Below are positions 1 to 64,000 of a DNA stretch of 64,000 bases, one piece after another (positions within the stretch are counted from its first letter, which is position 1; each line of letters starts with the position of its first letter). The stretch is taken from contig CASDYX010000003.1 of NCBI GenBank assembly GCA_949286215.1, positions 46,537-110,536 on the forward strand. Reading direction: 5' to 3'. The notes under the pieces were generated by a model. It was given only the letters and a program-made list of their open reading frames with translations. It searched no databases and was not told the DNA's origin. The translations under genes and the position numbers were made by a program. Source of the DNA: an uncultured Pseudomonadota bacterium. Its GTDB lineage: Bacteria > Pseudomonadota > Alphaproteobacteria > RF32 > CAG-239.

Positions 1-11
1 CCCTCCGCAAA

Positions 12-731
12 ATGACCAAAGACAAAATCATCCATCAAATGCTGGATGTTGAGCAAGCTTTTGTTGCTGTTGCCAAAACCTTCAATCAAGAAACCCCGGA
101 AGAGCACCATGCCGCAGTAACAGCCCAAGAGCTCAAAAAGATTCTTCCACTATTGACACGCACCGAAAAGCTCACAGCTTTTTATTGGATAAACAATTGC
201 CATTCATATATGTCAGATGTCGCCCCTCAAGAGCGATTAGAGACTTTACGAAACATTATCTCATTGACACCCGACAAAACACAAGCTGACCTCATCTATA
301 GCTGCGCCAACCAAGCCATTGACCTTGATGTTTCATCATCTGACAAATACCACACCATAAAAAAGGCCTATCAAAAAACCGATAAAAAGTCTCACACCAT
401 TCCACACTTAAAAGATATGCTCGGCAAAAGTGCCCAAAAATATTTTCAAACACTGCAAAAGCGTTTAGACAATCCGCAACTAGATTATGAGCAACGCCAA
501 CAAGCCGCACTTGAAGCCGTACACATTGCCAACGATTTTAAGGCTTCTGTTTCGCGCAAATGTTATCTCAAAATTGATACCTTAAAAAAACTGCACCACC
601 TGCAAATTCAACACCAAGACAAAGAAGGTATCCGCCACACCACAACCTTGTTGTGCAAATATTCTCAACAAATAGAAAACATCAAAAACCTAATGGGCAC
701 CAACCAAGCTCAAAAAGATTGGTATCGCTAA
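12..731 (+). CDS. hypothetical protein (239 aa), no recognisable domain
   Basis: Complete ORF with ATG at 12 and AT-rich codon usage like its neighbours. No motif recognised by eye. Confidence 0.4.
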   Translation: MTKDKIIHQMLDVEQAFVAVAKTFNQETPEEHHAAVTAQELKKILPLLTRTEKLTAFYWINNCHSYMSDVAPQERLETLRNIISLTPDKTQADLIYSCANQAIDLDVSSSDKYHTIKKAYQKTDKKSHTIPHLKDMLGKSAQKYFQTLQKRLDNPQLDYEQRQQAALEAVHIANDFKASVSRKCYLKIDTLKKLHHLQIQHQDKEGIRHTTTLLCKYSQQIENIKNLMGTNQAQKDWYR

Positions 732-743
732 GCCAAATAACAT

Positions 744-772
744 TTGACATTTTTGTCCAAATACTCTATATC
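744..772 (+). promoter_or_regulatory. sigma70-like promoter candidate (TTGACA-17 nt-TATATC) upstream of the 801 ORF
   Basis: ttgaca at 744-749, a 17-nt spacer, then tatatc at 767-772, about 30 nt upstream of the ATG at 801. Confidence 0.25.
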
Positions 773-800
773 TTAGCCATAACTTTTAATTATTTAGATT

Positions 801-1169
801 ATGGATATAAGAAGAGAAAAGCAGATAATTTCTGCTATTGCAAAAGCGTTTACTCAGCAAAACAACACATTAAAAATCTCCGTTCCCAAAGACGAGATTG
901 AACAAACCGCCATTGACTTGGCCGAGAGTGTATCACTCAGATTATTGCTCCAAAGCGGAAACAATAATGAAGCCGCCTATCTGGGCCGCCGAAAAATTTG
1001 TTTAGCACTCCAAAAAGAGCTGGGGGGCTGTATCAAACGCCGCGGTGTTTATACAATCTGGATTGGTCCCAACCTATCCGGTCGTGCATTTGAAATTGTC
1101 AATCAGCATCTTCAGGCCGAAATCGACACTCAAAAGAAAAAAACAACTCAAAAAAAACACCGCCCATAA
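801..1169 (+). CDS. hypothetical protein (122 aa)
   Basis: ORF preceded by a promoter-like element and followed by a hairpin terminator. Confidence 0.4.
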   Translation: MDIRREKQIISAIAKAFTQQNNTLKISVPKDEIEQTAIDLAESVSLRLLLQSGNNNEAAYLGRRKICLALQKELGGCIKRRGVYTIWIGPNLSGRAFEIVNQHLQAEIDTQKKKTTQKKHRP

Positions 1170-1183
1170 CGACGGTGTTTTTT
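1156..1183. terminator. bidirectional rho-independent terminator
   Basis: Stem aacaccg/cggtgtt is flanked by an A-run upstream and a T-run downstream. It lies between convergent genes (801..1169 plus, 1196..2254 minus). Confidence 0.5.
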
Positions 1184-1195
1184 AGTATAAAGAGA

Positions 1196-2254
1196 CTAAC
1201 CTACAGGTTCACATCCTGATTGATAAGCTGAATTACAACACTGATAAAATTGTTTATTGCACTTATCACACCACCTAACATAAGAATGATATCTTCCATC
1301 AGATCCTCTAAATTTCGGACATTCTCTTTCTATACTCTGGCTAATATGCTTAAACATACCCACTCCACACCCAAAAGCAAATGAACTACCATAAAGACAA
1401 ACATAACCATTAGAAGAAACAATTTCACTGCGGTTACCCAGTGTATAAATATAATGTAACTGACTTATACTAACATCTGTCAATGAAGAAGTTTCACCAT
1501 AATTAATAATAGCCAAAGTATTTCTTAATGTATCAACAGTACTTACACCATCAGAAAGACTAAAAGCAAAATAATTTTTTTCATCATTTAAAGTAGAGCT
1601 AGCCAACGCTCCTGATGGAAGATGGCTCAAACCTTCTAAACCTACAATTTCCTCTATGTTATGAAAAATATCTTGCAGTTCTTTAAGACTGGGAAGAAAC
1701 CAATGCCCATAACCATACCAAGACGCTGCCCAAGACGCTGGTACATTTAAGGGCTGAAATAATAAATTCTTATAGGAGGAATTTTGTGATGGCACAGGTA
1801 TGCCGCCAAAACTCTTAACGTTAAAAGCTGTACCACTCTCATCGGCTTCCAAATATATTTTTAGCTTTTTAGAATTTTCTTTACCATCTGTTCCACAATC
1901 CACCAAAGCTCTTTCGGAAGAACAATATTGCATATTATCTTTAGATAGTCTGCCAGATACAAAGAATGGTGTTTCCAAATCAATATAACCATTTGAATCT
2001 GTAGCATAAACGGCTAACTTTTTAACCGGATCAAAAACTATGCCTACCATTACCTTATTAATATCTCTGGTTTTTGAACAGCTTTGATCGGTATATAAAT
2101 AAGAACCAACGGTACAGCCATCAACTTCTACTATTTTCTTGCAATAATATTTGCTAGTGTCAAACGGACATTTGATTGAGGGTTTCGAGGCACATTCCGC
2201 CTCGGTTTGTGTATAGCCCAAGCTGGCACAATCTGGCGCTTGTGTACAGGTCAT
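1196..2254 (-). CDS. C-terminal portion of a Cys-rich secreted protein; contains a DUF1566/Fibrobacter-paralogous-like (lectin-fold) domain; separated from the upstream ORF by one in-frame TAA
   Basis: Same reading frame as 2309..3322, with only a TAA at 2309-2311 between them and no other stop in the 54 nt in between. The module CxxLGYxxxxxECxxxxxxKCP is repeated on both sides of the stop. A motif GHWFLPSLKELQDIF resembles the WRLPTxxEL signature of DUF1566/FISUMP domains. This ORF has no signal peptide of its own. Confidence 0.5.
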   Translation of the reverse strand: MTCTQAPDCASLGYTQTEAECASKPSIKCPFDTSKYYCKKIVEVDGCTVGSYLYTDQSCSKTRDINKVMVGIVFDPVKKLAVYATDSNGYIDLETPFFVSGRLSKDNMQYCSSERALVDCGTDGKENSKKLKIYLEADESGTAFNVKSFGGIPVPSQNSSYKNLLFQPLNVPASWAASWYGYGHWFLPSLKELQDIFHNIEEIVGLEGLSHLPSGALASSTLNDEKNYFAFSLSDGVSTVDTLRNTLAIINYGETSSLTDVSISQLHYIYTLGNRSEIVSSNGYVCLYGSSFAFGCGVGMFKHISQSIERECPKFRGSDGRYHSYVRWCDKCNKQFYQCCNSAYQSGCEPVG

Positions 2255-2308
2255 ATCAGCCTGTGCCCAATGATATAAGTGTTGTTCTCCTAAACATGGT
2301 CTTTCTCC

Positions 2309-3322
2309 TTAATCTTTATCACAAAAAACGGCTGCTTCGTTATATGGACATTTCACATAACTATAATAGCCACATTCACTCACGCTATTCACATAACCCA
2401 ATTTGGCACAATCGGTTTCAGGTATCGTACACCAATAGGCATAGCCACTGAGACAAGCATTCGCGCAATACTTTTGCGAACAATCTTCATACTCACACGA
2501 AACATTTTGAGGACAGCTCGAAAGTGAACATTTATTTTCACAAGTTTTGCAATTATTGTAATATTTAATCCCGTTCATTAGGCAGTAATCACTTGGGGTT
2601 ACCGGTCCTAATTCCGTACAGGTCATATTGTAGCCGCTCTTACATTGGCATGAGGTATAATAGGTCACGCCGTTTTGCGTACACCCCTCTCCGACACCTT
2701 CTTGATTTTGCCCATCACATTTTTGATTATAATTGCTGGGACAAACACATTTGCTGTAATAAGTTACGCCCTCTTCGGTGCAACCCGTTCCTTCCGGAAC
2801 TTGCGGTGAGCTACACCCCGTTAAAGGATACAAATTTCTGTCGCAATAACACATAAATTTACCGCCACAACTGTCGCCACTGACGGTATTAGGATATGAG
2901 CACGCACTCTTATCATATTTGTAGCGTGCATCACAACATTTATCAAAATAAGTTGAATTGTATGGACATTTTAAACCGGGCAACAAGCCGACATCACAAC
3001 TCGTCAGGCTATAGCCTTCTTTTTTGCATTGTTCAATTGTTGGGTCGCCAAAATCCATATTCCCAAAATCAAGATTTTTCTTTCCTGTAATAAATTGAAC
3101 AGATGCTGTCTGAAAACTTTTATAATTGGGCAAGCCCAATTCAAGGCTTGCCCTTGATAAAGGTTCAAAGGTTTGGTTTTGACAAGTTCTTACGAAGTGT
3201 ATGTATGTTGAGGCCACATTTTGCTGATAGCCATTAACACTAAAGTCTCTCACCCCTCCCAATCCGGTCAGAGCAAGAAAGGATAATCCTATCACAAGCT
3301 GCTTTCTCATAATATACCTCAT
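2309..3322 (-). CDS. N-terminal portion of a Cys-rich secreted protein (signal peptide plus repeated GCTxxGVTYYxxCxC modules)
   Basis: N-terminal signal peptide MRKQLVIGLSFLALTGLGG. Cysteine content is very high with tandem Cys-rich modules. It ends at the TAA that is in frame with the downstream ORF. Confidence 0.5.
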   Translation of the reverse strand: MRYIMRKQLVIGLSFLALTGLGGVRDFSVNGYQQNVASTYIHFVRTCQNQTFEPLSRASLELGLPNYKSFQTASVQFITGKKNLDFGNMDFGDPTIEQCKKEGYSLTSCDVGLLPGLKCPYNSTYFDKCCDARYKYDKSACSYPNTVSGDSCGGKFMCYCDRNLYPLTGCSSPQVPEGTGCTEEGVTYYSKCVCPSNYNQKCDGQNQEGVGEGCTQNGVTYYTSCQCKSGYNMTCTELGPVTPSDYCLMNGIKYYNNCKTCENKCSLSSCPQNVSCEYEDCSQKYCANACLSGYAYWCTIPETDCAKLGYVNSVSECGYYSYVKCPYNEAAVFCDKD

Positions 3323-3420
3323 TATAACTGAACCTTATCATGTTATAATTTAGCATACTCTTTTGATAGTGTCAAATAATTTTAAAAGAGAAATTTTATT
3401 TTGGCTAAAGACATTAAAAC

Positions 3421-3447
3421 AAAAGCCTCTCTAATGAGGGGCTTTTT
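3421..3447. terminator. hairpin terminator downstream of the EF-hand gene
   Basis: Stem agcctctc/gaggggct (one G-U pair) with T-runs on both strands. Confidence 0.35.
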
Positions 3448-3453
3448 CATAAT

Positions 3454-3813
3454 CTAATACAAATAATTCCCGCTATCTCTGAGCTTGCGAATATACTCGG
3501 CGCGTTCTTGCTCATCGACAAAGCCGTCATTATTTTTATCCATTTCTTTGAATTGCTCTTCAGGTGTTTTGTACGTGCCGTTCTTTTTGTTACGGCGAAT
3601 ATTGCGCCTGTCTTCTCTGGTCAAATTTTCAAAACGGCTTTCATATTCTTCCAAAGACAATTGCCCATCATCATTTTTATCATATTCTCGCATTTGATAA
3701 GCAGCAATTTCTTCCGAACGACTTTTTACATTCACTCCTTCAGGAAAAGTATATTTTCCCCAAGCCTGCCCCGATAACAACAACACACCTGCCAACACCA
3801 TCCAACTTTTCAT
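3454..3813 (-). CDS. secreted EF-hand calcium-binding protein (two EF-hand loops)
   Basis: Signal peptide MKSWMVLAGVLLLSGQAWG. Two canonical 12-residue EF-hand loops: DKNDDGQLSLEE and DKNNDGFVDEQE. Confidence 0.6.
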   Translation of the reverse strand: MKSWMVLAGVLLLSGQAWGKYTFPEGVNVKSRSEEIAAYQMREYDKNDDGQLSLEEYESRFENLTREDRRNIRRNKKNGTYKTPEEQFKEMDKNNDGFVDEQERAEYIRKLRDSGNYLY

Positions 3814-3824
3814 ACATTCCTCGC

Positions 3825-4556
3825 TTAATAAAAATTGCTCCCCTCTATCGGCACAAAAGCTTCCAATCGCTTATCGACCAATTTACCCTCTTCTAAAGAA
3901 ACTTTTCTATCCATTCTATCAGCCAACTCAAAGTTATGTGTGGCAATCAAAGCCGACAAGCCGGTTTCTTTCACAATTGCCAACAATTCGGCAAACACGA
4001 TTTCAGCGGTTTTAGGATCAAGGTTTCCGGTTGGCTCATCCGCCAACAACAACTTCGGAGCATTAGCCAAAGCCCGCGCAATAGCCACACGCTGCTGTTC
4101 ACCACCCGACAATTCCGCCGGACGATGCGAATATCTTTTCTCCAACTTCAAACGCGACAACAACCATCTGGCTTTTTCTCTTGCCTCTTTATATTTCACA
4201 CCGGCAATCAATTGCGGCAACATCACATTTTCAGTCGCATCAAAATCAGGCAAAAGATTGTGATATTGGTACACAAAGCCCAAATAGTCACGTCTTAAGG
4301 AAGTGCGCATTCCATCACCCAATTTGCTGCACTTTTGCCCATTGAGGTAGATTTCACCTTTTGAAGGCCTATCAAGCAAACCTGCAATTTGCAACATGGT
4401 TGATTTTCCGGAACCTGACGGTCCGATAAGAGCCACAACTTCTCCCGGCATAATTTCCAAATCAACCCCGCGCAAAACATCCAAGTTTTGACCACCTTGC
4501 TTAAAGGTTTTCACAACTTTTCTTAATTCCAAAGTAGGCACAACATTTTTATTCAT
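3825..4556 (-). CDS. lolD: lipoprotein-releasing ABC transporter ATP-binding protein LolD
   Basis: Walker [13 protein letters not shown] signature [15 protein letters not shown], Walker [13 protein letters not shown]. Translationally coupled to the upstream permease gene. Confidence 0.85.
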
Positions 4557-5796
4557 ATCTCAAAGCCTCCACCGGATCAAATTTAGCGGCACGATATGCC
4601 GGATATATGGTTGCCAAGAAAGACAACAATAAAGAAATCACCACAACGACACCGACTTCCATAGCATCGACTTTAGCCGGTAATTTTGATAAGAAATAAA
4701 TCTCAGCCGAGAACAAATCTTGCCCCAACAAAGATTGCAATCCCTGACGAATAGCCTCAATATTATCACAAAACAGCAATCCTAAAACTAAACCCAATGC
4801 CGTGCCGACCACACCTATTCCGGCACCATCCATAAAGAAAATGCGCATAATCATTCCCTTGGTTGCCCCCATGGTACGCAAAACTGCCACATCGCGTCCC
4901 TTGTCTTTCACGAGCATAATCAAACCTGTAATAATATTAAAGGCCGCCACGATAATGATGAGCGTGAGAATAATAAACATCACATTTCTTTCAACTTCAA
5001 TAGCATTAAAGAAAGCAGAATTACTTTGTTTCCAATCATACACATAAGCCCCTGCTCCGACACTTTCTTCAATAGCTTGACGCACGGGTTTGAGCATTTT
5101 TTCATCATCCAAAGTCACATCAATATTACTCACAGCCCCCGGCAACCCAAAATAAACCTGAGCACTTTCCAAAGGCATAAAGATAAAGCTGGAGTCATAC
5201 TCAAACATTCCCACTTCAAAAGTTCCCAAAATTGTATAAGACTTCATCCGCGGTACCGTACCAAAAGCCGTAATTTTGCCGTTTGGAGAAATAAGAGTGA
5301 TTTCATCTCCCTCAATCAGCCCCATTTTATTGGCCAAACGAGATCCGATAATCACATTGTTTCCCTTAAAGCGCGACATATCAATATTTTTAAGGCTGTT
5401 TCTCAAAATATCTTTTTTTAAGATATCCTCTTTTGTAATACCGCGCACCATAGCGCCTTCGGCGACTTTTCCAGAAGAAACCAAGAGCTGATTTTCAATC
5501 ATCGGAATAACGGTTTTTACATTTTCAAATTCTGCAATTTCTTTCACAGCCTGCTGATAATTATTAAACGGCAACCCGATTGTTGAGACAATACCGATAT
5601 GCCCGTTAATACCCAAAATACGAGCAAGCAATTCCTCGCGAAAACCATTCATCACCGACATCACAATAATCAAGGTAGCCACACCGAGAGCGATTCCTGT
5701 AAAAGCAAAACCGGTAATAACCGAAATAAAACCTTCTTTACGCTTGGCATGAATATAACGTCTGGCTACCAAACGTTCAAATTTTGAAAAAATCAT
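4549..5796 (-). CDS. lipoprotein-releasing system permease (LolC/LolE family)
   Basis: FtsX-like permease with 4 TM segments, a large periplasmic loop and C-terminal FtsX helices. The ORF track extends to 5913, but the Met at [14 protein letters not shown] matches typical LolC/E N-termini, so the start at 5796 is preferred. Confidence 0.75.
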
Positions 5797-5921
5797 TTTC
5801 AATTCTCCTGTTTCTTCATAAAAATTTATAAAGCGGGGAGCCCTCTTTGGCAACCTTACATTTACGATTATGTGCATAAAAAAAGCACCGATTTCTCGGT
5901 GCTTAACAATCATATTTCAAA

Positions 5922-6617
5922 TTAAGCCGGACGTTTAGACATCAAACCTTCAGAAATTTGCAGATTCGTCATAATCATACTGTCCAAAGCTTTGTGATTA
6001 AGGGAATCAACATTTTTACCGACTTCCAAAGTTCTGCAAGAAACATAATCAGCCAACTTAATCAAATTGCCTTTAGTTTCTCTCGGCAAAGGATTGTTTT
6101 CATCAGAGGCCAGAGTTTTGATATATACCCACAATTTCATATTATTATCCAAAGCACTAACCAAATCGGCAGTACTGTTATTTTCTCTGGCATTAGACAA
6201 GTCAACGGCACATTTCAACAAAGAAAAAGCCTCTTCTCTGGCCAAATTATTCTTAACGGCTTCAACCAAGCCCTCAGAAATTTGCATATTAATATTAACC
6301 AGACAATCAAAATCAGTTTTAGTCATTTTCAAGCCCTTAGAAAGAATCATTCTTTCTACGAACTTAGAGAGTTTCATCAAATTAGCTTTAATATCTTCGG
6401 GAAGCAAATTCTTTGCGTTCTTTAATGAAGTTTCTATTTCGACCCAAAGCTTCAAATTGCTGTCCAAAGCCTGAATGATTTCATGTTGATTATTGCTGGT
6501 TGAAGCTTTAGCCAACAACATCGCATGATTAAGCAAAACAACTGCTTCGTTTTCAGCATTTTTCACTTGGTTATTCGTATTCATTTTTACTTCCTCAAAA
6601 GTTAATAGTTCATACAC
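5922..6617 (-). CDS. flaF: flagellar biosynthesis regulator FlaF-like, tandem duplication of the FlaF domain
   Basis: Two internal repeats of about 115 aa. Each contains ALDxNxKLWVxI...LPxExKxNLxKLxxxV...NxQISEGL, which matches the conserved core of alphaproteobacterial FlaF. The gene lies between flgH and lolE on the minus strand. Confidence 0.6.
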   Translation of the reverse strand: MYELLTFEEVKMNTNNQVKNAENEAVVLLNHAMLLAKASTSNNQHEIIQALDSNLKLWVEIETSLKNAKNLLPEDIKANLMKLSKFVERMILSKGLKMTKTDFDCLVNINMQISEGLVEAVKNNLAREEAFSLLKCAVDLSNARENNSTADLVSALDNNMKLWVYIKTLASDENNPLPRETKGNLIKLADYVSCRTLEVGKNVDSLNHKALDSMIMTNLQISEGLMSKRPA

Positions 6618-6641
6618 AATATAAATTTTAGACTAATTTAT

Positions 6642-6656
6642 TTAAATCATAATTAA
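6642..6656. promoter_or_regulatory. CtrA-type box TTAA-N7-TTAA upstream of the flaF-like gene
   Basis: ttaa-atcataa-ttaa lies 25-40 nt upstream of the flaF-like ATG. In alphaproteobacteria this consensus is the CtrA binding site for class II flagellar promoters. Confidence 0.35.
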
Positions 6657-6811
6657 CAGACATCCACAACTTATATCCTAGGCCTGTCCAAAATGGGGAG
6701 AAAGACAGGCCTTCGGACATATTAGAGAGAAACACCTCGCAATAAAGTTTTCTCTCAAAACGCATCGAAACAAATGGGGGAGAATTCCGATGCGAAAGGC
6801 TTTTACATTGG

Positions 6812-7573
6812 CTAGAAAGGAGACAGAATATCAATCAACTGACGACCATATCTCGGTTCTTGCATATCAGAAACCGTACCTCTGCCGCCGTAAGATACTC
6901 TGAGTTCGGCAATTTTACTCGATTCGATAGAATTATCTGATTTAATATCCGCACGTCTGATAATACCACGAACGGTAAGTTGGCGCAGTTCATAGTTAAC
7001 ACGAATTTCCTGAGTTCCTTCAATTACCAGGTTATCATTTGGCAAAACTTGGGTAACAACAGCCGCCATCGTCATGCTGATATCTTCGGAACGATTAATC
7101 TTACCTTCGCCTTGAACATCGTGATTCGACATAACATTAAACAGATTCGTTACATCAACACCTTCCGGCAAATAGTCATGAGCATATTTTTCATATCCGG
7201 CCAAAGCATTAATATTAACCGTATCTTCGTTATCATCACGATATTGTTCGGTTTTGTTTTTCATAGATGCATTATCCGACGCCACGATATTAACTGTAAT
7301 AATATCACCGACTTTAGCGGCTCTCTGATCTTGGAAAAAGCCTGACGAGCCTCTTTTCCATAATGAGTTTGCACCGGCATATTGTTCTGGCTTAGCAGGC
7401 ATTGGCATAGAAACCGCTTGATATCCCGGAGCTTCAACCGGATTTTGAATCGGAGCCAACTCCGGTTCCTTACCGATACTAGACAATCTTGACCAGGTAT
7501 TGCACCCGCTCAAAGCCGTTGCCATCATCAGCACTGCGGCTAATTTACAAAATTTTTGTTTTGAGTTATTCAT
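6812..7573 (-). CDS. flgH: flagellar L-ring lipoprotein FlgH
   Basis: Lipobox ALSGC followed by the conserved FlgH core (KVGDIITVNIV...). Confidence 0.9.
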   Translation of the reverse strand: MNNSKQKFCKLAAVLMMATALSGCNTWSRLSSIGKEPELAPIQNPVEAPGYQAVSMPMPAKPEQYAGANSLWKRGSSGFFQDQRAAKVGDIITVNIVASDNASMKNKTEQYRDDNEDTVNINALAGYEKYAHDYLPEGVDVTNLFNVMSNHDVQGEGKINRSEDISMTMAAVVTQVLPNDNLVIEGTQEIRVNYELRQLTVRGIIRRADIKSDNSIESSKIAELRVSYGGRGTVSDMQEPRYGRQLIDILSPF

Positions 7574-7588
7574 AATCCAATCTCCCCT

Positions 7589-8311
7589 TTATTGGACATC
7601 AACTTTAACCGTATCGGCATCAATCACTTCACCGACAAGGATTTTTTTGCTTTTTGTATTTTCAACTTCAATTTTATCGCCTTTGGCACCATCTTGACGA
7701 GCTTGCCCGCGAGCGGTAATTTGCATTTTTTTGGTTTGGTACACCACCGTAATCAAATCATTTTTGTGAATAAGGATTTTCTCACCGATATCACGATCCG
7801 TAATAATTTTTCCGGCCTTAAGGTATTTTTTTGCTTCTTTGTTTACGAGTTTATCCAAATCCACCACAAACATAGGTTTAATTCTATTCATACGCACTTG
7901 AATGGTCTTGAGCATATCAGGCGTAATCACTTCGCCCTTATCAATATTTTTTGCCGGCACATAAATATCACCCAAAACATAAAACTTACCGCTAACGGTT
8001 GTTTTGGCAAAAGGTTGCCCATCGGCAAAAATTTCCACATTGCATGAAAACTTGTTTTGCAGCTCATTGGCTTCTAATTGTTCAACCAAAATTTTAGCGC
8101 GTTGAGCATTTTCGATTTGAAAGACAGTTTGCCCACCGAAAAATTCCAAATCAATTCTCTCCAAGTGTCCCTGCTCCACAAACTCTTTTTTAATTGCCGC
8201 TGATACTTCATCTTCGCTCACCATCAACAGATTACCTGTTGCCTCTGCCGCCTTCAAATTTCCGGCGGTTAAGATTAAAAATAACAAACTGCAAATCAAT
8301 CTAATTTTCAT
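7589..8311 (-). CDS. flgA: flagellar basal-body P-ring formation protein FlgA
   Basis: Signal peptide and a C-terminal SAF-like domain (GDKIEVENTKSKKILVGEVID). It sits between flgG and flgH, the usual position of flgA. Confidence 0.8.
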   Translation of the reverse strand: MKIRLICSLLFLILTAGNLKAAEATGNLLMVSEDEVSAAIKKEFVEQGHLERIDLEFFGGQTVFQIENAQRAKILVEQLEANELQNKFSCNVEIFADGQPFAKTTVSGKFYVLGDIYVPAKNIDKGEVITPDMLKTIQVRMNRIKPMFVVDLDKLVNKEAKKYLKAGKIITDRDIGEKILIHKNDLITVVYQTKKMQITARGQARQDGAKGDKIEVENTKSKKILVGEVIDADTVKVDVQ

Positions 8312-8330
8312 GAATAGCCCTTTACCACGC

Positions 8331-9119
8331 TTATCTCAGTTGCGTAATTGTACTCAACATCTGATCTGAGGTTTGAATAATTTTAGAGTTCATTTCATAA
8401 GCACGTTGAGCCGAAACCAACTCAGTAATTTCCGAAACCGCATTCACATTAGATGTTTCAAGATATCCTTGCAGGATTGAACCAAACCCTTCGGCATCCG
8501 GATTATCAAGTACCGGAGCGCCTGATGCTTGAGTTTCCAAGAACAAGTTTTGTCCCATGGCTTCCAAACCGGCCTCGTTTACAAAGGTTGCGAGTTCCAG
8601 TTGGCCGATATTAATTTCATCGGTTTCGCCATCTTGTTTCACCCAAACTTCACCTGAGTTATTGATATAAACTTCGGTTGCATCTTCAGGGATGGTAATT
8701 TCGGGTTGAACGACATAACCGTCATGAGTAACAATCACGCCGTCACCGTTTCTTTGGAAAGCACCGTCACGCGTATAAGCCGTTCCTTTGCCTTCCGGAA
8801 GTTCGATTTGAAAATATCCTCTGCCTTGAATAGCCAAATCCAGAGAGTTATTGGTATTGGTCAAACCCGTACCACCGGTAATACGATAAACTGCCGCGGT
8901 TCTGACACCAAGACCGAGTTGAACACCGGACGGAACGATTGTTTCACCGGCTGAAGACGCAGCTCCCGGACGAACAATATTTTGATAGAGCAAATCATTA
9001 AATTCAGCTCTGCGTTTGGTATAAGCCGTGGTGTTCATATTGGCAATATTGTTGGAAATAACGTCAACATTGGTTTGTTGAGCCAGCATTCCCGTTGCAC
9101 CGATAGCTAAAGATCTCAT
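8331..9119 (-). CDS. flgG: flagellar basal-body rod protein FlgG
   Basis: N-terminal rod motif MRSLAIGATGMLAQQ...ISNNIANMNTTAYK and a C-terminal rod domain; 262 aa. Confidence 0.9.
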   Translation of the reverse strand: MRSLAIGATGMLAQQTNVDVISNNIANMNTTAYTKRRAEFNDLLYQNIVRPGAASSAGETIVPSGVQLGLGVRTAAVYRITGGTGLTNTNNSLDLAIQGRGYFQIELPEGKGTAYTRDGAFQRNGDGVIVTHDGYVVQPEITIPEDATEVYINNSGEVWVKQDGETDEINIGQLELATFVNEAGLEAMGQNLFLETQASGAPVLDNPDAEGFGSILQGYLETSNVNAVSEITELVSAQRAYEMNSKIIQTSDQMLSTITQLR

Positions 9120-9136
9120 TTTCTCTCCCCTCTAAA

Positions 9137-9880
9137 TTAAGCCAGCTGAGAATAAGCTGTAATAGTGTTAGACAAACGTTCATGTTCTTCATCAATCATA
9201 CTTTGCACAATTTCGTATGAACGTTGCAGTTTAATCATTCTTGTCATTTCGCTGATTGAATCGACATTGGATTTTTCCAACGCACCTTGAACAATTTGTA
9301 CATCTGGTGCGCCGACAATCATGTCATTGCCGTCGATATTGGCAAACAAGGTATCGCCGATTTTTTCCAATTTTTGATTATCGGCAAATTTTACCGCCTT
9401 AATACGACCAATCGGACCATTTTCGGTCAAAACATCACCGCTTTCGCTGATGGTAATATCTCTTTCTCCCGGAGCAAAAAAGAACGGCTCATTATTTTCC
9501 GACATAACGGCATAACCTTCGCTCGTAACCAATTGTCCGTCAGCATTCAAAGTAAAGTTACCTTTTTTGGTGTACATTTCACCTTGCGGGGTTTCTACAG
9601 CAAAGAAATTATCGCCCCGAACCGCCAAATCAAAAACATTTCCGGTTTCCACAATAGCCCCTTCGCTAAAGTCATGATATTGCCCGTAATCCATTGTAAA
9701 ATAGACCGGAACTTTACCAAAACCTTGCGCTTGAGGCGTCTGTGTCAAATAAGATGTGAAAATTGCACCATCTTGCTTGTAACCTGAGGTGTTCATATTC
9801 GCCATATTATTGGAAACAATATCCATTTGTTTCCATAAGGCCATTTGGCGTGAAAGTGCAATATATTTGGTATTATCCAT
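9137..9880 (-). CDS. flgF: flagellar basal-body rod protein FlgF
   Basis: Rod-protein N- and C-terminal motifs; 247 aa; immediately upstream of flgG. Confidence 0.85.
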   Translation of the reverse strand: MDNTKYIALSRQMALWKQMDIVSNNMANMNTSGYKQDGAIFTSYLTQTPQAQGFGKVPVYFTMDYGQYHDFSEGAIVETGNVFDLAVRGDNFFAVETPQGEMYTKKGNFTLNADGQLVTSEGYAVMSENNEPFFFAPGERDITISESGDVLTENGPIGRIKAVKFADNQKLEKIGDTLFANIDGNDMIVGAPDVQIVQGALEKSNVDSISEMTRMIKLQRSYEIVQSMIDEEHERLSNTITAYSQLA

Positions 9881-9951
9881 TAATTTATTCTCCCCAATAA
9901 AAATCGGATAATTTTCTTTGCTTATGAGTAATGCAAATTGCGTGCCAAATT

Positions 9952-9966
9952 TTAAGAAAGTTTTAA
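9952..9966. promoter_or_regulatory. CtrA-type box TTAA-N7-TTAA upstream of the flgF operon
   Basis: ttaa-gaaagtt-ttaa lies about 75-85 nt upstream of the flgF start codon. Confidence 0.35.
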
Positions 9967-10002
9967 CAGATTATTTTTTATTTTGAAAATTCAGTAACTT
10001 AA

Positions 10003-10056
10003 ACAAAAAAAAGAGAGAGGGTGGAAGTTCCTCTCTCTCGTCCTCCTTACGGAGGT
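10003..10056 (-). terminator. rho-independent terminator(s) after the GC-rich ORF
   Basis: Stem agagagagg/cctctctct is followed on the minus strand by a U-run (plus-strand A8 at 10003-10010). A second small hairpin cctcc-ttac-ggagg is present. Confidence 0.4.
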
Positions 10057-10059
10057 AGG

Positions 10060-11082
10060 TTATTTACGGAAATAGTTAATGACCATAATGATGCTCTTCA
10101 CATCATCATAAGTCATTTTTTTGTTTCTTGGAGAACCACCGATTCCGACGTGTCCGCCGAAACCGGTACCTTCTTCCAGTCCATACAGCTCATTGAGCTT
10201 CGCATAAACCTTTTTAAGGCCGTTTTCTCCAAATAACTCCTCCGCAACTTCGGCGCAAGGGGTACCGATTAAAATGTTACCTTCATCATATAAGGCAACA
10301 ACAACCGGATTTTCCCATGCCGCTACAGTGCGGACATTTCCTTCTCTTTTTTGATACCAAGTGTCAAAGCCAAATACGGAAGCTCCACGAATCACAAGGA
10401 TTCCACTTTCCTTGTGTCCGCGCTCTACCATATCGGCCTCTGCCTTGGATATCAGTCTTTCCTGCTCCTGTACGGCAGCGGCATAAAATGGAGCCAACAT
10501 CTCCTCTTCGGAGAACATTAGCTTTCGCCAGCCGTGCACCGCCAACTCGGCATTTGACCCGAAGCCGGAATAAAATGCATGCCATAAAGACAGCATTTTA
10601 CCGAACGGTAAAGCCATTCGGTCCAACCCAACCGGGTCTGTGTCTAATAGGGCGATGGTCTTAGCCAGAGCCATGAAATCGCGGCTCATGACTTCTGCCA
10701 CCTTCCCTTTCAAGAACTTGCTGTTCTTATTAAAAGGAGATGGCAAATATCCCGCCAATGCCGCGATTGCAAAGGTGCAATCCGCATCAATGTGCGAGAT
10801 TACGAACCGGGGGTCTTGTCTTCTCTTGCCATAGCAATCGCGATAAGCACGAATAGCTACGGATTCAAGTTTTGATAAATCACGACCGTCTGGCGTTATC
10901 CCATGATGGTCCATCAACAGACCATCAACGATTGACCGGCCCCCGTAGGAGCATTCTACCGGGCAATAGCCCTGCTCAACAAATTTTTGCGCCTCTGCCG
11001 CAGTCTTGGCAAAGACGAGTTCTAAACTTTTCATATTATATAGGATTAAAAATTTGCATTTGAAATTGAGGCATGCAAACAA
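10060..11082 (-). CDS. DHH-superfamily phosphoesterase-like protein with locally elevated GC
   Basis: Motifs DHHGITPDGRD (like the NrnA HxNPDGD motif) and C-terminal GFGGHVGIGGS (like GGGH). GC content is visibly higher (about 50%) than the flanking genes. A more likely start is Met17 (MKSLELVF..., near 11034). It lies between the flagellar operon and the intergenic repeats. Confidence 0.4.
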   Translation of the reverse strand: MFACLNFKCKFLILYNMKSLELVFAKTAAEAQKFVEQGYCPVECSYGGRSIVDGLLMDHHGITPDGRDLSKLESVAIRAYRDCYGKRRQDPRFVISHIDADCTFAIAALAGYLPSPFNKNSKFLKGKVAEVMSRDFMALAKTIALLDTDPVGLDRMALPFGKMLSLWHAFYSGFGSNAELAVHGWRKLMFSEEEMLAPFYAAAVQEQERLISKAEADMVERGHKESGILVIRGASVFGFDTWYQKREGNVRTVAAWENPVVVALYDEGNILIGTPCAEVAEELFGENGLKKVYAKLNELYGLEEGTGFGGHVGIGGSPRNKKMTYDDVKSIIMVINYFRK

Positions 11083-11259
11083 ACGGCCTCGATATATAAA
11101 AAAAATACCTAAGCCGTCTCCATATTTATATGAAACGTAGGGTATAATAATAGAAATAGTCTTAGTGAATAGACTTTAATAATACCATATCTCCACCCTA
11201 CTGTCTAGACAAAAAAACGCCCTATTTTTGGAAATAAAAAAGAATTTGAAAAACAAACT

Positions 11260-11343
11260 TAACCCGCCGTAAGTTTTTTTACGACGTGTACAATTAGCCT
11301 CGCGAAAAAAATTTACAAGCAGTCCACCGTTATACAAGCTTTC
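11260..11343. repeat. intergenic 85-bp repeat, copy 1
   Basis: Shares about 75% identity with 11418-11504, including cgccgtaag-T6-acgacgtgtacaa ... aaaaatttacaag ... ccgttatacaagcttt. Contains a conserved small hairpin cgtaa-N5/6-ttacg. Confidence 0.5.
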
Positions 11344-11417
11344 CCAAAACCCGTTATATGAGATTGATAATAAGATTTAAGAGAGCTGCCACCGCAACAA
11401 ACCAAAAAAGCTTGGAG

Positions 11418-11504
11418 AACGAGCTTAATACGCCGTAAGTTTTTTACGACGTGTACAACGAGCTACACGAGTAAAAAATTTACAAGTAGAAAGCCGTTAT
11501 ACAA
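11418..11504. repeat. intergenic 85-bp repeat, copy 2 (possible sRNA or regulatory element downstream of era)
   Basis: See copy 1. It lies immediately beyond the era stop codon. Confidence 0.5.
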
Positions 11505-11511
11505 GCTTTTA

Positions 11512-12444
11512 TTAAGAGTTGAAGTCAAGATTCCACGCACTATACCTTGCCGGATCATCAATCCAGTTGGCGCGTACTTTCACAAATAAAAACAGATGAA
11601 CACGCTCTTCGAGCTCTCGTTCAATCTCGCAACGCGCCGATTGACCGATTTTTTTAATCATCTCACCGCCACGACCTAAAATAATGGTCTTTTGGTTATC
11701 TTTTTTGACATAGATAGTCATCTCGGCACGCACCGATCCATCTTCACGCCGTTCCCATAATTCGGGCTCAACAGTGAGCTCATAAGGAATTTCTTGTCGC
11801 AAATATAAAAAGAGCTTCTCACGCACAATTTCAGCTGCCAAAAGTTTCAGCGGCATATCAGACATCTGCTCTTCGGGATAATACCATGGAGATTCCGGTA
11901 AGTTGTCAGCCAAATATTTGTAGAAGTCATCAATATTTTGTCCGGTAAGAGCGGAAATCATAAACGTTTCTTTGAAATTTCCGGCCTCATTCAACGCAGC
12001 ACTTAAAGCCAAAAGCTTGGTCTTGTCAATAATATCAACTTTGTTCAAAACCAAAATGGCAGAGAGTTTGTTTTTGTTGAGCTGGTCAATAATGGCTCGG
12101 GTTTCATCATCAAACCCACGTTTGGCATCAACCACCAAAACGACAATATCGGCATCTTTCACTCCGCTCCAGGCCGAAGACACCATAGCCCTGTCCAAAC
12201 GTCTTTTGGGACGAAAGATACCCGGCGTATCAATAAAAATGATTTGCGTATTTTCATACACCCCGATACCTCTGACCATGGTACGCGTGGTTTGCACTTT
12301 CGGCGAAACGATGGAGACTTTTGACCCGACAAAATTATTGGTAATGGTTGATTTTCCGGCATTCGGCGCACCGATTAATGCCACAAATCCACATCTTAAA
12401 ACCTGAGTATCATTTGTGTCCATGCGGATATCCCAAAAAATCAA
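11512..12444 (-). CDS. era: GTPase Era
   Basis: G1 GAPNAGKST, G3 DTPG, G4 NKVD, and a C-terminal KH domain. The likely true start is the Met at 12423, which overlaps the rnc stop. Confidence 0.9.
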   Translation of the reverse strand: MIFWDIRMDTNDTQVLRCGFVALIGAPNAGKSTITNNFVGSKVSIVSPKVQTTRTMVRGIGVYENTQIIFIDTPGIFRPKRRLDRAMVSSAWSGVKDADIVVLVVDAKRGFDDETRAIIDQLNKNKLSAILVLNKVDIIDKTKLLALSAALNEAGNFKETFMISALTGQNIDDFYKYLADNLPESPWYYPEEQMSDMPLKLLAAEIVREKLFLYLRQEIPYELTVEPELWERREDGSVRAEMTIYVKKDNQKTIILGRGGEMIKKIGQSARCEIERELEERVHLFLFVKVRANWIDDPARYSAWNLDFNS

Positions 12445-13078
12445 GCATTTTAGCGGCCGCTTCTTGCTCGGCTAATTTTTTATTACGTCCGGCGCCGACT
12501 TGTGGTTCACCCCCATTGAGAGCAACCGACATATAAAACGTCGGCTCATGTTCACTCCCTTCTCTACCTTTCAGCTCATAAATCGGATTTCCCAAACCTT
12601 TGCTGTGAGCAACTTCTTGCAACAAGGTTTTGTTATCTTTTGGAGGAGCAACATTTTTATCAATCAGTTCTTTCCAATGTTGATTTACAAAATTGACTGC
12701 TTCTTCACAACCGGCATCCATAAAAATAGCTCCGATTACAGCCTCGCAAACATCGCACAACACATTTTCATTATGGCGAATTTCTTCATCCGCCACAATC
12801 ATAAACTTATCAAGTTTAAGAGTTAAAGCCACTTCGGAAACTGTTTCTTTGCAAACCAAACCGGTATGGCGTTGCGACAAACTCCCTTCGGGTTCATTAG
12901 GAAACATTCGATACAACAGACTGGCAATAGCCACTCCCAAAACTCTGTCTCCCAAAAACTCCAAACGCTCATAATTATCACACAAGCGCGCCGAATGACT
13001 GCTATGCGTCAAGGCTTGTTGCAACAAGTGTTGATTATGAAATTTATAATGAAGAATATTTTCCAAATCCTCAAGCAT
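12410..13078 (-). CDS. rnc: ribonuclease III
   Basis: RNase III signature ERLEFLGDRVLG and a C-terminal dsRBD; 222 aa. Confidence 0.9.
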   Translation of the reverse strand: MLEDLENILHYKFHNQHLLQQALTHSSHSARLCDNYERLEFLGDRVLGVAIASLLYRMFPNEPEGSLSQRHTGLVCKETVSEVALTLKLDKFMIVADEEIRHNENVLCDVCEAVIGAIFMDAGCEEAVNFVNQHWKELIDKNVAPPKDNKTLLQEVAHSKGLGNPIYELKGREGSEHEPTFYMSVALNGGEPQVGAGRNKKLAEQEAAAKMLDFLGYPHGHK

Positions 13079-13140
13079 GATAAACTCTTTTTTTAGTAAT
13101 GATATAAAACAAATACTTGTCCAACTCTTAATTTTGAGAG

Positions 13141-13893
13141 TTATTTAATTTTGTTAAACAAACGTTCCCAACGAATCATTTTCGGCCAAGTCCAAGGCTT
13201 ATACCAAGCCCCGTCATCGCTGTTAGAAAAGAACAAGAAACGTGCTTTACCAACCAAATTTTCAAAAGGAACAAAGCCGACATTAACGCGACTATCATCA
13301 GAGCGGTCACGATTATCCCCCATAACAAACAAACTACCTTCCGGAACGGTCAACTCTGGTAAATTATCTTCGTTTTCAAAATCGGAAACTTCCAAGATTT
13401 TGTGTTTTTTACCCCCCGGCAAGGTTTCCATATATTGGTGATAGCGTTCGGCGTTGCCTTGGCTGTCGCGAATAACAAAATCCTGCATTTCCTCGCGTTC
13501 AACCAATTCACCGTTCACAAACAAGCGCCCGTTTTCCATTTTGATTTTATCACCGGGCAAACCAATAACACGTTTGATATAATCGGTTTTGTTATCTTGC
13601 GGAAACTTAAAAACCACCACATCGCCGCGTTTGGGTTCATCTGCCCAAACTCTTCCCTCAAACAAAGGAATGCTAAACGGCAAAGAATGTTTGGAATAAC
13701 CATAAGTATATTTAGAGACAAACAAATAGTCCCCGACATAAAGGGTCGGATACATAGACCCTGAAGGAATTTTAAAAGGCTCAAACAAGAACGTTCTAAT
13801 CAGAATGGCGATAACGATTGCATAAAACAACGTTTTCACCGTATCCATTAAGCTTTCATCTTCTTCCATTTTAATCTCTTTTATAAAAAACAA
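13141..13893 (-). CDS. lepB: signal peptidase I
   Basis: N-terminal TM, catalytic Ser region GSMYPTL, and box E GDNRDRSDDSR. Confidence 0.85.
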   Translation of the reverse strand: MFFIKEIKMEEDESLMDTVKTLFYAIVIAILIRTFLFEPFKIPSGSMYPTLYVGDYLFVSKYTYGYSKHSLPFSIPLFEGRVWADEPKRGDVVVFKFPQDNKTDYIKRVIGLPGDKIKMENGRLFVNGELVEREEMQDFVIRDSQGNAERYHQYMETLPGGKKHKILEVSDFENEDNLPELTVPEGSLFVMGDNRDRSDDSRVNVGFVPFENLVGKARFLFFSNSDDGAWYKPWTWPKMIRWERLFNKIK

Positions 13894-14000
13894 TAACTTC
13901 TAGTCATTATTTTTGAAAAAAGCATGAACGCGTGCATTTTTCAAAAACAATCAATTTTTTTGCATACTAACCGCATATTTTACGGATAGCAACAACAAAA

Positions 14001-14405
14001 TCAAATTAATTCAATAATTACAAAAGCTTGCGCCCAAGGATAATCATCACTCATAGACACTTGCAGATTATACTCTTTTCCTTTGCTTAATTTTTGCAAA
14101 TGTTTCAACGCACCGCCATAAATTTTGAGCTGAGGCTTGCCTGATTTTTGGTGCACGATTGCAATATCTTTCATGAACACTCCTTCACGAAAGCCCGTTC
14201 CCAAAGCTTTTGCAAAAGCCTCTTTAGCGGCAAAGCGTTTTGCTAAAGTGCAAGCATATTCCTTTGGCGAAATAGCCTGACGTTTTTTAATTTCGGCAAA
14301 CTCAACCGGAGCAAAAGAGCGTTTCAAAAATCTCTCACCGAAGATGCTGATTGTTTCTTCAATACGGCTGATATTAGCCAAATCACTACCGACACCCAAA
14401 ATCAT
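14001..14405 (-). CDS. acpS: holo-[acyl-carrier-protein] synthase
   Basis: 134 aa starting MILGVGSDLANISRIE, typical of AcpS. Gene order acpS-lepB-rnc-era is conserved. Confidence 0.85.
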   Translation of the reverse strand: MILGVGSDLANISRIEETISIFGERFLKRSFAPVEFAEIKKRQAISPKEYACTLAKRFAAKEAFAKALGTGFREGVFMKDIAIVHQKSGKPQLKIYGGALKHLQKLSKGKEYNLQVSMSDDYPWAQAFVIIELI

Positions 14406-14518
14406 AAAAATAACCCTTTTCTAACCTTTTGATACGACACAAACATTTGATATATAGTATAAAAAATTCTCCCTCGCAACCCAGATTTAAGAAAAAACTC
14501 AAATTGTGGATTGTCTGC

Positions 14519-16702
14519 TTATTGATTGGCTCTTGCCACATAAGACACCACTTTACTGGCTTTAAGAGCGGCAATAATATCGGTTAAATGTTTGAGGTCT
14601 TTAACATCAATATCAATCAATAATTCAAAATAGCTGATTGTTCGATAAACGATATTCAAGTTAGAGATATTACCGTTATTTCTGGCCACCAGATTTGACA
14701 ATTCAGCCAGCGAACCGGGTTCATTGGCAAGCATAACTTTAAGACGTCCGGTATGCATTTCATTTTCGGCTTCTTCCCCCCAAGCAATATCGAGCCAACG
14801 TTCGGGCTCATCGGCATATTTCTCCAAGGCTTTACAATCAATTGTATGAACAGCAACCCCTTTACCTGTGGTAACAATACCGACAATTCTGTCGCCAGGC
14901 AGAGGGTGACAACACCCTGCAAAATGCACGGCCATTCCCGGAATAAGCCCTTTAATTTTAAGAGGCTCACCTTTTTTCTCTTTTTTGATAACTTTCTTAA
15001 AGCTCGGAACTTTAATGGATTTAACCACTTTTTCCAGTTTAGACTGCTTATAAGCCGGATAAACCGCCTTCAAGACATCCCAACCAGTCACTAACCCCTC
15101 ACCGACTTTAGCATAAACATCTTCTATCGATTCGGCCTCAAAATTCTGCAAAACGTTTACCAAGGCTTTTTCTGAAAATTCCAAATTTTCACCCTTAAAT
15201 AAGCGTTCCAAAATCTCTTGTCCCAGAGTAATGAATTGGTCGCGTTTATTTGCACGCACATAACGTCTGATGGCTGCTTTTGCTTTTCCGGTGACAACAA
15301 AGCGCTCCCATTCGGTTGATGGATGTTGAGCTTTAGAGGTCAAGATTTCAACTTGGTCACCATTTTGCAATACGGTTCGCAGAGGTCTGATTTCGCCGTT
15401 AATTTTGGCACCGACACAAGTATCGCCCACCGAAGAGTGAACGGCATAAGCAAAATCCACCGGTGTTGAATTAACCGGCAAACCGATTAAATCACCTTTT
15501 GGTGTAAAGCAAAATACCTGATCGTTATACATTTCGAGTTTGGTATTTTCTAAAAATTCTTCAGGATTGGAGGCTTGCTCCAAAATTTCCAACAACTCTC
15601 TAATCCAGCGATAATGCTTACCTTCGGCTTTTTGTCCTTGCTTATAGGCCCAGTGAGCGGCCACACCTTTTTCACCGATTTCATGCATTTCGTGCGTACG
15701 AATTTGAATTTCAATACGGGTATTTTCAGGACCAATCACACCGGTATGTATGGATTGATAGCCGTTAGGTTTCGGGGTGGAAATATAGTCCTTAAAGCGT
15801 CTTGGCACCATATGGTATTTGCTATGAACCACGCCCAAAGCCTGATAACAGGTTGCCACATCATCAACAATGATACGAAACGCCATAATATCGGAGAGCT
15901 GCTCAAATGAGGCATTTTTTTGCTGCATTTTGCGCCAAATGGAATAAGGCGTCTTTTCTCTTCCTGATACAGAAGCCTTAATGCCGTTTTCTTCCATATC
16001 TTTTTCAAGCTGTTGAATAATTTTCGGAACAATATTGCTTCCTTGCTCGCGCAAAAAGTTCAAACGCGCAACAATTGAATCATGAGCATCTTTATGCAGT
16101 TCGGCAAAAGCAATTTCCTCCAACTCGCTTTTGACTTCTTGCATACCGATACGTTCGGCTAACGGCGCATAAATATCCAACGTTTCACGAGCAATTCTGG
16201 CACGTTTTTCAGGCTTTTTCACAAAATGCAATGTCCGCATATTATGCAGTCTATCCGCCAATTTAATCAGCAAGACGCGGATATCTTCAGACATTGCCAG
16301 CAAGAGTTTACGGAAATTTTCGGCTTGTTTGTTATTAGCCGATTTCTGTTCAATCATCGCCAACTTGGTCAAACCATCCACCAACTGCGCTACTTGGTCA
16401 CCGAAAAGGGCGCGAATTTCTTCTACTGTAGTATCGGTATCTTCCACCGTGTCATGCAGAAGACCTGCAATAATCGAGGCTGAATCCAACTTAAACTTGG
16501 TCAAAATACCGGCAACTTCTACCGGATGCGAATAATACGGGTCACCGGATTCACGAAGTTGAGCTCCGTGTTTTTTCATGGCGAACACATAAGCGCGGTT
16601 GAGTGCATCTTCATCGGCATCAGGGTCATAAGATTTTACTAAATCGACTAATTCATACTGTCTTAACATTTTTACCCATAAACAAAAAGTTATCCGTAGC
16701 AA
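14519..16702 (-). CDS. spoT: bifunctional (p)ppGpp synthetase/hydrolase (RelA/SpoT homolog)
   Basis: HD hydrolase motif HDTVEDT, synthetase domain, TGS and ACT regions. About 716 aa if the start is the Met at MLRQYELVD (near 16669). Confidence 0.9.
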   Translation of the reverse strand: MLRITFCLWVKMLRQYELVDLVKSYDPDADEDALNRAYVFAMKKHGAQLRESGDPYYSHPVEVAGILTKFKLDSASIIAGLLHDTVEDTDTTVEEIRALFGDQVAQLVDGLTKLAMIEQKSANNKQAENFRKLLLAMSEDIRVLLIKLADRLHNMRTLHFVKKPEKRARIARETLDIYAPLAERIGMQEVKSELEEIAFAELHKDAHDSIVARLNFLREQGSNIVPKIIQQLEKDMEENGIKASVSGREKTPYSIWRKMQQKNASFEQLSDIMAFRIIVDDVATCYQALGVVHSKYHMVPRRFKDYISTPKPNGYQSIHTGVIGPENTRIEIQIRTHEMHEIGEKGVAAHWAYKQGQKAEGKHYRWIRELLEILEQASNPEEFLENTKLEMYNDQVFCFTPKGDLIGLPVNSTPVDFAYAVHSSVGDTCVGAKINGEIRPLRTVLQNGDQVEILTSKAQHPSTEWERFVVTGKAKAAIRRYVRANKRDQFITLGQEILERLFKGENLEFSEKALVNVLQNFEAESIEDVYAKVGEGLVTGWDVLKAVYPAYKQSKLEKVVKSIKVPSFKKVIKKEKKGEPLKIKGLIPGMAVHFAGCCHPLPGDRIVGIVTTGKGVAVHTIDCKALEKYADEPERWLDIAWGEEAENEMHTGRLKVMLANEPGSLAELSNLVARNNGNISNLNIVYRTISYFELLIDIDVKDLKHLTDIIAALKASKVVSYVARANQ

Positions 16703-16801
16703 TTGATTTAATACTACACCATTTATGTTAGAACCTACAACACAAAAATTAAAATTTGCTTTAAAACCCCCTTATTTTCAGCCTTCTTTGTACGAAAAGC
16801 A

Positions 16802-16830
16802 TAAAAAAAACGGAGCCATTTCGGCTCCGT
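16802..16830 (-). terminator. rho-independent terminator downstream of rpoZ
   Basis: Stem cggagcc/ggctccg, followed by a U-run on the minus strand (plus-strand A-run at 16802-16809). Confidence 0.45.
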
Positions 16831-16852
16831 CTAAGAATTTTTAGAGTAATGA

Positions 16853-17341
16853 CTATTCTTCATCATCAAAATTATCACCTAAGTCATCGCCCAGGTCAAA
16901 ATTATCGTCCATTCCGTCTTCATCACCTAAAGACAAGTCATCACCTTCTGCATCAGCGGCATCCAAATCCAAAACATCGTCATCTTCACCGTGAACTTGC
17001 ATACCATCAGACATTTCATTATCAAGCAAAACACCGGAGAATTGGTCATCCAAATCAGCCAATTCTTTTTCAGCGGCCATAATTTCCATTTCTTCTTCTT
17101 CAGGCTCTTCAACTTCAACATATTTTTGAAGTCCCAAAACCAAAGATTTTTGCAATTCTTCAATACTAACGGTTTCTTCGGCAATTTCACGCAAAGCGAC
17201 AACCGAGTTTTTATCATTATCGCGAGCAACCGTAAGCGGAGCTCCGGCAGCAATATCTTTAGCGCGCTGAGCCGCAACCATTAACAATTCATAACGGTTA
17301 GGAATTTTATCTACGCAATCTTCAACAGTTACACGAGCCAT
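16853..17341 (-). CDS. rpoZ: DNA-directed RNA polymerase omega subunit with a long acidic C-terminal tail
   Basis: N-terminal [30 protein letters not shown] matches the RpoZ core. It is followed by an Asp/Glu-rich tail of about 70 aa. Confidence 0.85.
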
Positions 17342-17440
17342 TTTCTCTCATCCTCAAAAATTAAACAGAGTTTTCTTAGCTTTATACAAACTAAAAAACA
17401 CAAATGCAATAACAAAATGCAAAAAAATTTTCAAATTACA

Positions 17441-18700
17441 TTAAAACGACAATACTTGCCCCAAAATTCGGTATTTTCCGGCTTCAAATTCCTTTTTTAA
17501 GAGTTGCCGATTTTTCCGCACTTCCAAAATATCATTCATCGGAGCCTTATACATTTCCACCATAGCCTGCATGGATGCAAATTGCAATTCAAGTTGTTTT
17601 GGGCGCAAAGTCTCGTGCAAATAAGCATCATACGCACCTCTTTGAAAAGCTTTCAGGCTAGCCAAGGTCGAACTATTCATCAGCCCCATTCGGTAGGCTT
17701 TAATTGTTTTATCGCAAGTATAAGCCCATTCTTCAGGAGAAAATCCCTCTCCTCCGACAGCCATACGCAGTTCGGTCTCCAAACCGGCCACACGCAGTTT
17801 TTGCACCAACCTTTGGCACGGATTAACCAAATCTTTCACGCCATTCATCGGCAAACCGATTTTATTTTCAATTTCCCAAATATCAAGAAGCGAACCGGCA
17901 CTATAAATTTTTCCCTGCACCCGAATATCCGCACCTATTTTATAAACATTAGGCAAAGTTCGGGCAAAAGCCTTCACATCAGCACTTGTAAGCGGACTAT
18001 TAATATCAGGATTAATGGTCCGCAAATCGCTAGCTCCAACCTTTACCTCAGGTTTAGCCCCGGGCACAAATTCATCTTCGGGAACAAGCTCTTTTATTTT
18101 TTGATATAATTTTTCATCATACTCTACTTTGGGCGATGCTTTTTTGATAACGGGTCTTTCTTGAGGTGTACGATTTTCGGGCCACATTTCAGGCATCAAA
18201 AGGTAATAGAGATAAGGTGACAAAAATTCCAAATCTTCAATTCCGGCCAATTGCGGTGCGATTCGGTTTGGAAATTTATTTTTAGTTTCTTTAATCCCCG
18301 GCATATTAAGCACTTTTTCGGGCATATTGGGTACCGTATGCAAATAAGGCCCGATGTATTGATAATATTCCTTAGGCATTAAAGCGAGCATATCAAGCAA
18401 ATCTTGCTCATGTTCGTTACGAATGCGCTTTTCTGTTGAGCCATAATCGGTTATGGTCAAACGAAATAAATCATCAAAAAGATTGCCGATATCCCAATGG
18501 AAATCATAACGCCGATTATAGCGCCGTCTGCCGACAATATATTTTTGTTCCAACTCTTCATACTTCGGCAAGGGCATATCCATGTCCACTTTAAAATACT
18601 TGGCAAAATCAGCCGCACCAGCACACACATTATGCGCCGCCAACAAAAATCCGCCACACAGACACGAACAAACAAATATTTTAGTTTTGGTTAAGAGCAC
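17441..18700 (-). CDS. exported hypothetical protein (419 aa)
   Basis: N-terminal signal peptide with a Cys-rich h-region. No recognised domain. Confidence 0.4.
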   Translation of the reverse strand: MLLTKTKIFVCSCLCGGFLLAAHNVCAGAADFAKYFKVDMDMPLPKYEELEQKYIVGRRRYNRRYDFHWDIGNLFDDLFRLTITDYGSTEKRIRNEHEQDLLDMLALMPKEYYQYIGPYLHTVPNMPEKVLNMPGIKETKNKFPNRIAPQLAGIEDLEFLSPYLYYLLMPEMWPENRTPQERPVIKKASPKVEYDEKLYQKIKELVPEDEFVPGAKPEVKVGASDLRTINPDINSPLTSADVKAFARTLPNVYKIGADIRVQGKIYSAGSLLDIWEIENKIGLPMNGVKDLVNPCQRLVQKLRVAGLETELRMAVGGEGFSPEEWAYTCDKTIKAYRMGLMNSSTLASLKAFQRGAYDAYLHETLRPKQLELQFASMQAMVEMYKAPMNDILEVRKNRQLLKKEFEAGKYRILGQVLSF

Positions 18701-20123
18701 TGCTTAATCTGACCTTATAAGAAAGAGTTGTTTTACCATTAGCCGGAACACTGACAAGCCACTCAGCCTTTTCGGCAGTTTTATCTTTTGCTGGAATATT
18801 TTCTTCCAACACTTTCCAAAGGGACCCAAAGCTCTGAACAAAGCTAACCGATTCGTTTTTATCCGATGCATTGCTAAAAGTGACCTCAATCAAAGCTTCA
18901 ACCGTATTTGACGCAACCTTTTGTACATTAACAACTTTTCCTTCAGCCATCAAATTAAAGGCTTTACCGAGTTTGAGTTCTGATTTTTCCCCGACCGCCA
19001 ATTGAGCAAACACATTTTCACCCAAGAAGGCTAAATTTTGCGATTGTTGCTTATCATAAAAACGAATAATACCTTGAGGCAACACTTCACCTAAGCCTGA
19101 ATTTTTATCATTGTTAAGTTGAACAATCACATCAGGTGTTTGTTTTTCAAAACTTCCCCCGGTTACACCGTTCCACAAATAAAGGGGCGACACAATTTTA
19201 TACTCTTTTTGATAAGTTACGTCTTTCTTTTCCAGCAAAGCCAATTGCTTTGACTGATTATTCAATACATCTGTTTTGAAAGGCAAAGTATAAAGATAGT
19301 AATTTCCAAGCGCCTGAGGTACTTGGTTAAGAGCCGTAGTTTTTTCCATTACGGCCATATCGGCATTTTGAGCTTTTGCCGACAACATCATCGCCCGCGG
19401 TTGAATACCGCTGTTGCTATTAACCTGATTAACTTCTCCTGCCACAAATTGTAATGAGGCATTTTTATAATCCGTTCCGGATTCATTATTCAGAGTAATC
19501 CACCCCAACAAATTTAGTTTATTATCACTCAACATTTCTGCCGTATAATCAACTTTCCAAGAAATCCCTTTAGTTAAATAAGATAAGCTTAAGGGTTGCT
19601 CTCCGCTCTTTTGAGTTATAACTTGCGTGGACAAGGTTGGAACCGAAACCAAACCATCTGGCAATTTATCAAAAATCAAACGCCCCGGAAAATTAATTTC
19701 GATACCATAGTCAAATTGCAAAACCGGTCGTCCATAACGACTATCAATTATCTTTGCCTCATCAAAAATTGTTTTTCCAGTTGCCTCATCAATAAGTGCT
19801 GTCTTCACGGTTTTGCCGATAGATGCATCGATAATATTCATCGGAGTTTGCAAATTATAGTTATAATTTTGCTCAATAACTTGAATATCCGCTCCTTTCA
19901 CAAAAGCAGTCTCTGGCAACATTTTTTCGGCAACATCATTAAAGACGATTGAATTTTCGCCATTTTGCAGAGTAAAATTGCGTACATCTTTTACCAAAGC
20001 CACGCCGCCGTTATAGATATTCAAAGCCACATCTGAGGATGAGCTTTCTGCCCAGCAAGGCAAAGCCAAGCTCAAAGAAATCAAACTAACGGCACTCAAA
20101 ACAGCAAAATTTCGCATAATCAA
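18681..20123 (-). CDS. exported protein, DUF4139/mucoidy-inhibitor-like family (tentative)
   Basis: Signal peptide MIMRNFAVLSAVSLISLSLALPCWA. The central region WKVDYTAEM...LLGWITLNNESGTDYKNASLQFVAGEV resembles conserved DUF4139 family blocks. Confidence 0.35.
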   Translation of the reverse strand: MIMRNFAVLSAVSLISLSLALPCWAESSSSDVALNIYNGGVALVKDVRNFTLQNGENSIVFNDVAEKMLPETAFVKGADIQVIEQNYNYNLQTPMNIIDASIGKTVKTALIDEATGKTIFDEAKIIDSRYGRPVLQFDYGIEINFPGRLIFDKLPDGLVSVPTLSTQVITQKSGEQPLSLSYLTKGISWKVDYTAEMLSDNKLNLLGWITLNNESGTDYKNASLQFVAGEVNQVNSNSGIQPRAMMLSAKAQNADMAVMEKTTALNQVPQALGNYYLYTLPFKTDVLNNQSKQLALLEKKDVTYQKEYKIVSPLYLWNGVTGGSFEKQTPDVIVQLNNDKNSGLGEVLPQGIIRFYDKQQSQNLAFLGENVFAQLAVGEKSELKLGKAFNLMAEGKVVNVQKVASNTVEALIEVTFSNASDKNESVSFVQSFGSLWKVLEENIPAKDKTAEKAEWLVSVPANGKTTLSYKVRLSSALNQN

Positions 20124-20267
20124 ATCCTCCTAAATCAAATTTATTACCAATATAATCGATAAAAAAACAAAAAAAAAGTGATAAAATGTGAATATTGCTA
20201 GACTCGTGGATATTATTGCCTTAATATCAAAACTAATTTAGTATTGCTCAAGAGAGGAGATTAGGAT

Positions 20268-20855
20268 ATGGCATGGACCGAGCAAATGATTGAAGACTTA
20301 AAACGGATGTGGGATGAAGGCCTGTCAACTGGGGAAATCGGCAAACGCTTAGGCGTAACCAAAAACTCCATTATTGGTAAAGTACACCGTTTGCAATTAA
20401 CGGCTCGCCCCTCTCCCATAAAGAAGAAAGAAGACGGTGCATCTTCCGCCCCAAAAGCCAAAGAAGCCAAAGCAACCAAGCCGGCACCCTCAAGCAAACA
20501 GGCTTCTGCCCCTAAGGCCTCTGCCCCAAGCACACCTAAAGCGACCCCTCAAGAGGCTCCCAAAGCTCCTAAGGAAGAACCAGAAGTTGCTCAAATTCCG
20601 GCAAAAGAAGAAATTGAGGAAATTTCTCCTAAGTTGGATCGTATTGAAACCATACGTAACTCTGTTCACGTTGACCACCCCAAAGGCAAGCATAAGACAA
20701 TGTTAACAGATTTGGACAATCACACTTGCCGTTGGCCGATAGGTGACCCCAAAGACGAAAACTTCCATTTTTGCGGCCGCAAAGTCAAAATCGGACAAAC
20801 CTACTGCGAAGAACACGCTGCCATAGCCTATGTTAAGGCCAACTCAAAAAAATAA
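20268..20855 (+). CDS. gcrA: cell-cycle regulator GcrA
   Basis: N-terminal MAWTEQMIEDLKRMWDEGLSTGEIGKRLGVTKNSIIGKVHRL and C-terminal CRWPIGDP...FCG...YCEEHA are highly characteristic of GcrA. A Pro/Ala/Lys-rich linker separates them. Confidence 0.85.
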   Translation: MAWTEQMIEDLKRMWDEGLSTGEIGKRLGVTKNSIIGKVHRLQLTARPSPIKKKEDGASSAPKAKEAKATKPAPSSKQASAPKASAPSTPKATPQEAPKAPKEEPEVAQIPAKEEIEEISPKLDRIETIRNSVHVDHPKGKHKTMLTDLDNHTCRWPIGDPKDENFHFCGRKVKIGQTYCEEHAAIAYVKANSKK

Positions 20856-20923
20856 ACTTTGCAAATTATTAACGAATTTGTGCTAAGTTTATAATAAACA
20901 AGTATTTATAAGGATTTAAGCAA

Positions 20924-21736
20924 ATGTCTATTGGAAGCCTTTTAGCCTTTTTGGCAGGTTGTGCAGTTGTAATTGGATCAATTTTGGCCGCCACGGATCG
21001 TCCAATGGCGTTTATCGATATTCCAAGTGTCATTATCGTTGTGGGTGGAACTTTTGCCGCTTCCTTTATTTCTTATGAAGCAAAGACAGCCTTAAGCGGA
21101 CTTAAACTTGGTTTAAGCACCTTCAAAAAGCACAAAGATTCGGAAAATTCCCTCAAAGATGAAGTTGGCCGCATTGTTCGCTGGGCCTACATCATTCAAA
21201 AAAATGGTCTGCAAGGCTTAGAAAATGAAATTACCGATGATTTGCGCGAAAGCAACGCCTTTTTAGCTTACGGCGCCGATTTGGTCGTTACGGGGTACAC
21301 CGGAGCCGAAATCAAACAAATTCTGGAACATATGTTGGAATCTCAGGCTGAGCGCAACAAACGCACCAGTGATGTTTTGATGAAATTGGGCGGCGATGCG
21401 CCGGCATTTGGTATGCTTGGTACCTTAATTGGTCTAATCATCATGCTGGGCAGCATGGGTGGCGACCCTTCAGCCATTGGTCCGAGTATGGCCGTCGCTT
21501 TGGTAACCACTTTTTATGGTATTATTCTTGCCCGTATCATTTTCATTCCGTTAGCAACCAAAGCCAACTCCCGTAATGATGTCACTTTATTTAAAAACAC
21601 CTTACAAATGGAAGGATTGGTCTTGTTAGCTGAACGTAAAAGCCCGCGCTACATTCAAGACAAAATCAACTCCTTTGTTGATACCAAAGAACAATTCCTG
21701 ATTGATAGAGATATGAACAATACCTCAGCTCAATAA
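20924..21736 (+). CDS. motA: flagellar motor stator protein MotA (MotA/TolQ/ExbB family)
   Basis: Four TM helices and the conserved C-terminal channel helix ALVTTFYGIILARIIFIPLA. Immediately followed by motB. Confidence 0.7.
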   Translation: MSIGSLLAFLAGCAVVIGSILAATDRPMAFIDIPSVIIVVGGTFAASFISYEAKTALSGLKLGLSTFKKHKDSENSLKDEVGRIVRWAYIIQKNGLQGLENEITDDLRESNAFLAYGADLVVTGYTGAEIKQILEHMLESQAERNKRTSDVLMKLGGDAPAFGMLGTLIGLIIMLGSMGGDPSAIGPSMAVALVTTFYGIILARIIFIPLATKANSRNDVTLFKNTLQMEGLVLLAERKSPRYIQDKINSFVDTKEQFLIDRDMNNTSAQ

Positions 21737-21751
21737 TTCAAGGAAACGAGC

Positions 21752-22411
21752 ATGAAAAAGAAACAAGCCGAAAAGATTGATGAAGATTGGATGTCCACCT
21801 ATGGTGACATGGTGACATTGTTGCTATGTTTCTTTGTCATGATGTTAGCCGCCTCCACCCCCGATGCTGCCAAGTTTGAACAAATTCAAGCCGGATTAAA
21901 CGAAGGCGTCGGCAAGCAAGAACCCCAACCTCGCCCAATAGAAATGATGATGGTTGAGTTAAGCGATGACATTCAGTCCATGGATGTTGAAGATAAGGTA
22001 GCCCTTGGCACAGACTCTCAAGGTATTGTGTTAGAATTTGAAGGAGACACCTTATTTGACTATGGTTCAGCAGTCATCAAAAAAGAGATGATACCGGCCC
22101 TCAAACGCATTGCCGCCACTCTTCAGTCTGAAAGATACAACAAATTCATATTCAGCATTGAGGGTCATACCAGCGATGAAAAATTCTCAAGCGCACAATA
22201 TCCATCAAATTGGGAATTGTCATCAGCACGCGCCGGCGCTGTTGCCCGTTTTTTTGAAGAAAGAGGCATTGACCGCGTCAGATTACGCACTTCCGGGTTA
22301 TATGATGTTTCGCCCAAATACCCAAACAAAGATCCGTTTGGTGAACCAATTCCGCAAAACCGCATCAAAAATCGCCGTGTAGTTATTCACGTTGAACCAT
22401 CCTATAACTAA
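21752..22411 (+). CDS. motB: flagellar motor protein MotB (OmpA-like C-terminal domain)
   Basis: N-terminal WMSTYGDMVTLLLCFFVMM (conserved Asp in the TM) and a C-terminal OmpA-like peptidoglycan-binding domain (NRRVVIHV). Confidence 0.75.
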   Translation: MKKKQAEKIDEDWMSTYGDMVTLLLCFFVMMLAASTPDAAKFEQIQAGLNEGVGKQEPQPRPIEMMMVELSDDIQSMDVEDKVALGTDSQGIVLEFEGDTLFDYGSAVIKKEMIPALKRIAATLQSERYNKFIFSIEGHTSDEKFSSAQYPSNWELSSARAGAVARFFEERGIDRVRLRTSGLYDVSPKYPNKDPFGEPIPQNRIKNRRVVIHVEPSYN

Positions 22412-22414
22412 GTC

Positions 22415-22996
22415 TTAAAAAAGATTTCCTTCCATCTGCCAAGAAGAGCCGTTCCACACCAACAAAAAGGCGGCACAATTAGGAATTTTATCAAAAGAGA
22501 AATTCAGTTTATTGAGCATAGCTGCCATTGTTCCGCCATGAATTGCAATCCCCATTTTCTGATAGGGTAAATTTTTCAATTCATCTAACACGGTCCATAC
22601 ACGATTTAGCGCTACATCTTTTCGCTCTCCGTTAGCAAAAGCAATATTCATATATTGCGGCTTACTCCAGTTATTAACGATTTCAGGACAAGAGTGTTGC
22701 AAATCCGCAATCAACTGCCCTTCGGCATCACCATAAAAACACTCCCGCAAATCATCTTTAATCACAACCGGCAAATGGAGCGCATCACCTAACACTTGCG
22801 CCGTATGTTTTGCCCGCACCAAAGGCGAGGAAAAGATAATTTCCAAATTTTTATCCTTCAGCTTTTCAATCAGCCCTTGCGCTTGGCGAACACCTGTTTC
22901 ATTTAAATCATAATCCATACCGGAACCTTGCCAACGCTTTTGCAAATTCAAATCGGTTTCACCATGTCTAAAAACATAAAACTCTTTTCTCATCAC
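22415..22996 (-). CDS. histidine phosphatase family protein (phosphoglycerate-mutase-like)
   Basis: Catalytic RHGETDLN motif at the N-terminus; 193 aa. Confidence 0.7.
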   Translation of the reverse strand: MMRKEFYVFRHGETDLNLQKRWQGSGMDYDLNETGVRQAQGLIEKLKDKNLEIIFSSPLVRAKHTAQVLGDALHLPVVIKDDLRECFYGDAEGQLIADLQHSCPEIVNNWSKPQYMNIAFANGERKDVALNRVWTVLDELKNLPYQKMGIAIHGGTMAAMLNKLNFSFDKIPNCAAFLLVWNGSSWQMEGNLF

Positions 22997-23310
22997 TCTA
23001 TTCCTTATTGTTTAGATTGTAATAAATATAAAAAATCACAAAATCTCACCCAACGCACGAAAAAAACACATTTTGTTACCTATCCTATCTATAAATTAAA
23101 AAAATTGTTATAAAAATGACAAGACCTAAAAAAATATTTTCTTGATTACTAAACAAATATTGCTAGTATATACCTAGGTTGTATTTATAAAAGAATAATT
23201 TACTTAAAGTTTTAATATAAAATATACTAAAAAAACACAAGCGATTAGACTTTGCAATACAGTCTCTTGAAACAAAGTATATCCAACCACTTTCAAAGGA
23301 ACTTAATCTC

Positions 23311-23607
23311 ATGAAAAAAATTCTATTAACCTTGATATTTTGCTTAGGTCTATCAGCATGCGCTATAACCAATACACCTGTTATTCATACTATTGAATTA
23401 AAAGACATGGATTATTCAAATATCGAAAACATAAAAGAAGGAGAAAGCTGTTCTTTTTCTATTTTAGGCTTAATAGGTCCGTTTGGTGATGTTAAATTAA
23501 CAGAAGCAATTAAAAACGGTCATATTACAAAACTAGCCAACTATGACGTAAACGCAAGAAATTATATTTTAATACAACGCTACTGCATTCGTGTATATGG
23601 CTATTAA
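23311..23607 (+). CDS. small lipoprotein, possibly TRL-like family
   Basis: Lipobox LSAC and a short beta-rich body (GESCSFSILGLIGPFGD...) of about 98 aa. Confidence 0.45.
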   Translation: MKKILLTLIFCLGLSACAITNTPVIHTIELKDMDYSNIENIKEGESCSFSILGLIGPFGDVKLTEAIKNGHITKLANYDVNARNYILIQRYCIRVYGY

Positions 23608-23625
23608 GTAAAAAAAATAGCCCAT

Positions 23626-23656
23626 AAAAAAAGCACCTTCATGGTGCTTTTTTTTC
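23626..23656. terminator. bidirectional rho-independent terminator
   Basis: Stem agcacc/ggtgct with an A-run upstream and T8 downstream. It lies between the lipoprotein gene and tRNA-Gly. Confidence 0.5.
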
Positions 23657-23660
23657 AAAA

Positions 23661-23734
23661 TGGAGCGGGCAACGGGAATCGAACCCGCATTATAAGCTTG
23701 GGAAGCTCACGTTCTACCATTGAACTATGCCCGC
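23661..23734 (-). tRNA. tRNA-Gly (anticodon CCC)
   Basis: The reverse complement folds as a 74-nt cloverleaf: acceptor GCGGGCA/TGCCCGC, D-arm GTTC/GAAC, anticodon loop TTCCCAA, T-loop TTCGATT, encoded CCA. It is near-identical in layout to enterobacterial glyU. Confidence 0.85.
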
Positions 23735-23810
23735 AACAGCTTCTTATAAATAAAACATTCTTTGCTACTTCGCAAGTCCTACTTACACAAAAGCCACAAA
23801 AAACTTCAAG

Positions 23811-24110
23811 CTACTTCAAACTTGTGCCCACATTCTGCGTCAACAAAGCGGTTGCATTACGATATGCGGTATTTTGTAAAAAATCATCTCTGATTTTGAG
23901 TTTTTCTAAACAAGTTTCTGCCACCTTGCGAACAGTTGCCTCGTTACCATACATCGCAACAGTTCCGTCTTGCAGAGCCGAATTCACCTCATCACGCAAA
24001 CAAACATTGAGTTGCCCCAACGGCGTTAACGGGGTTTTATTTCCCTGCCCCCAAAGAGCACAACCACTCATAAGCACACAAGCCAATATGAGAATTTTAT
24101 TTTTAGACAT
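23811..24110 (-). CDS. hypothetical lipoprotein (99 aa)
   Basis: Signal peptide with lipobox LMSGC. Confidence 0.4.
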   Translation of the reverse strand: MSKNKILILACVLMSGCALWGQGNKTPLTPLGQLNVCLRDEVNSALQDGTVAMYGNEATVRKVAETCLEKLKIRDDFLQNTAYRNATALLTQNVGTSLK

Positions 24111-24450
24111 TTTGCCCTCACTTATCTATCTTTTATCAAGATAACCTAAAATTTATTAAAAAGCGCTAAATTCGCGGAATAATAAGCACAAAACCAAAAA
24201 TTTTGCAACAATTTTCCACAACGCCCCATGAAACGAGCAACCCCTTGCTCCGATTCGCTTTGAGTCATATTTTATTGGCTAGAATATGCATTTTTTAATA
24301 GATTTTTGAGAAATAACGTGCTATAAAACCGCCCATATAGATGGAAAGATTCTATATTCCAGTTAACCAAGCCGGAGGATTAGGCATAAAACTGTCTATT
24401 TTGAAGGCTCTTTTTGTGTTTTTTAACACCAACCATATAAGGAAATATAT

Positions 24451-27400
24451 ATGTCAGATGTAAAGATGAAAATGATGGATGGTAACGAAGCCGCTGCTTC
24501 TGTTGCCCACCGCATGAATGAAGTCTGCGTTATTTACCCGATTACCCCGTCTTCACCGATGGGCGAATGGGCAGATGCGTGGTCTGCCGCCAAACAGAAA
24601 AACCTGTGGGGCGTTGTTCCTGAAGTTCAAGAAATGCAATCCGAAGCTGGTGCTGCCGGTGCTTGCCACGGTTCAATCCAAGCAGGTGCTTTAACCACCA
24701 CCTTTACGGCTTCTCAAGGCTTACTCTTGATGATTCCGAACATGTACAAAATTGCCGGTGAACTTTCTCCGTTTGTAATGCACGTTGCCGCACGTTCTTT
24801 GGCATATCATGCTTTGTCAATTTTCGGTGACCACACTGACGTAATGGGCTGCCGTCAAACCGGTTTTGCAATGCTTTGCTCAAACTCTGTACAAGAAGCT
24901 CACGATATGGCCGCCATTGCACAAACCTCTACCTTGCGTAGCCGCGTACCGTTTATGCACTTCTTTGACGGTTTCCGTACTTCTCACGAAATCAAAAAAA
25001 TCAAATTGCTCTCTGATGACGATTTACGCGCTATGTTAGAAGGCGTTGATTATGCATTCAATGCCAAACATGCTCTTCGTCCGGAATCTCCGGTTATCCG
25101 CGGTACAGCTCAAAACCCGGATGTATTCTTCCAAGGACGTGAGGCTTCTAATCCTTACTACAATAAGGTTGAAGGCATTGTTCAAGAAGAAATGGATAAA
25201 TTTGCCAAAATCAGCGGCCGCCAATACCATGTTGTTGACTATGTTGGTGCTCCTGATGCCGAACAAGTTATCGTAATTATGGGTTCTGGTGCTGAAACCG
25301 TTGAAGAAACCATCAATTACCTCAACGCTCAAGGCGCAAAATTAGGTGTAATGAAAGTACACCTCTATCGTCCTTTCCCAGAAAAATCTTTCCTCAAAGC
25401 TTTGCCGAAATCTGTTAAAGTTGTATCTGTTTTGGATAGAACCAAAGAATCAGGCTCAACCGGTGAACCTTTGTACTTAGACGTAGTTGCCACCTTGAAC
25501 CAAGCATTTGCCAACGGCGAAATTGCTTCTATGCCGAAAATCTACGGCGGTCGTTATGGCTTGTCTTCAAAAGAATTCACCCCGGGCATGGTTAAAGCTG
25601 TTTATGACAATGGCTTTGCCGCTCACCCGATTAACGGCTTCTCTGTTGGTATTAATGATGATGTCAACAAGACCTCTTTGCCGTTTGATGATTCGATTGA
25701 CACCGAACCTAAAGATGTTGTTCGTGCCGTATTCTATGGCTTGGGCGCAGATGGTACGGTTGGTGCCAACAAGAACTCCATTAAAATTATTGCTGAAGAT
25801 GCCGGCAAATACGGACAAGGTTATTTCGTATATGACTCACGTAAATCCGGTTCTATGACCACTTCACACTTACGTTTCTCGGACAATCCGATTAAATCGG
25901 CTTATTTGATTAACAAAGCAGACTTTGTTGCCTGCCACCAATTCCCGTTCATGCGTAAGGTTGACATTTTAAAAATTGCCAAACCGGGCGCAACCTTCTT
26001 GTTAAACGCACCTTACAGTGCTGAAGAAGTATGGGATCATCTTCCGATTGAAGTTCAAGAAGAAATCATCAATAAGAAATTGAAATTCTACACCATTAAC
26101 GCTGTAGAAGTTGCTCGTGCAACCGGAATGGGTCAACGCATTAACACCGTAATGCAGACCTGCTTCTTTGCAATTTCTAACATTTTGCCGAAAGATGAAG
26201 CAATTGCACAAATCAAAAATGCAATTAAGAAAACTTACAGCAAAAAAGGTGATGCAATCGTTCAAAAGAACTTCCAAGCTGTTGATGCTTCTTTGGAACA
26301 CCTGCATGAAGTTAACTATCCAGACCATGTAACTTCCAACTTCCACCGTTCATTGCCTGTTCCGGCTGATGCTCCTGAGTTTGTTAAAAAGCTCACAGGT
26401 GAAATCATTGCTGACCGTGGTAATGAATTACCGGTTTCTGCTTTCAGCGAAGTTGTTGATGGTACATGGCCGACCGGAACCACCAAATTTGAAAAACGTT
26501 GCATTGCAACCGAAATTCCGGTTTGGGATCCTGATACATGTATTCAATGCGGTAAATGCTCACTCGTTTGCCCGCACGGCGTAATTCGTATGAAAGTTGC
26601 CTCTGAAGAAGAGCTCAAAAACGCTCCTCAAGGCTTCAAATCTGCCGCTTACAAAGGTAAAGAATTCGCTGGTAAACAATTCATCTGGCAAATGTCTCCG
26701 GAAGACTGCACAGGTTGCGGTATCTGCGTCAGCGCTTGCCCGGCTAAAAACAAAGCTGATCCTTCTAAGAAAGCCATCAATATGGATCATATTGAAAACC
26801 ACTTGGAAGAACAAGTTGCTTGCTGGAAGTTCTTTGAAACTCTGCCTTACGTAAAACGTACCGAAGTTGTTAAGAACTTGCCGAAGACCACCCAATTAAT
26901 TCAACCTTTGTTTGAATTCTCTGGTGCTTGCGCCGGCTGTGGTGAAACGCCTTATGTTAAATTGTTGACCCAATTGTTTGGTGACAGAATGGTTGTTGCC
27001 AATGCAACCGGATGCTCTTCAATTTACTCTGGTAACTTACCGACCACACCTTATGCAAAAGACGAAAAAGGACATGGTCCGGCTTGGGCAAACTCTTTGT
27101 TTGAAGACAACGCCGAATTTGGTTTGGGTATGAGATTTTCTATCGACCAACAAACCCACTTTGCACAAACCTTGCTTGAAGGTCTGAAAGACAAAGTCGG
27201 TGCTGAATTGGTTGAAAAGATTACTTCTAACCCGCAAAAGACCGATGCTGAAATTGATGCTCAACGCGACCTCGTCAAAGCCTTGAGAGAAAAATTAGCC
27301 TCTATCAACACTGAAGAAGCTAAACACCTCGACAAATTGGCTGACTACCTGATTAAGAAATCTGTATGGATTTTAGGTGGTGACGGTTGGGCTTATGATA

Positions 27401-28020
27401 TTGGCTTCGGCGGTCTTGACCATGCAATTGCCTCTGGCAAAAACATCAACATCTTGGTAATGGATACAGGTGTATATTCTAACACCGGTGGTCAACAATC
27501 CAAGGCTACCCCGATGGGTGCAAGTGCCAAATTTGCAACTGCCGGCAAGTCCTTACCGAAGAAAGATTTGGGTATGATTGCCATGTCTTATGGTAATGTT
27601 TACGTTGCTCAAGTTGCCTTTGGTGCTAACGATACTCAAGTAATCAAAGCTTTGAACGAAGCAGAAGCTTATGATGGACCGTCTTTGGTTATCTGCTACT
27701 CACACTGTATTGCTCAAGGCTTCAACTTGGCTGATGGTTTACAACACCAAAAAGACGCCGTTGAAACTGGTTCTTGGCCTTTGTATCGTTACAATCCGGA
27801 CAACATTGCTCAAGGCAAAGCTCCTCTGACTTTGGACTCCAAAGCTCCGAGCAAACCTTTGTCTGACTATATGTCCAACGAGACCCGCTTCCAAATCGTT
27901 AACAAGATGAATCCTGAACGTTATGAAACCTTGTTGAATAAGGCTCAGGAGAACGTTAAAGAAAAACGGTCTTTGTATGAACACATGGCTGAATTTGCAA
28001 TCAAAGAAGGTGCTGAATAG
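24451..28020 (+). CDS. nifJ: pyruvate:ferredoxin (flavodoxin) oxidoreductase, single-polypeptide NifJ/PFOR type
   Basis: 1189 aa with two 4Fe-4S ferredoxin motifs (CIQCGKCSLVCP, CTGCGICVSACP) and a TPP-binding domain (GGDGWAYDIG). Domain order is that of homodimeric PFOR. Confidence 0.9.
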   Translation: MSDVKMKMMDGNEAAASVAHRMNEVCVIYPITPSSPMGEWADAWSAAKQKNLWGVVPEVQEMQSEAGAAGACHGSIQAGALTTTFTASQGLLLMIPNMYKIAGELSPFVMHVAARSLAYHALSIFGDHTDVMGCRQTGFAMLCSNSVQEAHDMAAIAQTSTLRSRVPFMHFFDGFRTSHEIKKIKLLSDDDLRAMLEGVDYAFNAKHALRPESPVIRGTAQNPDVFFQGREASNPYYNKVEGIVQEEMDKFAKISGRQYHVVDYVGAPDAEQVIVIMGSGAETVEETINYLNAQGAKLGVMKVHLYRPFPEKSFLKALPKSVKVVSVLDRTKESGSTGEPLYLDVVATLNQAFANGEIASMPKIYGGRYGLSSKEFTPGMVKAVYDNGFAAHPINGFSVGINDDVNKTSLPFDDSIDTEPKDVVRAVFYGLGADGTVGANKNSIKIIAEDAGKYGQGYFVYDSRKSGSMTTSHLRFSDNPIKSAYLINKADFVACHQFPFMRKVDILKIAKPGATFLLNAPYSAEEVWDHLPIEVQEEIINKKLKFYTINAVEVARATGMGQRINTVMQTCFFAISNILPKDEAIAQIKNAIKKTYSKKGDAIVQKNFQAVDASLEHLHEVNYPDHVTSNFHRSLPVPADAPEFVKKLTGEIIADRGNELPVSAFSEVVDGTWPTGTTKFEKRCIATEIPVWDPDTCIQCGKCSLVCPHGVIRMKVASEEELKNAPQGFKSAAYKGKEFAGKQFIWQMSPEDCTGCGICVSACPAKNKADPSKKAINMDHIENHLEEQVACWKFFETLPYVKRTEVVKNLPKTTQLIQPLFEFSGACAGCGETPYVKLLTQLFGDRMVVANATGCSSIYSGNLPTTPYAKDEKGHGPAWANSLFEDNAEFGLGMRFSIDQQTHFAQTLLEGLKDKVGAELVEKITSNPQKTDAEIDAQRDLVKALREKLASINTEEAKHLDKLADYLIKKSVWILGGDGWAYDIGFGGLDHAIASGKNINILVMDTGVYSNTGGQQSKATPMGASAKFATAGKSLPKKDLGMIAMSYGNVYVAQVAFGANDTQVIKALNEAEAYDGPSLVICYSHCIAQGFNLADGLQHQKDAVETGSWPLYRYNPDNIAQGKAPLTLDSKAPSKPLSDYMSNETRFQIVNKMNPERYETLLNKAQENVKEKRSLYEHMAEFAIKEGAE

Positions 28021-28039
28021 TCCTTCCCGCAAATGAAAA

Positions 28040-28070
28040 ATACCCCGAAGCAATTCGGGGTATTTTTTTT
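28040..28070 (+). terminator. rho-independent terminator of the PFOR gene
   Basis: Stem ataccccgaa/ttcggggtat followed by T8. Confidence 0.55.
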
Positions 28071-28077
28071 GCACAAA

Positions 28078-28110
28078 AAAACAGGTTGCTCCTCAAATAG
28101 CAACCTGTTT
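28078..28110 (-). terminator. rho-independent terminator for the minus-strand 28119..30224 operon
   Basis: Stem aacaggttgct/agcaacctgtt followed on the minus strand by a U-run. Confidence 0.45.
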
Positions 28111-28118
28111 CGTTAGAA

Positions 28119-28724
28119 TTAATAATAAATACATCCCTTACAAAGGCAGAGCTTTCCGAGCCGAACGCCATGTTTGAGCTTGGTTTTCAAAGCCTTTCCG
28201 CCAACAATCGGAAACGTATCCACCTTTTGATTAGGATTCAAATTAAGCCATTTGTGCACATTGCACCACAAACCGTTATGATTAGGTGTCAACACATCAA
28301 CCAATCCATGAGGCGATGGCACCAAAACACGGTAAATCACATCATCTATTGGGGCCATTTTTTGAATTTCACCAAAAGAATAATTACTTTCTGCGAAGTG
28401 AATATGTTCTAAAATATTGTCTTCTTTAGTGTAAAATTGCTCTGGTTTAAAATAAATTTTACCAAGCGTCTCATCAAATTTTACCAAAGGAACAAACACT
28501 TCACCAATATTCTTTCGTTCAATAATCTCCCGATAGAAAAACCTCCCCAAATAATCCTGATAAACATCCACCTCTAACATTCTGTTTCCAAAATGAAGTT
28601 GCCAAATATCCAAAGGAACATTTTTAAGAAGTTTTTTGTGGCTAGCTTTACAAATTTTTTTCATAAAAATAAAAAAACAGAACTCCCCAGCCACTATCAG
28701 CCAGGGAGTCCAACAGTAAAACAA
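28119..28724 (-). CDS. hypothetical protein (201 aa; likely start at MKKICK)
   Basis: Contiguous with the upstream gene (stop at 28725, start at 28724). No domain recognised. Confidence 0.4.
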   Translation of the reverse strand: MFYCWTPWLIVAGEFCFFIFMKKICKASHKKLLKNVPLDIWQLHFGNRMLEVDVYQDYLGRFFYREIIERKNIGEVFVPLVKFDETLGKIYFKPEQFYTKEDNILEHIHFAESNYSFGEIQKMAPIDDVIYRVLVPSPHGLVDVLTPNHNGLWCNVHKWLNLNPNQKVDTFPIVGGKALKTKLKHGVRLGKLCLCKGCIYY

Positions 28725-29189
28725 TTATTTTCTTCGAGCCTCAAAGACTGTTAGAATATGCCCGATTGCGGCATATCTGGTCTTTTCGGAATGTGTCATT
28801 TGAGCTTTTCCGCCAAGAGTTTTCCACTCTTTACGGAAATTCTCAAGCTGTTTTTCGTTTTTTGGCAGCAAATCCTTAAATCCTCGCAACACTGCATCGG
28901 TTTGAGAATATGTTTTTTTCGCATAGAAGCGGCGTGACTTCATCAAAGGCGGTTCTTCCACCTTGATAACTTCTTCTTCAAACACTTCTTCTTCCGTTTC
29001 AGGCATATCGTCCTCTGGTTCATCACTTACGGGAAAATCCTCATCTTTTAATTCTGACTTCCGAGAGCGAATTTGATATACCCCAAAAATTACCAATACG
29101 ACAATGCAGATGAGCAATAAAGCATATGCCCATTCATGCAAAAAAGAATAAATTGTTTCCATTTTTTTTAGATTTTTATAGTTAAACAA
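28725..29189 (-). CDS. membrane-anchored acidic hypothetical protein
   Basis: One N-terminal TM helix followed by a Glu-rich segment. Confidence 0.4.
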   Translation of the reverse strand: MFNYKNLKKMETIYSFLHEWAYALLLICIVVLVIFGVYQIRSRKSELKDEDFPVSDEPEDDMPETEEEVFEEEVIKVEEPPLMKSRRFYAKKTYSQTDAVLRGFKDLLPKNEKQLENFRKEWKTLGGKAQMTHSEKTRYAAIGHILTVFEARRK

Positions 29190-29198
29190 TGAGATTTT

Positions 29199-30224
29199 TT
29201 AGACTGGTAACTTTCCTAATTTCATCCATTCATCAAGAATGTTTTCCACCATTGCCCCCAGCTGATGATATAATTCAGGCACTGAGCTAGATTTCCATCC
29301 CTCACCTACTTTTTTACCATCGATATCAAAGCCGGTAATTTCGACTTTGCGTTGATTAACCAAAGGCAAAGCCTCAGCGGCTGGAATACCCAACATTTCC
29401 CACATTTCTTTATAAGGCATATAGAAGGTATAGCCTTTGAGAAAATATTTCTTTATCGTCTTAAGTAATCCTGCAGGGTTTGGCTCTGATGTCAATTTAG
29501 GGAAAAGAGCAATTTTTTCATCCGACAACGGAAGACGTTCCCTATCCCAGTTCATCATTGTCCGCAATGCGCAACCAATAATGACGTCAACAGCATAGCC
29601 ATTGACAATTGATTCCACATCGAACGAACGATCGCATAACAGCGTCAAAGGTGTTTCATAGAAATAAAACTCCACCTCAGGCATCAACAGACCAAACTGC
29701 TGAGCCGCGGTCAATGAATAACCTGCATGTGTTACCATTCCGATTCGTGGACAATCAATTTGCGAAAGAGCCGGCGAATTTTGAATAATCTGACGCAATT
29801 CCGCCACATTACCAACCGTATCCGTTGCAAATGTCTGAATCAGGTTCTTGCGTACCCTCTTGGAATCAAAACCGAGTTGTTCCAGTAAAGATGCATAAAT
29901 CTGCGCTTCAGATCCTGGAGTATCCTGCCCTTTGTTAGGCTTATACCCAAGCATGGCAATCTCCACTTCGGTGTCTAAATAGAGATGATCATGCTTCATC
30001 CATACCTCACCTAAGTGTTTGACCAATCTTGGATATCCCCCGAAAACAACCAATAAATCCAACTCAGGCACATTATTCAACGAGAATGAATGTACCGTCA
30101 TCGGAGCTCCGGTAATTGACGATGAATAACACAACGGGTACTCCTGGCTATAGGTTCCCCATTTCTGGATTGCAAGAACTTCTTGCACCTCTGTGTTTGT
30201 CAGAGGTTTTACTGTCTTTTCCAT
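29199..30224 (-). CDS. DUF218 (YdcF/ElyC/SanA-like) domain protein
   Basis: Blocks LLVVFGGYPRL, GSEAQIYASLL, TDTVGNVAELRQI and IGMVTHAGYSLTAAQ follow the DUF218 pattern. Confidence 0.4.
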   Translation of the reverse strand: MEKTVKPLTNTEVQEVLAIQKWGTYSQEYPLCYSSSITGAPMTVHSFSLNNVPELDLLVVFGGYPRLVKHLGEVWMKHDHLYLDTEVEIAMLGYKPNKGQDTPGSEAQIYASLLEQLGFDSKRVRKNLIQTFATDTVGNVAELRQIIQNSPALSQIDCPRIGMVTHAGYSLTAAQQFGLLMPEVEFYFYETPLTLLCDRSFDVESIVNGYAVDVIIGCALRTMMNWDRERLPLSDEKIALFPKLTSEPNPAGLLKTIKKYFLKGYTFYMPYKEMWEMLGIPAAEALPLVNQRKVEITGFDIDGKKVGEGWKSSSVPELYHQLGAMVENILDEWMKLGKLPV

Positions 30225-30635
30225 AAAAAAAATAAATTAAAGTAAAACAATAAACGGGTACAAGAAAATATCTCAAAGTTAAACTTTGAAAAAATTTTAA
30301 TAATACCCATCATAATTAATCACTAAGCAAGAGTCCTACCACAAAAAAAGCAACTTATCAAGACAAAATTTAGACAAATGATATTTACAGACACCTATTT
30401 TTCTGCTATACTAAATTTATAACAACAATAAAGGCATATTATTTTATTTCATTTCATAAAATATCAATTTTTGAATCAGGCAAAAGATTTTAAATAAATA
30501 GCGGTTATCAAGACAAGATTTTTTCCAGATTCGCAATAAGCATAAATTTCTTGTGGATTAATTTAAATTTTATGTGAAAAATTTTCTTTAAAGATGAAAA
30601 TAGACACATTAAATATACAAAATTAGGAAAAAAAG

Positions 30636-31133
30636 ATGACAGAACAAAAATCTCAATCAAATATTCCAGCTGAAGACATTAACAATTTGGAATATTTCAA
30701 AAATTTACCCAATCAAAAATACTTAAGAACAGCTGAACAAAGCAGCAAAAAATTTCGCTCTCATGATGGTGCCGCCAAACGTGCCATTATGGAAAAAGCA
30801 ATGATTCACACCGAAGCCTACAAGTTTTCAAAACGCGGTCAAGCCGAAACCAAAGACATGTCTGCCGAAGAAAAAGACGCCCGCATGGCTTTTGTCTTCC
30901 AAAAGTTTTGCACTTTCTATGCTTACAGCGATGAATCCTTAAAATATCGTCGCGGTATTCGTGATATTATGAATGAGCACAAAGCCTTCTACAGCACCTA
31001 TACCTCTGAAGAATCCCGCGCGATTGCCCGTCAAATTAAGGTTCGCAACCTTGCCAACCAAATTGATTCTGGCGATTACCGCGGCTATGCCATTACCAGA
31101 TTTTACAAACAACACGAAGGTCAAAGTTTGTAA
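30636..31133 (+). CDS. hypothetical protein (165 aa)
   Basis: ORF with a strong downstream terminator. No domain recognised. Confidence 0.4.
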   Translation: MTEQKSQSNIPAEDINNLEYFKNLPNQKYLRTAEQSSKKFRSHDGAAKRAIMEKAMIHTEAYKFSKRGQAETKDMSAEEKDARMAFVFQKFCTFYAYSDESLKYRRGIRDIMNEHKAFYSTYTSEESRAIARQIKVRNLANQIDSGDYRGYAITRFYKQHEGQSL

Positions 31134-31154
31134 TTATCTGCAAAAATTTACCCC

Positions 31155-31182
31155 AAGGGAGGTTTTTACCTCCCTTTTTTTA
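31155..31182 (+). terminator. rho-independent terminator
   Basis: Stem aagggaggt/acctccctt followed by T7. Confidence 0.55.
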
Positions 31183-31263
31183 TTGCACTTTTTCCAAACT
31201 GTATTTATGCTGAAAATAAATTGATATTAATTTAGTAATTATTCACTTAAAAATATACGTCTT

Positions 31264-31962
31264 ATGAAAAAGATGAGCTTTTTAGAGACAACCATTCCGG
31301 TAGGTGCGGAATGTTTGTACCCAAGCAGGCAAGACGCCCAAAACTTTTTTGATGAGCAACTCCTCTCCGGAGAATTATTGTTTGGTGTCGGCTTTACCAA
31401 CCACATGGAAAAAGACTTACTCTGGCTCTTAAAAACACCTAAAGGGGCTTTTGTTCCACTTTGGGCCTTTGAGAGAAAACAACCCATAACAGGAGAGTTA
31501 ATCTTCTTCCACCAAGAGGTATGCGGCAACTACATCCACCGCCACCAGCATAATTATCTGTTGTGTCAAGATGATATCTTGGGACTAAGTATCAGAGAAC
31601 TGGCTGTTTTTGCAGACGAAACTGACATAAAAGCCTTATTAAATATCATGCATGAGCCGTTTGAAGAAATTGCTTTGATTAATGTCTATACTTCAAATTT
31701 TGACCTCACACCGGCTTTTACCAGTTGGATTGTCACCAAACCCGACAACACCGCCAGCATACGCCCGACTTTTCTCGAAGATGTGCTGATACACAGAGGT
31801 TTTGACCCACAACAAGCCTCATGGGATTTTTTAGGAGTAGGAGATACTTTTTATCATTTTAATGACAAATACCGTGTCGATTTTGATTCCCAAACCGGTT
31901 GGTATTTTTCAAAAGTATTTCACAATCCTTACATGAAGATTTACACCAAAAATGCCATCTAA
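31264..31962 (+). CDS. hypothetical protein (232 aa)
   Basis: ORF followed by a terminator. No domain recognised. Confidence 0.4.
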   Translation: MKKMSFLETTIPVGAECLYPSRQDAQNFFDEQLLSGELLFGVGFTNHMEKDLLWLLKTPKGAFVPLWAFERKQPITGELIFFHQEVCGNYIHRHQHNYLLCQDDILGLSIRELAVFADETDIKALLNIMHEPFEEIALINVYTSNFDLTPAFTSWIVTKPDNTASIRPTFLEDVLIHRGFDPQQASWDFLGVGDTFYHFNDKYRVDFDSQTGWYFSKVFHNPYMKIYTKNAI

Positions 31963-31963
31963 A

Positions 31964-31990
31964 AAGGAGAGAATATTCTCTCCTTTTTTT
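31964..31990. terminator. bidirectional rho-independent terminator
   Basis: Perfect stem aaggagagaat/attctctcctt followed by a T-run. It lies between convergent genes. Confidence 0.5.
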
Positions 31991-33113
31991 ATTTCAAATT
32001 TTTGGGATTTAAGGCTTTAAGAGCATCAAGTACAAATTCGCCATCTTTTCTGATAAGAACGTCATCAAAATAAATTTCTCCGCCGCCATGCGCCTTATCC
32101 TGCATTTGAATCAAATCCCAATGCACGGCTGAAGTATTTCCGTTTGGTGCAACATCATATGAATTTCCGATTGCCATATGGAAAGAACCGCCGATTTTTT
32201 CATCAAACAAAATATCCAAAATCGGATGCGTAATTCCCGGATTAAGCCCCAGAGCGAATTCGCCCATATATTTTGCCCCATCATCGGTATTTAAAATTTC
32301 TTGCAATTTATCGTTATTGGTCAAAGACGTAGCTTTTATGATTTTTCCGTCCTTAAATTCTAAGCGAATGTTAGAGCAAAAAACACCATTAAATACCGTA
32401 TCGGTATTAAATTGAACCACACCGTTAATTGAATTTTTCACCGGAGCGGTATAAACCTCACCATCTGGAATATTGCACTCCCCGCAACTTTTCACCGCCG
32501 GAATCCCTTTAATTGAAAATTCCAAATGCGTATCGGGAGCAATAATTTTCACCTTATCTGTTTTAGCCATCAATTTCTGCAAAGGATCCATCGCTTTTGA
32601 CATTTTGGCATAATCGACCAAGCAAGCATCAAAATAAAAATCTTCAAAAGATTGCAACGACATTTTCGCCAATGCGGCCATAGACGGGTTTGGATAACGC
32701 ATCACGCACCAACGAGTATGAGGAATACGAGTTGACCGATGAACCGGATTAAAATAATGTTTCATATAAAGAGCCATCTGTTTTTCAGGAACATCCGCTA
32801 AAGCAAAAATATCATCAAAACCTCTGATAGCGATATAAACATCACTTTCCGCCATCTGCCGACGATACACCTCGCCAAAACTCTCCATCTGTTTGGGCGA
32901 TGCATTGGCAATAACCGATTTCAACAAATGTTCATCATTATAAAAATAAAACGGCACTGCTCCCATTTTGGTTGCGGTTTGAATAAAGATTTCAAACAAA
33001 TCCAACACCGAGTTCCCAAAGGCCTCAATATAAATTTTTTCGCCTTTTTTCAGTTTAACTGAGTGTTTCAGCACGTTTTCAGCTAATTTATATAATCTCT
33101 CATCTTTTCTCAT
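31989..33113 (-). CDS. aminopeptidase, M29 (AmpS/PepS) family
   Basis: 374 aa. Overall composition and blocks are typical of thermophilic-metalloprotease M29 aminopeptidases. Translationally coupled to pepA. Confidence 0.55.
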   Translation of the reverse strand: MRKDERLYKLAENVLKHSVKLKKGEKIYIEAFGNSVLDLFEIFIQTATKMGAVPFYFYNDEHLLKSVIANASPKQMESFGEVYRRQMAESDVYIAIRGFDDIFALADVPEKQMALYMKHYFNPVHRSTRIPHTRWCVMRYPNPSMAALAKMSLQSFEDFYFDACLVDYAKMSKAMDPLQKLMAKTDKVKIIAPDTHLEFSIKGIPAVKSCGECNIPDGEVYTAPVKNSINGVVQFNTDTVFNGVFCSNIRLEFKDGKIIKATSLTNNDKLQEILNTDDGAKYMGEFALGLNPGITHPILDILFDEKIGGSFHMAIGNSYDVAPNGNTSAVHWDLIQMQDKAHGGGEIYFDDVLIRKDGEFVLDALKALNPKNLK

Positions 33114-34537
33114 TTACTTTTCTCCATCAGTAAATTAATAACCTCTGTTAATAAAGCCACACCAAAACCGCTGGCATTACCATTTTCATCAGCCTCGCAA
33201 CCGGCAATATCCAAATGCGCCCAAGCAGTCCCGTCTTTAATAAAGTTTTGCAAAAAACAAGCTGCTTGAGTAGAATCCGCCTCTTTTTTTCCTAATTGTT
33301 TCAAATCAGCGATTTCAGACTTCAACCGTTTGGCAATATCTTCATCTATTGGCAGTTCCCAAACTTTTTCATTTGCTATTTCGGCTGCTTTTTTAACTGT
33401 TTTCATCAAGGCTTCGTCATTACCAAGCAATGCAGCATACAAGCCTGCAAAAATATAAGCAGTTGAACCTGTCAGCGTTGCCACATCAATAATTTTTTTC
33501 GCACCGAATTTTTCTTGCAAAAACCACAAAGCGTCTGCCAAAATCAAGCGTCCTTCTGCATCAGTATCAACAATTTCCACGGTTTTTGAAGACATTGACG
33601 TTAAAACATCATCCGGTTTATAAGCATTTCCTGCCGGCATATTTTCTATCAACGGCAATACTGCAATCAAGTTGATGGGCAATTTTTGTAAAGCAGCCAC
33701 TTTCATTGCCGCAATCACAGCCGCCGCCCCGCACATATCTTTCTTTTCACCGACTTGCTGATTATCCAATTTTAAGGATATCCCACCGCTGTCATAGGTC
33801 ACACCTTTTCCGACCAAACCCAAATTCCATGTCTTTTGTTTCGGGTTACCCTCATATTGCATCACCACCAAATACGATTTGTTAGACGAACCTTTGGCAA
33901 CCGCCTCAATTAACCCCATTTTATTTTTTTTAATAAAATCCATATCAAACAAATCAACGCGAATATCCAAATATTCCAAACGCTTAATATCAAGTGCCAA
34001 CACTTCCGGCGTCAAAACATTGGCCGGCTCATTCCCTAAATCTCGTGCATAGCGCACCCCGTTCGTCAACGCGACAACTTTTTTCCAATTCTGCGGTTGT
34101 TCCGTTTTCATCCAATAAATAGTTTCCAATTGAGCAAATTCTTCACTTTTTTTGGTAGTTTTATATTTATCGAAACTATAAGCCGCATATTCCAAAGCCA
34201 ATGCCAAATTTTCAACCTCTAATTTGCACTGAGGTGCAACAATCAAACTCACCTTTTGAAAATCTGCGATTTTATTATAAATTTTCTGCCCGATTTTTTT
34301 ATAATTTTTATCTTTTATAACCAAAACAATAAAAATCTCACCATCAAACAAAATTTGAGCCGCTTGTTTTCTATTTAAAATTGGCGTTAAAACTTCCTCA
34401 TTTTTCGACCAAATATCTTGAATTTTTTTATGTTCTTTTCCGAGTCGTTCAATATCTTTTTGCCAATTCTCACTAAGCACCACAACTTTTGGACAATTTT
34501 CTTCCATTTTTTCATCTCTAAAGGCAAACTCTATCAT
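33110..34537 (-). CDS. pepA: leucyl aminopeptidase (M17)
   Basis: M17 signature NTDAEGRL (VDTDAEGRLILADAL) and the catalytic domain; 475 aa. Confidence 0.85.
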   Translation of the reverse strand: MIEFAFRDEKMEENCPKVVVLSENWQKDIERLGKEHKKIQDIWSKNEEVLTPILNRKQAAQILFDGEIFIVLVIKDKNYKKIGQKIYNKIADFQKVSLIVAPQCKLEVENLALALEYAAYSFDKYKTTKKSEEFAQLETIYWMKTEQPQNWKKVVALTNGVRYARDLGNEPANVLTPEVLALDIKRLEYLDIRVDLFDMDFIKKNKMGLIEAVAKGSSNKSYLVVMQYEGNPKQKTWNLGLVGKGVTYDSGGISLKLDNQQVGEKKDMCGAAAVIAAMKVAALQKLPINLIAVLPLIENMPAGNAYKPDDVLTSMSSKTVEIVDTDAEGRLILADALWFLQEKFGAKKIIDVATLTGSTAYIFAGLYAALLGNDEALMKTVKKAAEIANEKVWELPIDEDIAKRLKSEIADLKQLGKKEADSTQAACFLQNFIKDGTAWAHLDIAGCEADENGNASGFGVALLTEVINLLMEKSK

Positions 34538-34664
34538 AAAATTTCCTCCTCAAAGTACAGAATAAGCATAATATAATCACAAATTAATAATAAACCCCTA
34601 ATTAAAGCTGGAATTTTTATAAAAATAGTGTATATTTTAGACAAAAAGCGTTTAGGAGAAATGG

Positions 34665-37600
34665 ATGAGTTCTAAAAAAAAGCGCTATAATCCATTAAAA
34701 GATGCTTCTGACTACCTCGTAGATGAAGCACAAACTCCTGCGGAAAAAATAATGGATGCAATGCGTCCGTCTCTCCCCATTATCTCCGATGACGAATTAA
34801 AAGACCCCTCACCGATTATCCAACACCTTGAACAAACTCAAGATAAGGAAGACGCTCAAAGTGCCGAAAAAGAACTCTTAGACTTACTTGATAAATACTA
34901 TAACGGTGATCGAGATGTCTCAAAAGAACTCCGTTATAAGAACAAAGCCATTTACAAACAGCTTCTCATCCAAAAATTCAAACAATGGGGCTTAATTTAT
35001 ATCGAAAAGAAGCACTACGCCTTAAGCCGTCCGGAAAAACACTTAATCCGAATTGACTTCTACGGTACGGTCAACAAACCGCGCCCAGACCAAAAAAGTG
35101 AAGCTTACACCCAGAACTCCACCGTTTTTGCTGAAGAACTCAGCCGCAAAGAAAAAAAGAAAGCCAAAAATTCTTCAAACAACAATATTGTCCAAGCAAG
35201 CTCTTCTGAGCCACAAGAAAAAAAGAAATACTCTCCGCAAGATTATGACTTAAGCACCTCCCCTACTTGGAGATTAATGCGCACTTTTCCACGCTTTCAC
35301 ACCATTGAAAACAAAGTCCGTATCCAAATGGCCAAACAAGGACTCAACCCTCAAATCTTGCCTTACTTAAATGTTTATGACTATTCTGATATTTTATACA
35401 ACTATTACCAAAAACCCGAGACCCAAGAAGGCGAGAGTGTCAGAATTTTCTTAGGGGCACGTCAGGCCTTTATCAAAGACCTATTTAGAAAGAATGCTGA
35501 TTGGTTCAGAGATTACTTCAAACGTCACAATTATGATGAACGCTATGCAGAAGCGCTCATTAAATCGGCACAAAGAAAAGGTGTGACAGCAAATATTGAA
35601 TTAAAAGATAATATGCAGGATTATATTTTTGAATATTTGCATAACCACAAACAAAACTTCATCTCGTTTACTCAACAAGAAATACATAACGGCAATCATG
35701 TTACTGGCATTTTAGAAAGGCTGAACAATCCCAATGCCCCTTTAACTGACGAAATGAAAAATTTCATACAAGAAAATGAAACTAAATTTCAAAACCACCT
35801 CAAAAGAAAATACATTACCAGTCACCTACTCAATGCCACTTTTGAAGTATTAAATGACAAAGAAATTCCTTTTTACTTAAAAGAAAACATCAGAAGCTTT
35901 GTTTTATCCTCTCCTGACGAATTTAAAAAATTCATCATACAGAATAACTTCTCGGAAAGAGAATACGAGGTTATGAAAGAAAAAATAAAAAACAAACCTC
36001 CCAGAGAAAAACTGGAAAGCTTAATTAACGCATACGCCAAACAAAACTTAGAAAAATTTCAAAATTTCTTAATCGCTGAAAATCGCGATGAAAATTATAT
36101 CAAATACGCCACCAACTGCTTAAGACCACCACTCGTTCCCGAATATATCAGAGAAAGCCTATATAATTTTATTTTAAGCAAAGAGGATTCACCTTTAAGT
36201 CAACAACTTCAAAAAGAAGGCATTACGCGCGAAAACTTTGCCTCGGTAAAAGAATATATTTTACAGCACCGCAAAGAATACAGTGATTTTTTCAAACAAA
36301 ACAATATTTTAACCAACCAAGAGCTCAACGAGCAATATACGGATATTACAAACTTCATCATAAAAACGCAAAATATGCCTTCTTACATCAAAGATTTTGC
36401 GCAACAATTTATTCGTCGCAACCAAACCGTTTTCCGCTATTGGTATGCAAATTTCAGAGTCCGTCAACACCAAAAAGATGCCGAACAAAAACATAAAAAC
36501 ATTATGGAAAAGGGGCTTTCGGAAACTGATTTCCAAGAAGTATCAACATTTATCAAAGAACGTCTGGATATTTTCAGTGAATTTTGCCAAGGGAAAGGAC
36601 TTAACTTGCCCTCTCAAGAGATTAAGGTAATATTTAATCAGGGAAATTTTCTTAACCCGCAAGTACTCAATAAATCCTCTAACAAAGAAACCCTTAGCTC
36701 AATGCGCAATTTATTGGAACAATTCATTCGTCGCAATGGCTATATTTATCGTAATTCACTCGTTCAGCAACATATTCAAGCCAAAGAGAATGAGGCCGAT
36801 ATCATCTTAAAAAAAATCACCCAACAAGGCATCACCTCAACCACAATGGCCATAGCTCACAAATTTATATTAAACAACAAACCATTGTTTAATAATGATT
36901 TCTACAACAGTAGCGATGCCCAAGATTATAGCCAGGATATTATCTCCAATTTAATGGAGAACACAGCCAATAAAGATATTTTGCAAATTTCCAAAAATTT
37001 CATTTTGCATAACCAAGATGAATTTACAACTTTTATTAAAGAACCGCAAAATATTGAAAATTATATCTCCAATATAACCCAAAAATTAGAAACTTCACAA
37101 AACAAAGGCGATGTTTCTTATTGGGGATTACAATATATCACCCAAAATCAAGATGATTTTATCCAATATCTAGAAGCAGAAAAAATCGGGTCTGAAAATA
37201 TTGAAAACATCAAAAAACAACTTTCAATACAATCATTATCACAAAACATTAAAATGCTATTTGAAAACGACAATTTAGCACTGCAATTTAATGATGGAAA
37301 CACAATAAAAACAACAATTTCCGTACACCACATTAAAGCAGTACAAGATAGTTTTGAGGAAGACATTCCAATTTCGCAAACGCTGCAAGACCAAGAAGAT
37401 TTTAAGCAAGATGCTTTATATGTTCCGAACTTAGCTGCCGCCAACTATTTTAAGAATTTATGCGCTGTCATTGATGACCCCTACCATATTCGCTTTTTCC
37501 ACGGCATGGATAAAACCGAAAAATTTGATAACTTGGAACGTTACATTGGCCGCATTTACCCCCTTAATCAGCATATTGTCTTTTTTGGCGGTCTTGACCT

Positions 37601-37763
37601 GCAAGACCAACTCTCTTATGATTATACTCAAGACGAGCGCACCAAACGTTACCAAAGACATACAGAAAAAATGATGCAATTAAACGAAGAGCAAAGACAA
37701 CTTGATACCTTAAGTCCGGAAATGAGATTTTACATTGTCACCGGCAGCCGCCAAGGACGATAA
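34665..37763 (+). CDS. large helical-repeat protein (1032 aa) with a distinct C-terminal domain of about 120 aa; candidate polymorphic toxin or secreted effector
   Basis: At least 11 tandem repeats of about 40-45 aa with the core F(I/L)xxNxxxFxxF (examples FILHNQDEFTTFIKE, FIQENETKFQNHL, FIIQNNFSEREYE). A non-repeat C-terminal domain is present (HIRFFHGMDKTEKFDNLERYIGRIYPL...). Immediately followed by a SUKH-family immunity-like gene. Confidence 0.5.
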   Translation: MSSKKKRYNPLKDASDYLVDEAQTPAEKIMDAMRPSLPIISDDELKDPSPIIQHLEQTQDKEDAQSAEKELLDLLDKYYNGDRDVSKELRYKNKAIYKQLLIQKFKQWGLIYIEKKHYALSRPEKHLIRIDFYGTVNKPRPDQKSEAYTQNSTVFAEELSRKEKKKAKNSSNNNIVQASSSEPQEKKKYSPQDYDLSTSPTWRLMRTFPRFHTIENKVRIQMAKQGLNPQILPYLNVYDYSDILYNYYQKPETQEGESVRIFLGARQAFIKDLFRKNADWFRDYFKRHNYDERYAEALIKSAQRKGVTANIELKDNMQDYIFEYLHNHKQNFISFTQQEIHNGNHVTGILERLNNPNAPLTDEMKNFIQENETKFQNHLKRKYITSHLLNATFEVLNDKEIPFYLKENIRSFVLSSPDEFKKFIIQNNFSEREYEVMKEKIKNKPPREKLESLINAYAKQNLEKFQNFLIAENRDENYIKYATNCLRPPLVPEYIRESLYNFILSKEDSPLSQQLQKEGITRENFASVKEYILQHRKEYSDFFKQNNILTNQELNEQYTDITNFIIKTQNMPSYIKDFAQQFIRRNQTVFRYWYANFRVRQHQKDAEQKHKNIMEKGLSETDFQEVSTFIKERLDIFSEFCQGKGLNLPSQEIKVIFNQGNFLNPQVLNKSSNKETLSSMRNLLEQFIRRNGYIYRNSLVQQHIQAKENEADIILKKITQQGITSTTMAIAHKFILNNKPLFNNDFYNSSDAQDYSQDIISNLMENTANKDILQISKNFILHNQDEFTTFIKEPQNIENYISNITQKLETSQNKGDVSYWGLQYITQNQDDFIQYLEAEKIGSENIENIKKQLSIQSLSQNIKMLFENDNLALQFNDGNTIKTTISVHHIKAVQDSFEEDIPISQTLQDQEDFKQDALYVPNLAAANYFKNLCAVIDDPYHIRFFHGMDKTEKFDNLERYIGRIYPLNQHIVFFGGLDLQDQLSYDYTQDERTKRYQRHTEKMMQLNEEQRQLDTLSPEMRFYIVTGSRQGR

Positions 37764-37764
37764 A

Positions 37765-38181
37765 ATGCTTACACTTTTAAAACGCATTAAAAACAAAATT
37801 CATCCCCCCAAAGAAGTGCTACTTACTCAAGCTTTAATCTCTCAAGCCTCGCAAATTTTAGCACAACACCACATTGCCTCTATTCCAAGTGATTACCTTC
37901 ATTTTCTGCATTTTTGCAATGGTCTTCAATATCAAGATGCTTGGTTATTAGGAATTTTTGAGGAACATACTCAAATCAATGATATTTGTCGTTTCAACCT
38001 CCAAATCTCTCACCCTTTGTCAAAAGACATTATCATTTTAGGTTTTGATGAATTTGACTTACTTGGATATAATCAAAAATGGAACAGCTATCAAATCATT
38101 GACAAAGACGATTTTGAGGTGCTAGAAGAGTATCAGGACTTAGAAACGGCATTAAATTATATATTGAAGATAGAATCATGA
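37765..38181 (+). CDS. SUKH (SMI1/KNR4) family immunity-like protein
   Basis: Motifs IPSDYLHFLHFCNGL and IIILGFDEFDLLGYNQKWNSYQIIDKDDFE match the SUKH-1 pattern (LPxDYxxFL..NG ... ipia.d..gn.l.ld....yy.D.e). The start at 37765 is 1 nt after the stop of the large gene, with a Shine-Dalgarno aagga 8 nt upstream. The ORF track starts at 37735, inside the previous gene. Confidence 0.55.
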   Translation: MLTLLKRIKNKIHPPKEVLLTQALISQASQILAQHHIASIPSDYLHFLHFCNGLQYQDAWLLGIFEEHTQINDICRFNLQISHPLSKDIIILGFDEFDLLGYNQKWNSYQIIDKDDFEVLEEYQDLETALNYILKIES

Positions 38182-39125
38182 GTAATATTTACGACATATC
38201 AGCAGAAAACATATCCAAGGCCGCCGACGTAATCAAAAATGGAGGTCTCGTCGCTTTTCCAACCGAAACAGTTTATGGTCTGGGTGCAAATGTTTATCTC
38301 TCTAACGCTGTTGCCAGAATTTTTTCAGCCAAACAGCGCCCACAATTTGACCCTTTGATTTCCCACATTGCCGACATTAATTTCTTACCAGAATATGCCC
38401 AAACAGATGATAGAGCCATGAACCTCGCACGTCATTTTTGGCCGGGGCCGCTCACTCTCATTCTAAAAAGAAAAGATTCTAATCCCTCAATAGATTTGGC
38501 TTGTTCAGGCTTACCCAACATAGCGGTTAGAATGCCATCTCATCCGGTTGCTTTGCAACTCATCAAAGAAAGCGGCGTTCCTATTGTTGCCCCGTCAGCC
38601 AACAAATTTAAATCTATCAGTCCGACAACGGCTTATCATGTTCAAGAAAGTTTAGGCGATAAAGTTGATATGATACTGGACGGCGGTCAATGTGCCGTTG
38701 GCGTAGAATCAACAATTATTGATGTTACCGGCAAACAAGTTGTCTTGCTTAGAGCCGGAGGAACAACTTTGGAAGCTTTAGAGGACTTCTTAAACGAACA
38801 AGTTCTCATCTCTCATGGTAATCCCAACCAACCAAGCGCCCCCGGACAACTCCTCAAACACTACGCTCCGGGAAAACCATTAAGAATAAATGCCACCTCA
38901 AGACAAGAAGGGGAATTTTATATTGGCTTTGGCGATGTTTCCGCCTCGGATATTAACCTTTCTCCAACCGGAAATTTGGAAGAGGCGGCCAGTCGCTTGT
39001 TTGCGTTTTTACGTTTTGCTGACCGTCAACCCGGTTACACTGGAATTTGTATGTCGCCTATTCCGCTCAAAGGCTTAGGGCTCGCCATCAACGACCGTAT
39101 CAAACGTGCAGCTTATAAAGAATAG
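38178..39125 (+). CDS. tsaC: L-threonylcarbamoyladenylate synthase (YrdC plus Sua5 domains)
   Basis: YrdC-type fold motifs GGLVAFPTETVYGLGA, a SUA5 C-terminal domain; 315 aa. Confidence 0.8.
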   Translation: MSNIYDISAENISKAADVIKNGGLVAFPTETVYGLGANVYLSNAVARIFSAKQRPQFDPLISHIADINFLPEYAQTDDRAMNLARHFWPGPLTLILKRKDSNPSIDLACSGLPNIAVRMPSHPVALQLIKESGVPIVAPSANKFKSISPTTAYHVQESLGDKVDMILDGGQCAVGVESTIIDVTGKQVVLLRAGGTTLEALEDFLNEQVLISHGNPNQPSAPGQLLKHYAPGKPLRINATSRQEGEFYIGFGDVSASDINLSPTGNLEEAASRLFAFLRFADRQPGYTGICMSPIPLKGLGLAINDRIKRAAYKE

Positions 39126-39127
39126 AC

Positions 39128-39895
39128 ATGACAACCAATATTTCTGAGCTCAACCATACCAATGATTACCTGTTAGATAAAAGGGTAAAAATATTCCAAC
39201 CCGTTAACGGATACCGCGCCTCAACAGACGCTGTATTGGTTTCGTCTCTAATTTCCAAAGTCAAAAGTACAGATAAGATACTAGATGTCGGCTCAGGTAC
39301 GGGAGCAATATCTTTGTGCCTAGCCTCCCGTTTTCAAGCAATCCGCCCACAAATTTTGGGTTTAGAGTTACAAAGCGAACTGTGTATGCTTTCTAACCAA
39401 AGTGCGCAAGCTAATGGGTTTTCAGAATTCTTAAGTTATCAAAATGCAGACATTCGCCAAAAACTAACAAATATAACACCTTGTAGTTTTCAACACGTTA
39501 TTAGCAATCCGCCCTATAGCGAGCACGATATGCCCTCACCCAATCCGAGCAAGGCGGCAGCACATAATCATCAAGGTTTAACTCTAATGGATTGGTTACA
39601 TTTCTGCCTCAAAATGACAGCTCCGCAAGGACATTTATACTTCATCAATCGCGCAGAAGCCATTACCGAAACTCTATCAATATTGCAAGGCAAAGCCGGC
39701 GCCATAAAAATCATTCCGCTTTTTTCCAAACAAGGACAAGTAGCAAAGCGCGTCATGATAACAGCCCAAAAGGCTTCAAAAGCCCCAACACAAATTTTGC
39801 CGGGACTTATCACTCATAACCTTGATGGCACTTACACTCCCCAAACCCAACAAATTTTGCGTGCTGGCAAAGGATTTTTTGATACTTTAGGCTAG
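39128..39895 (+). CDS. SAM-dependent methyltransferase, TrmN6/YfiC-like (N6-adenine class, NPPY motif)
   Basis: SAM-binding LDVGSGTGAISL and catalytic VISNPPY. Confidence 0.55.
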   Translation: MTTNISELNHTNDYLLDKRVKIFQPVNGYRASTDAVLVSSLISKVKSTDKILDVGSGTGAISLCLASRFQAIRPQILGLELQSELCMLSNQSAQANGFSEFLSYQNADIRQKLTNITPCSFQHVISNPPYSEHDMPSPNPSKAAAHNHQGLTLMDWLHFCLKMTAPQGHLYFINRAEAITETLSILQGKAGAIKIIPLFSKQGQVAKRVMITAQKASKAPTQILPGLITHNLDGTYTPQTQQILRAGKGFFDTLG

Positions 39896-41022
39896 AGCCC
39901 AAAAATTTGCATCCGATTTCCGCCTTCTTTTTGAGCCCTTTGCAAAGACAAGATTGCTTGTTCAATCAACTTTTTGGCAGAAGTTGCCGGCTCAGGAAAA
40001 ACACTCACACCGATAGATGCAGAAATTTCATGATTTGTAAAATTATCAGCTACCGGTTCTCTAAAAATAGCTTGAATTTTACTAAGCTCCAATTTTAAGC
40101 TTTCTTCATCCATAACGTCGGGCAACAAAATCCAAAAATGATATTTCAAGCCACTTCCGACCGTATATGTTTTTCGTAAAGTCAGCATCAATTTTTCAGC
40201 CAACTTTCTTAAAATTAAATCATGTAAACCTATAGATTTAAAAGCCTCAAAATTATCCAACGCAATACAAGCCACTGCAATCATATTCCGCTTTTGGCGC
40301 ACATCTTTATAATTTTCGTAATTAACAATAACTTGAACTCTATCTTCAAACAAATAAAAATTCGGCAAACCGGTCAAGGAATCATACATACTAAGAGTGT
40401 TTGCAGCTCGCCTGTTAAGACGCTCACCAATTAAAATAAAAGTAAAATGCTGCTTATCAAAAATATACATAGCATCAAATTTTGCTTTAATAATCTTATG
40501 AGCACCACTAATCATATTAATTTCCATAGCGGCATTATTGGTAAGCATTTCACCTATATTTTTAGCCAAAAAATCCCAATCTTCTTTTGCTACCAATTTC
40601 AAAAATTTTTGATGCAAAATATCATCAATATTTGGACATTCTAACAAATTCAAAAAAGTCTGATTAGCATATTCTATCTTATCATCTCTAATAATAACAA
40701 AAGGTCTATCCGAACGCCGAAAAACTTTATCAATAACATCTCTCAAGCTAACATCAGTTTCATCTAAAAAAGGATCGAGCTGAGGGGCTGACAACTTTTT
40801 TGTAACAACAGCTTTTGAATCGTCTATTTTAGTCAATTGTTCTTGTTTTGCTGTTTTAGAATAATTTAAATCTTCCAGCCCCAAAACATACTCTTCTGAC
40901 AACGGCTCATTATAATCAACAAGAGTTGGGTTTTCATCGTCTAACCCTTCTAAAAAATCAATACTCGTATTATCCAAAACGTCCATACCTTTTTCATAAA
41001 CTTGTGAAAAATACCCAAACAC
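39892..41022 (-). CDS. GGDEF-domain protein with a degenerate active site
   Basis: The C-terminal half has the GGDEF-domain framework (DSLTGLPN..., ACIALDNFEAFKSIGLHDLILRKLA, ASIGVSV). The GG(D/E)EF and DxxHFK motifs are replaced (VGSGLKY, DNFEAF). Confidence 0.5.
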   Translation of the reverse strand: MFGYFSQVYEKGMDVLDNTSIDFLEGLDDENPTLVDYNEPLSEEYVLGLEDLNYSKTAKQEQLTKIDDSKAVVTKKLSAPQLDPFLDETDVSLRDVIDKVFRRSDRPFVIIRDDKIEYANQTFLNLLECPNIDDILHQKFLKLVAKEDWDFLAKNIGEMLTNNAAMEINMISGAHKIIKAKFDAMYIFDKQHFTFILIGERLNRRAANTLSMYDSLTGLPNFYLFEDRVQVIVNYENYKDVRQKRNMIAVACIALDNFEAFKSIGLHDLILRKLAEKLMLTLRKTYTVGSGLKYHFWILLPDVMDEESLKLELSKIQAIFREPVADNFTNHEISASIGVSVFPEPATSAKKLIEQAILSLQRAQKEGGNRMQIFGL

Positions 41023-41131
41023 AAAATATTTTAGCGGTATTTTTTTGAAAAAACAAAAAATATTTGTGTTTTATTAACCCTTATTATTATATAAAAATAA
41101 GAAATGGAATAAAATGAAAGATAATACCTGA

Positions 41132-43186
41132 ATGACTGAAGAAAATACAGAACAGGAAACGCCCCTTGAAAACATTCCCGCTACCGAACCTGAGGTAATA
41201 GAAAATTTCCAGACCGGCAGCAAAGAAAATGTTTACGTTTTAAAGGAAAGATATACTATTGACTTTTCCGCTCCTTTAACGTGGCTAGATAACAACGGCG
41301 CCAAGGCATATAAAGTTGAAGACAAAATAAATGATAAAAAAGAACTATTTGCCCTGATTTGCAACAACTTCACTTCGCCGCGCAGTTCATTATTGCCCTA
41401 CTTAAAATCGATTGATCATCCGTCAATAATGAAACTTGTTGAATATGGCGTAGTCAGTTACGGCAAAGAAAATTCTCGGAATATGGCTTTAATCTACGAG
41501 CTGCCTCAAGGCGGAAAAGTAATTGATGCTCAAGGAGCCTACTCTCTCAAAAATCAACCCGAAAAATTCAAATCATTATTATTATCAATGCTTTCGGCTG
41601 TCGAAACCCTCAAAGGTTATGGGGTAACACATCGCGCCATTAGAGCTGATAATATTTATTACAAAGATGAGACCAGAGAACAATTAGTTCTCGGAGATTG
41701 TCTAGCCTCTTTTCCTGCCTACAACCAACCATCTGCGTTTGAAACCATAGAAAGTCTAATGGCACAAAAAGAAGGAAGAGGTAATGGTTCCGACAAGGAC
41801 GACATTTACGCTGTTGGTGTTTTAGCCTTACAATTACTTCTTGGACATTCCTTTTTTGATGATATGTCGGACAAAGAAGTCCTCAGACTTAAATTAAAGA
41901 AAGGAAGCTACCTCGCATTATTGAGCAATGATAAAATTTCTGCTCAATATGCAACCATCCTCAAAGGATTGTTAAACGACAATGAAGAAGAGCGTTGGAC
42001 CTATCTCCAAACATACAACCTCTTAGAAGGAAAACCTGGAAACACTCCTCAATCCAGCACGGAACGCCCCAAAAAGTCATTAACAATCAATGGTGAAAAA
42101 GTTTACAACATAACAGAAGTTGCTTACGCTCTTCTACAAAATCCCGAAGAAGGATATGACTTATTAAAATCTGGGAAAATTACTGATTGGATTAAAAACG
42201 GTCTGGAAAACGAAAAACTCAATACTCAAATTGAGAAGTTAATTCATACCAACTCGGAAAACACCTCCAGCCGAGAACTATTAATTTCCAAGCTGTGCAT
42301 AATGTTAGCCCCTCATCTGCCTCTAAAGTACAAAACCCTATGGCTTTTTCCGGCAGGCATTCCCAAATCCATATTTTTAGCCATAAAAAATAAAGAAAAT
42401 TTAAGTATTTATTACGATTTATTCAATTCAGACTTAATAAAATTATGGTATCAAGAACAAAGTAATGTCAGAGCACCAGCTAACAGCGGAGAATTTAAAA
42501 GTTACATCAGTCGCCGCGATATGGGCTATGGAATTGACCGTATTATGTACGATTTTGATGAAGATTTACCCTGCATCAGCCCCTTACTTGGCGAAGAATT
42601 TGTAAACAGCGCTCCCCGCATTTTAAGAGCTTTAGACAACACCTATGCTCACACCAAAGTAATGTCCATGCCTTATGATCGCAACATAATGGCTTACCTT
42701 CGCTGTAAAATGGGCAAAAAAATCGATGGAATTTTAACCGATATCAATACCGGACGAGAAGCTTTGCAAGCCAGTGCTATTTTGCGCCTATACACAGATA
42801 TGCAAAATAAATACGGTCCGTCACAGCTTCCAAATTTAGCCAAATGGCTGGTAAGTGCTTGCATGTTGACAATAAAGAGTTATCACAACGTCAAATATCA
42901 AAAATATTTGGAACGAGAAGTTCTTAAAATACACAAGAATGGCAAACTTCATGAAATTACGGAAATAATTGAAAATGAAGAAGCCAGACAAAAAGACAGC
43001 ATCGACTATGCCAACGCGCTAAAGAATGCAAATTTATTAATAAGCGAAAAAAATAATTTACAAAACAATTCTGCCAAATGGGATGACGAAGCCCGAGAAG
43101 TTGCAATGCGTTTTGCAAATATTTTAGCTCTGCTAACAATGATTGCTTCTTTTGTTCTTAACCTTTTCTTTTGGATATTAAAATGA
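41132..43186 (+). CDS. eukaryotic-like protein kinase fold protein (predicted pseudokinase) with a C-terminal TM helix
   Basis: The order of kinase subdomains is recognisable: HPSIMKLVEYG; hinge ALIYELPQGG; catalytic loop GVTHRAIRADNIYY (HRD-to-HRA); LVLGDCLAS (DFG-to-DCL); DIYAVGVLALQLLLG (subdomain IX). No glycine-rich loop. C-terminal hydrophobic helix. Confidence 0.5.
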   Translation: MTEENTEQETPLENIPATEPEVIENFQTGSKENVYVLKERYTIDFSAPLTWLDNNGAKAYKVEDKINDKKELFALICNNFTSPRSSLLPYLKSIDHPSIMKLVEYGVVSYGKENSRNMALIYELPQGGKVIDAQGAYSLKNQPEKFKSLLLSMLSAVETLKGYGVTHRAIRADNIYYKDETREQLVLGDCLASFPAYNQPSAFETIESLMAQKEGRGNGSDKDDIYAVGVLALQLLLGHSFFDDMSDKEVLRLKLKKGSYLALLSNDKISAQYATILKGLLNDNEEERWTYLQTYNLLEGKPGNTPQSSTERPKKSLTINGEKVYNITEVAYALLQNPEEGYDLLKSGKITDWIKNGLENEKLNTQIEKLIHTNSENTSSRELLISKLCIMLAPHLPLKYKTLWLFPAGIPKSIFLAIKNKENLSIYYDLFNSDLIKLWYQEQSNVRAPANSGEFKSYISRRDMGYGIDRIMYDFDEDLPCISPLLGEEFVNSAPRILRALDNTYAHTKVMSMPYDRNIMAYLRCKMGKKIDGILTDINTGREALQASAILRLYTDMQNKYGPSQLPNLAKWLVSACMLTIKSYHNVKYQKYLEREVLKIHKNGKLHEITEIIENEEARQKDSIDYANALKNANLLISEKNNLQNNSAKWDDEAREVAMRFANILALLTMIASFVLNLFFWILK

Positions 43187-43686
43187 GCAAAATAAACCCT
43201 GTCAGACCTATCCGAAAACTCCCCTCACAAAGAGGAAATAGTTTTCGTTTAAATATTTTTCAAAAAGTATTATTAACTCTGGCGCTTTTAATTGCGGTAG
43301 TAACCACTCTTCCGGTAATGGTTGTTTTACTCATTGGATTACTTCCAACATTTACAATCATGATAACCGACAAAAACAACACCAACAAACTCATCATTGT
43401 CGGCTGTTTTAATCTGGCTGGTGTATTTATTTACCTATTCCATGTCATAAGCAACTTTACCATTCGCGACGCCTTTTTTATCTTCAGCGACATATTTAAT
43501 TTAATCATAATGCTTGGCTCTGCCGGATTAGGATTAATTGTCTATTTAGAAGTCCCCAATCTTTTCATTTACATTTATAAAATAATGGCACAAAAACGCC
43601 TCAAAACCATAGATGAGCAACTAAACAAATTAGCAGAAGACTGGGGTGAAGGAATTAAAGGTAACGGAGCCACGCCGACTGTTTAA
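43171..43686 (+). CDS. polytopic membrane protein (171 aa, 4 predicted TM)
   Basis: Overlaps the kinase-like gene by 16 nt. Hydrophobic segments are present. Confidence 0.4.
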   Translation: MDIKMSKINPVRPIRKLPSQRGNSFRLNIFQKVLLTLALLIAVVTTLPVMVVLLIGLLPTFTIMITDKNNTNKLIIVGCFNLAGVFIYLFHVISNFTIRDAFFIFSDIFNLIIMLGSAGLGLIVYLEVPNLFIYIYKIMAQKRLKTIDEQLNKLAEDWGEGIKGNGATPTV

Positions 43687-43687
43687 A

Positions 43688-43711
43688 GAAAATCCCCAAA
43701 TTGGGGATTTT
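43688..43711. terminator. bidirectional rho-independent terminator
   Basis: Perfect stem aaaatcccca/tggggatttt between convergent genes (43171..43686 plus, rpoH minus). Confidence 0.5.
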
Positions 43712-43712
43712 C

Positions 43713-44600
43713 TCATATCTCAAAAATAGCTTTTCGGATTTTCTTAATAGAATTTAGTTCTATTTGTCGCACCCTTTCTTTTGAAATTGCATAAAGTTTG
43801 CTCAAATCATCCAAAGTCACGGCTTTTTCCACCAACCGACGCTTAAATAAAATATCTTTTTCTCTCGGATTCAGGCAACTAAGTGCTTTCTGAAATAAGC
43901 GTTTTCGATACAGAAAAGTTTCTGAATAGGCTAATTTCTCTTCCTGATTAGGTTTTTTATCAGAAATAAAATCTATCCATTCACTACCGCTATCTGAAGA
44001 CGTATCAATTAAAGTATTAAGCGACCCATCATGAGCTTTCAAGCGCATATTCATATCCGTCACTTCTTGAACACTCACATCAAGGCTTTCAGCAATATCT
44101 CCTAAAATTTTTTGAGAGAGTTCACGATCATCCATAAGGTTCAGTTGATTTTTTATTTTTCGCAAATTAAAGAAAAGTTTTTTTTGTGCAGCTGTCGTTC
44201 CTATTTTCACCAACGACCAAGAATTTAAGATATATTTTTGAATAGAGGCCTTAATCCACCATAAAGCATAAGTTGAGAACCGAAATCCTTTATTCGGCTC
44301 AAATTTATTCACGGCATAGAGTAAACCGATATTTCCTTCTGAAATCATTTCACTAAGAGGCAAACCATAACCTCGATATTTTGCCACCACCTTGACAACC
44401 AGCCTTAAATGAGAATCAACCAATTGCTGAGCAATTTTGGGGTCACGGCTTTTTTTATATTCAACTGCCAAAGCATATTCTTTTTCCGGAGAAAGAATAG
44501 GAAATTTGCGAATACTCTGTAAATAGCGCACCAGATTTATTTCCGGTGAAAAGTCAAGTCCGTTCAGAGTGAAGTCTTTATCCATAATAGCCTCCCTCAA
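43713..44600 (-). CDS. rpoH: RNA polymerase sigma-32 factor
   Basis: RpoH box QRKLFFNLRKIK plus sigma70 regions 2 and 4. The rluD-rpoH arrangement is conserved in alphaproteobacteria. Confidence 0.9.
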   Translation of the reverse strand: MREAIMDKDFTLNGLDFSPEINLVRYLQSIRKFPILSPEKEYALAVEYKKSRDPKIAQQLVDSHLRLVVKVVAKYRGYGLPLSEMISEGNIGLLYAVNKFEPNKGFRFSTYALWWIKASIQKYILNSWSLVKIGTTAAQKKLFFNLRKIKNQLNLMDDRELSQKILGDIAESLDVSVQEVTDMNMRLKAHDGSLNTLIDTSSDSGSEWIDFISDKKPNQEEKLAYSETFLYRKRLFQKALSCLNPREKDILFKRRLVEKAVTLDDLSKLYAISKERVRQIELNSIKKIRKAIFEI

Positions 44601-44689
44601 AAATAATTGACAGAGGCAACAATATTAGAATTTCAAGATATACTCAACCTAACTTTTAGTTTTATATAAAAATAAACGCAATAATAGAA

Positions 44690-45667
44690 TTAAGAGAGAT
44701 TTAATCGGAGCAACAAATCCTCAAAGTCTGCAGGATAGGAAGAATCAAATTGCATAAATTCTTTTGTACGCGGGTGCACAAAGCCAAGACTTTTGGCATG
44801 CAATGCTTGCCTCGGAAAGTGATTAATAAAAGCTTTGAGTTCTTGAGAAACACCGCTAATTGAGGTTTTAGAACTTTTTACATAGAGTTGATCTCCAATC
44901 AAATTGCACCCAATACTTGACAAATGCACTCTGATTTGATGTGTTCTTCCGGTTTCTAGATTGCATTGCACTAATGAGGCCGTATTACCGCAAAGTTTTA
45001 GGGTTTTATAATTGGTAACCGCTCGTTTCCCTCCCATTTGCACAATTGCCATTTTTTTGCGGTCATAACGACTTCGTCCGATATTTCCTTCAATTAGTCC
45101 TTGTAAAGGATTAGGCACGCCATACACAACTGCATGGTAGGTCCGCTCAATAGAATGTTCTGCAAATTGCTCAGCCAAACCACGATGTGTCAAATCATTT
45201 TTAGCCACAACCAACAAACCACTTGTGTCTTTATCTATGCGATGAACAATACCAGGGCGTTTAACCCCTCCGATTCCTGAAAGATTATCTTTGCAATGAA
45301 AGAGCAGCGCGTTAACCAAAGTCCCGCTATGAGCCCCTGGTGCCGGATGAACTGTCATGCCGGCAGGCTTATTCACCACAATCAAATCATCATCTTCATA
45401 AACAACATTCAGGGGAATATCTTCCGGTACAGGATTAGCTTCTTCTAAAGGAGGCACTTCAACTTGAAATTCCTCTCCTTTACGAACTTTGTAAGCACAA
45501 TCAGAAATCAATCTGTCTTCGCAACTCACCATTCCTTGTTCAATTAGTCTTTGCACTTGTGAACGAGACAATTCAGAAATATTTTGCGCCAAAAATTTAT
45601 CCACCCTTGTACCGGCAGAACAATCATCAACTTCTGACGAGGTAAAAATGTTAGAATCAAATTCCAT
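44690..45667 (-). CDS. rluD: 23S rRNA pseudouridine synthase (RluA family, RluD-like)
   Basis: S4 domain and catalytic motif HRIDKDTSGLLVVAKN. Confidence 0.85.
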   Translation of the reverse strand: MEFDSNIFTSSEVDDCSAGTRVDKFLAQNISELSRSQVQRLIEQGMVSCEDRLISDCAYKVRKGEEFQVEVPPLEEANPVPEDIPLNVVYEDDDLIVVNKPAGMTVHPAPGAHSGTLVNALLFHCKDNLSGIGGVKRPGIVHRIDKDTSGLLVVAKNDLTHRGLAEQFAEHSIERTYHAVVYGVPNPLQGLIEGNIGRSRYDRKKMAIVQMGGKRAVTNYKTLKLCGNTASLVQCNLETGRTHQIRVHLSSIGCNLIGDQLYVKSSKTSISGVSQELKAFINHFPRQALHAKSLGFVHPRTKEFMQFDSSYPADFEDLLLRLNLS

Positions 45668-45752
45668 GGACTTAGCAATAAAAAATTTACACTTTCGAGA
45701 ATATAATATTTGTTAAGATACAAGTAATCTGCTAAAATGCAAGGATAAGATT

Positions 45753-46034
45753 ATGGATAAATTAAAATTAATCAAAACGATTGTCTTTTTTATAACCTTT
45801 TTATTAGTCATAGGGAGTATAAGTCTTTTAGGAATTATTTATAAAAAAGCAACCCACAAAACAGAATTGGCCTCAAGCACAATTAACCTTCAGCAAGAAA
45901 AAGGAAGTGAAATATCCTCATTTAAAGTAGAAAACGGAACAATATATCTTTTGGTAAAAGGCTCCAGCCAACCCGATCGAATTATCATCCTTCGTGAAGA
46001 TAGCGCTGAACCGCAACAAATTCATCTAAATTAG
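45753..46034 (+). CDS. small membrane-anchored protein (93 aa); first gene of the T4CP-associated cluster
   Basis: Single N-terminal TM helix. Divergent from rluD. Confidence 0.35.
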   Translation: MDKLKLIKTIVFFITFLLVIGSISLLGIIYKKATHKTELASSTINLQQEKGSEISSFKVENGTIYLLVKGSSQPDRIIILREDSAEPQQIHLN

Positions 46035-46046
46035 AGGGGTATTTTT

Positions 46047-47084
46047 ATGAGTGAGAATCAACAACCCAAAAAGGTATTCAAAAAAATAAAACACAAAAGA
46101 CCAATGTCCCAAGGTTCAAGAATTCCTCCCACGATGTCTGTTCCCGCATCAACCGAAGCAGACATTAAAGCCCTATTGGCAGAAGACACGCCGCCTCAAG
46201 AGCAAAAGGTCTCTTCCACTCCCCAAAACAATGATGAAGAAGACGAATTTGAGCGTTTACTTAATGAATTCATCAGTGCCGAATTAGATGATTCATTAGA
46301 AAATGCCCAAGAAAATTTGGAAAATGTAAAAAACGGCGACATCCAAGAACAAAAACAAACTCTTCCTTTCAGCAACACCGATGAAGAAAACGCCAACCTT
46401 CTGGAAGATCCTGAAAAATCTCTTTATCGAGCTTATCAAAATTACTTTTTTGCGATTCGAGCAATGACTGAGAGTAAAAATATTACTCCTACATCTCCCT
46501 CTCTCACCGCCGAAAATTTTTACCCTCACTACAAACCACGCCTTGGCATTCGCATTTCCAAAGAAATTATGCAAGGTTGGGATATAATGCTCAAAGTATT
46601 TCCTCAAGATTTAGCATCATTAAATCCCGGAGGAACTGATGATGAGCTTTTAGACTTTGCGGAACAAGCCAATGATGAAAATTTACAATTAGCCGTAATT
46701 TCTTATGTTGAGATTTTAATTGAAATGGAAGGCTGCGATATTCAATATGAAACACGCAAACTTAAAGCCGAGCGTCGTAAAATTGAAAAAGAGATTTACG
46801 AAGCCCATCAAGCGCGCGTAGAACGCAGCCAAAAATATATAGAAGCCATCAAAAACAAAGAATTTCCAATAGATGCCGAAAGATTGGTCAAAAACTTTTT
46901 CAAAACCTCAAATAAAGATGCCGAAGGAGCTTATAAAATGCTAACCACCAATCCGGCAACTTTTTCGCCAATTGAAATCAGCAAAATCAGGCCTAGACTC
47001 TTTGGGCTCATTAAAGTTACACCACAAGATGGCATTAGAGTAAATCGCGAAATTGGAGAATTTATAAAAAAACTAAAAGCATAA
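46047..47084 (+). CDS. acidic hypothetical protein (345 aa)
   Basis: ORF in a tight co-directional cluster. No recognised domain. Confidence 0.4.
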   Translation: MSENQQPKKVFKKIKHKRPMSQGSRIPPTMSVPASTEADIKALLAEDTPPQEQKVSSTPQNNDEEDEFERLLNEFISAELDDSLENAQENLENVKNGDIQEQKQTLPFSNTDEENANLLEDPEKSLYRAYQNYFFAIRAMTESKNITPTSPSLTAENFYPHYKPRLGIRISKEIMQGWDIMLKVFPQDLASLNPGGTDDELLDFAEQANDENLQLAVISYVEILIEMEGCDIQYETRKLKAERRKIEKEIYEAHQARVERSQKYIEAIKNKEFPIDAERLVKNFFKTSNKDAEGAYKMLTTNPATFSPIEISKIRPRLFGLIKVTPQDGIRVNREIGEFIKKLKA

Positions 47085-47154
47085 ATGTTTTTACAAAAAT
47101 ATAGACAAAAAACATTTTTAATGCTACACTAAAGTTAATGAACAAGATTTTAAG

Positions 47155-48618
47155 GTGAAGAATATGGCAGATACCCCTAAAACAGTAAGCGTAAACGAAG
47201 CATCCGCTCCTCAAGCCCCACAACCGGTACAACAACCGGCACCTCAACCTACGCCTCAAAACAATTCTGAGCCGCAAAGAACCATTGCCTTATCACAAAA
47301 CCCCAAGAAAGAAGCTCAAACCTTCCAAGGAATGACTGTTGCTCAAAAATTAAACTATCTTAATATTAAAGAAAAGCGCGGAATTTTAACTCCTGATGAA
47401 CGTAAGCAACAGGAAGAATGCCGCGAGCAATTAGCTAAAGAACAAGAAGGTGATGAAGGTGAAATCACTCCTGAAGACGGAACCAAGGTCGGCGATAAAG
47501 ATGATGAACCCAAAGACCTCTTCAAAGAACAAGACATCATTCAATATATGTATAATGAGTGGCTGTTAGGCGGCGCCAACTGGCTCTACAAAAAAACCTA
47601 CAAACAAGTTGACAAGATGTATGAGTCATTCAAAAATCGTTGTGCTCAAGCTAAAATGGATGCCCAAAAACGCAAAAATGCAACTTATGACACCATTACC
47701 ACCCGTGATAACATTGATGACAAAGCAGTCAAACTTTATGATGGGCAAAAGGCCTCTATCGACAAAGGCAAGGAAGGACTTAAAGCTGTTTTAGAAGACA
47801 TTAAAAACGGCAATATTGATGCCTCCAAAGCCACAGGCTTAACCAAACGCCTTATGCAAGAATTGCCTGAAGGCAAACGTCAACAATTTTGCACCGAAGC
47901 ACAAGCCATGATTGAAAACTTGGCTGAGAATATGAAAACCATTCATTTCGTTGCAGGTCAACTTGCTCGTGCCCAAATGGCTGAAAGCATATGTATCAAC
48001 CAAAACGCTTTCAAAAATTCCGTGCCGGCCAATGTTTTTGAGGCCATGGAAAAACGCAACGCCTTAGCTATTGCCGCCCAAATGGATGAATGGCAAAAAC
48101 AAGGCAAGAATCCGGCTAAACTCATTCAAAAATTAAAAGATGACGTTGAAAAAGCCAACAAATTTGCCGACAAGCAATACAAGAAAGAAAAATTTGATGA
48201 AGCTGGCAAAAAAGGTAAAGAAAACAAGACGCTCCGTAAAATTAACGAAACTTTAGGTATTCCCTCTGAAGAAGTCACTAAACCACAACACTACGCACCA
48301 CAAACCATGTTGCAGCATTTGATTGTATCAAACAACTTGGAAATGGGAATAACAGAAAAACTAAACAAACTAAATGGCCGTCAAATGGTTCAGGCGGCAC
48401 GGAATGACAACTATCAAGACAGGAGAGCCAATCTGCATAACCGTGTAGCTAACGCTGCACGATATAGTGAAATGATACGTTCTCGTGTCAACCCGAATGG
48501 TCTTCTTGTAATGGATACGCAAGGACAACGTCGCGCGCAACAACTCCAAGGCGTACGCCCGCAATTTAATATGGATGCCTACCGCATGGCTCAACAGCAA
48601 CAAGGAGCCACTAAGTAA
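47155..48618 (+). CDS. hypothetical protein (487 aa), Pro/Gln-rich N-terminus, predicted coiled coil
   Basis: ORF in a tight co-directional cluster. Low-complexity PQ-rich N-terminus. Confidence 0.4.
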   Translation: MKNMADTPKTVSVNEASAPQAPQPVQQPAPQPTPQNNSEPQRTIALSQNPKKEAQTFQGMTVAQKLNYLNIKEKRGILTPDERKQQEECREQLAKEQEGDEGEITPEDGTKVGDKDDEPKDLFKEQDIIQYMYNEWLLGGANWLYKKTYKQVDKMYESFKNRCAQAKMDAQKRKNATYDTITTRDNIDDKAVKLYDGQKASIDKGKEGLKAVLEDIKNGNIDASKATGLTKRLMQELPEGKRQQFCTEAQAMIENLAENMKTIHFVAGQLARAQMAESICINQNAFKNSVPANVFEAMEKRNALAIAAQMDEWQKQGKNPAKLIQKLKDDVEKANKFADKQYKKEKFDEAGKKGKENKTLRKINETLGIPSEEVTKPQHYAPQTMLQHLIVSNNLEMGITEKLNKLNGRQMVQAARNDNYQDRRANLHNRVANAARYSEMIRSRVNPNGLLVMDTQGQRRAQQLQGVRPQFNMDAYRMAQQQQGATK

Positions 48619-48620
48619 CC

Positions 48621-49118
48621 ATGCTCAAAAAGCTTCTGAAATTTTGCAAATGGCTTATGGTCGGAATAATCTGGACGTATGTATTTTTATACGCCAGCTT
48701 ATTTTTCACCAGTACAATTTGGAATTTCAACTACCTATCACTCATTGATTGGGAAATTATTTCAGCTTATTGGAATCAAGGCGGCAGCATTAAAGAAGCC
48801 ACTGATTACGGTCTATTTCTGACCTTAATTTTACTCATTCCGTTCTGGATTTTAGGCTGGAGATTTTTCTATCATCGAGATTTCATAGCCCTCATACTAG
48901 CTCCCATAAACTGGTATAATCAAAAACAAATAAAAAAATATGGTCAAAACGCCTCACGTATTGTTATAAAGAATATGGGAAGCACAGGCAAAAAAATTAA
49001 TCCCGAAGAAGTAATTGAAGCAAAATTAAAAGATTTCAAATCGAATATGGAGCACCAAGAAAAAAACTCAGATATCTTAAGAGAAAAGCTCAAAGAGAAA
49101 TTTGATAAAAAAAATTAA
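48621..49118 (+). CDS. membrane protein paralogous to the N-terminal transmembrane domain of the VirD4-like coupling protein
   Basis: TM1, aromatic periplasmic loop and TM2 (WNFNYLSLIDWEIISAYWNQGG...LFLTLILLIPFWILGW) align by eye with the same region of 49178 and of the VirD4-like protein (YWNWLKQISNY...LWLPILPFISLPFG). No ATPase domain. Confidence 0.45.
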   Translation: MLKKLLKFCKWLMVGIIWTYVFLYASLFFTSTIWNFNYLSLIDWEIISAYWNQGGSIKEATDYGLFLTLILLIPFWILGWRFFYHRDFIALILAPINWYNQKQIKKYGQNASRIVIKNMGSTGKKINPEEVIEAKLKDFKSNMEHQEKNSDILREKLKEKFDKKN

Positions 49119-49177
49119 ATAAAGAATTAACCAATAAGAGATAAACTTAACGCAAAACAAATGGGAGAAAATAACCT

Positions 49178-50488
49178 TTGAAACCCTTTTTAATAACAGT
49201 CCGCATTATATTTGTAGGCATCTTCTGGAGCATATTTTTTCTGGAAGGGATAAGGGTTATTATGCTCACCAACTGGCGTTTTGATATTTTCCGTTCCCGC
49301 CATTGGGAGCATTTATACAATCTATGGTACCAAGGTTGGACCATACAAGCTCCCAAAGAATGGGCATTTATCTTAATCATTTTAACATTTATTCCTTTAT
49401 GGTTAACCGGCTGGGCTGCTTTAAGCTTGATAGAGTGGGATAAACTATTGGTTAAATTGGTCGTTTACCCAATAAAACTCTTTCGAAAACTATTCTACAA
49501 ACAAGTAACTGTCATTGCGACTAAAAAGCATGGTCAACCAGTAAAAAAGAAAAGATCTTACAAAGAAATAAGACCTCGTAGTATCCGAGCTCCGATTGAT
49601 GACCGCATAGAAGATGCACTGCCTCGTCCGACAACATTGAGCAACCAAGTCACCAAAACACATAGCGCTCCCAAAATAACACCGCCTACTTTAGCCGCTT
49701 TGAGTTCTCCTCCTCCGAGTGAGCCTAAAACTTTTGATCATTCATTATTCCAATTTGACGATGGCGAAAGTGACGATTTCGACTTTAATTTTGATGCTTT
49801 TGATACTCCGCCTGCACCTCAAAAAGAAGAAAGTCCTAAGTCCGAGGAAAAAAGAGCTCCCCGAGAAAAAGAAAAAAACAAAGAAAATCGGGACTTTAGA
49901 GATACGAGAGAAAAGAAAGACTTTAGCAAAAGCCCTAAAGAGGGACGTAAACCTCAAGCTAATAATCGCGGAGAAAATCAAGTTCAGCGTGGCGGCTCTC
50001 TTATGGATGTTCTCAAACAAAAAGGCTATGAAATCATTACCGGAGCAACCCTTGCCAATAATTTAATAGACTTTATCGGTGTTGCCGATAAGAAAATTTG
50101 TGTTTGCCTGCTTGATAAAGAGCCCGGAGATTGGTTAGCCGATGAAGAAAGATTTAACGACGAGGAACCTCTCTGGTTTTCGGAAAGCAGCCATAGAATT
50201 TCTCCGGTCAGAAAAATTACGTTATCCTGCCAAGCTTTAGAAGAAAAATTAAAAGAAGCAGATTTAAATTTCAGCGTCATACCTTATGTCATTATTCAAC
50301 TCGGAAACATCATCAATGCCGAAGATATGTTTGAAATCTGGGATGATATGAAAGTTAATGTAACTCGTATTGACAGAGGTACTCCAAAAGAAATTAAGCT
50401 TTTTGCCAAAACTTTGGAAGAAGCTGAAAATCACATAGATAACGATAAATTTGAAAAGCTCAAAAAATTAATTCGTAATATAAAGTAA
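49178..50488 (+). CDS. membrane protein with a T4CP-N-terminal-like TM domain, a Pro/Glu/Lys-rich linker and a C-terminal NERD-like (nuclease-related) domain
   Basis: The N-terminus is paralogous to 48621 and to the VirD4 TM domain (HWEHLYNLWYQGW...FILIILTFIPLWLTGW). The C-terminal block GATLANNLIDFIGVADKKICVCLLDKEPG resembles the NERD core (IDHvvi..Givvievk). A low-complexity charged linker of about 150 aa separates them. Confidence 0.45.
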   Translation: MKPFLITVRIIFVGIFWSIFFLEGIRVIMLTNWRFDIFRSRHWEHLYNLWYQGWTIQAPKEWAFILIILTFIPLWLTGWAALSLIEWDKLLVKLVVYPIKLFRKLFYKQVTVIATKKHGQPVKKKRSYKEIRPRSIRAPIDDRIEDALPRPTTLSNQVTKTHSAPKITPPTLAALSSPPPSEPKTFDHSLFQFDDGESDDFDFNFDAFDTPPAPQKEESPKSEEKRAPREKEKNKENRDFRDTREKKDFSKSPKEGRKPQANNRGENQVQRGGSLMDVLKQKGYEIITGATLANNLIDFIGVADKKICVCLLDKEPGDWLADEERFNDEEPLWFSESSHRISPVRKITLSCQALEEKLKEADLNFSVIPYVIIQLGNIINAEDMFEIWDDMKVNVTRIDRGTPKEIKLFAKTLEEAENHIDNDKFEKLKKLIRNIK

Positions 50489-50511
50489 AAATAACCTAAA
50501 AGAGTAAGAAG

Positions 50512-52746
50512 ATGGAAAAACAAGGCGAAGAATGGGAAGAGTACAATAACGCGGTCCGTTGGGTATTGATAACCTTCATCATAACATTTCTGGTTACTGC
50601 AGCTTTGGCTATTATCTCTATGCCGTTGGGCTATCTAATTGGTAGCGGCGTATCCAAAGATACCTTAGGTGAAGTCGGAAAATTTTTACAAACCATATTC
50701 AACTCACCTGATTACCTGTTTTCCAGATATTGGAATTGGCTCAAGCAAATATCCAATTACCATGGTCCATTTTCTGTTGGGCTATGGCTTCCGATTCTCC
50801 CTTTTATTTCTTTACCTTTTGGTATTGTTATCGGCACCGTAAGCAACCCTTACCGTTTTCAATCCAATATTCACGGTTCCGCCCGCATTGCCGAGTTAAA
50901 AGACATTAAAAAGATGGGCTTACTTGATGGTTTCTGCATGGTTGTCGGCAAATACAAAGGGCATCTGTTAATGTTAAAAGAAACCCTTTCAACCTTGTGC
51001 TGCGCACCTCCGGGTACCGGTAAAACTGCCGGAGTAGTTATTCCGACAATTTTCCACTCTCACGGCATGAGCATTGTGGTAAACGACCCAAAACCTGAGT
51101 TGTGCTTCACTACCACGGGTGCCAGAGCCAAAGATGGACCGGTATTTGTCATTAACTGGGGTGCCGAAGATAATCCGGCAGAAGGTATTTATTACCCGAG
51201 CTGGAATCCTTTGTCGCCGAATGCTTTGCCAGCCCCTGGTCCTGACCGTGATATGTATGTGGACTCAATGTGTAATATTTTGGTTGAAGACCCGAAAGGC
51301 GGCGCAGACCCGCACTGGTCAAAAACCGGTCGTGCCGCACTAACCGGCTTCATACACTTTATTGCCTCCAAATGCGAGCGAGCTCGCGCCAACGACTACT
51401 TTATCGGCCGTGTTTATGAAGGTAAACTCGACGATGAAGATAAAAGAGTTCTGGAAGGCTACTATTTGGAAATGCGTGATCCTATGGCCGCTCAAGCCAT
51501 TCAAAACCTCCATAGCGGGACTTTAACGATTGATAACTATCTCCCGATAGGTACTTGGTCATTATTGCCCGAAAAATGGATTGGCCACGAATCTTGCCTA
51601 GCAATGATTTTGGAGTGGATTACCGAGTCGCAAATTAAACAATCCCAAGAAATCAAGCGCCGTCTTGATGAAGGTGACCAAATGGCCGCCATGGCAGACC
51701 CAATGCGTGATATGTTGGAAGAAGCCATAGAAGAAGCCAGAAAATACGGCTACTCACCACGTTGTATTGTAGAACTTAGCCAATTAAGTTCTATGCCTGA
51801 TAAAGAGCGTGGTTCCGTATTGTCCACCGGTTTCTCAGGTATTGGTATTTTCAAAAACTCAGCCGTTGTATCGCGTACCAGCTTTTCTGACTTACACTTT
51901 AAGGATTTGCGCGGTATGAAGGACCCGATTACCGGCGAGTGGAAACCAATTTCGGTTTATCTGTCAGTTAACCAAGTTGATGCGAGAGCCTTGGGTGTTA
52001 TTTCAGGAACATTTATTGAGTTAATGTCCTCTTACCTAATTGCTAACCCGCCAAAATTTCAAAACAAAACCGATGGTCAAATGGGACCTTTCCCAACCTT
52101 GTTTGTATTGGACGAGTTTCCGCAAATGCCTAAATTAAAAGCCATCATTGATGGTCCGGCGGTCGGACGTGGTCAAAAAGTATCATACTTGCTGATTGGC
52201 CAAGACTTAGGACAAATTTCGGGTAAATACGGAAAAGATGACTTGGAAACGGTTATTTCTACCACGGCTTGCAAAGTTATTTTATCTCAAAACAACGAGC
52301 AAACCGCCCAACGTTTCTCCAAAATGATTGGTAACAAAACCGTCCAAACCACCTCATTCTCAAAGAACGAAGGTATCAGCTTCCAAAAAGGCTCAAACCC
52401 GTTCAGTAAAAACGTTAGTTACCAATTACAAGGAACATCTGTAATTAGTACAACGCAATTGCTGAGCTTGCCGATGCTCAAACAAGTAGTTCTGATGCAA
52501 GGTTTCATTGATCGTCCGATTATGGCAGATGCCCCTCGTTTTTATCTGGATAAGCAAATGTTGGCCTTATCAAAACTTCCGCCATCACCTTATGTTCCGG
52601 ATTGGATTGTTGCCCAACGAGAAGATATCAATGAAGATATGCTCTCCAAACTGGGTATTGAATATGATCCGAACGAAGATTATGATGACGAAGACTTTGA
52701 TGATGACGACTATAATGAAGAAGACATCAATACAAACCCAAATTAA
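50512..52746 (+). CDS. virD4: type IV secretion/conjugation coupling protein, VirD4/TraG family (744 aa), with an acidic C-terminal tail
   Basis: Two N-terminal TM helices. The HGSARIA motif aligns with the VirD4 HGTARWA block. Walker A APPGTGKTAGVVIPT (compare VirD4 APTRSGKGVGVVIPT). LFVLDEFPQMPKL aligns with the VirD4 LFLLDEF..LGKL block. The D/E-rich C-terminus is DYDDEDFDDDDYNEED. Confidence 0.85.
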   Translation: MEKQGEEWEEYNNAVRWVLITFIITFLVTAALAIISMPLGYLIGSGVSKDTLGEVGKFLQTIFNSPDYLFSRYWNWLKQISNYHGPFSVGLWLPILPFISLPFGIVIGTVSNPYRFQSNIHGSARIAELKDIKKMGLLDGFCMVVGKYKGHLLMLKETLSTLCCAPPGTGKTAGVVIPTIFHSHGMSIVVNDPKPELCFTTTGARAKDGPVFVINWGAEDNPAEGIYYPSWNPLSPNALPAPGPDRDMYVDSMCNILVEDPKGGADPHWSKTGRAALTGFIHFIASKCERARANDYFIGRVYEGKLDDEDKRVLEGYYLEMRDPMAAQAIQNLHSGTLTIDNYLPIGTWSLLPEKWIGHESCLAMILEWITESQIKQSQEIKRRLDEGDQMAAMADPMRDMLEEAIEEARKYGYSPRCIVELSQLSSMPDKERGSVLSTGFSGIGIFKNSAVVSRTSFSDLHFKDLRGMKDPITGEWKPISVYLSVNQVDARALGVISGTFIELMSSYLIANPPKFQNKTDGQMGPFPTLFVLDEFPQMPKLKAIIDGPAVGRGQKVSYLLIGQDLGQISGKYGKDDLETVISTTACKVILSQNNEQTAQRFSKMIGNKTVQTTSFSKNEGISFQKGSNPFSKNVSYQLQGTSVISTTQLLSLPMLKQVVLMQGFIDRPIMADAPRFYLDKQMLALSKLPPSPYVPDWIVAQREDINEDMLSKLGIEYDPNEDYDDEDFDDDDYNEEDINTNPN

Positions 52747-52772
52747 AAGAGGCTGATGAAATGAGGTAAGAG

Positions 52773-53372
52773 ATGTGGGAGTGGTCAAATCAAAAACATC
52801 AAAATAACTTAATACTTCCTTATAATGATGATGACTCCTCCCTGCTCTCAGCCTATGATGATTTGCTCACCAAAGGCATTCCGCCTTCAGCCCAACCCTT
52901 TCAAAATGCGCTTAACAAACAGCATCTGCAAGACATTGCGGAGATGGAGCACAAACTTGAAAGAAAATTAAAAGAACTACACCTAACCACCTTTCATTTG
53001 GAAAAACACGCCTATCTTCCCCTCACTTGGGAAAAACAAACCTCCCTTTATCAAGAAACTTGGAAATTAAGAAACATCTTTCTGAAAAGGCTCGCCTATA
53101 CAGATGAATACGCTCTCAAAACAATAGGTCTGAACTTTCAAGACATAAATCTGCTAAAACAAGGAATTACCCCCGAAAACTTTAATGTTCATATTAAAAT
53201 TCCGTTTGACTTTGGAGGTAAGGCTGAATTAAATAATTTATGCTTAATGCGTGCCCACCCCACACACGAAAATTTACACAAAATCATAGACATTCAGTTA
53301 AATTCCAACTTTTTGCGCCAACAAAAAATGTTATTACTGCCAATTTCCGAGGGAAAAATCTGTCATGACTGA
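52773..53372 (+). CDS. HNH/EndoVII-fold nuclease domain protein (toxin-like)
   Basis: C-terminal NVHIKIPFDFGGKAELNNLCLMRAHPTHENLH fits the HNH core (H-h-h-P-x3-GG-x5-N-L-x2-L-C-x3-H-x2-H). 27 nt downstream of virD4 and overlaps the following SUKH gene. Confidence 0.5.
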   Translation: MWEWSNQKHQNNLILPYNDDDSSLLSAYDDLLTKGIPPSAQPFQNALNKQHLQDIAEMEHKLERKLKELHLTTFHLEKHAYLPLTWEKQTSLYQETWKLRNIFLKRLAYTDEYALKTIGLNFQDINLLKQGITPENFNVHIKIPFDFGGKAELNNLCLMRAHPTHENLHKIIDIQLNSNFLRQQKMLLLPISEGKICHD

Positions 53373-53781
53373 AAATTTACCGATAATTTATTTTCCCCCA
53401 ACCCTAATAAAAGAAATTGAAGAGAGCAACAATTGGCTTCTCATGCAAAAATTTTGCGCCCTGCCGGAAGAATATCAAAAATTTCTCCTCAACACCAACG
53501 GTCTAACTTGCAATGGACTAGATTTATATGGAAGTTGCGCTCATTATAGAGAAACAAAGAATTACAAATTTCCTTCCATTCAAGACATCAACAAAAATTT
53601 CATCAACTATCGTTTTTTCAAAGATAAAGTCATCATCGGCAATTGGAACGAGAGTCTGATTTATTACGATAAACGAGGCAACTACTATGCTCTTGCCGAC
53701 AGAATCAATCTGCGTTCAAGATACGAGGCCGATAGTTTTGAAAAAATCTTAAACTACCTTATGGAAGCCATAAAATCTTAA
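53365..53781 (+). CDS. SUKH (SMI1/KNR4) family immunity-like protein
   Basis: ALPEEYQKFLLNTNGL and VIIGNWNESLIYYDKRGNYYAL match the SUKH-1 signature. Its start overlaps the HNH gene stop (ATGACTGA). Confidence 0.55.
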   Translation: MTENLPIIYFPPTLIKEIEESNNWLLMQKFCALPEEYQKFLLNTNGLTCNGLDLYGSCAHYRETKNYKFPSIQDINKNFINYRFFKDKVIIGNWNESLIYYDKRGNYYALADRINLRSRYEADSFEKILNYLMEAIKS

Positions 53782-53786
53782 ATAGA

Positions 53787-53894
53787 CCAGACGAACCCTT
53801 GGGTTCGAGCCCGATGCAATTACAAAAACATTAAAATTTAAAAACAAAAAATCTCCCTCACGGGAGATTTTTAAATGGGGCGAACGATCGGGCT
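53787..53894. repeat. 108-bp direct repeat, copy A (tRNA-like T-arm fragment, terminator hairpin, last 19 nt of the tRNA-His 3' end); att-like
   Basis: Near-identical to 54037..54143 (one 1-nt indel). It ends exactly where copy B continues into the intact tRNA-His. Confidence 0.7.
53846..53871. terminator. bidirectional hairpin terminator (within repeat copy A); terminates the plus-strand T4CP cluster
   Basis: Perfect stem aaaatctccc/gggagatttt with loop tcac. T-run downstream on plus, and a T-rich run on minus. Confidence 0.5.
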
Positions 53895-54036
53895 GAAGAA
53901 AAGAAAACAATCCTGTGAATTGTTTTCTTGATTCAGGCGCAGGTTTGTTAGCTTTGAGACAAGAGAAACACCGTCGAAAAAGCGTTACAAACCAAGTGAC
54001 CGCAGCGAGTTAGCGAAATCTCATTGAGCTTACGAG

Positions 54037-54143
54037 CCAGACGAACCCTTGGGTTCGAGCCCGATGCAATTACAAAACATTAAAATTTAAAAACAAAAAA
54101 TCTCCCTCACGGGAGATTTTTAAATGGGGCGAACGATCGGGCT
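54037..54143. repeat. 107-bp direct repeat, copy B (overlaps the 3' end of tRNA-His)
   Basis: See copy A. Confidence 0.7.
54096..54121 (-). terminator. hairpin terminator immediately downstream of tRNA-His
   Basis: Same gggagatttt/aaaatctccc stem as copy A, 3 nt beyond the tRNA CCA end on the minus strand. Confidence 0.5.
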
Positions 54144-54201
54144 CGAACCGACGACAACCGGTACCACAAACCGGGGCTCTACCAACTGAGCTACGTTCGC
54201 C
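54125..54201 (-). tRNA. tRNA-His (anticodon GUG) with encoded G-1 and CCA
   Basis: The reverse complement folds as G(-1)-GCGAACG...; anticodon loop TTGTGGT; T-loop TTCGAGC; acceptor 3' strand CGTTCGC, then discriminator C, then CCA. The extra 5' G opposite the discriminator C is the tRNA-His hallmark. Confidence 0.85.
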
Positions 54202-54365
54202 ATCGCCATTGAGTTTTACAAACAATAATAAATAAAGTCAAGCTAAAAATAACATCAAAAGATTATTTATAAAAAAAATTTTTCACGCATCTGAAATTAA
54301 TAATTTATTTGCATTTTAACGCTAATACTAATAGCAAGAAAATTTCAGAGAAAAAGTAAAGAAGA

Positions 54366-55625
54366 ATGATAACCTTTAACAAATTAGCATTTGTACACAA
54401 AGCTCTATATGCACTCTGTGGCTTAGGGCTTGTTTTATTGACCACAAAACCGGCAACTGCATCTACATCATCCATCATCATTGATGCCGAAAGCGGAGAT
54501 ATTTTATCATCTTCCAACGCCGACGAATTACGTTATCCTGCTTCTCTTACCAAAGTTATGACCTTATACATAACTTTTGACGCTCTCAATAAAGGAATCA
54601 TTAAATTAGACGATGACTTAAAAGTAAGTCGTCACGCAGCCAACATGGCTCCATCCAGATTAGGTCTTCGCCCCGGAGAAACGGTCAAAGTAAAAACTTG
54701 TATTGAAGCTTTAATTGTTAAATCCGCCAATGATTGCGCTACTGTTTTAGCAGAAAACCTTGGTTATAGCGAAAAGAACTTTGCCCAAACAATGACGCAA
54801 GTTGCCAAAGAATTAGGAATGAAAAACACCACTTTCCGTAACGCCAACGGATTGCCTAACAAAGCTCAAAAAACCACGGCACGCGATATGGCTTTGCTTG
54901 GTGCTGCAATGTATCACCACTTTCCGCAATACTACAAACTATTTTCATTGAAAAAATTTACCTATGAAGGCAAAACCATCTACACCCACAATAATATCTT
55001 AAAAACCTTCGAAGGTGCCGATGGTATGAAAACCGGCTTTACCAACGCCGCTGGCTTTAACATTATTACCTCTGCTCAACGTGATGGACATCGCGTCATT
55101 GCTGTTACCATGGGACACAACACCGCCAAAGAGCGTGACCGCCATGTTGCCAGAATGATGGATAAAGGTCTAAAAAGATTAGCCTTAAACGACCGTTTCA
55201 AAGATTCCAACATGTATGCTAACTTAGAGAGCAATAAGGTCATTAAAGAAGAAAACACCGCTCAAACCGCCGCAATTACACCGGCCAACAAAAAAACCGA
55301 TTGGGAAACCTCCTCTTCCAAAGAAGAAAATACTCAAGATGATAAAGCACAATGGGGAATTCAAGTTGGTGCCTTTTCAAACTATTCCAAAGCCAGAAGT
55401 TATGCTCTGAAAATTAAATCCGAAGCTAAAAAATTAGCCTCCAATCCAATAGATATTGAGCCTGTAGCAAATGGTTCTGCAATCATTTATCGCTCAAAGA
55501 TTGTCGGCATGGGAAAATCAACTGCGGATAAAGCCTGCCAGAACTTGAAACGCAAAAATAAATCGTGTATCGTAGTCGCTATAAAGAACGATAACTCACT
55601 CTTGTTAGCGAATAGTCAATACTAA
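54366..55625 (+). CDS. D-alanyl-D-alanine carboxypeptidase (PBP5/6-like, S11) with a C-terminal SPOR domain
   Basis: Signal peptide; SxxK ASLTKVMT; SxN KSAND; KTG KTGFT. The C-terminal segment of about 80 aa resembles SPOR (WGIQVGAFSNYSKARSYALKI...). Confidence 0.8.
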   Translation: MITFNKLAFVHKALYALCGLGLVLLTTKPATASTSSIIIDAESGDILSSSNADELRYPASLTKVMTLYITFDALNKGIIKLDDDLKVSRHAANMAPSRLGLRPGETVKVKTCIEALIVKSANDCATVLAENLGYSEKNFAQTMTQVAKELGMKNTTFRNANGLPNKAQKTTARDMALLGAAMYHHFPQYYKLFSLKKFTYEGKTIYTHNNILKTFEGADGMKTGFTNAAGFNIITSAQRDGHRVIAVTMGHNTAKERDRHVARMMDKGLKRLALNDRFKDSNMYANLESNKVIKEENTAQTAAITPANKKTDWETSSSKEENTQDDKAQWGIQVGAFSNYSKARSYALKIKSEAKKLASNPIDIEPVANGSAIIYRSKIVGMGKSTADKACQNLKRKNKSCIVVAIKNDNSLLLANSQY

Positions 55626-56425
55626 TGGAACCACAAAAGAAAGCACATATCATCGTCGTCAGTAACGAAAAAGGCGGCACAGGGAAATCAACTATTTCCA
55701 TGCACTTGGCCATTAAGTTATTGCAAGAAGGTTTTTCTGTTGCCACAATTGATATGGACGGACGTCAAGGTACACTTTCACGTTATCTGGAAAACCGCAA
55801 AAATTTTTGCGAAAAGCACAAATTAGATTTACCGATTCCGGCATTTTATAAATTTGAACCTCAAGAAAATTATACATTAATTCCAGCAGACCGTGGGCGC
55901 GTCAATCATGAAATAACCAAATTAATTCCTTGTTATGACGCCATAATTATTGATACCCCTGGTAACAAAAACTATCTTTTTGAAGAAGCTCATAAATTTG
56001 CCGACACACTCATCACCCCGATTTCTGACAGCCTAATAGACCTCAACGTCTTGTCAGAAATTGATTTTGAATCAGGGCACATCGGCAAACCGGGCCACTA
56101 CGCAAGCTACATTTGGGAAGTAAAAAAATATCTGGCTTCACAAGGCAAAACCTACCTCAACTGGATAGTTGTCGGCAATAAAATCTCAGCTCTAAATTCG
56201 CGCAACAAAGCCCAATTTTTTGAATATTTGGAAAAGCTCTCCAAACTTTATGGCTTTAGAATAACACCCGGATTTAAGGATAGAGTTATCTATAAAGAAC
56301 TATTTTTGGAAGGCCTGACGGTTTTGGATATGCAAACCCCAGAATTAAAGCGCAAAATGAGCGTTTCGCACATTGCCGCCAAAAGAGAGATTAGAGCCTT
56401 AGCAGAATTTATTTGTCCGGAATAA
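55625..56425 (+). CDS. mipZ: division-plane positioning ATPase MipZ (ParA/MinD family)
   Basis: Deviant Walker A NEKGGTGKST. Collinear, strong similarity to Caulobacter MipZ, including GFRITPGFKDRVIYKELFLEGLTVLDM (compare GFRIGPGLRDRVIYRELFPFGLTIADL). Confidence 0.8.
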   Translation: MEPQKKAHIIVVSNEKGGTGKSTISMHLAIKLLQEGFSVATIDMDGRQGTLSRYLENRKNFCEKHKLDLPIPAFYKFEPQENYTLIPADRGRVNHEITKLIPCYDAIIIDTPGNKNYLFEEAHKFADTLITPISDSLIDLNVLSEIDFESGHIGKPGHYASYIWEVKKYLASQGKTYLNWIVVGNKISALNSRNKAQFFEYLEKLSKLYGFRITPGFKDRVIYKELFLEGLTVLDMQTPELKRKMSVSHIAAKREIRALAEFICPE

Positions 56426-56952
56426 GCATGAAAGAATTAGCTTACCTAATGTTTTTTCTGGGAGCCGGCTATGCCATAAACTTGCTGGTTACCTCTTTGA
56501 TGGATAAAAAAAACCGCAAAATCTATGTCAGCTATCCCTCTTCGTCCAAATTTAACCTATTATGGGGATTTTTGTTTTATGCCGGTTTTGCCTGGCTGAC
56601 CACAACAAATTTATACCTAAAAATAGCCCTAGCTGTGATTATTTTAGGCTTAAGCTTGACCTTGGCACACAACTACCTTCTTATCCGTTGTCTCAAAAAA
56701 TCCGGTCACGGCATATATGCTAAAATTTTGCAAAATAAATTTTCCCGCCAACAACTAGAGGATAAAGCCCATAATAAAGCTTATAGCCGAGCAGAAATCT
56801 TAACTATTTTGGGGTTAGAGCCCAACCAAGCAAACAACCCAACCCTTTTATCCTCACGCCTGCAAATATACGAGCAACTTGCCTCCTCTCCCCAATTTGC
56901 ATACGCAGCTGAGTTCCACAAAAAGATTCGAGCCACACTTGAGGCAAAATAA
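56413..56952 (+). CDS. membrane protein (179 aa, 3 TM) with a J-domain-like C-terminus lacking HPD
   Basis: TM helices. The C-terminal alpha-helical region is loosely J-like. Overlaps the mipZ stop. Confidence 0.35.
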   Translation: MSGISMKELAYLMFFLGAGYAINLLVTSLMDKKNRKIYVSYPSSSKFNLLWGFLFYAGFAWLTTTNLYLKIALAVIILGLSLTLAHNYLLIRCLKKSGHGIYAKILQNKFSRQQLEDKAHNKAYSRAEILTILGLEPNQANNPTLLSSRLQIYEQLASSPQFAYAAEFHKKIRATLEAK

Positions 56953-57043
56953 TCGGTTATTAATAACTATGTTCCCTCTTGAGTTTAAGAGAGGAAGTGC
57001 TAAACTCAACACAATTAAAGTAAAACAATGTAAAGGATGAGCA

Positions 57044-58663
57044 ATGATTACAACTGTTTCCACAACCCCTTACACCGACCAAAAGATGGGCACGGCAGGT
57101 TTGAGAAAAAAGTCTAAAATCGCCATGCAACCCAACTATGTTGAAAACTTCATGCAAAGCATATTCAACGCAATCGGACGCTTAGATGACAAAACCTTTT
57201 TAGTTGGCGGAGACGGACGTTTTTATAACGACATTGCCATTCAAAAAATCATCAAGATGGCCGCAGCCAATGGCGTCAAAAAATTGGTTATCGGTCAAAA
57301 CGGCTTTGTTTCAACACCGGCTGGCTCCAACATCATCTTAAAAAACAAACTCGATGGTGGGTTTGTACTGTCAGCCTCCCACAATCCCGGCGGCGAGAAC
57401 GGTGATTTCGGAATTAAATATTCCAACCAAACCGGCGGACAAGTTCCGGCCTCCGTTACCGATAAAATTTATGCCAACACTTTATCGATTCGTGAATATA
57501 AAATCTATGATGCACCCGATATTGATTTATCACACCTTGGCACCCAACACTTAGGTACTATGGAAATTGAAGTTATCGACCCTGTGGTTGACTATGTTGA
57601 AATGGTAGAACATATTTTTGACTTTAACGCCATCAAAGCCTTGTTTGCTAAAGGTTTTACCATGCGTTTTGATGCCATGAATGCCGTTACCGGTCCTTAT
57701 GCCATCCGCATTTTTGAAGAGATTTTAGGCGCCCCTAAAGGCAGTGTTGTTCATGCCAAACCATTGCCTGATTTTGGCGGTCTGCATCCGGACCCGAACT
57801 TGGTTTATGCCAAAGAATTGGTTGATTTAATGTTCTCCGATTCTGCACCTGATTTCGGCGGAGCCAACGACGGTGACGGCGACCGCAATATGATTTTAGG
57901 TAAAAAGTTTTTCGTTACACCATCAGACAGCTTAGCTATTTTAACCGATAATTATCAATACATTCCGGCCTATAAAAACGGCATATTCGGCGTTGCCAAA
58001 TCAGCCGCCACCTCAACTGCCGTCGGCCGCGTAGCTAAAGCACACAATATTGGCTACTACGAAGTTCCGACCGGATGGAAATATTTTGTAAATCTGATGG
58101 ATTCGCAACGCATTACTTTCTGCGGAGAAGAAAGCTTTGGTACCGGCTCGGCACATATTCGTGAAAAAGACGGCATCTGGGCCATTTTATTCTGGCTCAA
58201 CATCATTGCCGCCACCGGCAAATCGGTTGAACAAATCACCCGTGAACATTGGCAAAAATATGGCCGCAGCTATTATATGCGTTTTGACTTTGAGGGCTTG
58301 GATACTGCCGTTGCCGATAAATTAATGAGCGACTTGGAAGCTAAACTTCCTTCTCTTAATAATCAAGAATTTAACGGCTACAAAGTCTCCGAAGCCGCTC
58401 CATTTGTTTATAATGATCCGGTTGACAATTCGAGCACCAAGAACGGCTTAATTGTTAAATTTGCCGATGGTTCACGCATTGTTTACCGTTTATCGGGAAC
58501 AGGCTCAAGCGGCGCAACTTTACGCGTTTATTTAGAGAAATACGAGCAAAACAAATTAGCTGAAGAACCACTAGATATGCTCAAACCGATTTTAGCAATT
58601 GCGATGGAAATTGCAGAAATCACACCACGCACAGGGAAACAACACGCAGATGTCATTACCTAG
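57044..58663 (+). CDS. pgm: phosphoglucomutase (alpha-D-glucose phosphate-specific)
   Basis: Active-site phosphoserine loop SASHNPGG, Mg loop DGDGDRN, sugar-binding GEESFG; 539 aa. Confidence 0.9.
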   Translation: MITTVSTTPYTDQKMGTAGLRKKSKIAMQPNYVENFMQSIFNAIGRLDDKTFLVGGDGRFYNDIAIQKIIKMAAANGVKKLVIGQNGFVSTPAGSNIILKNKLDGGFVLSASHNPGGENGDFGIKYSNQTGGQVPASVTDKIYANTLSIREYKIYDAPDIDLSHLGTQHLGTMEIEVIDPVVDYVEMVEHIFDFNAIKALFAKGFTMRFDAMNAVTGPYAIRIFEEILGAPKGSVVHAKPLPDFGGLHPDPNLVYAKELVDLMFSDSAPDFGGANDGDGDRNMILGKKFFVTPSDSLAILTDNYQYIPAYKNGIFGVAKSAATSTAVGRVAKAHNIGYYEVPTGWKYFVNLMDSQRITFCGEESFGTGSAHIREKDGIWAILFWLNIIAATGKSVEQITREHWQKYGRSYYMRFDFEGLDTAVADKLMSDLEAKLPSLNNQEFNGYKVSEAAPFVYNDPVDNSSTKNGLIVKFADGSRIVYRLSGTGSSGATLRVYLEKYEQNKLAEEPLDMLKPILAIAMEIAEITPRTGKQHADVIT

Positions 58664-59762
58664 CACTTTTAAAGCAATAGTTTTTAGCAGCGCGCTGATG
58701 GCCTCATCTAGCGCGTATGCTGGGTTATACGGTTTTGACAATATCCACCCCTACACCAAAGAAGAACAACTCTTAAATATGGTGGTCGCCCCCAAAAACA
58801 TCATCAACTATCGCAATTTGTTAAGAGAAAACATCACCGGTCTGGCTCATTACGCCAAGGCCAATAAACCCGACTTTCAAATTATGGTGCACGAGGGGCA
58901 AGACTTACTCACCAAAAGTCTTTGGGAATATCATTTGGAAGGCTACCTCAAGGCCCGTAACGAAGGTCAAGATGTAGAAGACCCTTCATTTTTGCTCAAC
59001 CTTAAACAAACCTCGCCAGAGTTTGAACCGGTTGTCGGCTCCGCTTCGGCGGAATATTTAAAAAGTATTGATGCCATTGTCGTCAACAACTACTTTTGCT
59101 CCAATCGTGCCGTTTCTCCGATAATCCGTCAAGAGCACCTCAAGCTCTTTTCAATCGATGAATGCACAGATAAAAAATCGTTTGCTAAAGCCATTTCTTC
59201 CGCTCTCAAAGAAGGAACACCACTTTATGCCTTCATCAATTCCGACACGGCATTTAAGAAAATAGTAGCTCAACCGATAATCAAAGAAAATGCCAAAAAT
59301 ATTTTTGACCTTAAATCGGCACAAAACATTGCCTTTTTGCTAAAAGATGATTTGTATGCCGACAAACAAGACTTTATTGACGCCGTCCGCGCCTCCAACT
59401 ATGATGTCGTTGTGATTGAGCCCTATTTCAGAAACAAAACACCTTTCACACCTGATGAAATCAACGCTATGAAATATAAAAAGAACGGTACCAGACGCCA
59501 ACTTCTGGCACGCTTTAGCGTTACCGAGGCCAAAGACAATGCTTTTTATTGGCAACCTGGATGGAAAATCGGTTCTCCCGAATGGTTGGTTCGCCCATCT
59601 TTGTCAGATGAACACGGCATTATCACCCGTTATTGGAACCCTGATTGGAAAAACTATATGTCACGTTACTTTAGAGGTTTAATCCAATCAGACTATGACG
59701 GAGCCTTTTTAACCGGACTTGAAAACCACCGCTATTTTGAAAAACTGACGCCGTTGGAATAG
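58650..59762 (+). CDS. exported GH114/TM1410-like putative glycoside hydrolase
   Basis: Signal peptide MSLPSTFKAIVFSSALMASSSAYA. Blocks DVVVIEPYF...LLARFSVTEAKDNAFYWQPGW...WNPDWKNYM...YDGAFLTGLE follow the GH114 TIM-barrel family pattern. The ORF track start (58599) is probably upstream of the true start. Confidence 0.45.
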   Translation: MSLPSTFKAIVFSSALMASSSAYAGLYGFDNIHPYTKEEQLLNMVVAPKNIINYRNLLRENITGLAHYAKANKPDFQIMVHEGQDLLTKSLWEYHLEGYLKARNEGQDVEDPSFLLNLKQTSPEFEPVVGSASAEYLKSIDAIVVNNYFCSNRAVSPIIRQEHLKLFSIDECTDKKSFAKAISSALKEGTPLYAFINSDTAFKKIVAQPIIKENAKNIFDLKSAQNIAFLLKDDLYADKQDFIDAVRASNYDVVVIEPYFRNKTPFTPDEINAMKYKKNGTRRQLLARFSVTEAKDNAFYWQPGWKIGSPEWLVRPSLSDEHGIITRYWNPDWKNYMSRYFRGLIQSDYDGAFLTGLENHRYFEKLTPLE

Positions 59763-59772
59763 GATACCGCCC

Positions 59773-60045
59773 ATGAATGAAGTAGAAGTTTTAGAAATTT
59801 CCCGCACAGCAATTTTCACCTTATTGAAAATTGTCACGCCGGTATTATTGGTTGCGCTCTTCATTGGTTTGATTATTGGTATTTTTCAAGCCTTGACCCA
59901 AATTCAAGAAATGACATTAGCCTTTGTTCCTAAAATCTTAGGCGTATTTGTCGCCATAATTTTGTTGTTTCCGTTTATGTTAGGTCAAATGCAAATGTTA
60001 TCAGACGGCTTATTTGATAAAATCATCACCGGCGGCGGGTTATGA
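59773..60045 (+). CDS. fliQ: flagellar export apparatus protein FliQ
   Basis: 90-aa two-TM protein with the typical FliQ sequence, directly upstream of fliR. Confidence 0.85.
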   Translation: MNEVEVLEISRTAIFTLLKIVTPVLLVALFIGLIIGIFQALTQIQEMTLAFVPKILGVFVAIILLFPFMLGQMQMLSDGLFDKIITGGGL

Positions 60046-60797
60046 CAGAGCTCTTAAACCAAGAAATATACAAATTTATTTTAGTCTTTTTGCGTATTGG
60101 TTCGGCATTAATGTTAATGCCGGGCTTTTCGGCATCTTATATAAATGTCCGCCAACGTCTTTCAATTGCTCTGGCCATTTCTTTGGTTTTGGTTCCGTTT
60201 TTAAGTGATAAATTACCGCCTCAGCCAAATGATACCTTAGAATGCATACAAATGTATTTGTTTGAAATCATCTATGGCATTTTCTTTGGCGTCATAATGC
60301 AAATTCTGTTTTCCTCTCTTAACTTATGTGGTAACTTTATCGGACAAGCAATCGGTTTTTCCAATGCCCAAATTTTTGACCCTGCCTTTCAAACCCAAAG
60401 TATCGTAATTGAAACTTTTCTGACGATTCTGGCGTTAACGGTTGTGTTTGTCACCGACCTTCACCACCTTATGCTCAGTGCGGTTATCGATAGTTATACG
60501 CTTTTTCCGGTAGGCTCTCCCTTACCGGTAGCAGATTTTTCAAATTTTGCCAGCCAAAGCCTCAACGAGAGTTTTATCATGGGCTTTAAGATTGGCTCCC
60601 CGTTTATAGCCTTTTCGATTGTGTTTTATGTTGGTATGGGATTGGTCTCACGCCTCATGCCGCAATTAAACATCTTTTTTCTCTCCCTGCCTTTGCAAAT
60701 CTACTTAGGCGTAGGCTTGTTGCTCATAACCACTCCGATGATGATTCTCTGGTTCATAAGATATTATGAAGAGGGTCTGAAGCGTTTTTTGGAATAG
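60042..60797 (+). CDS. fliR: flagellar export apparatus protein FliR
   Basis: 251 aa polytopic protein. Translationally coupled in the fliQ-fliR-flhB order. Confidence 0.85.
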   Translation: MTELLNQEIYKFILVFLRIGSALMLMPGFSASYINVRQRLSIALAISLVLVPFLSDKLPPQPNDTLECIQMYLFEIIYGIFFGVIMQILFSSLNLCGNFIGQAIGFSNAQIFDPAFQTQSIVIETFLTILALTVVFVTDLHHLMLSAVIDSYTLFPVGSPLPVADFSNFASQSLNESFIMGFKIGSPFIAFSIVFYVGMGLVSRLMPQLNIFFLSLPLQIYLGVGLLLITTPMMILWFIRYYEEGLKRFLE

Positions 60798-60809
60798 AAA
60801 GGAAGAAGC

Positions 60810-61883
60810 ATGGTCCCTGAAGACGATGACGACGCCTCGAAAACCGAAGAACCGTCGGAACGAAAGATATCTAAAGCCAAAGAAGAAGGTGATGTTGCGC
60901 TCTCGCAAGATGCCAAAAGTTTTATTATGTTGCTGGGTATGCTTTTTGTGGTCTGGCTTTTGTTACCGCTGTTGATGAAGTGGTTTTACATCATGTCGGT
61001 CAAATTCATTGAAACTCCGGAAACCATCCCCACCGACCCCAAACACTTACAACTGCTCTTATTTAATGTTGTCTTAGGCATTTTCAAAATCTTAGGGATT
61101 CCTTTTGCAATTTTTATGGTTTTAGGACTTTTTGCCAGCATTGCCCAAACTGGTTTTGTCTTTGCCCCCAAGAAACTGGAGCCTGATTGGAACAAATTAA
61201 ATATCTTTGCCGCCCTTCCGAAATTTATCAACATGAAAAAAATTGTTGAGAGCTTAAAAGGCATTATCAAAATAACCGTGATAGCTTTTGTTTCGATTCT
61301 CGTCATCCGCCCCTATCTTGAAAATGTCAACCTTATGCCCACCATGGAAACGATGGCGATTTTAGCTTATATCCACAAGGTTGTTGTTTTACTTATTTTC
61401 ACGGTTGTAATAGCCACACTCATCATTGCCGTTGCAGACTTTGCCTACCAAAAATACAGCCACTTCAAAAAATTGCGCATGACCAAACAAGAAGTCAAAG
61501 ACGAATACAAACAAACCGAAGGAGACCCTTTGGTCAAATCCCGTATTCGCCAAGTTCGCATGGAAAGAGCACGCCACCGCATGATGGATGCGGTTCCTCG
61601 AGCCGATGTAATAATTGTCAACCCGACGCATTATGCGGTTGCACTTGAATATAAAATGGATAAAATGGATGCGCCGATAGTTGTTGCCAAGGGTTTAGAC
61701 AACATCGCGCTTAAGATTCGCGAGATAGCCGAAGAACACGATATTCCGATAGTGGAAAATCCGCCGCTTGCAAGAGCGTTGTTCGCCTCTGTTGAAATCG
61801 ACCAAATGATACCCTCAGAACACTTTAAAGCCGTAGCCGAGGTAATAGGATATGTTATGCAGCTTAAAAACCCCCAGACCTGA
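60810..61883 (+). CDS. flhB: flagellar export apparatus protein FlhB
   Basis: Four TM helices and the autocleavage NPTH motif (VNPTHYAVAL); 357 aa. Confidence 0.9.
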   Translation: MVPEDDDDASKTEEPSERKISKAKEEGDVALSQDAKSFIMLLGMLFVVWLLLPLLMKWFYIMSVKFIETPETIPTDPKHLQLLLFNVVLGIFKILGIPFAIFMVLGLFASIAQTGFVFAPKKLEPDWNKLNIFAALPKFINMKKIVESLKGIIKITVIAFVSILVIRPYLENVNLMPTMETMAILAYIHKVVVLLIFTVVIATLIIAVADFAYQKYSHFKKLRMTKQEVKDEYKQTEGDPLVKSRIRQVRMERARHRMMDAVPRADVIIVNPTHYAVALEYKMDKMDAPIVVAKGLDNIALKIREIAEEHDIPIVENPPLARALFASVEIDQMIPSEHFKAVAEVIGYVMQLKNPQT

Positions 61884-64000
61884 TAAATTACTGCAAAATC
61901 GCCTGATACTACTGGCTTATGCTCTAATACTACTGACCATTTCCTTAGTCTTATTTCTGATGTATCCGGAATATAGACTTCTTTTGGTATTTGCCTTTAT
62001 TCTCACGACGGTATGCTGTTTATCCCTCACAATCAAAACCATCAATGCCGCGGAAGAAGCCATCACTTATGGCGGTTTTGCCAACGAAATCATCAAAAAC
62101 AAATATGAGATTATCCGCATTGATAATCCCTCAGGCGAGCCGGTTATTCAAAACGACCTTGCACAAGAAATGTTCCATAACAACAATTTGCTCAACTATT
62201 TGGAACAACACCTATCCAACCAATCAGGAAATTCCGCAGCATTTTTCCGCCTCAAAACGGCATATAACAATTTGGTTTCAGAAAAAGTCACTTTATCCTT
62301 ATTGCCGACACAAGACGATTCGAAAATTTTCACACCCGAGGAATGGTACACAATCAGCATCAAACCGATATACTTGAAAAAAACCGATATTTTTGAAGGC
62401 AAATTTTCCGTAAAGGCCATTAAGAAATATACCTACATTTATTGGAAATTAGAAAACATTACCGCCTCTAAAAACATGGAACAAGTCTTCCAAGAAGAAC
62501 GTAAATCTCTGCACGATTTTTTAGATTATCTTCCGGTTGGTGTTTATACTTGTAATGAAGATTACCGCATAGAATATTGCAACCATGCTCTGGCACAAGC
62601 TCTGGGCTATAACCGCGAAGAAATCATTGGCGAAAACTTATGGCGTTTTTTAAGTCCGCATTGCGAATTGCCAGAAAAACATTCACTCTGGAAAGGAACG
62701 CTTTACCTCATAGATGCCGCTAACGACACCCAAGAATATTACGTTGCTCAAGAGAGTTTTCGTGAGGATAAAGAAATTAAATTCCGTGGCGTAATGATTA
62801 ATGATTTACCAAACGACACCGAACTCAAACAAAACTTAGAACACTCTCTAGATGAAATCAGCTGGTTGTTTAACGATGCCCCTGTCGGCATTGCTTTTAT
62901 TAACACCGACGGCACCATAGAAGATTGCAATGCCGCAGTTGAAAAATTCTTAGACCGCTCTAAAGAGCAAATTCTTCATAAAAAGATATTTGATTATATC
63001 CGCCAAGAAGATTGTGAACTTCTGCAAAAAGAAATCCACGCCATAAACGGCACCAGCCAACTCTCGAAAGCCATAGATATTCATATTACGCTGGATAAGA
63101 ATGAAAAGATTGCCTCTCTTTACTTAAGCCCGATGCAAAAACTCCACACGGCACACCCCGAACACATCGATGGTTTAGTTGTTTATGTCATCGATGCTAC
63201 CCAACAAAAAAGTTTGGAGATGCAATTTGCCCAAGCTCAAAAAATGCAAGCCATGGGACAGATGGCCGGAGGTGTTGCTCATGACTTCAATAACTTACTA
63301 ACCGCCATGATTGGCTTTTGTGACTTATTGTTGCAACGCCACGGTGTCGGTGACCCCTCCTTTACGGACTTAATACAAATCAAGCAAAACGCCAACCGCG
63401 CCGCAGGGCTTGTAAGACAATTACTTGCATTTTCGAGAAAACAACCCCTCAAACCCAAACTCATTGACGTAACGGAAAACTTTGTAGAATTAAGCCATAT
63501 GCTCAAACGTATCTTAGGCGAGCAAATTGTTCTGCATTTTTACCATGGTAACGATTTAGGCTTTATTCGGGTTGATCCGGTTCAATTTTCACAAGTAATT
63601 ATTAACTTAGCCGTTAATGCAAAAGACGCCATGAACGGCAACGGAACTTTGAGTATTACCACACGTGTCGAAACCCTAACCACCCCCTACCAATTTGGAG
63701 CAGATACGATTAAGCCGGGCGAATTTGTTGTAATTGATGTCACCGATACCGGTTGCGGCATTCCCAAAGAAAACCTCAACCGCATATTCGAACCGTTTTT
63801 CTCCACCAAACAAAACGTTGTTGGTTCCGGTACGGGTTTAGGCTTGGCAACAGTTTATGGTATTGTCCGCCAAACCGAAGGTTTCATCAAAGTGAGCAGT
63901 ATTGTAGGCCAAGGCACCACATTTTCAATTCATCTGCCACGATTTGAAACCAACACCGATGAAGAAGAACAAAATCAAATAGAAGCCAAAGAACGCATCA
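61852..64000 (+). CDS. membrane-anchored PAS-domain sensor histidine kinase (3' partial; runs off the window)
   Basis: Frame 1 is open from 61852 to the window end and is absent from the ORF track because it has no stop. Two N-terminal TM helices, PAS-like repeats, HisKA H-box GGVAHDFNNLLTAMIG, N-box LAVNAKDAM, G-boxes DTGCGIP and GSGTGLGLA. A start at the ATG at 61852 (overlapping flhB) or 61960 is unresolved. Confidence 0.75.
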   Translation, partial: MLCSLKTPRPDKLLQNRLILLAYALILLTISLVLFLMYPEYRLLLVFAFILTTVCCLSLTIKTINAAEEAITYGGFANEIIKNKYEIIRIDNPSGEPVIQNDLAQEMFHNNNLLNYLEQHLSNQSGNSAAFFRLKTAYNNLVSEKVTLSLLPTQDDSKIFTPEEWYTISIKPIYLKKTDIFEGKFSVKAIKKYTYIYWKLENITASKNMEQVFQEERKSLHDFLDYLPVGVYTCNEDYRIEYCNHALAQALGYNREEIIGENLWRFLSPHCELPEKHSLWKGTLYLIDAANDTQEYYVAQESFREDKEIKFRGVMINDLPNDTELKQNLEHSLDEISWLFNDAPVGIAFINTDGTIEDCNAAVEKFLDRSKEQILHKKIFDYIRQEDCELLQKEIHAINGTSQLSKAIDIHITLDKNEKIASLYLSPMQKLHTAHPEHIDGLVVYVIDATQQKSLEMQFAQAQKMQAMGQMAGGVAHDFNNLLTAMIGFCDLLLQRHGVGDPSFTDLIQIKQNANRAAGLVRQLLAFSRKQPLKPKLIDVTENFVELSHMLKRILGEQIVLHFYHGNDLGFIRVDPVQFSQVIINLAVNAKDAMNGNGTLSITTRVETLTTPYQFGADTIKPGEFVVIDVTDTGCGIPKENLNRIFEPFFSTKQNVVGSGTGLGLATVYGIVRQTEGFIKVSSIVGQGTTFSIHLPRFETNTDEEEQNQIEAKERI

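Follow-up and report, generated by a model that had tools for sequence, protein, structure and literature searches.

A predicted tail-anchored pseudokinase and its putative membrane partner in Rhodospirillales-like Alphaproteobacteria

Described kinase-like proteins and PK684

Bacterial pseudokinases are almost unexplored experimentally, and 7 families of them have been described, in an atlas and a review from 2025 (bioRxiv 10.1101/2025.01.12.632604; PMC12599244). Pseudokinases are defined by the lack of at least one of the β3 Lys, the HRD Asp, and the DFG Asp (PMC12599244). In the proteobacterial GLW family, GLW takes the place of the HRD motif, the β3 strand reads LLLL/W, 100% of the members lack the DFG Asp, and no extra conserved domain has been described (PMC12599244). 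ActPs3 is the pseudokinase domain of mycobacterial MviN/MurJ, an actinobacterial fusion to a 14-TM flippase with the motifs VALT and Lsidhpsr, no DFG motif, and a shortened activation loop (PMC12599244). DLHK has kept the HRD Asp and lacks a TM helix, CP1 is linked to COG3899 and also has no TM helix, DYD has a β3 Arg and is found in Actinobacteria and Firmicutes, and ActPs1-3 are actinobacterial (PMC12599244). YukC/EssB, of type VIIb secretion, is the structural hub of a membrane complex (PMC9600267).

The protein studied here, PK684, is encoded in a window of 64,000 nucleotides, by which we mean the whole stretch of DNA that was analysed.

41132..43186, + strand: PK684 gene, encoding a 684-aa tail-anchored pseudokinase (open reading frame with an ATG start)

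Full-length homologues were 51% to 95% identical to PK684, and an MAE or MTE start was conserved across 31 aligned sequences (PK684 and its homologues). Judged by the published motif definitions, PK684 appears to match none of the 7 families, which lack its motifs, host range, and architecture. Its motifs were HRA, FALI, and GD/EC, and thus not those of GLW. ActPs3 resembles PK684 in being an intracellular pseudokinase domain within an inner-membrane protein, with a presumed role in interactions rather than catalysis, whereas PK684 has a full-length activation segment, a single C-terminal TM helix, and a separate membrane partner. PK684 also differs from DLHK, CP1, DYD, and ActPs1-3 in motifs, taxa, and domain partners: the HRD Asp is absent, the chain ends in a TM tail anchor, there is no COG3899-like or other additional Pfam domain, the β3 position is hydrophobic, and the hosts are alphaproteobacterial. 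YukC/EssB is, like PK684, a cytoplasmic pseudokinase fold on one TM helix, but it has a sizeable extracellular domain past the helix and belongs to a T7SS cluster in Firmicutes, neither of which applies to PK684 (PMC9600267).

The bSTKs PknB and StkP resemble PK684 in that the kinase fold is N-terminal and cytoplasmic and precedes a membrane helix, and the StkP sequence was weakly matched by PK684 (E = 0.003). According to our own alignment, the Arg of the bSTK "RF-motif" (R55 in PknB) probably corresponds to R84 at the start of helix C in PK684, which was kept in 237 of 243 family members with 22% to 50% identity; these 243 sequences and the PK684 numbering were used for all residue counts below. 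In contrast to the bSTKs, the PK684 family has kept only two of the catalytic hallmarks, the Asn and the acid at the DFG position. It has no PASTA or similar extracytoplasmic sensor since the chain ends one residue past the TM helix, and a domain of 335 amino acids separates this helix from the kinase fold.

With moderate confidence, we read PK684 as a cytoplasm-facing protein that a C-terminal tail anchors in the bacterium's own inner membrane, with a gene that makes up one half of a two-gene operon and with a role, shared with its partner, as a non-phosphorylating scaffold or switch. PK684 and the partner would then represent a family, consisting of a tail-anchored HRA/GDC pseudokinase and a 4-TM protein, that appears to stand outside the 7 described families. 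No characterised family member was found in the literature.

Fold and catalytic motifs of the kinase-like domain

The kinase-like domain and its motifs were located as follows.

41231..42031, + strand: pseudokinase domain, residues 34-300, with a Hanks-type fold (Pfam Pkinase, Foldseek, and family-wide residue loss)
41630..41653, + strand: catalytic-loop remnant H167-R-A-I-R-A-D-N174 (alignment to HRDLKPEN)
41693..41701, + strand: motif at the DFG position, G188-D189-C190, GDCL in PK684 (alignment to (V)DFG)
41774..41788, + strand: family-specific insert G215-R-G-N-G219 between the APE-like ETIE motif and helix F

A sequence-only reading of this gene had proposed a Hanks-type kinase fold, with profile searches and structure prediction as checks, and both bore the proposal out. 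The Pfam profile PF00069 matched residues 90-294 of PK684 with an E-value of 4.8e-12 and a score of 46.3 bits, compared to a gathering score of 31.7, and it matched 18 of 19 diverse family members at E ≤ 0.1, some of them weakly; no Pfam domain other than Pkinase was found in these 19 sequences. A phmmer search against the PDB identified 3lij (E = 3e-11), with HRAIRADN aligned to HRDLKPEN and LGDCLAS to IVDFGLS. The AlphaFold2 model of PK684 (pLDDT 84.7, pTM 0.79) showed the two lobes of a kinase, the N-lobe with five strands and helix C and the C-lobe with helices. With this model, Foldseek yielded 1762 PDB matches at E ≤ 0.001 and target TM-scores of 0.70 to 0.72 to CaMKI, DCLK1, and ULK1 over about 270 to 290 columns, the N-lobe included. 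By sequence and by model, the domain has a genuine Hanks-type kinase fold and belongs to PF00069, with matches far stronger than chance would give.

The best matches in sequence (3lij) as well as in structure (TM-scores of about 0.7) were thus eukaryotic CaMK and CDPK kinases, and the CDPK and CaMK sequence matches are among the points in favour of the earlier suggestion that PK684 is an effector directed at a eukaryotic host. These kinases are active and possess every catalytic motif, they are only 17% to 22% identical to PK684, and there is no kinship beyond the kinase domain. Moreover, the C-helix Arg shared by the apicomplexan CDPKs is a hallmark of bacterial STKs (bioRxiv 10.1101/2025.01.12.632604), and the CDPK matches may have arisen because of this residue. 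The term "eukaryotic-like" describes the fold of PK684 only, and such a fold in a gut bacterium is no evidence for a host-directed effector.

The loss of the glycine-rich loop, the replacement of the catalytic-loop Asp, and DCL in place of DFG, all noted in the sequence-only reading, were confirmed. The segment between β1 (residues 41-48) and β2 (residues 57-64) reads PLTWLDNNG in PK684, without a GxGxxG motif. The positions of the β3 Lys and the αC Glu were set by our own alignment to PKA (K72 for the β3 Lys). The former is I76 in PK684, with V, I, L, or A in 240 of the 243 members and K in none, and the latter is L87, with E in only 9 members. The HRD Asp is replaced by A169 in PK684, and this position was occupied by A in 162, S in 26, G in 23, N in 18, and D in 0 of the 243 members. 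It had also been suggested that the Asp of RAD, D173, might take over the role of the catalytic Asp. However, position 173 was D in only 91 members, T in 88, S in 20, and N in 15, and because of this variation D173 is not a conserved substitute base.

Other parts of the domain were well conserved. The catalytic loop has kept H167 (233/243), R171 (212/243), and N174 (239/243), and position 189 was D in 156 and E in 81 members, so that the metal-binding acid (237/243) and the Asn are both retained. Position 189 is flanked by G188 (240/243) and C190 (210/243). The activation segment is of full length (with the motifs QP and ETIE) and is followed by the G215-G219 insert, which is about 5 residues longer than the equivalent in PKA according to our own alignment and contains R216, G217, and G219 in 227, 232, and 228 members, respectively. 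In the core of the C-lobe, D224 and D283 were invariant and R288 was present in 239 members. The small residues of the adenine pocket were also kept (Ala59 in 233 and Ala74 in 220 members), and the floor of the pocket, at the position of PKA L173, was aromatic throughout the family (F in 161 and Y in 80 members).

In summary of the catalytic residues, the β3 Lys, the HRD Asp, the glycine-rich loop, and the helix-C Glu are absent. Two of the three residues of the triad that defines pseudokinases are missing from all members, and the domain is under purifying selection. Based on these sequence patterns, the kinase-like domain most likely does not phosphorylate proteins and would instead be a scaffold or conformational switch, whose gating might depend on a nucleotide or some other ligand. 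The conserved Asn174, Asp/Glu189, Arg171, and small Ala59 and Ala74 would also fit with nucleotide binding or non-canonical catalysis.

Kinase folds with non-canonical chemistry or architecture have precedents in SelO, which catalyses AMPylation, SidJ, which catalyses glutamylation, and WNK and POMK, in which the Lys is relocated. By analogy, PK684 could be an atypical enzyme, where either the kinase-like cleft, with R40, R84, and R171 as basic substitutes, or a site in the C-terminal domain catalyses a non-canonical reaction; if so, "pseudokinase" would be a misnomer for PK684. The conservation of Asn174, Asp/Glu189, Arg171, His167, Ala59, and Ala74 agrees with this idea, as do the invariant or near-invariant polar residues of the C-terminal domain presented below, and several bacterial "pseudokinase" families are predicted to still bind ATP (PMC12599244). 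On the other hand, the β3 Lys, the αC Glu, the glycine-rich loop, and the HRD Asp are missing together, the always-aromatic floor could fill the adenine pocket, and the replacement of the DFG Phe by Cys would, as we infer, break the regulatory spine. A relocated Lys was searched for and none was conserved, since position 38 (K in PK684) was R, K, G, N, or H and position 61 (also K) was A, E, V, or L across the family. We consider catalysis of this kind doubtful, yet it is the alternative to which we give the most weight.

The C-terminal domain, the tail anchor, and the partner

The remaining parts of PK684 and the adjoining partner gene are listed below.

42077..43081, + strand: C-terminal domain, residues 316-650, 335 aa (AlphaFold2 model)
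42524..42586, + strand: most invariant motif of the family, residues 465-485, GYGIDRIMYDFDEDLPCISPL
41132..41230, + strand: N-terminus, residues 1-33, acidic, disordered, and poorly conserved, with no signal peptide
43112..43180, + strand: TM helix, residues 661-683, tail anchor (Kyte-Doolittle peak; helical in the model)
43183..43686, + strand: partner gene, encoding a 167-aa polytopic membrane protein (about 4 TM helices) with a cytoplasmic C-terminal helix (ATGA overlap)

The kinase-like domain had been predicted to be followed by an all-helical region and a terminal TM helix. The TM helix stood, and residues 316-650 were mostly helical, but they also contained two short β-hairpins. In the model, the C-terminal domain consists of two β-hairpin-plus-helix modules, followed by helical bundles and a long helix. 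An internal duplication was considered and rejected, as a comparison of the domain with itself provided only a weak in-register match (hhalign E = 0.0035, probability 9%).

This domain contains the residues with the highest conservation in the family. Within residues 465-485, G467 and Y473 were present in all 243 members, R470 and S483 in 242, and C481 in 237, and elsewhere in the domain D516 was present in 243, G604 in 242, and Q558 and W353 in 241 members. The domain profile had no match in the PDB at E ≤ 10, and no relative of the domain was found in Pfam or the PDB. From their conservation, R470, Y473, C481, S483, D516, and Q558 could represent an active site as much as an interaction surface, and the domain would serve as an output or ligand-binding module.

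No signal peptide was found at the N-terminus of PK684, where a search for secretion signals had been recommended. Residues 1-33 have a net charge of -8, a pLDDT of about 30 in the AlphaFold2 model, a majority fraction of 0.30, and a dN/dS ratio of about 0.4, compared to 0.04 for the rest of the protein. The segment F661-L683 is the only hydrophobic stretch in PK684 and its only Kyte-Doolittle peak above 1.6. A single residue, K684, follows the helix, and the same C-terminal ending was common to all family members.

The stop codon of the PK684 gene overlaps with the start codon of the partner gene in the sequence ATGA at positions 43183-43186, which indicates translational coupling. A gene for the partner was located directly downstream of the PK684-family gene in 83 of 84 loci from the gut clade and in 68 of 71 other loci (151 of 155). 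The partner was 33% identical to its counterpart in Oleispirillum (E = 3e-19) and contained the conserved motifs LPT..LPT..VDR, NFxG, YGAAGxGW, and LxExWG. It matched no family in Pfam, and the single match in the PDB, to a VKOR-like protein, was non-significant (E = 0.096).

The gene order and the coupling suggest that PK684 and the partner physically interact. The tail anchor and the TM helices of the partner would thereby form one inner-membrane complex. Because PK684 has no extracytoplasmic domain of its own, the partner would supply a membrane-embedded sensing or anchoring element, comparable to the accessory membrane proteins of intramembrane-sensing kinases. In a bolder version, which we think has a small chance of being correct, the pair is an undescribed, ancient, and order-wide inner-membrane machine, in which a new ligand-binding or catalytic C-terminal domain is controlled by a nucleotide-gated pseudokinase and coupled to the membrane by the 4-TM subunit. 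The new domain is suggested by the invariance of the 6 polar residues R470, Y473, C481, S483, D516, and Q558 together with the lack of a Pfam or PDB relative. If true, all Rhodospirillales-like Alphaproteobacteria, including the abundant gut clade, would share a signalling or enzymatic system of a new kind.

Family distribution, selection, and gene neighbourhood

The PK684 family comprised 1212 clusters at 50% identity, 1012 of which had E ≤ 1e-10. In the best 150 of the 1212 clusters, the C-terminal domain was located at about residues 290-680 in proteins of about 660 to 790 amino acids, and the shorter ones were N-terminally truncated fragments. The features of the family, all of which PK684 shows, are the pseudokinase domain, the C-terminal domain with the pattern GxGxxRxxY...CxS...D...Q...G, and the C-terminal TM helix, with the partner encoded directly downstream. 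The family is large, strongly constrained, and of fixed architecture, with an obligate membrane partner and a 335-aa domain of its own.

The hosts were gut Alphaproteobacteria known from MAGs and free-living Rhodospirillales, cultivated ones among them. Full-length homologues of the same architecture were present in Rhodospirillum rubrum, Pararhodospirillum, Phaeovibrio, Caenispirillum, Oleispirillum, Telmatospirillum, Tistlia, Niveispirillum, and Thalassobaculum, and homologues were also found in metagenomes from soil, peat, lakes, and the ocean. PK684 itself belongs to the core genes of an uncultivated lineage of Alphaproteobacteria, one that is common in the guts of humans, mice, chickens, and ruminants. 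Since R. rubrum and Niveispirillum, a relative of Azospirillum, are genetically tractable, the role of the family is directly testable.

Across the gut species, PK684 sequences were 47% to 57% identical, compared to 24% to 32% for a neighbouring protein of 1032 amino acids, and PK684 evolved at about the same rate as the neighbouring housekeeping enzymes. The dN/dS ratio was about 0.03 to 0.04, with estimates of 0.04 for the kinase domain and 0.02 for the C-terminal domain, and by this measure both domains are under strong purifying selection.

The gene neighbourhood contained the following features.

39892..41022, - strand: gene for a PAS plus degenerate GGDEF protein, divergent from PK684 (Pfam GGDEF E = 3.7e-15; weak PAS match)
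41023..41131, no strand: AT-rich divergent intergenic region of 109 bp, presumed to contain the promoters of both genes (from the sequence)
43713..44600, - strand: rpoH (sigma-32), convergent with the pair (NCBIfam sigma-32, 336 bits)
50512-52746: gene for a VirD4/TraG-type coupling protein, 7 kb downstream of PK684

The window represents core chromosome, with genes for PFOR, SpoT, MipZ, and PBP5, and the pair is part of a conserved chromosomal block in the order hisZ-purA, gene pair, rpoH-rluD. As we read it, the two-gene operon is ancient and has been vertically inherited in Rhodospirillales-like Alphaproteobacteria. No sigma-70-like site was found in the intergenic region by a consensus scan. 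Scanning the locus for promoters and terminators gave no more sites than shuffled sequence did, and none of them was located in this region.

These data bear on the suggestion that PK684 is a secreted or translocated effector with a kinase fold, for example a substrate of type IV secretion whose tail anchor inserts into host membranes. Tail-anchored effectors exist in Legionella, the coupling protein gene is located nearby, and the organisms that carry the closest relatives inhabit animal guts. Yet the same architecture and gene neighbours were observed in free-living phototrophs as well as in bacteria of soil, peat, and marine habitats, the chromosomal synteny was conserved, the dN/dS ratio was about 0.04, there is no signal peptide, and translation of the tail-anchored protein is coupled to that of a polytopic membrane protein. 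Effectors of this class are expected to be host-restricted, variable in location, and fast-evolving, and the PK684 family was none of these. The suggestion was rejected on distribution, synteny, and evolutionary rate, and we regard it as highly improbable. Being membrane-tethered, accompanied by a partner, and spread across Rhodospirillum-like bacteria, PK684 looks like an internal regulator and not like a weapon aimed at a host.

We consider an anti-phage defence kinase to be just as improbable. PK684 was matched by the PADLOC models MkoA (E = 3.9e-13) and mad6 (E = 1.2e-11), by the NCBIfam model MAD6 (E = 1.3e-10), and by the PD-T4-6 model. However, the matches were confined to the generic kinase domain, the NCBIfam MAD6 score was 40.5 bits compared to a cut-off of 460, and PK684, as one conserved gene of the core, is located in a housekeeping block rather than in a variable island. 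The family cut-offs together with the genomic context thus effectively refute membership in the MADS (Mad6), Mokosh (MkoA), or PD-T4-6 systems.

For the internal regulator that we favour, the neighbouring genes offer two candidate connections. The first is to cyclic-di-GMP or GTP, whereby the pair and the PAS-degenerate GGDEF protein of the gut clade would make up a signalling module; this adds to the preferred reading, with the GGDEF protein as a likely additional interactor, although we find the connection itself quite unlikely. The GGDEF gene was the upstream neighbour of the PK684 gene in 83 of 84 gut-clade loci, the pair in Niveispirillum has been relocated to a position between a GGDEF-EAL gene and a GGDEF gene, and two further metagenomic loci had a GGDEF gene within 3.5 kb. 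The survey of gene contexts outside the gut clade included 88 loci, with denominators that vary by test (71, 64, 54, and 48). In only 3 of 64 of these loci was a GGDEF gene located within 3.5 kb; its constant presence beside the pair is thus limited to the gut clade, and a general link to cyclic-di-GMP was for this reason demoted to a clade-specific one. Furthermore, the GGDEF domain has lost both functional sites in all 78 gut-clade orthologues, with (A/S)(R/S)GLK at the A-site and no RxxD at the I-site, and because of this the protein probably neither makes cyclic-di-GMP nor binds it in the classical manner.

The second connection, which we consider very unlikely, would be to the heat-shock sigma factor RpoH, with the pair acting as a membrane-tethered regulator. 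The rpoH gene was the convergent downstream neighbour of the pair in 58 of 84 gut loci and in 35 of 48 other loci, with almost no space in between. But purA and hisZ on the opposite side were kept to the same degree (38 of 54 non-gut loci), and the whole block therefore looks like inherited synteny. In addition, many genomes without an adjacent rpoH gene have kept the pair, and no sequence feature connects the proteins. In the window, rpoH ends 26 nt from the stop codon of the partner gene; the gaps between the stop codons were 26 to 74 nt at loci L086, L089, and L090, and the genes overlapped by 28 nt at locus L091.

Kinase fold and architecture of PK684

The tail-anchored pseudokinase PK684 is encoded, at just the coordinates given in the sequence-only reading, by an open reading frame with an ATG start, the stop codon of which overlaps the start codon of the gene for a polytopic membrane protein, the partner, in an ATGA sequence at positions 43183-43186.

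41132-43186 (+), PK684, 684 amino acids
43183-43686 (+), partner membrane protein, 167 amino acids

The Pfam Pkinase profile (positions 51-257 of 263) matched residues 90-294 with a score of 46.3 bits (E = 4.8e-12), above the curated threshold of 31.7 bits. The best phmmer matches among PDB sequences were to calcium-dependent and CaM kinases (top match 3lij, E = 3e-11), with HRAIRADN aligned to HRDLKPEN and LGDCLAS to IVDFGLS. An AlphaFold2 model built from an input of 31 homologues (mean pLDDT 84.7, pTM 0.79) matched 1762 PDB chains at E<=0.001 in Foldseek, with target-normalised TM-scores of 0.70-0.72 to CaMKI, DCLK1 and ULK1. Because the latter alignments span about 270-290 columns, the N-lobe, which was left unaligned by Pfam, is also kinase-like. 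The model contains β1 (residues 41-48), β2 (57-64), β3 (72-77), a short helix C (85-93), β4 (102-110), β5 (115-123) and helix E (143-159). Canonical positions were assigned from these landmarks and our own alignment to PKA: the glycine-rich loop position reads PLTWLDNNG, the β3 lysine position is I76, the helix C glutamate position L87, the HRD aspartate position A169 and the DFG position D189-C-L. PK684 belongs to the Hanks-type kinase fold superfamily, and the sequence-only reading of a kinase fold with degenerate motifs was borne out by both the profile search, which assigned the family, and the bilobal model.

A brief linker joins the kinase domain to one of about 335 amino acids (residues 316-650, here called the C-domain); a long helix comes next, and last a single hydrophobic helix (F661-L683), after which just one residue remains. 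An all-helical region with a terminal membrane helix had been proposed; in the model the C-domain is mostly helical, with two β-hairpins. No signal peptide was found in the N-terminus, where residues 1-33 are disordered and acidic (net charge -8) with little conservation. PK684 is a predicted cytoplasm-facing, tail-anchored protein.

The C-domain had no Pfam match in PK684 and 18 other diverse members, and its profile matched no PDB sequence at E<=10, while a separate model of residues 306-650 had a pLDDT of 88.0. In the family alignment of 243 full-length members, which are 22-50% identical to PK684, the residues with the highest conservation in the entire protein fall in this domain.

Conserved C-domain residues (members with the residue, of 243)
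W353, 241
G467, 243
R470, 242
Y473, 243
C481, 237
S483, 242
D516, 243
Q558, 241
G604, 242

With so many invariant polar residues, the domain may hold a site for ligand binding or catalysis. Two β-hairpin-plus-helix modules, at residues 328-356 and 412-442 (window positions ~42113-42199 and ~42365-42457), align weakly and in register (hhalign E = 0.0035, probability 9%) and may represent an ancient internal duplication.

Motif loss and comparison with described pseudokinases

The HRD aspartate position (169) was occupied by alanine in 162 of the 243 members, serine in 26, glycine in 23 and asparagine in 18, and by aspartate in none. No member had a lysine at the β3 position (76), which was valine, isoleucine, leucine or alanine, and glutamate was present at the helix C position (87) in just 9. 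The aspartate of the RAD sequence (D173), previously raised as a possible replacement catalytic residue, was variable (D in 91 members, T in 88, S in 20, N in 15), and there is therefore no family-wide catalytic base at this position. The degenerate reading is supported for the entire family, and the kinase fold is predicted from these losses to be incapable of canonical phosphotransfer.

Other parts of the fold were well conserved: H167 (233/243), R171 (212/243) and N174 (239/243) in the catalytic loop; G188 (240/243), aspartate (156) or glutamate (81) at position 189, and C190 (210/243) at the DFG site; A59 (233/243) and A74 (220/243), at the positions of the two small residues that sandwich the adenine in active kinases; and D224 (243/243), D283 (243/243) and R288 (239/243) in the core of the C-lobe. 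The position of PKA L173, at the floor of the adenine pocket, was always aromatic (F in 161, Y in 80) and could either stack against a nucleotide or fill the pocket. Between an APE-like ETIE motif and helix F, an insert of the form G215-R-G-x-G was also retained (R216 227/243, G217 232/243, G219 228/243). The main rival explanation, a real if minor possibility, is that either the kinase-like domain or the C-domain works as an atypical enzyme, as the conservation of Asn174, Asp/Glu189, Arg171, Ala59/Ala74 and the invariant C-domain positions would permit.

R84, at the start of helix C, was present in 237 of the 243 members and is by our alignment probably the RF-motif arginine, a hallmark of bacterial serine/threonine kinases (STKs) that is common to apicomplexan CDPKs (Kannan laboratory, bioRxiv 10.1101/2025.01.12.632604). 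If so, the kinase domain is of bacterial ancestry, and the shared arginine may explain why CDPKs top the list of PDB matches.

By the accepted definition, the loss of at least one of the β3 lysine, the HRD aspartate and the DFG aspartate (PMC12599244), PK684 is a pseudokinase. A 2025 atlas sorts over 300,000 bacterial STKs into 42 families, of which seven, ActPs1-3, GLW, CP1, DYD and DLHK, are pseudokinase families (bioRxiv 10.1101/2025.01.12.632604; PMC12599244). Compared with these seven by described motifs, host taxa and domain partners, the PK684 family fits none of them; it may in principle belong to one of the 35 "canonical" atlas families. The nearest is GLW, which is likewise proteobacterial with a C-terminal transmembrane region, but GLW members, unlike PK684, read GLW at the HRD site and LLLL/W in β3 and lack the DFG aspartate. 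PK684 belongs to a large pseudokinase family that is apparently undescribed, and our literature searches found no characterised member. The closest functional analogies are two pseudokinases that act as hubs within the membrane, one the pseudokinase domain of MviN/MurJ and the other YukC/EssB from type VIIb secretion, and the PknB-type order of kinase followed by transmembrane helix is the nearest architectural one. PK684 differs from all three in its tail anchor without an ectodomain, its C-domain without a relative and its separate four-TM partner.

Distribution, gene neighbourhood and proposed function

A word-indexed search identified at least 318 clusters (90% identity) of full-length homologues that were 51-95% identical, none of them named. 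A scan of GTDB in which a single genome stood for each species detected relatives in 123 genomes, and the 80 loci retrieved from these were all from gut or rumen MAGs labelled as Alphaproteobacteria, "Azospirillum sp.", "Azospirillaceae" or Candidatus Scatocola. The latter is placed in Rhodospirillaceae incertae sedis in the NCBI taxonomy, and we take this group to be the GTDB order RF32. When the C-domain profile alone was scored against 1.84 billion representatives, 1212 clusters (50% identity) were matched at E<=0.001 and 1012 at E<=1e-10. In the best 150 of the 1212, the proteins were about 660-790 amino acids long and the domain always spanned approximately residues 290-680; shorter entries were N-terminally truncated fragments that start within the kinase C-lobe. 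Soil, peat, lake and Tara Oceans metagenomes contributed 80 further loci. The named members, all annotated as "hypothetical protein" or "protein kinase family protein", are from free-living Rhodospirillales, broadly defined, that have been cultivated.

Named members of the family
Rhodospirillum rubrum (CKO38_06350)
Caenispirillum salinarum (C882_3748), C. bisanense
Pararhodospirillum photometricum, P. oryzae
Phaeovibrio sulfidiphilus, Roseospira goensis, Oleispirillum naphthae, Telmatospirillum
Tistlia consotensis, Niveispirillum, Thalassobaculum fulvum

A partner homologue was located directly downstream in 83 of 84 gut-clade loci (gut and rumen MAG relatives) and in 68 of the 71 other loci whose flanking DNA was long enough. 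The partner starts with a basic N-terminus, continues with about four hydrophobic segments and ends in an amphipathic helix, and is without a Pfam or PDB relative. The Oleispirillum version is 33% identical to that in the window (E = 3e-19), and nine distant versions share the motifs LPT..LPT..VDR, NFxG, YGAAGxGW and LxExWG. The kinase fold is always fused to the invariant C-domain and almost always co-encoded with the partner. Loci outside the gut clade usually run from hisZ-purA through the pair to a convergent rpoH-rluD, with purA upstream in 38 of 54 loci and rpoH downstream in 35 of 48. A link to sigma-32, as an addition to the main proposal, is quite improbable.

The dN/dS ratio between PK684 and two relatives of about 90% identity was 0.03-0.04 overall, 0.04 for the kinase domain, 0.02 for the C-domain and about 0.4 for the N-terminal tail, values that are approximate with dS near saturation. 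Selection is strongly purifying, and PK684 is vertically inherited and strongly constrained. The earlier suggestion of a host-directed effector is not supported and, given the free-living members, the conserved hisZ-purA/rpoH-rluD synteny and this low rate, is effectively excluded. The same distribution, synteny and rate, together with sub-threshold family scores, effectively exclude an anti-phage kinase, which we regard as the least probable reading of all.

On balance, we favour a proposal in which PK684 and the partner would form one inner-membrane complex, with the pseudokinase as a scaffold or ligand-gated switch and the C-domain as an output or ligand-binding module. Since PK684 has no extracytoplasmic part, the partner would serve as the membrane-embedded sensing or anchoring element. 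Should the C-domain turn out to be a novel enzyme or a sensor of ligands, the family would be of considerably greater interest.

Neighbouring genes and the rest of the window

39892-41022 (-), PAS-GGDEF protein
45753-46034 (+), DUF6476-like small membrane protein
34665-37763 (+), protein of 1032 amino acids
37735-38181 (+), open reading frame of 148 amino acids
46047-52746 (+), four successive open reading frames (345, 487, 165 and 436 amino acids), then a VirD4/TraG-type protein
50512-52746, VirD4/TraG-type type IV coupling protein

The divergently transcribed PAS-GGDEF gene takes the place of purA in 83 of 84 gut-clade loci. Its product reads (A/S)(R/S)GLK where the GGDEF motif would be, and none of the 78 gut-clade orthologues retains the I-site RxxD. 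A gut-clade partnership between this protein and the pair, again an addition rather than an alternative, is unlikely. The two pseudoenzymes, this protein and PK684, face each other over a 109-bp intergenic region. In Niveispirillum, the pair is located between a GGDEF-EAL gene and a GGDEF gene, and a general GGDEF link was therefore tested; it was rejected, as a GGDEF gene was nearby in just 3 of 64 loci outside the gut clade.

The ends of the partner gene and the convergent rpoH are 26 nt apart (43686-43713); the gap is 26-74 nt in loci L086, L089 and L090, and in L091 the two genes overlap by 28 nt. The sole terminator-like hairpin downstream of rpoH is inside the partner coding region (43600-43587, -), so that each of the convergent transcripts may extend into the gene it faces. 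The DUF6476-like protein (E = 0.003, below threshold) is encoded after rluD in 58 of 84 gut-clade loci, and in distant Rhodospirillales its place is taken by small unannotated genes, often followed by a Prok-JAB gene. It is another deeply conserved unknown of the same block.

Overall, the window is an ordinary core chromosome of an anaerobe, with genes for phosphoglucomutase and leucyl aminopeptidase as well as PFOR, a bifunctional SpoT/Rel, a SPOR-domain PBP5 and MipZ (24451-28020, 14519-16702 (-), 54366-56425). The latter four suggest that the source organism is an anaerobic alphaproteobacterium in which division-site control is of the Caulobacter type.

The Pfam-less 1032-amino-acid protein has a C-terminus (..SVHHIKAVQD..) that looks HNH/AHH-like, and its gene overlaps at the 3' end with the 148-amino-acid frame, which weakly matches SMI1_KNR4/SUKH-1 (E = 0.057). 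SUKH proteins are typical immunity proteins, and the two may therefore be a polymorphic toxin and its immunity protein. The 1032-amino-acid protein evolves much faster than its neighbours, with 24-32% identity across the gut clade. The four frames upstream of the coupling protein gene are also Pfam-less; the first is syntenic in 56 of 84 gut-clade loci, and the second, which is fast-diverging (23-31% identity), in just 18 of 84.

Follow-up and report, generated by a model that had tools for sequence, protein, structure and literature searches.

A chromosomal VirD4/TraG-type coupling protein operon of uncultured gut alphaproteobacteria, a probable coupling module of a split type IV secretion system

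Eight co-directional, tightly packed plus-strand ORFs surround a full-length VirD4/TraG-type coupling protein (T4CP, ORF6) at positions 45753-53781 of the window, the whole stretch of 64,000 nucleotides analysed here. We consider the cluster to be, with a probability of about 0.6, the coupling module of a split chromosomal type IV secretion system (T4SS) resembling the rvh system of Rickettsia, a module that has new accessory subunits and, in some species, a DNase effector. It is a vertically inherited operon of the core chromosome of an uncultured gut alphaproteobacterium ('Azospirillum sp. CAG:260' group). The combination of a T4CP with a membrane protein of nuclease fold, an HNH protein and a SUKH protein had been called undescribed from the sequence alone and, in fact, no described operon matches it.

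Layout and boundaries of the cluster

The cluster and its borders comprise the following features:

45710..45738, plus strand: promoter-like site TTGTTA-17-TAAAAT with TG, from a consensus scan (9/12 matches; weak)
45753..46034, plus strand: ORF1, 93 aa, one N-terminal TM segment (10-28), weak DUF6476 likeness
46047..47084, plus strand: ORF2, 345 aa, soluble, acidic variable N-terminus and conserved C-terminal region of about 220 aa
47155..48618, plus strand: ORF3, 484-487 aa, basic, Q/P/K-rich, fast-evolving
48621..49118, plus strand: ORF4, 165 aa, 2-TM inner-membrane protein, paralog of the ORF5 membrane domain
49178..50488, plus strand: ORF5, 436 aa, 2-TM domain, disordered linker and C-terminal PD-(D/E)xK (NERD-like) domain
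50512..52746, plus strand: ORF6, 744 aa, VirD4/TraG-type T4CP with 2 TM segments, Walker A and B motifs and acidic C-tail
52773..53372, plus strand: ORF7, 199 aa, conserved N-terminus MWEWS..., C-terminal colicin/pyocin-type HNH (beta-beta-alpha-Me) motif
53365..53781, plus strand: ORF8, 138 aa, SUKH/YrhA-type immunity-like protein overlapping ORF7 by 8 nt
53787..54143, no strand: tandem duplication of about 250 bp (the 3' 19 nt of tRNA-His, the terminator and about 40 nt)
53847..53872, no strand: hairpin terminator AAAAATCTCCC-TCAC-GGGAGATTTTT, palindromic, G+C-centred, with A and T runs on either side
54125-54200, minus strand: tRNA-His, convergent to the cluster

The eight genes of the sequence-only reading were found again at the same coordinates, with gaps from ORF1 to ORF8 of 12, 70/79, 2, 59, 23, 26 and -8 nt; gene callers give the same genes on identical contigs, except that ORF3 starts at ATG 47164 (484 aa) and not at GTG 47155. 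The promoter-like site lies inside the 85-nt divergent gap between rluD and ORF1, and the consensus scan counts no more such sites in the region than in shuffles. At the other end, the cluster is closed, as had been noticed before, by the hairpin at 53847-53872, which is a bidirectional terminator; a second, identical copy lies at 54096-54121, right after the convergent tRNA-His. The 250-bp duplication is a variable spot that forms the downstream boundary and lies outside the operon: it is missing from another contig of the same species (L001), and sister strains have an HNH_3 ORF in its place.

The remainder of the window holds housekeeping and flagellar genes, and its annotations contain no virB/tra, relaxase or integrase gene. 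The GC content of the cluster is that of its flanks, no repeats bracket the eight genes and no element-end repeat is present near 45.7 kb. Membership of an ICE or IME was considered and rejected on the lack of relaxase and integrase genes in the window, the lack of bracketing repeats and a locus that is fixed in about 80 species.

The coupling protein and its partners

ORF6 is an intact type IVA VirD4-like T4CP under very strong purifying selection (dN/dS 0.02). It matches the Pfam families T4SS-DNA_transf (PF02534; 1.3e-55, 189.5 bits, cutoff 20.1), TraG-D_C (82.5 bits, cutoff 22) and TrwB_AAD_bind (60.2 bits, cutoff 20.5). Two N-terminal hydrophobic segments (18-36 and 89-107) are followed by the motifs HGSARIA (121-127), APPGTGKT (Walker A, 165-172) and LFVLDEF (Walker B, 530-536), K171 and D534 being invariant across 17 relatives, and by an acidic tail with a net charge of -15 over the last 30 aa; together with the Pfam matches these elements bear out the full-length T4CP proposed earlier. 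The subfamily has its own conserved insert at about 285-430, where the all-alpha domain sits, and a profile search of PDB gives Cag5 as best match and DotL as a weak one. Among NCBIfam models the best score is 138 bits (CD1115 family, cutoff 250), and the VirD4 model PRK13897 gives 133 bits against a cutoff of 728, so that by that model ORF6 is not a VirD4 ortholog; judged from these scores, it is a distinct subfamily and not an equivalog of a curated NCBIfam VirD4/TraG subfamily.

The two membrane proteins encoded before ORF6 had been taken for truncated paralogs of the membrane domain of the T4CP, which does not hold. ORF4 (TM segments 12-30 and 65-83) matches residues 1-124 of ORF5 (BLASTP 1e-11; hhalign 98.8%, E=9.5e-17), and hhalign comparison of ORF4 and of the ORF5 N-terminus with the T4CP N-terminus yields probabilities of only 2.6% and 0.3%. 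ORF4, which was found in 75 related loci, and ORF5 are thus paralogous 2-TM inner-membrane proteins that always stand alongside the T4CP. ORF5 is composed of a highly conserved 2-TM domain (residues 1-90), a disordered charged linker (about 118-272) with the acidic/aromatic motif FDxxDDDFDFxFDxFD, and a C-terminal domain (about 273-436) that has the PD-(D/E)xK (NERD-like) fold, with the restriction-endonuclease-like arrangement alpha-beta-beta-beta-alpha-beta, and an invariant acidic loop GDWLADEERFNDEEPLWFSESSHRISPV; the long linker tethers this domain to the cytoplasmic face of the membrane. The NERD-like domain of the earlier reading is therefore right as to fold but not as a Pfam assignment, the match to NERD (E 0.02, 15.8 bits) being under the cutoff of 22.1; it recurs below threshold in 12 of 26 ORF5 homologs (best E among the 26, 0.0034). 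The conserved residues D298 and D313-K314-E315 do not match the canonical D...(D/E)xK, the lysine being out of place, and so atypical a motif establishes ORF5 neither as a nuclease nor as purely a receptor.

No recognisable VirB/Tra protein is present among the partners of the T4CP, as previously stated. Profile searches with Pfam and NCBIfam confirmed the T4CP and the SUKH-like protein; ORF2-ORF5 have no family in Pfam, NCBIfam, PADLOC, PHROGs or PDB, and no homology to known T4SS components, adaptors or effectors. ORF2 and ORF3 are soluble partners specific to the lineage. ORF2, which is conserved in 63 related loci (dN/dS 0.08), bears a DDEFExLL motif in its N-terminus and a positively charged C-terminal tail, with a net charge of +3 to +9 over the last 30 aa in 63/63 homologs; its single-sequence AF2 model (pLDDT 43) is unusable. 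It is a candidate substrate or adaptor. ORF3 (dN/dS 0.07 versus the closest relative) is a candidate substrate or scaffold whose homologs vary in length between 376 and 893 aa and, for most relatives, share 12-28% identity, and whose sole conserved stretch is DxFKExDIIxYMYNxWLLGG at about residues 120-140. ORF1 may not belong to the module: it matches Pfam DUF6476 below the cutoff (0.003), has a dN/dS of 0.13, is detected by tblastn in roughly two-thirds of the related loci with upstream flank, and is absent from the distant locus L099 described below.

ORF7 is, on sequence grounds, a putative DNase effector carried as optional cargo. Residues H140, K142, P144, G149, N155, H165 and H169 are invariant in 19 homologs, and the family profile finds one match in PDB, the pyocin AP41 DNase, aligned on the HNH motif with E=0.09. 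The HNH nuclease proposed earlier is supported in part by these residues but finds no counterpart in Pfam, where ORF7 and the 19 homologs (E<=0.1) give chance matches only, with no HNH model and no XVIPCD; no known T4SS signal was found in ORF7 either. ORF8 matches the NCBIfam YrhA family (1.2e-15, 57.7 bits, over the cutoff of 55), which agrees with the SUKH immunity-like protein first suggested; it falls marginally under the cutoff of Pfam SMI1_KNR4 (SUKH-1; 2.7e-5, 25.2 bits, cutoff 25.4) and also matches SUKH_5 and SUKH_6. SUKH was reportedly described by Zhang, Iyer and Aravind in 2011 as an immunity family directed against nucleic-acid-degrading toxins.

The pair is not general. ORF7 is found in only 20-25 of 80 related loci, about one quarter, always with ORF8, and where present the two genes directly follow the T4CP on the same strand, 24-90 nt downstream in most loci. 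Because it is optional, the pair is cargo and not the reason why the module exists, and the idea of a contact-dependent toxin delivery system fits ORF7 and ORF8 but does not explain the module. Moreover, the ORF7 homolog of L099 (hhalign 98.8%) is without the HNH His residues, so that the pair may be something other than a simple toxin/immunity module.

Conservation and links to VirB channels

All eight genes are under purifying selection (dN/dS 0.02-0.13). The neighbourhood recurs in other genomes: the order rluD-(ORF1)-ORF2-ORF3-ORF4-ORF5-T4CP is kept in nearly all of the 80 species loci, from gut and rumen, that have enough flank; genes downstream of the T4CP vary between species. T4CP identity is 73-98% across the 80 species, and between species it is at least that of RpoH, MipZ and Pgm; with respect to a sister species, the T4CP is 93.8% identical, MipZ 89.8% and RluD 72.6%. 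This T4CP occurs on thousands of contigs. A syntenic cluster is also present on the 2.04-Mb contig CBFFOQ010009871.1 (GCA_965643355.1).

The T4CP had been called an orphan, which is correct within the 64-kb window and, in relatives, within +-10 kb of the T4CP, where none of the 80 related species (T4CP identity at least 73%) has a virB gene. A virB operon elsewhere, of the kind that normally pairs with such a T4CP, would speak against a new kind of system, and three findings point to one in part and indirectly. In L099, whose T4CP is 49% identical, the order is ORF5-like gene, small 2-TM protein, T4CP, ORF7-like gene, ORF8-like gene and, immediately after these, a virB7-like gene, followed by VirB8, VirB9-SPOR and, where VirB10 would be expected, a giant protein. 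Related gut alphaproteobacterial MAGs (L146, L152 and L155), unlinked to genomes carrying this T4CP, have chromosomal operons of the order virB8a-B7-B8b-B9-B10*-B11 in which virB11 is not followed by virD4, so that their T4CP must be elsewhere. Finally, among plasmid T4CPs the nearest ones, with 32-35% identity over 80-92% of the length, stand at the end of complete virB2-virB11 operons, and the VirB8 and VirB9 of these operons are homologs of those encoded on the chromosomes of the relatives. Among the matches listed, a VirB9 search returned low-abundance lineages only, with 1-5 contigs each, and the abundant human-gut members did not surface, an outcome that may simply reflect divergence. 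A second clade of chromosomal T4CPs is paired with pentapeptide-repeat proteins and has no virB nearby.

Among known systems, rvh is a T4SS whose genes are scattered over chromosomal 'islets', with virD4 after virB11 in the same islet in Rickettsia (PMC2653234). The proposed likeness is that of a chromosomal, vertically inherited alphaproteobacterial P-type T4SS that would be split into islets, and the virB8a-virB7-virB8b-virB9-virB10-virB11 order of the relatives matches that of Rickettsia rvh islet C; here, however, the T4CP does not follow virB11 but belongs to a separate operon, in which the other four or five genes are unrelated, its PRK13897 score is far under the cutoff, and ORF4 and ORF5 have no rvh counterpart. 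The X-T4SS of Xanthomonadales is also chromosomal, with a T4CP that recruits antibacterial effectors encoded beside immunity genes, S. maltophilia TfdA being an example of a nuclease effector (PMC11253643, PMC6536674, PMC8740702). A putative effector gene and a putative immunity gene are adjacent here too, but X-Tfes end in an XVIPCD, to which the all-alpha domain of VirD4 binds, whereas Pfam detects no domain in ORF7, whose C-terminal end is formed by the HNH motif; furthermore, the lineage is another at phylum level, the T4CP subfamily differs, and the effector pair is optional here.

The Dot/Icm coupling complex (DotL-DotM-DotN-IcmSW-LvgA) likewise presents a T4CP as a multi-subunit receptor with a dedicated membrane partner. 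DotM, whose gene directly precedes that of the T4CP, is such an inner-membrane partner and recognises charged signals of substrates with its cytoplasmic domain. ORF4 and ORF5 do not resemble DotM in sequence or fold, that of ORF5 being PD-(D/E)xK, no homologues of DotM, DotN, IcmS or IcmW were found for ORF1-5, ORF7 and ORF8 in Pfam, NCBIfam or PDB, and the T4CP is of type IVA VirD4-like. The closest annotated T4CPs, with the 32-35% identity given above, belong to the megaplasmid virB2-virB11-virD4 operons of Erythrobacter aureus and Microvirga sp. VF16, where the T4CP ends a complete T4SS with MobA/MobL relaxase, primase, TopB and SSB, and ORF2-ORF5 homologues and the HNH/SUKH pair are lacking. 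An HNH motif gene followed by an overlapping SUKH gene recalls the HNH/SUKH pairs of polymorphic toxins, colicin E9 and pyocin AP41; ORF7, in contrast, is short (199 aa), has no Rhs, CdiA, PAAR, LXG or receptor-binding domain, and constitutes a single family with a fixed N-terminus that is not polymorphic.

Interpretation of the module

In the split-system reading, the T4CP would form a hexamer that has ORF4 and ORF5 at its side as additional receptor subunits; this complex would dock substrates and feed a VirB channel whose genes would lie elsewhere in the genome. ORF4 and ORF5 might be functional analogues, not homologues, of DotM-type partners. Substrates would probably be recognised by positively charged C-terminal tails binding the acidic T4CP tail and the ORF5 loop, and ORF2 and ORF3 would be the first candidates for tail-recognised substrates or adaptors; rvh effectors bind RvhD4 with their C-terminal tails and are recognised in this way (PMC11077975). 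ORF7, where present, may be a DNase effector delivered into neighbouring bacteria, with ORF8 guarding the producer. Killing by T4SS nuclease effectors with adjacent immunity genes has precedents (PMC11253643, PMC6536674), and rvh has been proposed as a killing system in extracellular Rickettsiales (PMC11077975). Counted against this reading are the lack of virB in the window and within +-10 kb of the T4CP in the 80 species, the low abundance of the lineages among the VirB9 matches listed, the lack of T4SS homology in ORF2-ORF5, the lack of XVIPCD in ORF7, the His loss in L099 and the atypical active-site motif of ORF5.

Alternatively, the T4CP might work with no VirB channel, the ORF4-ORF5-T4CP trio being an autonomous inner-membrane machine, for example a FtsK/HerA-superfamily pump with a membrane-tethered PD-(D/E)xK protein, analogous to HerA-NurA, for DNA processing or movement (export, uptake or chromosome-associated) or for another core function. 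The trio is kept together even in L099, the T4CP is conserved at housekeeping level, ORF5 has a nuclease fold, virB is absent from the 64 kb here and from +-10 kb in the 80 species, the abundant human-gut members are not among the VirB9 matches listed, and the second, pentapeptide-repeat-paired clade has no nearby virB. We regard this as unlikely, since in L099 the same module adjoins virB7/8/9, the nearest relatives that are characterised or plasmid-borne all belong to full T4SSs, and ORF5, in which the lysine of the canonical (D/E)xK is missing from its position, has as its most conserved element an acidic loop, unlikely to bind DNA. Translocation across an entire diderm envelope by a T4CP alone is not known. 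A more limited proposal separates ORF7 and ORF8 from the T4CP and regards them as an independent toxin-immunity or addiction module that arrived in the variable spot between operon and tRNA-His: about three quarters of the species do without the pair, the same gap takes other small insertions (the HNH_3 ORF and the 250-bp duplication) and ORF7 shows no known T4SS signal. It is rather improbable, in view of the constant position and strand immediately after the T4CP, of a homologous pair at the same place in the distant L099, where the genomic context is different, and of the invariant extreme N-terminus MWEWS, which suggests a recognition element.

The co-occurrence of an ATPase, a PD-(D/E)xK fold and an HNH motif might also indicate an anti-phage or anti-plasmid defence (conflict) system, one of the possibilities raised from the sequence. 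We give it very little credit: PADLOC returned just two matches for the cluster proteins, both marginal and partial (T4CP to mads_8, 0.011; ORF8 to KwaB, 6.4e-4), the T4CP, which has a TMD and TraG-D_C, is a genuine ATPase of the secretion type, and the module is universal, slow-evolving and vertically inherited at a fixed locus, unlike defence islands, patchiness being limited to the HNH/SUKH part. Least credible is the other possibility raised there, a decaying remnant of an integrated conjugative or mobilisable element that lost its mating-pair genes and relaxase. The T4CP family does stem from conjugative T4SSs and a tRNA-His with a duplicated 3' end lies just downstream, but that repeat brackets only about 250 bp and not the cluster, every gene is under the purifying selection reported above, the rluD-adjacent position is the same in about 80 species at 73-98% T4CP identity, and integrase, relaxase, an element-end repeat near 45.7 kb and a deviating GC content were not found.

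It is doubtful that the whole gut alphaproteobacterial order is without VirB, perhaps together with the separate pentapeptide-repeat clade of other gut bacteria, and has domesticated its T4CP for a function other than secretion. The pentapeptide-repeat family includes DNA mimics. If this were true, the T4CP, its two 2-TM partners and the tethered PD-(D/E)xK domain would be a housekeeping-grade autonomous membrane machine, which might, for instance, link a nuclease activity with the processing or translocation of DNA at the inner membrane. Returning to the split-system reading, the cluster most likely recruits substrates for a secretion system whose other genes are located elsewhere in the genome, as a part detached from it, and is not a new kind of system.

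Layout of the cluster and its conservation among relatives

The eight plus-strand genes that the sequence-only reading had placed at 45753-53781 (ORF1 to ORF8) were recovered as such, and the same genes are called on independent contigs that carry an identical coupling protein (T4CP, ORF6). From ORF1 to ORF8 they are separated by 12, 70 or 79, 2, 59, 23, 26 and -8 nt, the start of ORF3 being more likely at ATG 47164 than at GTG 47155. The closing hairpin terminator is also present, and the tRNA gene that faces it is the only RNA element found in the region:

53847-53872, bidirectional palindromic terminator hairpin, common to the cluster end and the convergent tRNA-His
54125-54200, minus strand, tRNA-His, convergent to the cluster

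This strain carries a second copy of the terminator through a 250-bp repeat; the direct repeat (about 108 nt, period about 250 nt, 53787-54143) comprises the 3' 19 nt of tRNA-His, the hairpin and about 40 nt. The 140 nt between its copies contain a hairpin, with three occurrences in the related contig L011, and the extra repeat copy is missing from the same-species contig L001. In the sister strains L006 and L007 the gap next to tRNA-His holds a 188-aa HNH_3 ORF, and the 3' end of this tRNA gene resembles a small hot spot for insertions.

By annotation, the rest of the 64-kb window contains no virB/tra, relaxase or integrase genes. It consists of housekeeping and flagellar genes, including relA/spoT, rpoZ, gcrA, motAB, PFOR, flgFGAH, flaF and pheST, together with an rpoH-like sigma factor gene, rluD, a D-Ala carboxypeptidase gene, mipZ, pgm and fliQR/flhB, and GC content does not change along the cluster. 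A phage origin of the cluster was rejected, as no PHROG match was of note. Two overlapping genes at 41132-43686 encode first a Ser/Thr protein kinase-like protein of 684 aa, with a TM segment at its C-terminus, and then a multi-TM protein of 167-171 aa; this pair is kept upstream of rpoH/rluD in many related loci.

The relatives are deposited as "Azospirillum sp. CAG:260 / 47_25 / 51_20", a group which we take to be GTDB order RF32, or as "uncultured Alphaproteobacteria bacterium". An initial protein search with the T4CP returned relatives that were all at least 94% identical; more distant ones came from a representative library and a metagenome scan. The sister species carries a syntenic cluster on a 2.04-Mb contig (L005), with identities of 93.8% for the T4CP, 89.8% for MipZ, 87.6% for Pgm, 86.9% for RpoH and 72.6% for RluD, and its T4CP is recorded in more than 7000 assembly blocks. 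Regional GC on this contig is 0.486 versus about 0.39 in window 41000-58700, a large shift despite the 93.8% protein identity of the T4CP. In the comparison with L010, the closest relative, the T4CP has a dN/dS of 0.02, and the remaining seven genes have values of 0.04-0.13.

When one genome per species was scanned with an alignment of eight T4CP sequences as query, more than 500 relatives emerged; the 80 best come without exception from gut or rumen MAGs, and their T4CPs are 73-98% identical. In these 80 loci the order rpoH-rluD-(ORF1)-ORF2-ORF3-ORF4-ORF5-T4CP is kept wherever the flank is long enough, and none of them has a virB gene within 10 kb of the T4CP. Downstream of the T4CP the loci vary, with an unrelated membrane protein of about 240 aa, convergent genes, or housekeeping ligA, Mur ligase, nrdR and nusB, and ORF7 and ORF8 occur together in 20-25 of the 80. 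The neighbourhood from ORF2 to the T4CP therefore recurs as a core module, with ORF7/ORF8 as optional cargo.

The coupling protein, its partners and the cargo genes

ORF6 is unambiguously a VirD4/TraG-type coupling protein (Pfam T4SS-DNA_transf, 1.3e-55, together with TraG-D_C and TrwB_AAD_bind), as had been recognised. Its sequence shows a pair of hydrophobic segments at the N-terminus, HGSARIA, a Walker A (APPGTGKT), a Walker B (LFVLDEF) and an acidic tail; the median charge of the T4CP tail is -10. When its subfamily profile was compared with solved structures, H. pylori Cag5 was matched at 7.7e-13 and DotL weakly. The protein represents a new subfamily within a known family and has a conserved substrate-domain insert.

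ORF4 (165 aa) and residues 1 to about 120 of ORF5 are paralogous (BLASTP 1e-11; hhalign 98.8%, E=9.5e-17), each with two TM segments. They had been taken for truncated paralogs of the T4CP's own membrane domain; this is not supported, since comparison with that domain yields E>0.2 in BLASTP and probabilities of 2.6% and 0.3% in hhalign. ORF4 and ORF5 are obligatory paralogous 2-TM partners of the T4CP, previously undescribed. Two other candidates were set aside: the small proteins encoded between virB11 and virD4 on a Microvirga plasmid are dissimilar to ORF4 on inspection, and the 129-aa 2-TM protein of L099, a distant relative, is a positional analogue alone (hhalign 5%).

After its membrane domain, ORF5 continues with a charged disordered linker of about 150 aa, which has a conserved acidic/aromatic motif, and a final domain of about 165 aa, in which the acidic loop GDWLADEERFNDEEPLWFSESSHRISPV shows the strictest conservation. 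The proposed NERD-like nature of the final domain stood as regards the fold, PD-(D/E)xK, and is weak as regards Pfam NERD itself (0.02; 12 of 26 homologs matched). The fold is supported by these recurrent weak matches and by the alpha-beta-beta-beta-alpha-beta topology of an AlphaFold2 model built from a three-sequence alignment (core pLDDT 68-89). Conserved D298 and D313-K314-E315 stand in place of D...(D/E)xK, and the model supports a nuclease fold but not catalysis; the domain is anchored at the cytoplasmic face of the membrane.

Upstream, ORF1 encodes a small TM protein that weakly resembles DUF6476 and may simply be a neighbour of the cluster. ORF2 and ORF3 have no match in Pfam, NCBIfam, PADLOC, PHROGs or PDB sequences. 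ORF2 is acidic overall and conserved in its C-terminal 220 aa or so, and its last 30 residues are net positive (+3 to +9) in 63 of 63 homologs; an AlphaFold2 model from the lone sequence was unusable (pLDDT 43). ORF3 is hypervariable except for one short motif.

The assignment of ORF7 as an HNH nuclease, for which Pfam is empty, is favoured by the pattern PEN..H.K.P..FGG.....N.........H...H, invariant across 19 homologs, and by the sole PDB match of the family profile, the HNH DNase domain of pyocin AP41 (E=0.09), which aligns exactly on this motif. ORF8 is SUKH-like, as it scores above the NCBIfam YrhA-family cutoff and narrowly misses Pfam SUKH-1. The ORF7 homolog of L099 (12169-13125), a GC-rich relative, is at 319 aa the longer protein and has an N-terminus rich in P, Q and A. 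In place of the HNH histidines H140, H165 and H169 it has M, A and E, and it keeps its SUKH partner; it is possibly an inactivated toxin kept at the T4CP, so the pair may also have, or have had, a structural role there.

A probable VirB-type channel encoded elsewhere

In L099 (GC 0.60; T4CP 49% identical to that of the window) fliK-flgD-flgE are followed by an ORF5 homolog, a small 2-TM protein, the T4CP and homologs of ORF7 (hhalign 98.8%) and ORF8; directly after the latter come a VirB7-like lipoprotein, VirB8, VirB9-SPOR and a giant repeat protein at the VirB10 position. With its VirB9 as query, chromosomal virB8a-virB7-virB8b-virB9-(giant or TrbI-type VirB10)-virB11 operons were found in gut alphaproteobacterial MAGs, among core genes and with no virD4 after virB11; all VirB9 matches listed are from rare lineages. 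The following operons have a SPOR-fused virB9 and, at the VirB10 position, a giant repeat protein of 1930-2216 aa without Pfam match:

L146:8282-18898, virB operon
L152:8280-19146, virB operon
L153:9062-18281, virB operon
L155:4753-7912, virB operon

Their gene order from virB8a to virB11 is that of Rickettsia rvh islet C, and Rickettsiales T4SS genes are dispersed in islets (PMC2653234). The closest plasmid T4CPs, 32-35% identical over near full length, are those of Erythrobacter aureus, Microvirga and Sphingosinicella megaplasmids; in the two neighbourhoods examined (Erythrobacter aureus and Microvirga) the T4CP ends a complete virB2-virB11-virD4 operon, whose VirB8 and VirB9 are homologous to the chromosomal ones, and a MobA/MobL relaxase gene lies near the T4CP in the Erythrobacter record. 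Taken together, the arrangement in L099, the virD4-less operons and the plasmid contexts make a VirB-type channel with genes at another place the most likely partner of the T4CP module. The contigs compared as carriers of VirB9 and of the T4CP (MDR2902232 and MDR1694181) belong to different assemblies and are not linked. Two alphaproteobacterial MAG contigs of one termite-gut submission, L044 (JAISVX010000003.1) and P0287 (MDR2902232.1), bear the NCBI label "Lactobacillaceae/Lactobacillales bacterium", which looks like a taxonomy-mapping error.

The T4CP might instead be a stand-alone machine. No virB gene was found in the loci and flanks of any genome with a close T4CP, and such a machine would also agree with ORF5 having a nuclease fold and with the existence of another "orphan" T4CP clade. 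This second chromosomal clade is 28-41% identical to the window T4CP and occurs on human-gut contigs of up to 669 kb (also L100, L106 and L121):

L095:8468-12130, second-clade T4CP
L113:8674-12265, second-clade T4CP
L096:8963-12223, second-clade T4CP
L144:8966-12124, second-clade T4CP

A pentapeptide-repeat protein is encoded directly upstream of the T4CP in all four of these loci, which were scanned with Pfam; the surrounding genes are housekeeping ones (pepN, rarA/mgsA, flavodiiron protein), and nothing there pointed to virB. The comparative data nevertheless make a self-contained orphan system a minority reading, and we regard it as unlikely; if true, it would be the first case of a coupling protein domesticated to work alone, without a VirB channel, and would change how "orphan" T4CPs are read in genome surveys. 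That ORF7/ORF8 are unrelated to the T4CP is less probable still, because their position after it is conserved both in the window lineage and in L099. The sequence-only reading had further considered a defence system and a degraded element. The conserved-locus pattern of the 80 loci is unlike that of a defence island, which leaves the former very improbable, and the fixed synteny in the best 80 of more than 500 relatives excludes decay almost entirely.

Proposed mechanism and significance

If the module serves a VirB-type channel, ORF4 and ORF5 would act as accessory receptor subunits flanking the T4CP hexamer, where the acidic loop of ORF5 and the likewise acidic tail of the T4CP would capture substrates by their positively charged C-terminal tails. 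Type IVA substrates carry a positive C-terminal signal, as known from the Agrobacterium literature. The binding of tails to RvhD4 has been described (PMC11077975). ORF2 and ORF3 could be substrates or adaptors, while ORF7 would be a DNase effector sent into competitors and ORF8 its immunity protein, by a logic like that of the known bacteria-killing T4SSs, which use effector and immunity protein in the same manner (PMC6536674, PMC11253643). A split chromosomal T4SS that combines a coupling module with a toxin/immunity pair is, in its general logic, already known; the operon architecture is undescribed, and a literature search turned up no work on T4SSs in RF32 or "Azospirillum sp. CAG".

The module supplies candidate effectors, among them a putative HNH DNase with SUKH immunity, and the nuclease-fold domain of ORF5 may be a new type of substrate receptor. 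These uncultured alphaproteobacteria are very common in human and animal guts, and the conservation of their T4CP, as tight as that of RpoH and MipZ, points to a system central to their lifestyle, in interbacterial killing or in host interaction.

What the first reader, a model, noticed from the sequence alone, without database searches (positions are those of the whole stretch)
48621..50850. Tandem triplication of the T4CP N-terminal membrane domain: two TMD-only paralogs immediately upstream of virD4
The first 100-110 residues of 48621, 49178 and the VirD4-like protein share the same architecture and recognisable sequence similarity: TM1, an aromatic W/Y-rich periplasmic loop, then TM2. Examples are WNFNYLSLIDWEIISAYWNQGG...IPFWILGW; WRFDIFRSRHWEHLYNLWYQGW...IPLWLTGW; and YLFSRYWNWLKQISNYHG...LPFISLPFG. 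Only the third copy carries the ATPase. Free-standing copies of a coupling-protein membrane anchor are unusual. They suggest a hetero-oligomeric membrane assembly that recruits a NERD domain (on 49178) to the T4CP channel.
Basis: seen in the sequence. Interest (0 to 1): 0.65.

Follow-up and report, generated by a model that had tools for sequence, protein, structure and literature searches.

The report
Paralogous membrane-tethered nuclease-like partners of VirD4
The two small genes upstream of virD4 are copies of each other, not of the VirD4 membrane anchor; they belong to an undescribed family of membrane-tethered, nuclease-like proteins that sits next to an unusually conserved chromosomal VirD4 in several lineages of uncultured, mostly gut, Alphaproteobacteria.

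Summary
Partly confirmed. ORF1 (48621-49118, 165 aa) and the N-terminus of ORF2 (49178-50488, 436 aa) are true paralogs: BLASTP E=1e-11, profile-profile probability 99% (E=3e-18), z=13 against shuffles. The VirD4 membrane domain is not a detectable third copy: BLASTP E about 1, HHalign probability 0.1-0.2%, z=0.6-1.4. It shares only the generic two-helix hairpin topology.

ORF2 has a two-helix hairpin, about 160 disordered residues and a cytoplasmic PD-(D/E)xK (NERD-like) domain with a hyperconserved loop. No Pfam or NCBIfam model reaches its curated cut-off.

An ORF2-like gene lies directly upstream of this divergent VirD4 in four lineages with different flanking genes. An HNH-like gene and a SUKH gene follow. 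In two of these lineages the upstream copy is full length with a degenerate C-domain. ORF1 is therefore best read as a truncated paralog, and it is kept under purifying selection (dN/dS 0.05-0.12).

The locus is core chromosome. VirD4 (median 82% identity over 80 species) is more conserved than RpoH, and no other T4SS gene is nearby.

Most likely ORF1 and ORF2 form a heteromeric inner-membrane accessory of the coupling protein, analogous to DotI/DotJ or DotM. This is inferred, not shown.

The parts
48621..49118 (+). ORF1, 165 aa ('paralog A', truncated). N-in/C-in two-helix hairpin (aa 1-~85), a juxtamembrane amphipathic helix, a conserved P..YN...KYG....RIVLKN.G motif and a short charged tail. 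No C-terminal domain.
   Evidence: Present at 156-174 aa in 79 of 80 related loci. dN/dS 0.045-0.12. No Pfam, NCBIfam or PADLOC family.
49178..50488 (+). ORF2, 436 aa ('paralog B', full length), TTG start.
   Evidence: At least 946 protein clusters (90% identity) in public data and relatives in 371 GTDB species genomes. dN/dS about 0.05.
49178..49498 (+). ORF2 membrane domain (aa 1-107). Helices 2-33, 40-51 (periplasmic loop helix), 59-83 and 87-107. Homologous to ORF1 aa 2-105.
   Evidence: AF2 pLDDT about 80. HHalign probability 99%. Invariant W17, W33, F35, D36, H42, W43, W50, G53, KEWAF60-64.
49538..49594 (+). Conserved polybasic motif KKKRSYKEIRPRSIRAP within aa 121-139, in the disordered linker.
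   Evidence: Invariant K123, K124, S127-E130, R132, P133, P139. Also present in distant homologs P0199 and the L094 B copy. Function unknown.
49733..49804 (+). Conserved acidic/aromatic motif FDHSLFQFDD..DDFDFNFDAFD (aa 186-209) in the disordered linker.
   Evidence: Invariant F186, H188, L190, F191, F203, D206, F208. pLDDT below 50.
49994..50485 (+). ORF2 C-terminal cytoplasmic PD-(D/E)xK (NERD-like) domain (aa 273-436), with a D298...D313-K-E315 triad.
50126..50215 (+). Hyperconserved loop GDWLADEERFNDEEPLWFSESSHRISPVRK (aa 317-346), inserted in the nuclease fold. This is the family signature.
   Evidence: All but two of these 30 positions are invariant in 27 sequences (S337 and I341 are at least 90% conserved). 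W319, E323, P331, W333, S342, P343 stay invariant in a 30-sequence alignment of very distant homologs. Low model confidence, pLDDT 50-55.
50512..52746 (+). Divergent VirD4/TraG-type coupling protein, 744 aa. Own two-helix membrane domain (aa 1-~112, 50512-50847), Walker A A165-T172 (51004-51027), Walker B L530-P537 (52099-52122) and an acidic C-terminal tail.
   Evidence: PF02534 E=1.3e-55, PF12696, PF10412. All NCBIfam equivalogs are far below their cut-offs. 84% mean column identity in 21 species. dN/dS 0.015-0.022. Nearest plasmid T4CPs are 32-35% identical.
52773..53372 (+). o199, an HNH-like protein. Conserved N-terminal MWEWS; C-terminal PENxNxHxKxPxxFGG...N...H...H motif. Follows VirD4 in all four VirD4-linked lineages.
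   Evidence: AF2 pLDDT 83. Foldseek hits are weak (E 0.75-5) but include several HNH domains. No Pfam family.
53365..53781 (+). SUKH/YrhA-family protein (immunity-type), overlapping o199 by 8 nt.
   Evidence: NF038335 E=1.2e-15, above its cut-off. PF09346 E=2.7e-5, 25.2 bits, just below its 25.4-bit cut-off. Co-occurs with o199 in 33 of 80 loci and in L090, L091 and L094.
46047..48618 (+). o345 (46047-47084) and o487 (47155-48618). Clade-specific, co-oriented upstream genes, probably in the same operon. Not part of the module conserved across lineages.
   Evidence: Syntenic in the window's clade. No hits in L090, L091 or L094. No family or PDB match. o487 ends 2 nt before ORF1.

Best explanation
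ORF1 and ORF2 are paralogs of each other. They belong to an undescribed protein family with three parts: an N-in/C-in two-helix membrane hairpin, a long disordered linker, and a cytoplasmic PD-(D/E)xK (NERD-like) domain carrying a hyperconserved loop.

The family is genomically coupled to one divergent, chromosomal VirD4 subfamily. An HNH-like gene and a SUKH gene follow VirD4.

A tandem pair of family genes lies upstream of virD4 in at least three lineages. The downstream copy (B, here ORF2) keeps the canonical C-domain and a D...DxE acidic triad. The upstream copy (A) degenerates. In the window's clade it has lost the whole C-terminal domain and survives as ORF1, a membrane-domain-only subunit under purifying selection.

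Inferred mechanism: A and B pair through their homologous hairpins into a heteromeric inner-membrane complex. This complex holds the nuclease-like domain, on a roughly 160-residue flexible tether, at the cytoplasmic face beside the VirD4 hexamer. There it would act as a coupling-protein accessory, either a receptor/adaptor or a processor of the VirD4 substrate. The candidate substrates are the adjacent HNH-like protein or DNA.

Shown: paralogy, domain architecture, fold, topology by the positive-inside rule, conserved neighbourhood, and selection.
Inferred: heteromer formation, contact with VirD4, and any catalytic or adaptor role.
For: Paralogy.

Architecture and fold.

Topology: N-terminal K/R residues and a strongly basic segment after the second helix.

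Linkage to VirD4:
- Gap from ORF2 to VirD4 has a median of 16 nt in 80 species genomes; gap from ORF1 to ORF2 has a median of 60 nt.
- The same ORF2-like, VirD4, o199-like, SUKH order occurs in L090 (GC 51%), L091 (GC 38%) and L094 (GC 37%), each with unrelated flanking genes.

Tandem full-length A+B pairs: L090 and L094. The L094 A copy matches the ORF1 profile better than the ORF2 profile (76 against 58 bits), while its C-domain is degenerate.

Acidic triad: DDxE in every B copy next to VirD4, and lost in the positional A copies.

Selection: ORF1 dN/dS 0.045-0.12, and intact in 79 of 80 loci.

Precedents: DotI/DotJ is a full-length plus truncated paralog pair, 26% identical and mutually stabilising, that serves as membrane receptor of a T4SS ATPase (PMC11474061). 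DotM is a membrane-anchored partner of a coupling protein (PMC5802825).
Against: - No physical interaction was tested. AlphaFold-multimer was not available.
- ORF2-like genes occur without an adjacent VirD4 in at least two contexts: L088/L097 and L093.
- The acidic triad is not conserved across the wider family (strict DDE in 29 of 64 B-like representatives), so nuclease activity is uncertain.
- The C-domain also occurs in TPR-Roc-COR-TIR and AAA fusion proteins. Those architectures are more typical of conflict or sensor systems than of secretion.
- No other T4SS gene is in the 64-kb window, so the machine that VirD4 would feed was not seen.
- L090's upstream copy is more ORF2-like than ORF1-like. 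One ancient duplication and repeated duplications therefore cannot be told apart.
Confidence: 0.6

Rival explanations
1. The membrane domain of the coupling protein was triplicated in tandem, and ORF1 and ORF2 are free-standing copies of the VirD4 anchor that co-assemble with it.
For: All three have an N-in/C-in two-helix hairpin with an aromatic-rich loop and are encoded in tandem.
Against: BLASTP E 0.8-1.7. HHalign of deep family profiles gives probability 0.1-0.2%. z=0.6-1.4 against composition-preserving shuffles. The VirD4 loop is about 50 residues and the ORF1/ORF2 loop about 28. The closest full-length relatives of ORF1 carry the nuclease-like domain, not an ATPase.
Confidence: 0.04
2. 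The ORF1/ORF2 family works independently of VirD4. It would be a membrane-bound sensor or nuclease of a conflict (defence or toxin) module, with HNH and SUKH acting as a toxin-immunity pair. Adjacency to VirD4 would reflect co-inheritance rather than a shared machine.
For: The C-domain is found inside TPR-Roc-COR-TIR giants and fused to AAA ATPases. SUKH is an immunity-type family. o199 has an HNH-like motif. ORF2-like genes exist without a neighbouring VirD4. o199 and SUKH are present in only 33 of 80 loci of the clade.
Against: No PADLOC model matches ORF1, ORF2 or o199. The locus is core chromosome in strict synteny across 80 species. Purifying selection is very strong (VirD4 dN/dS 0.02) and the gene is close to universal in the clade. 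That is unlike the patchy, fast-turnover pattern of defence islands. The same gene order recurs in four lineages with different flanks.
Confidence: 0.2
3. ORF2 is a membrane-tethered DNA-processing enzyme, a relaxase-like or end-generating nuclease of the restriction-endonuclease fold. It would prepare DNA for pumping by VirD4, and ORF1 would be its inactive scaffold.
For: PD-(D/E)xK fold. The D298, D313, E315 triad is invariant in the clade and in every B copy next to VirD4. From my own knowledge, not tested here: the triad resembles the BamHI-type D...ExE variant, and MOBC relaxases are restriction-endonuclease-like. A polybasic motif in the linker could bind DNA.
Against: The triad is variable in the wider family. 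The most conserved element is a loop outside the canonical active site. The locus is not on a mobile element, and no oriT, relaxase accessory or mating-pair genes are nearby. ORF2 has no match in 72,556 plasmids.
Confidence: 0.13
4. ORF1 is a decaying gene fragment left by deletion of the C-terminal domain and has no function.
For: It is the truncated member of the pair. Its sequence is less conserved than ORF2 (median 37% against 55% identity).
Against: It is an intact ORF of 156-174 aa in 79 of 80 species. dN/dS is 0.045-0.12. W18, W34, F36, W51 and P95 are invariant, and it has its own conserved cytoplasmic motif.
Confidence: 0.03

Closest known systems
DotI/DotJ of the Legionella Dot/Icm system (PMC11474061)
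   Same: A full-length inner-membrane protein and a shorter paralog lacking most of the extramembrane domain. They are about 26% identical, encoded side by side, stabilise each other and form a heteromer that serves as membrane receptor for a T4SS ATPase. ORF2 and ORF1 show the same identity level and the same full-length plus truncated logic, next to a T4SS-type ATPase.
   Different: DotI and DotJ are single-pass proteins with a periplasmic VirB8-like domain, and they bind DotO (VirB4-type), not the coupling protein. ORF1 and ORF2 are two-helix hairpins with a cytoplasmic nuclease-like domain. There is no sequence relationship. Heteromer formation is proven for DotI/DotJ and only inferred here.
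DotM (IcmP) / TrbA, membrane partner of the DotL coupling protein (PMC5802825)
   Same: A membrane-anchored protein with N-terminal transmembrane helices and a cytoplasmic domain. I recall from my own knowledge, not checked here, that its gene lies directly upstream of the coupling-protein gene. It is part of the coupling complex and recruits substrates through charged motifs.
   Different: DotM has three predicted helices and an all-alpha cytoplasmic fold. ORF2 has two helices, a 160-residue disordered tether and a PD-(D/E)xK alpha/beta domain. The VirD4 here is type IVA-like (PF02534), not DotL-like. No homology was detected.
NERD / PD-(D/E)xK nucleases (PF08378; structural neighbours Can2, Bax1, NucS, AF1548)
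   Different: The score is below the Pfam gathering threshold. The canonical lysine is replaced (D-K-E rather than E-x-K). A 30-residue hyperconserved loop is inserted. The domain is membrane-tethered.
Canonical VirD4/TraG coupling proteins of alphaproteobacterial virB clusters
   Same: The 744-aa protein has the Pfam T4CP domains, Walker A and B motifs and an N-terminal two-helix anchor.
   Different: Only 32-35% identical to the nearest plasmid T4CPs, which sit at the end of virB8-9-10-11 clusters. Here it is chromosomal, not flanked by virB genes, and more conserved than RpoH across an entire clade.

Membership tests
T4CP (VirD4/TraG) N-terminal membrane domain, claimed for ORF1 and ORF2 | Detectable sequence or profile homology to the VirD4 membrane domain | tested here: not met
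   BLASTP E=1.7 and 0.79. HHalign probability 0.12% and 0.17%. Shuffle z=1.4 and 0.6.
T4CP (VirD4/TraG) N-terminal membrane domain, claimed for ORF1 and ORF2 | Two transmembrane helices, N-in/C-in, with a periplasmic loop | tested here: met
   Hydropathy and charge distribution and the AF2 helices. This feature is generic and not diagnostic.
T4CP (VirD4/TraG) N-terminal membrane domain, claimed for ORF1 and ORF2 | Membrane domain followed by a FtsK/HerA-type nucleotide-binding domain | tested here: not met
   ORF1 ends after a short tail. ORF2 carries a PD-(D/E)xK domain.
T4CP VirD4/TraG (the 744-aa protein) | Pfam T4SS-DNA_transf, TraG-D_C and TrwB_AAD_bind above gathering score | tested here: met
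   189.5, 82.5 and 60.2 bits against cut-offs of about 20-22.
T4CP VirD4/TraG (the 744-aa protein) | Intact Walker A and Walker B motifs | tested here: met
   APPGTGKT (165-172) and LFVLDEFP (530-537). G168-T172, D534 and E535 are invariant in 21 species.
T4CP VirD4/TraG (the 744-aa protein) | Membership of a named NCBIfam equivalog (VirD4, TraG-Ti, IncP TraG, and others) | tested here: not met
   Best score is 137.9 bits against a cut-off of 250. The others are far below their cut-offs.
T4CP VirD4/TraG (the 744-aa protein) | Encoded with, or working with, a mating-pair-formation / VirB channel | tested here: inconclusive
   No T4SS family among the precomputed Pfam hits of genes read across roughly 60% of the 64-kb window (about 1-20 kb, 27.5-32 kb and 47-64 kb); 20-27 kb and 32-41 kb were not scanned. 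The rest of the genome could not be searched.
NERD (PF08378) / PD-(D/E)xK nucleases, ORF2 C-domain | Pfam NERD gathering score | tested here: not met
   15.8 bits against a cut-off of 22.1, E=0.02.
NERD (PF08378) / PD-(D/E)xK nucleases, ORF2 C-domain | Restriction-endonuclease-like alpha/beta fold | tested here: met
NERD (PF08378) / PD-(D/E)xK nucleases, ORF2 C-domain | Catalytic D...(D/E)xK motif | tested here: inconclusive
   D298...D313-K314-E315 is invariant in the clade and is DDxE in all VirD4-linked B copies. It is variable in the wider family and lacks the canonical lysine. Three-dimensional clustering could not be inspected.
DotM/TrbA coupling-complex subunit | Homology or shared fold with the DotM cytoplasmic domain | tested here: not met
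   No Pfam or NCBIfam family other than a sub-threshold NERD match was reported for ORF2. The ORF2 C-domain is alpha/beta PD-(D/E)xK, whereas DotM is all-alpha (PMC5802825).
DotM/TrbA coupling-complex subunit | Physical association with the coupling protein | not testable with these tools
   Needs co-purification or complex prediction.
DotI/DotJ-type full-length plus truncated paralog heteromer | Adjacent paralogs, one lacking the extramembrane domain | tested here: met
DotI/DotJ-type full-length plus truncated paralog heteromer | Heteromer formation and mutual stabilisation | not testable with these tools
   No multimer prediction or experiment was possible.

The most novel reading that the evidence does not exclude
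The module of (A)/B membrane-tethered nuclease-like proteins, VirD4, an HNH-like protein and SUKH is a self-contained machine built around a coupling-protein ATPase and conserved across a whole clade. It would work without a classical VirB channel, or with a highly diverged one. For example, it could be an inner-membrane DNA or toxin translocation and processing device that is close to essential for these gut Alphaproteobacteria. That would explain why VirD4 evolves more slowly than RpoH.
Probability: 0.15. Interest if true: 0.8.

Novelty: new variant of a known kind. Interest (0 to 1): 0.5.

Why it matters
Coupling proteins are usually studied as lone gatekeepers of conjugative or effector type IV systems. 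Dedicated membrane partners are well characterised mainly for the Legionella DotL complex.

This locus points to a second, unrelated kind of partner: a pair of paralogous hairpin proteins that tether a restriction-endonuclease-fold domain beside VirD4. The ORF2 family has at least 946 clusters at 90% identity in public data and no annotation.

The same locus shows a chromosomal VirD4 under stronger constraint than a sigma factor across a whole clade of uncultured gut bacteria. That suggests a core physiological role for a protein normally associated with mobile elements.

It gives T4SS researchers a defined, testable set of genes. It also gives annotators a new domain signature (GDWLADEERFNDE.PLWFSESSH) that also appears in TIR/Roc-COR and AAA fusion proteins.

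Tried and rejected
Searches that found no family or structure:
- Pfam, NCBIfam, PADLOC and PHROGs scans of ORF1, ORF2, o345, o487 and o199 gave no family.
- Sequence and profile searches of the PDB with VirD4, o345 and ORF2 gave nothing meaningful.

Searches limited by the tool:
- A profile search with the shared membrane domain in the word-indexed database returned only clade members and fragments.
- The metagenome scan for more ORF2-like loci failed. The first alignment was too diverse. The VirD4 linkage outside the clade therefore rests on six lineages sampled by hand.

Literature:
- Searches for RF32 with secretion, NERD with coupling protein, and VirD4 with SUKH found nothing on this system.

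Ideas considered and rejected:
- ORF1 as pseudogene: rejected by dN/dS and conservation.
- A defence island: disfavoured by core synteny and the absence of PADLOC hits.
- A mobile element inserted at tRNA-His that carries the whole locus: the synteny from rpoH and rluD to VirD4 is fixed across the clade, and only the o199/SUKH end is variable.
- The two small ORFs between virB11 and virD4 on the Microvirga plasmid: by eye they show no similarity to ORF1.

Full report
**What is at the coordinates**

The region holds three co-oriented genes:
- ORF1, 48621-49118, 165 aa.
- ORF2, 49178-50488, 436 aa, TTG start.
- A VirD4/TraG-type coupling protein, 50512-52746, 744 aa.

The third protein is a coupling protein by Pfam: PF02534 E=1.3e-55, plus PF12696 and PF10412. 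It reaches no NCBIfam equivalog cut-off. ORF1 has no family. ORF2 has only a sub-threshold NERD match: PF08378, E=0.02, residues 273-373. Each protein begins with two hydrophobic helices.

**Check of the observation**

ORF1 and the ORF2 N-terminus are homologous:
- BLASTP gives 26% identity over 124 residues, E=1e-11.
- I built family alignments from 81 loci. HHalign gives probability 99%, E=2.7e-18 over 104 columns.
- The local alignment score is 13 standard deviations above composition-preserving shuffles, with 0 of 1000 reaching it.

The VirD4 N-terminus is not detectably related to either:
- BLASTP E=1.7 and 0.79.
- HHalign probability 0.12% and 0.17%.
- z=1.4 and 0.6, with 97 and 248 of 1000 shuffles reaching the score.

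The claimed triplication is therefore a duplication. VirD4 shares only the generic N-in/C-in hairpin topology.

**What ORF2 is**

The AlphaFold2 model used a 27-sequence alignment. It shows three parts:
- A helical membrane domain, residues 1-107, pLDDT about 80.
- A disordered stretch, residues 112-272.
- An alpha/beta domain, residues 273-436, pLDDT 70-90.

The alignment shows these conserved elements:
- An almost invariant membrane domain.
- A polybasic motif, KKKKSYKEIRPRSIRAP.
- An acidic/aromatic motif, FDHSLFQFDD..DDFDFNFDAFD.
- An acidic triad, D298...D313-K-E315.
- A 30-residue hyperconserved loop, GDWLADEERFNDEEPLWFSESSHRISPVRK.

The strongly basic segment after the second helix places the C-domain in the cytoplasm. 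That is the side of the VirD4 ATPase.

**Distribution and context**

The window comes from an uncultured gut alphaproteobacterium. Relatives are labelled Candidatus Scatocola, CAG:495, or 'uncultured Azospirillum'. ORF2 has at least 946 clusters at 90% identity and relatives in 371 GTDB species genomes.

In 80 fetched loci the order rpoH, rluD, o93, o345, o487, ORF1, ORF2, VirD4 is essentially invariant. Median gaps are 60 nt from ORF1 to ORF2 and 16 nt from ORF2 to VirD4.

Surrounding genes are housekeeping: relA, era, rnc, flagellar genes, mipZ, pgm, fliQR and flhB. No other type IV secretion gene was found among the genes read across about 60% of the window.

Median identity to the window across the 80 loci:

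| Protein | Median identity |
|---|---|
| VirD4 | 82% |
| RpoH | 77% |
| RluD | 66% |
| ORF2 | 55% |
| ORF1 | 37% |
| o487 | 28% |

dN/dS values:

| Protein | dN/dS |
|---|---|
| VirD4 | 0.015-0.022 |
| ORF2 | about 0.05 |
| ORF1 | 0.045-0.12 |

ORF1 is therefore a maintained gene, not debris.

**Beyond the clade**

An exhaustive HMMER search of 1.84 billion representatives with the ORF2 profile found 411 proteins at E<=1e-3. Among the best 150:
- 80 have the same hairpin plus C-domain architecture.
- Most N-only and C-only hits are short, apparently partial sequences.
- A few carry the C-domain in other proteins: TPR-Roc-COR-TIR giants and AAA fusions.

I looked up gene contexts for six diverse members.

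| Locus | GC | Arrangement |
|---|---|---|
| L090 | 51% | Two full-length family members in tandem, then VirD4, an o199-like gene and SUKH |
| L094 | 37% | Same as L090. The upstream copy's hairpin matches the ORF1 profile better than the ORF2 profile (76 against 58 bits), and its C-domain is degenerate |
| L091 | 38% | One family member, then VirD4, o199-like and SUKH |
| L088, L097, L093 | about 35% (L097 not computed) | A family member with no VirD4 next to it |

The flanking genes differ among all these lineages.

The conserved unit is therefore [A] - B - VirD4 - HNH-like - SUKH. In the B copy beside VirD4 the acidic triad is DDxE in all four lineages. In the positional A copies it is lost. 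In the window's clade the A copy has lost the whole C-domain, and that truncated copy is ORF1.

I could not decide whether A and B arose once or repeatedly. L090's upstream copy is more B-like.

**The coupling protein**

Walker A and B motifs are intact and invariant. The nearest plasmid-borne relatives are only 32-35% identical. They sit in the normal place, at the end of virB8-9-10-11 clusters on alphaproteobacterial megaplasmids. ORF2 has no match in 72,556 plasmids.

This is a divergent, chromosomally fixed VirD4 lineage. Whether a VirB channel is encoded elsewhere in these genomes could not be tested.

**How it most likely works**

Shown:
- Two homologous hairpin proteins are encoded in tandem.
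- One is truncated and both are under purifying selection.
- The full-length one tethers a nuclease-fold domain in the cytoplasm.
- There is tight, repeatedly conserved linkage to VirD4.

Inferred:
- The homologous hairpins pair into a heteromer with an active or canonical B subunit and a scaffold A subunit.
- This heteromer sits beside the VirD4 hexamer as an accessory.
- It either recognises the substrate or processes nucleic acid.

The precedent for the heteromer is DotI/DotJ. These are 26% identical, one is truncated, they stabilise each other, and they form the membrane receptor of the DotO ATPase (PMC11474061). The precedent for a membrane-anchored coupling-protein partner is DotM (PMC5802825).

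I give the structural and evolutionary account high confidence. I give the accessory-to-VirD4 function moderate confidence. Overall confidence is 0.6.

Rival explanations:
- An independent conflict or sensor module, 0.2. It is supported by the TIR/Roc-COR and AAA fusions and the HNH-SUKH pair. It is opposed by core synteny, extreme conservation and the absence of PADLOC hits.
- A relaxase-like DNA-processing role, 0.13.
- ORF1 as pseudogene, 0.03.

**The downstream pair**

o199 (52773-53372) has a conserved motif, PENxNxHxKxPxxFGG...N...H...H. Its model is confident, pLDDT 83. Its PDB neighbours are statistically weak (E 0.75-5) but include several HNH domains: teneurin C-terminal region, Cas8-HNH, Gme HNH and McrA.

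The next gene is a YrhA/SUKH immunity-type protein (NF038335, E=1.2e-15).

The pair follows VirD4 in all four VirD4-linked lineages but in only 33 of 80 loci of the window's clade. It could be a dedicated toxin substrate with its immunity protein. That would point to an antibacterial role for the system. This reading is suggestive only.

**Comparison with known systems and novelty**

ORF1 and ORF2 fail the membership test for the T4CP membrane domain. ORF2 meets the fold criterion for PD-(D/E)xK nucleases, but not the Pfam NERD threshold or the canonical catalytic motif. It is not a DotM homolog.

Functionally the closest analogies are DotI/DotJ and DotM. I rate it a new variant of a known kind, namely membrane accessory subunits of type IV ATPases. 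It is built from an unannotated family.

Interest is 0.5. What replaces it is a clade-wide, highly constrained VirD4 module with tethered nuclease-like paralogs, which would surprise a T4SS specialist and is directly testable.

Noticed in passing
window 53787-53894 and 54037-54143 (tRNA-His at 54125-54200, minus strand): A direct repeat of about 107 nt with 250-nt spacing. It comprises a 70-nt stretch that is 100% identical and an overlapping 64-nt stretch at 88%. It includes the last 19 nt of tRNA-His and its terminator hairpin. This is an att-like duplication just downstream of the variable o199/SUKH pair, and it suggests a past integration or excision hotspot.
   Followed up: partly
window 52773-53781: An HNH-like protein (o199, conserved N-terminal MWEWS) and a SUKH/YrhA immunity-type protein overlap by 8 nt directly after virD4. 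The same pair follows VirD4 in three distant lineages (L090, L091, L094) but in only 33 of 80 loci of the window's clade. It may be a dedicated toxin and immunity substrate pair.
   Followed up: partly
window 50512-52746 and loci L003-L082: The chromosomal VirD4 is more conserved than neighbouring housekeeping genes: median 82% identity against RpoH 77%, MipZ-like 81% and RluD 66%. dN/dS is 0.015-0.022. No other T4SS gene was found in the parts of the window that were scanned.
   Followed up: partly
proteins P0249, P0264 (about 1500 aa) and P0297, P0300 (about 520 aa): The ORF2 C-domain, with its ADEERFNDE.PL(W/Y)F.ESS signature, also occurs inside TPR-Roc-COR-TIR giant proteins and at the N-terminus of AAA+ ATPases. 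It is therefore a mobile, unannotated domain that also appears in conflict-system-like architectures.
   Followed up: partly
window 46047-48618: o345 and o487 are two clade-specific genes upstream of ORF1 with no family or PDB match. o345 has an acidic N-terminus and a conserved C-terminal half. o487 is Q/K/E-rich and evolves very fast (median 28% identity). o487 ends 2 nt before ORF1, so they are probably co-transcribed.
   Followed up: partly
L088 2624-7523 and L097 4180-9329: In an AT-rich lineage the ORF2-like gene has no VirD4 next to it. Instead it follows a double-HTH_3 protein and three unknown genes in conserved order, and it is convergent with fabA. This may be an alternative context for the family.
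   Followed up: no
window 41132-43686: A Ser/Thr protein kinase (684 aa) and an overlapping 171-aa ORF are kept in synteny with the rpoH-rluD-VirD4 block in most related genomes.
   Followed up: no
L086 and L087 (GCA_018263635.1, GCA_018263615.1): Two NCBI assemblies carry the same locus, but ORF2 and VirD4 are split into several frames. These look like frameshift errors of the assemblies rather than pseudogenes.
   Followed up: no
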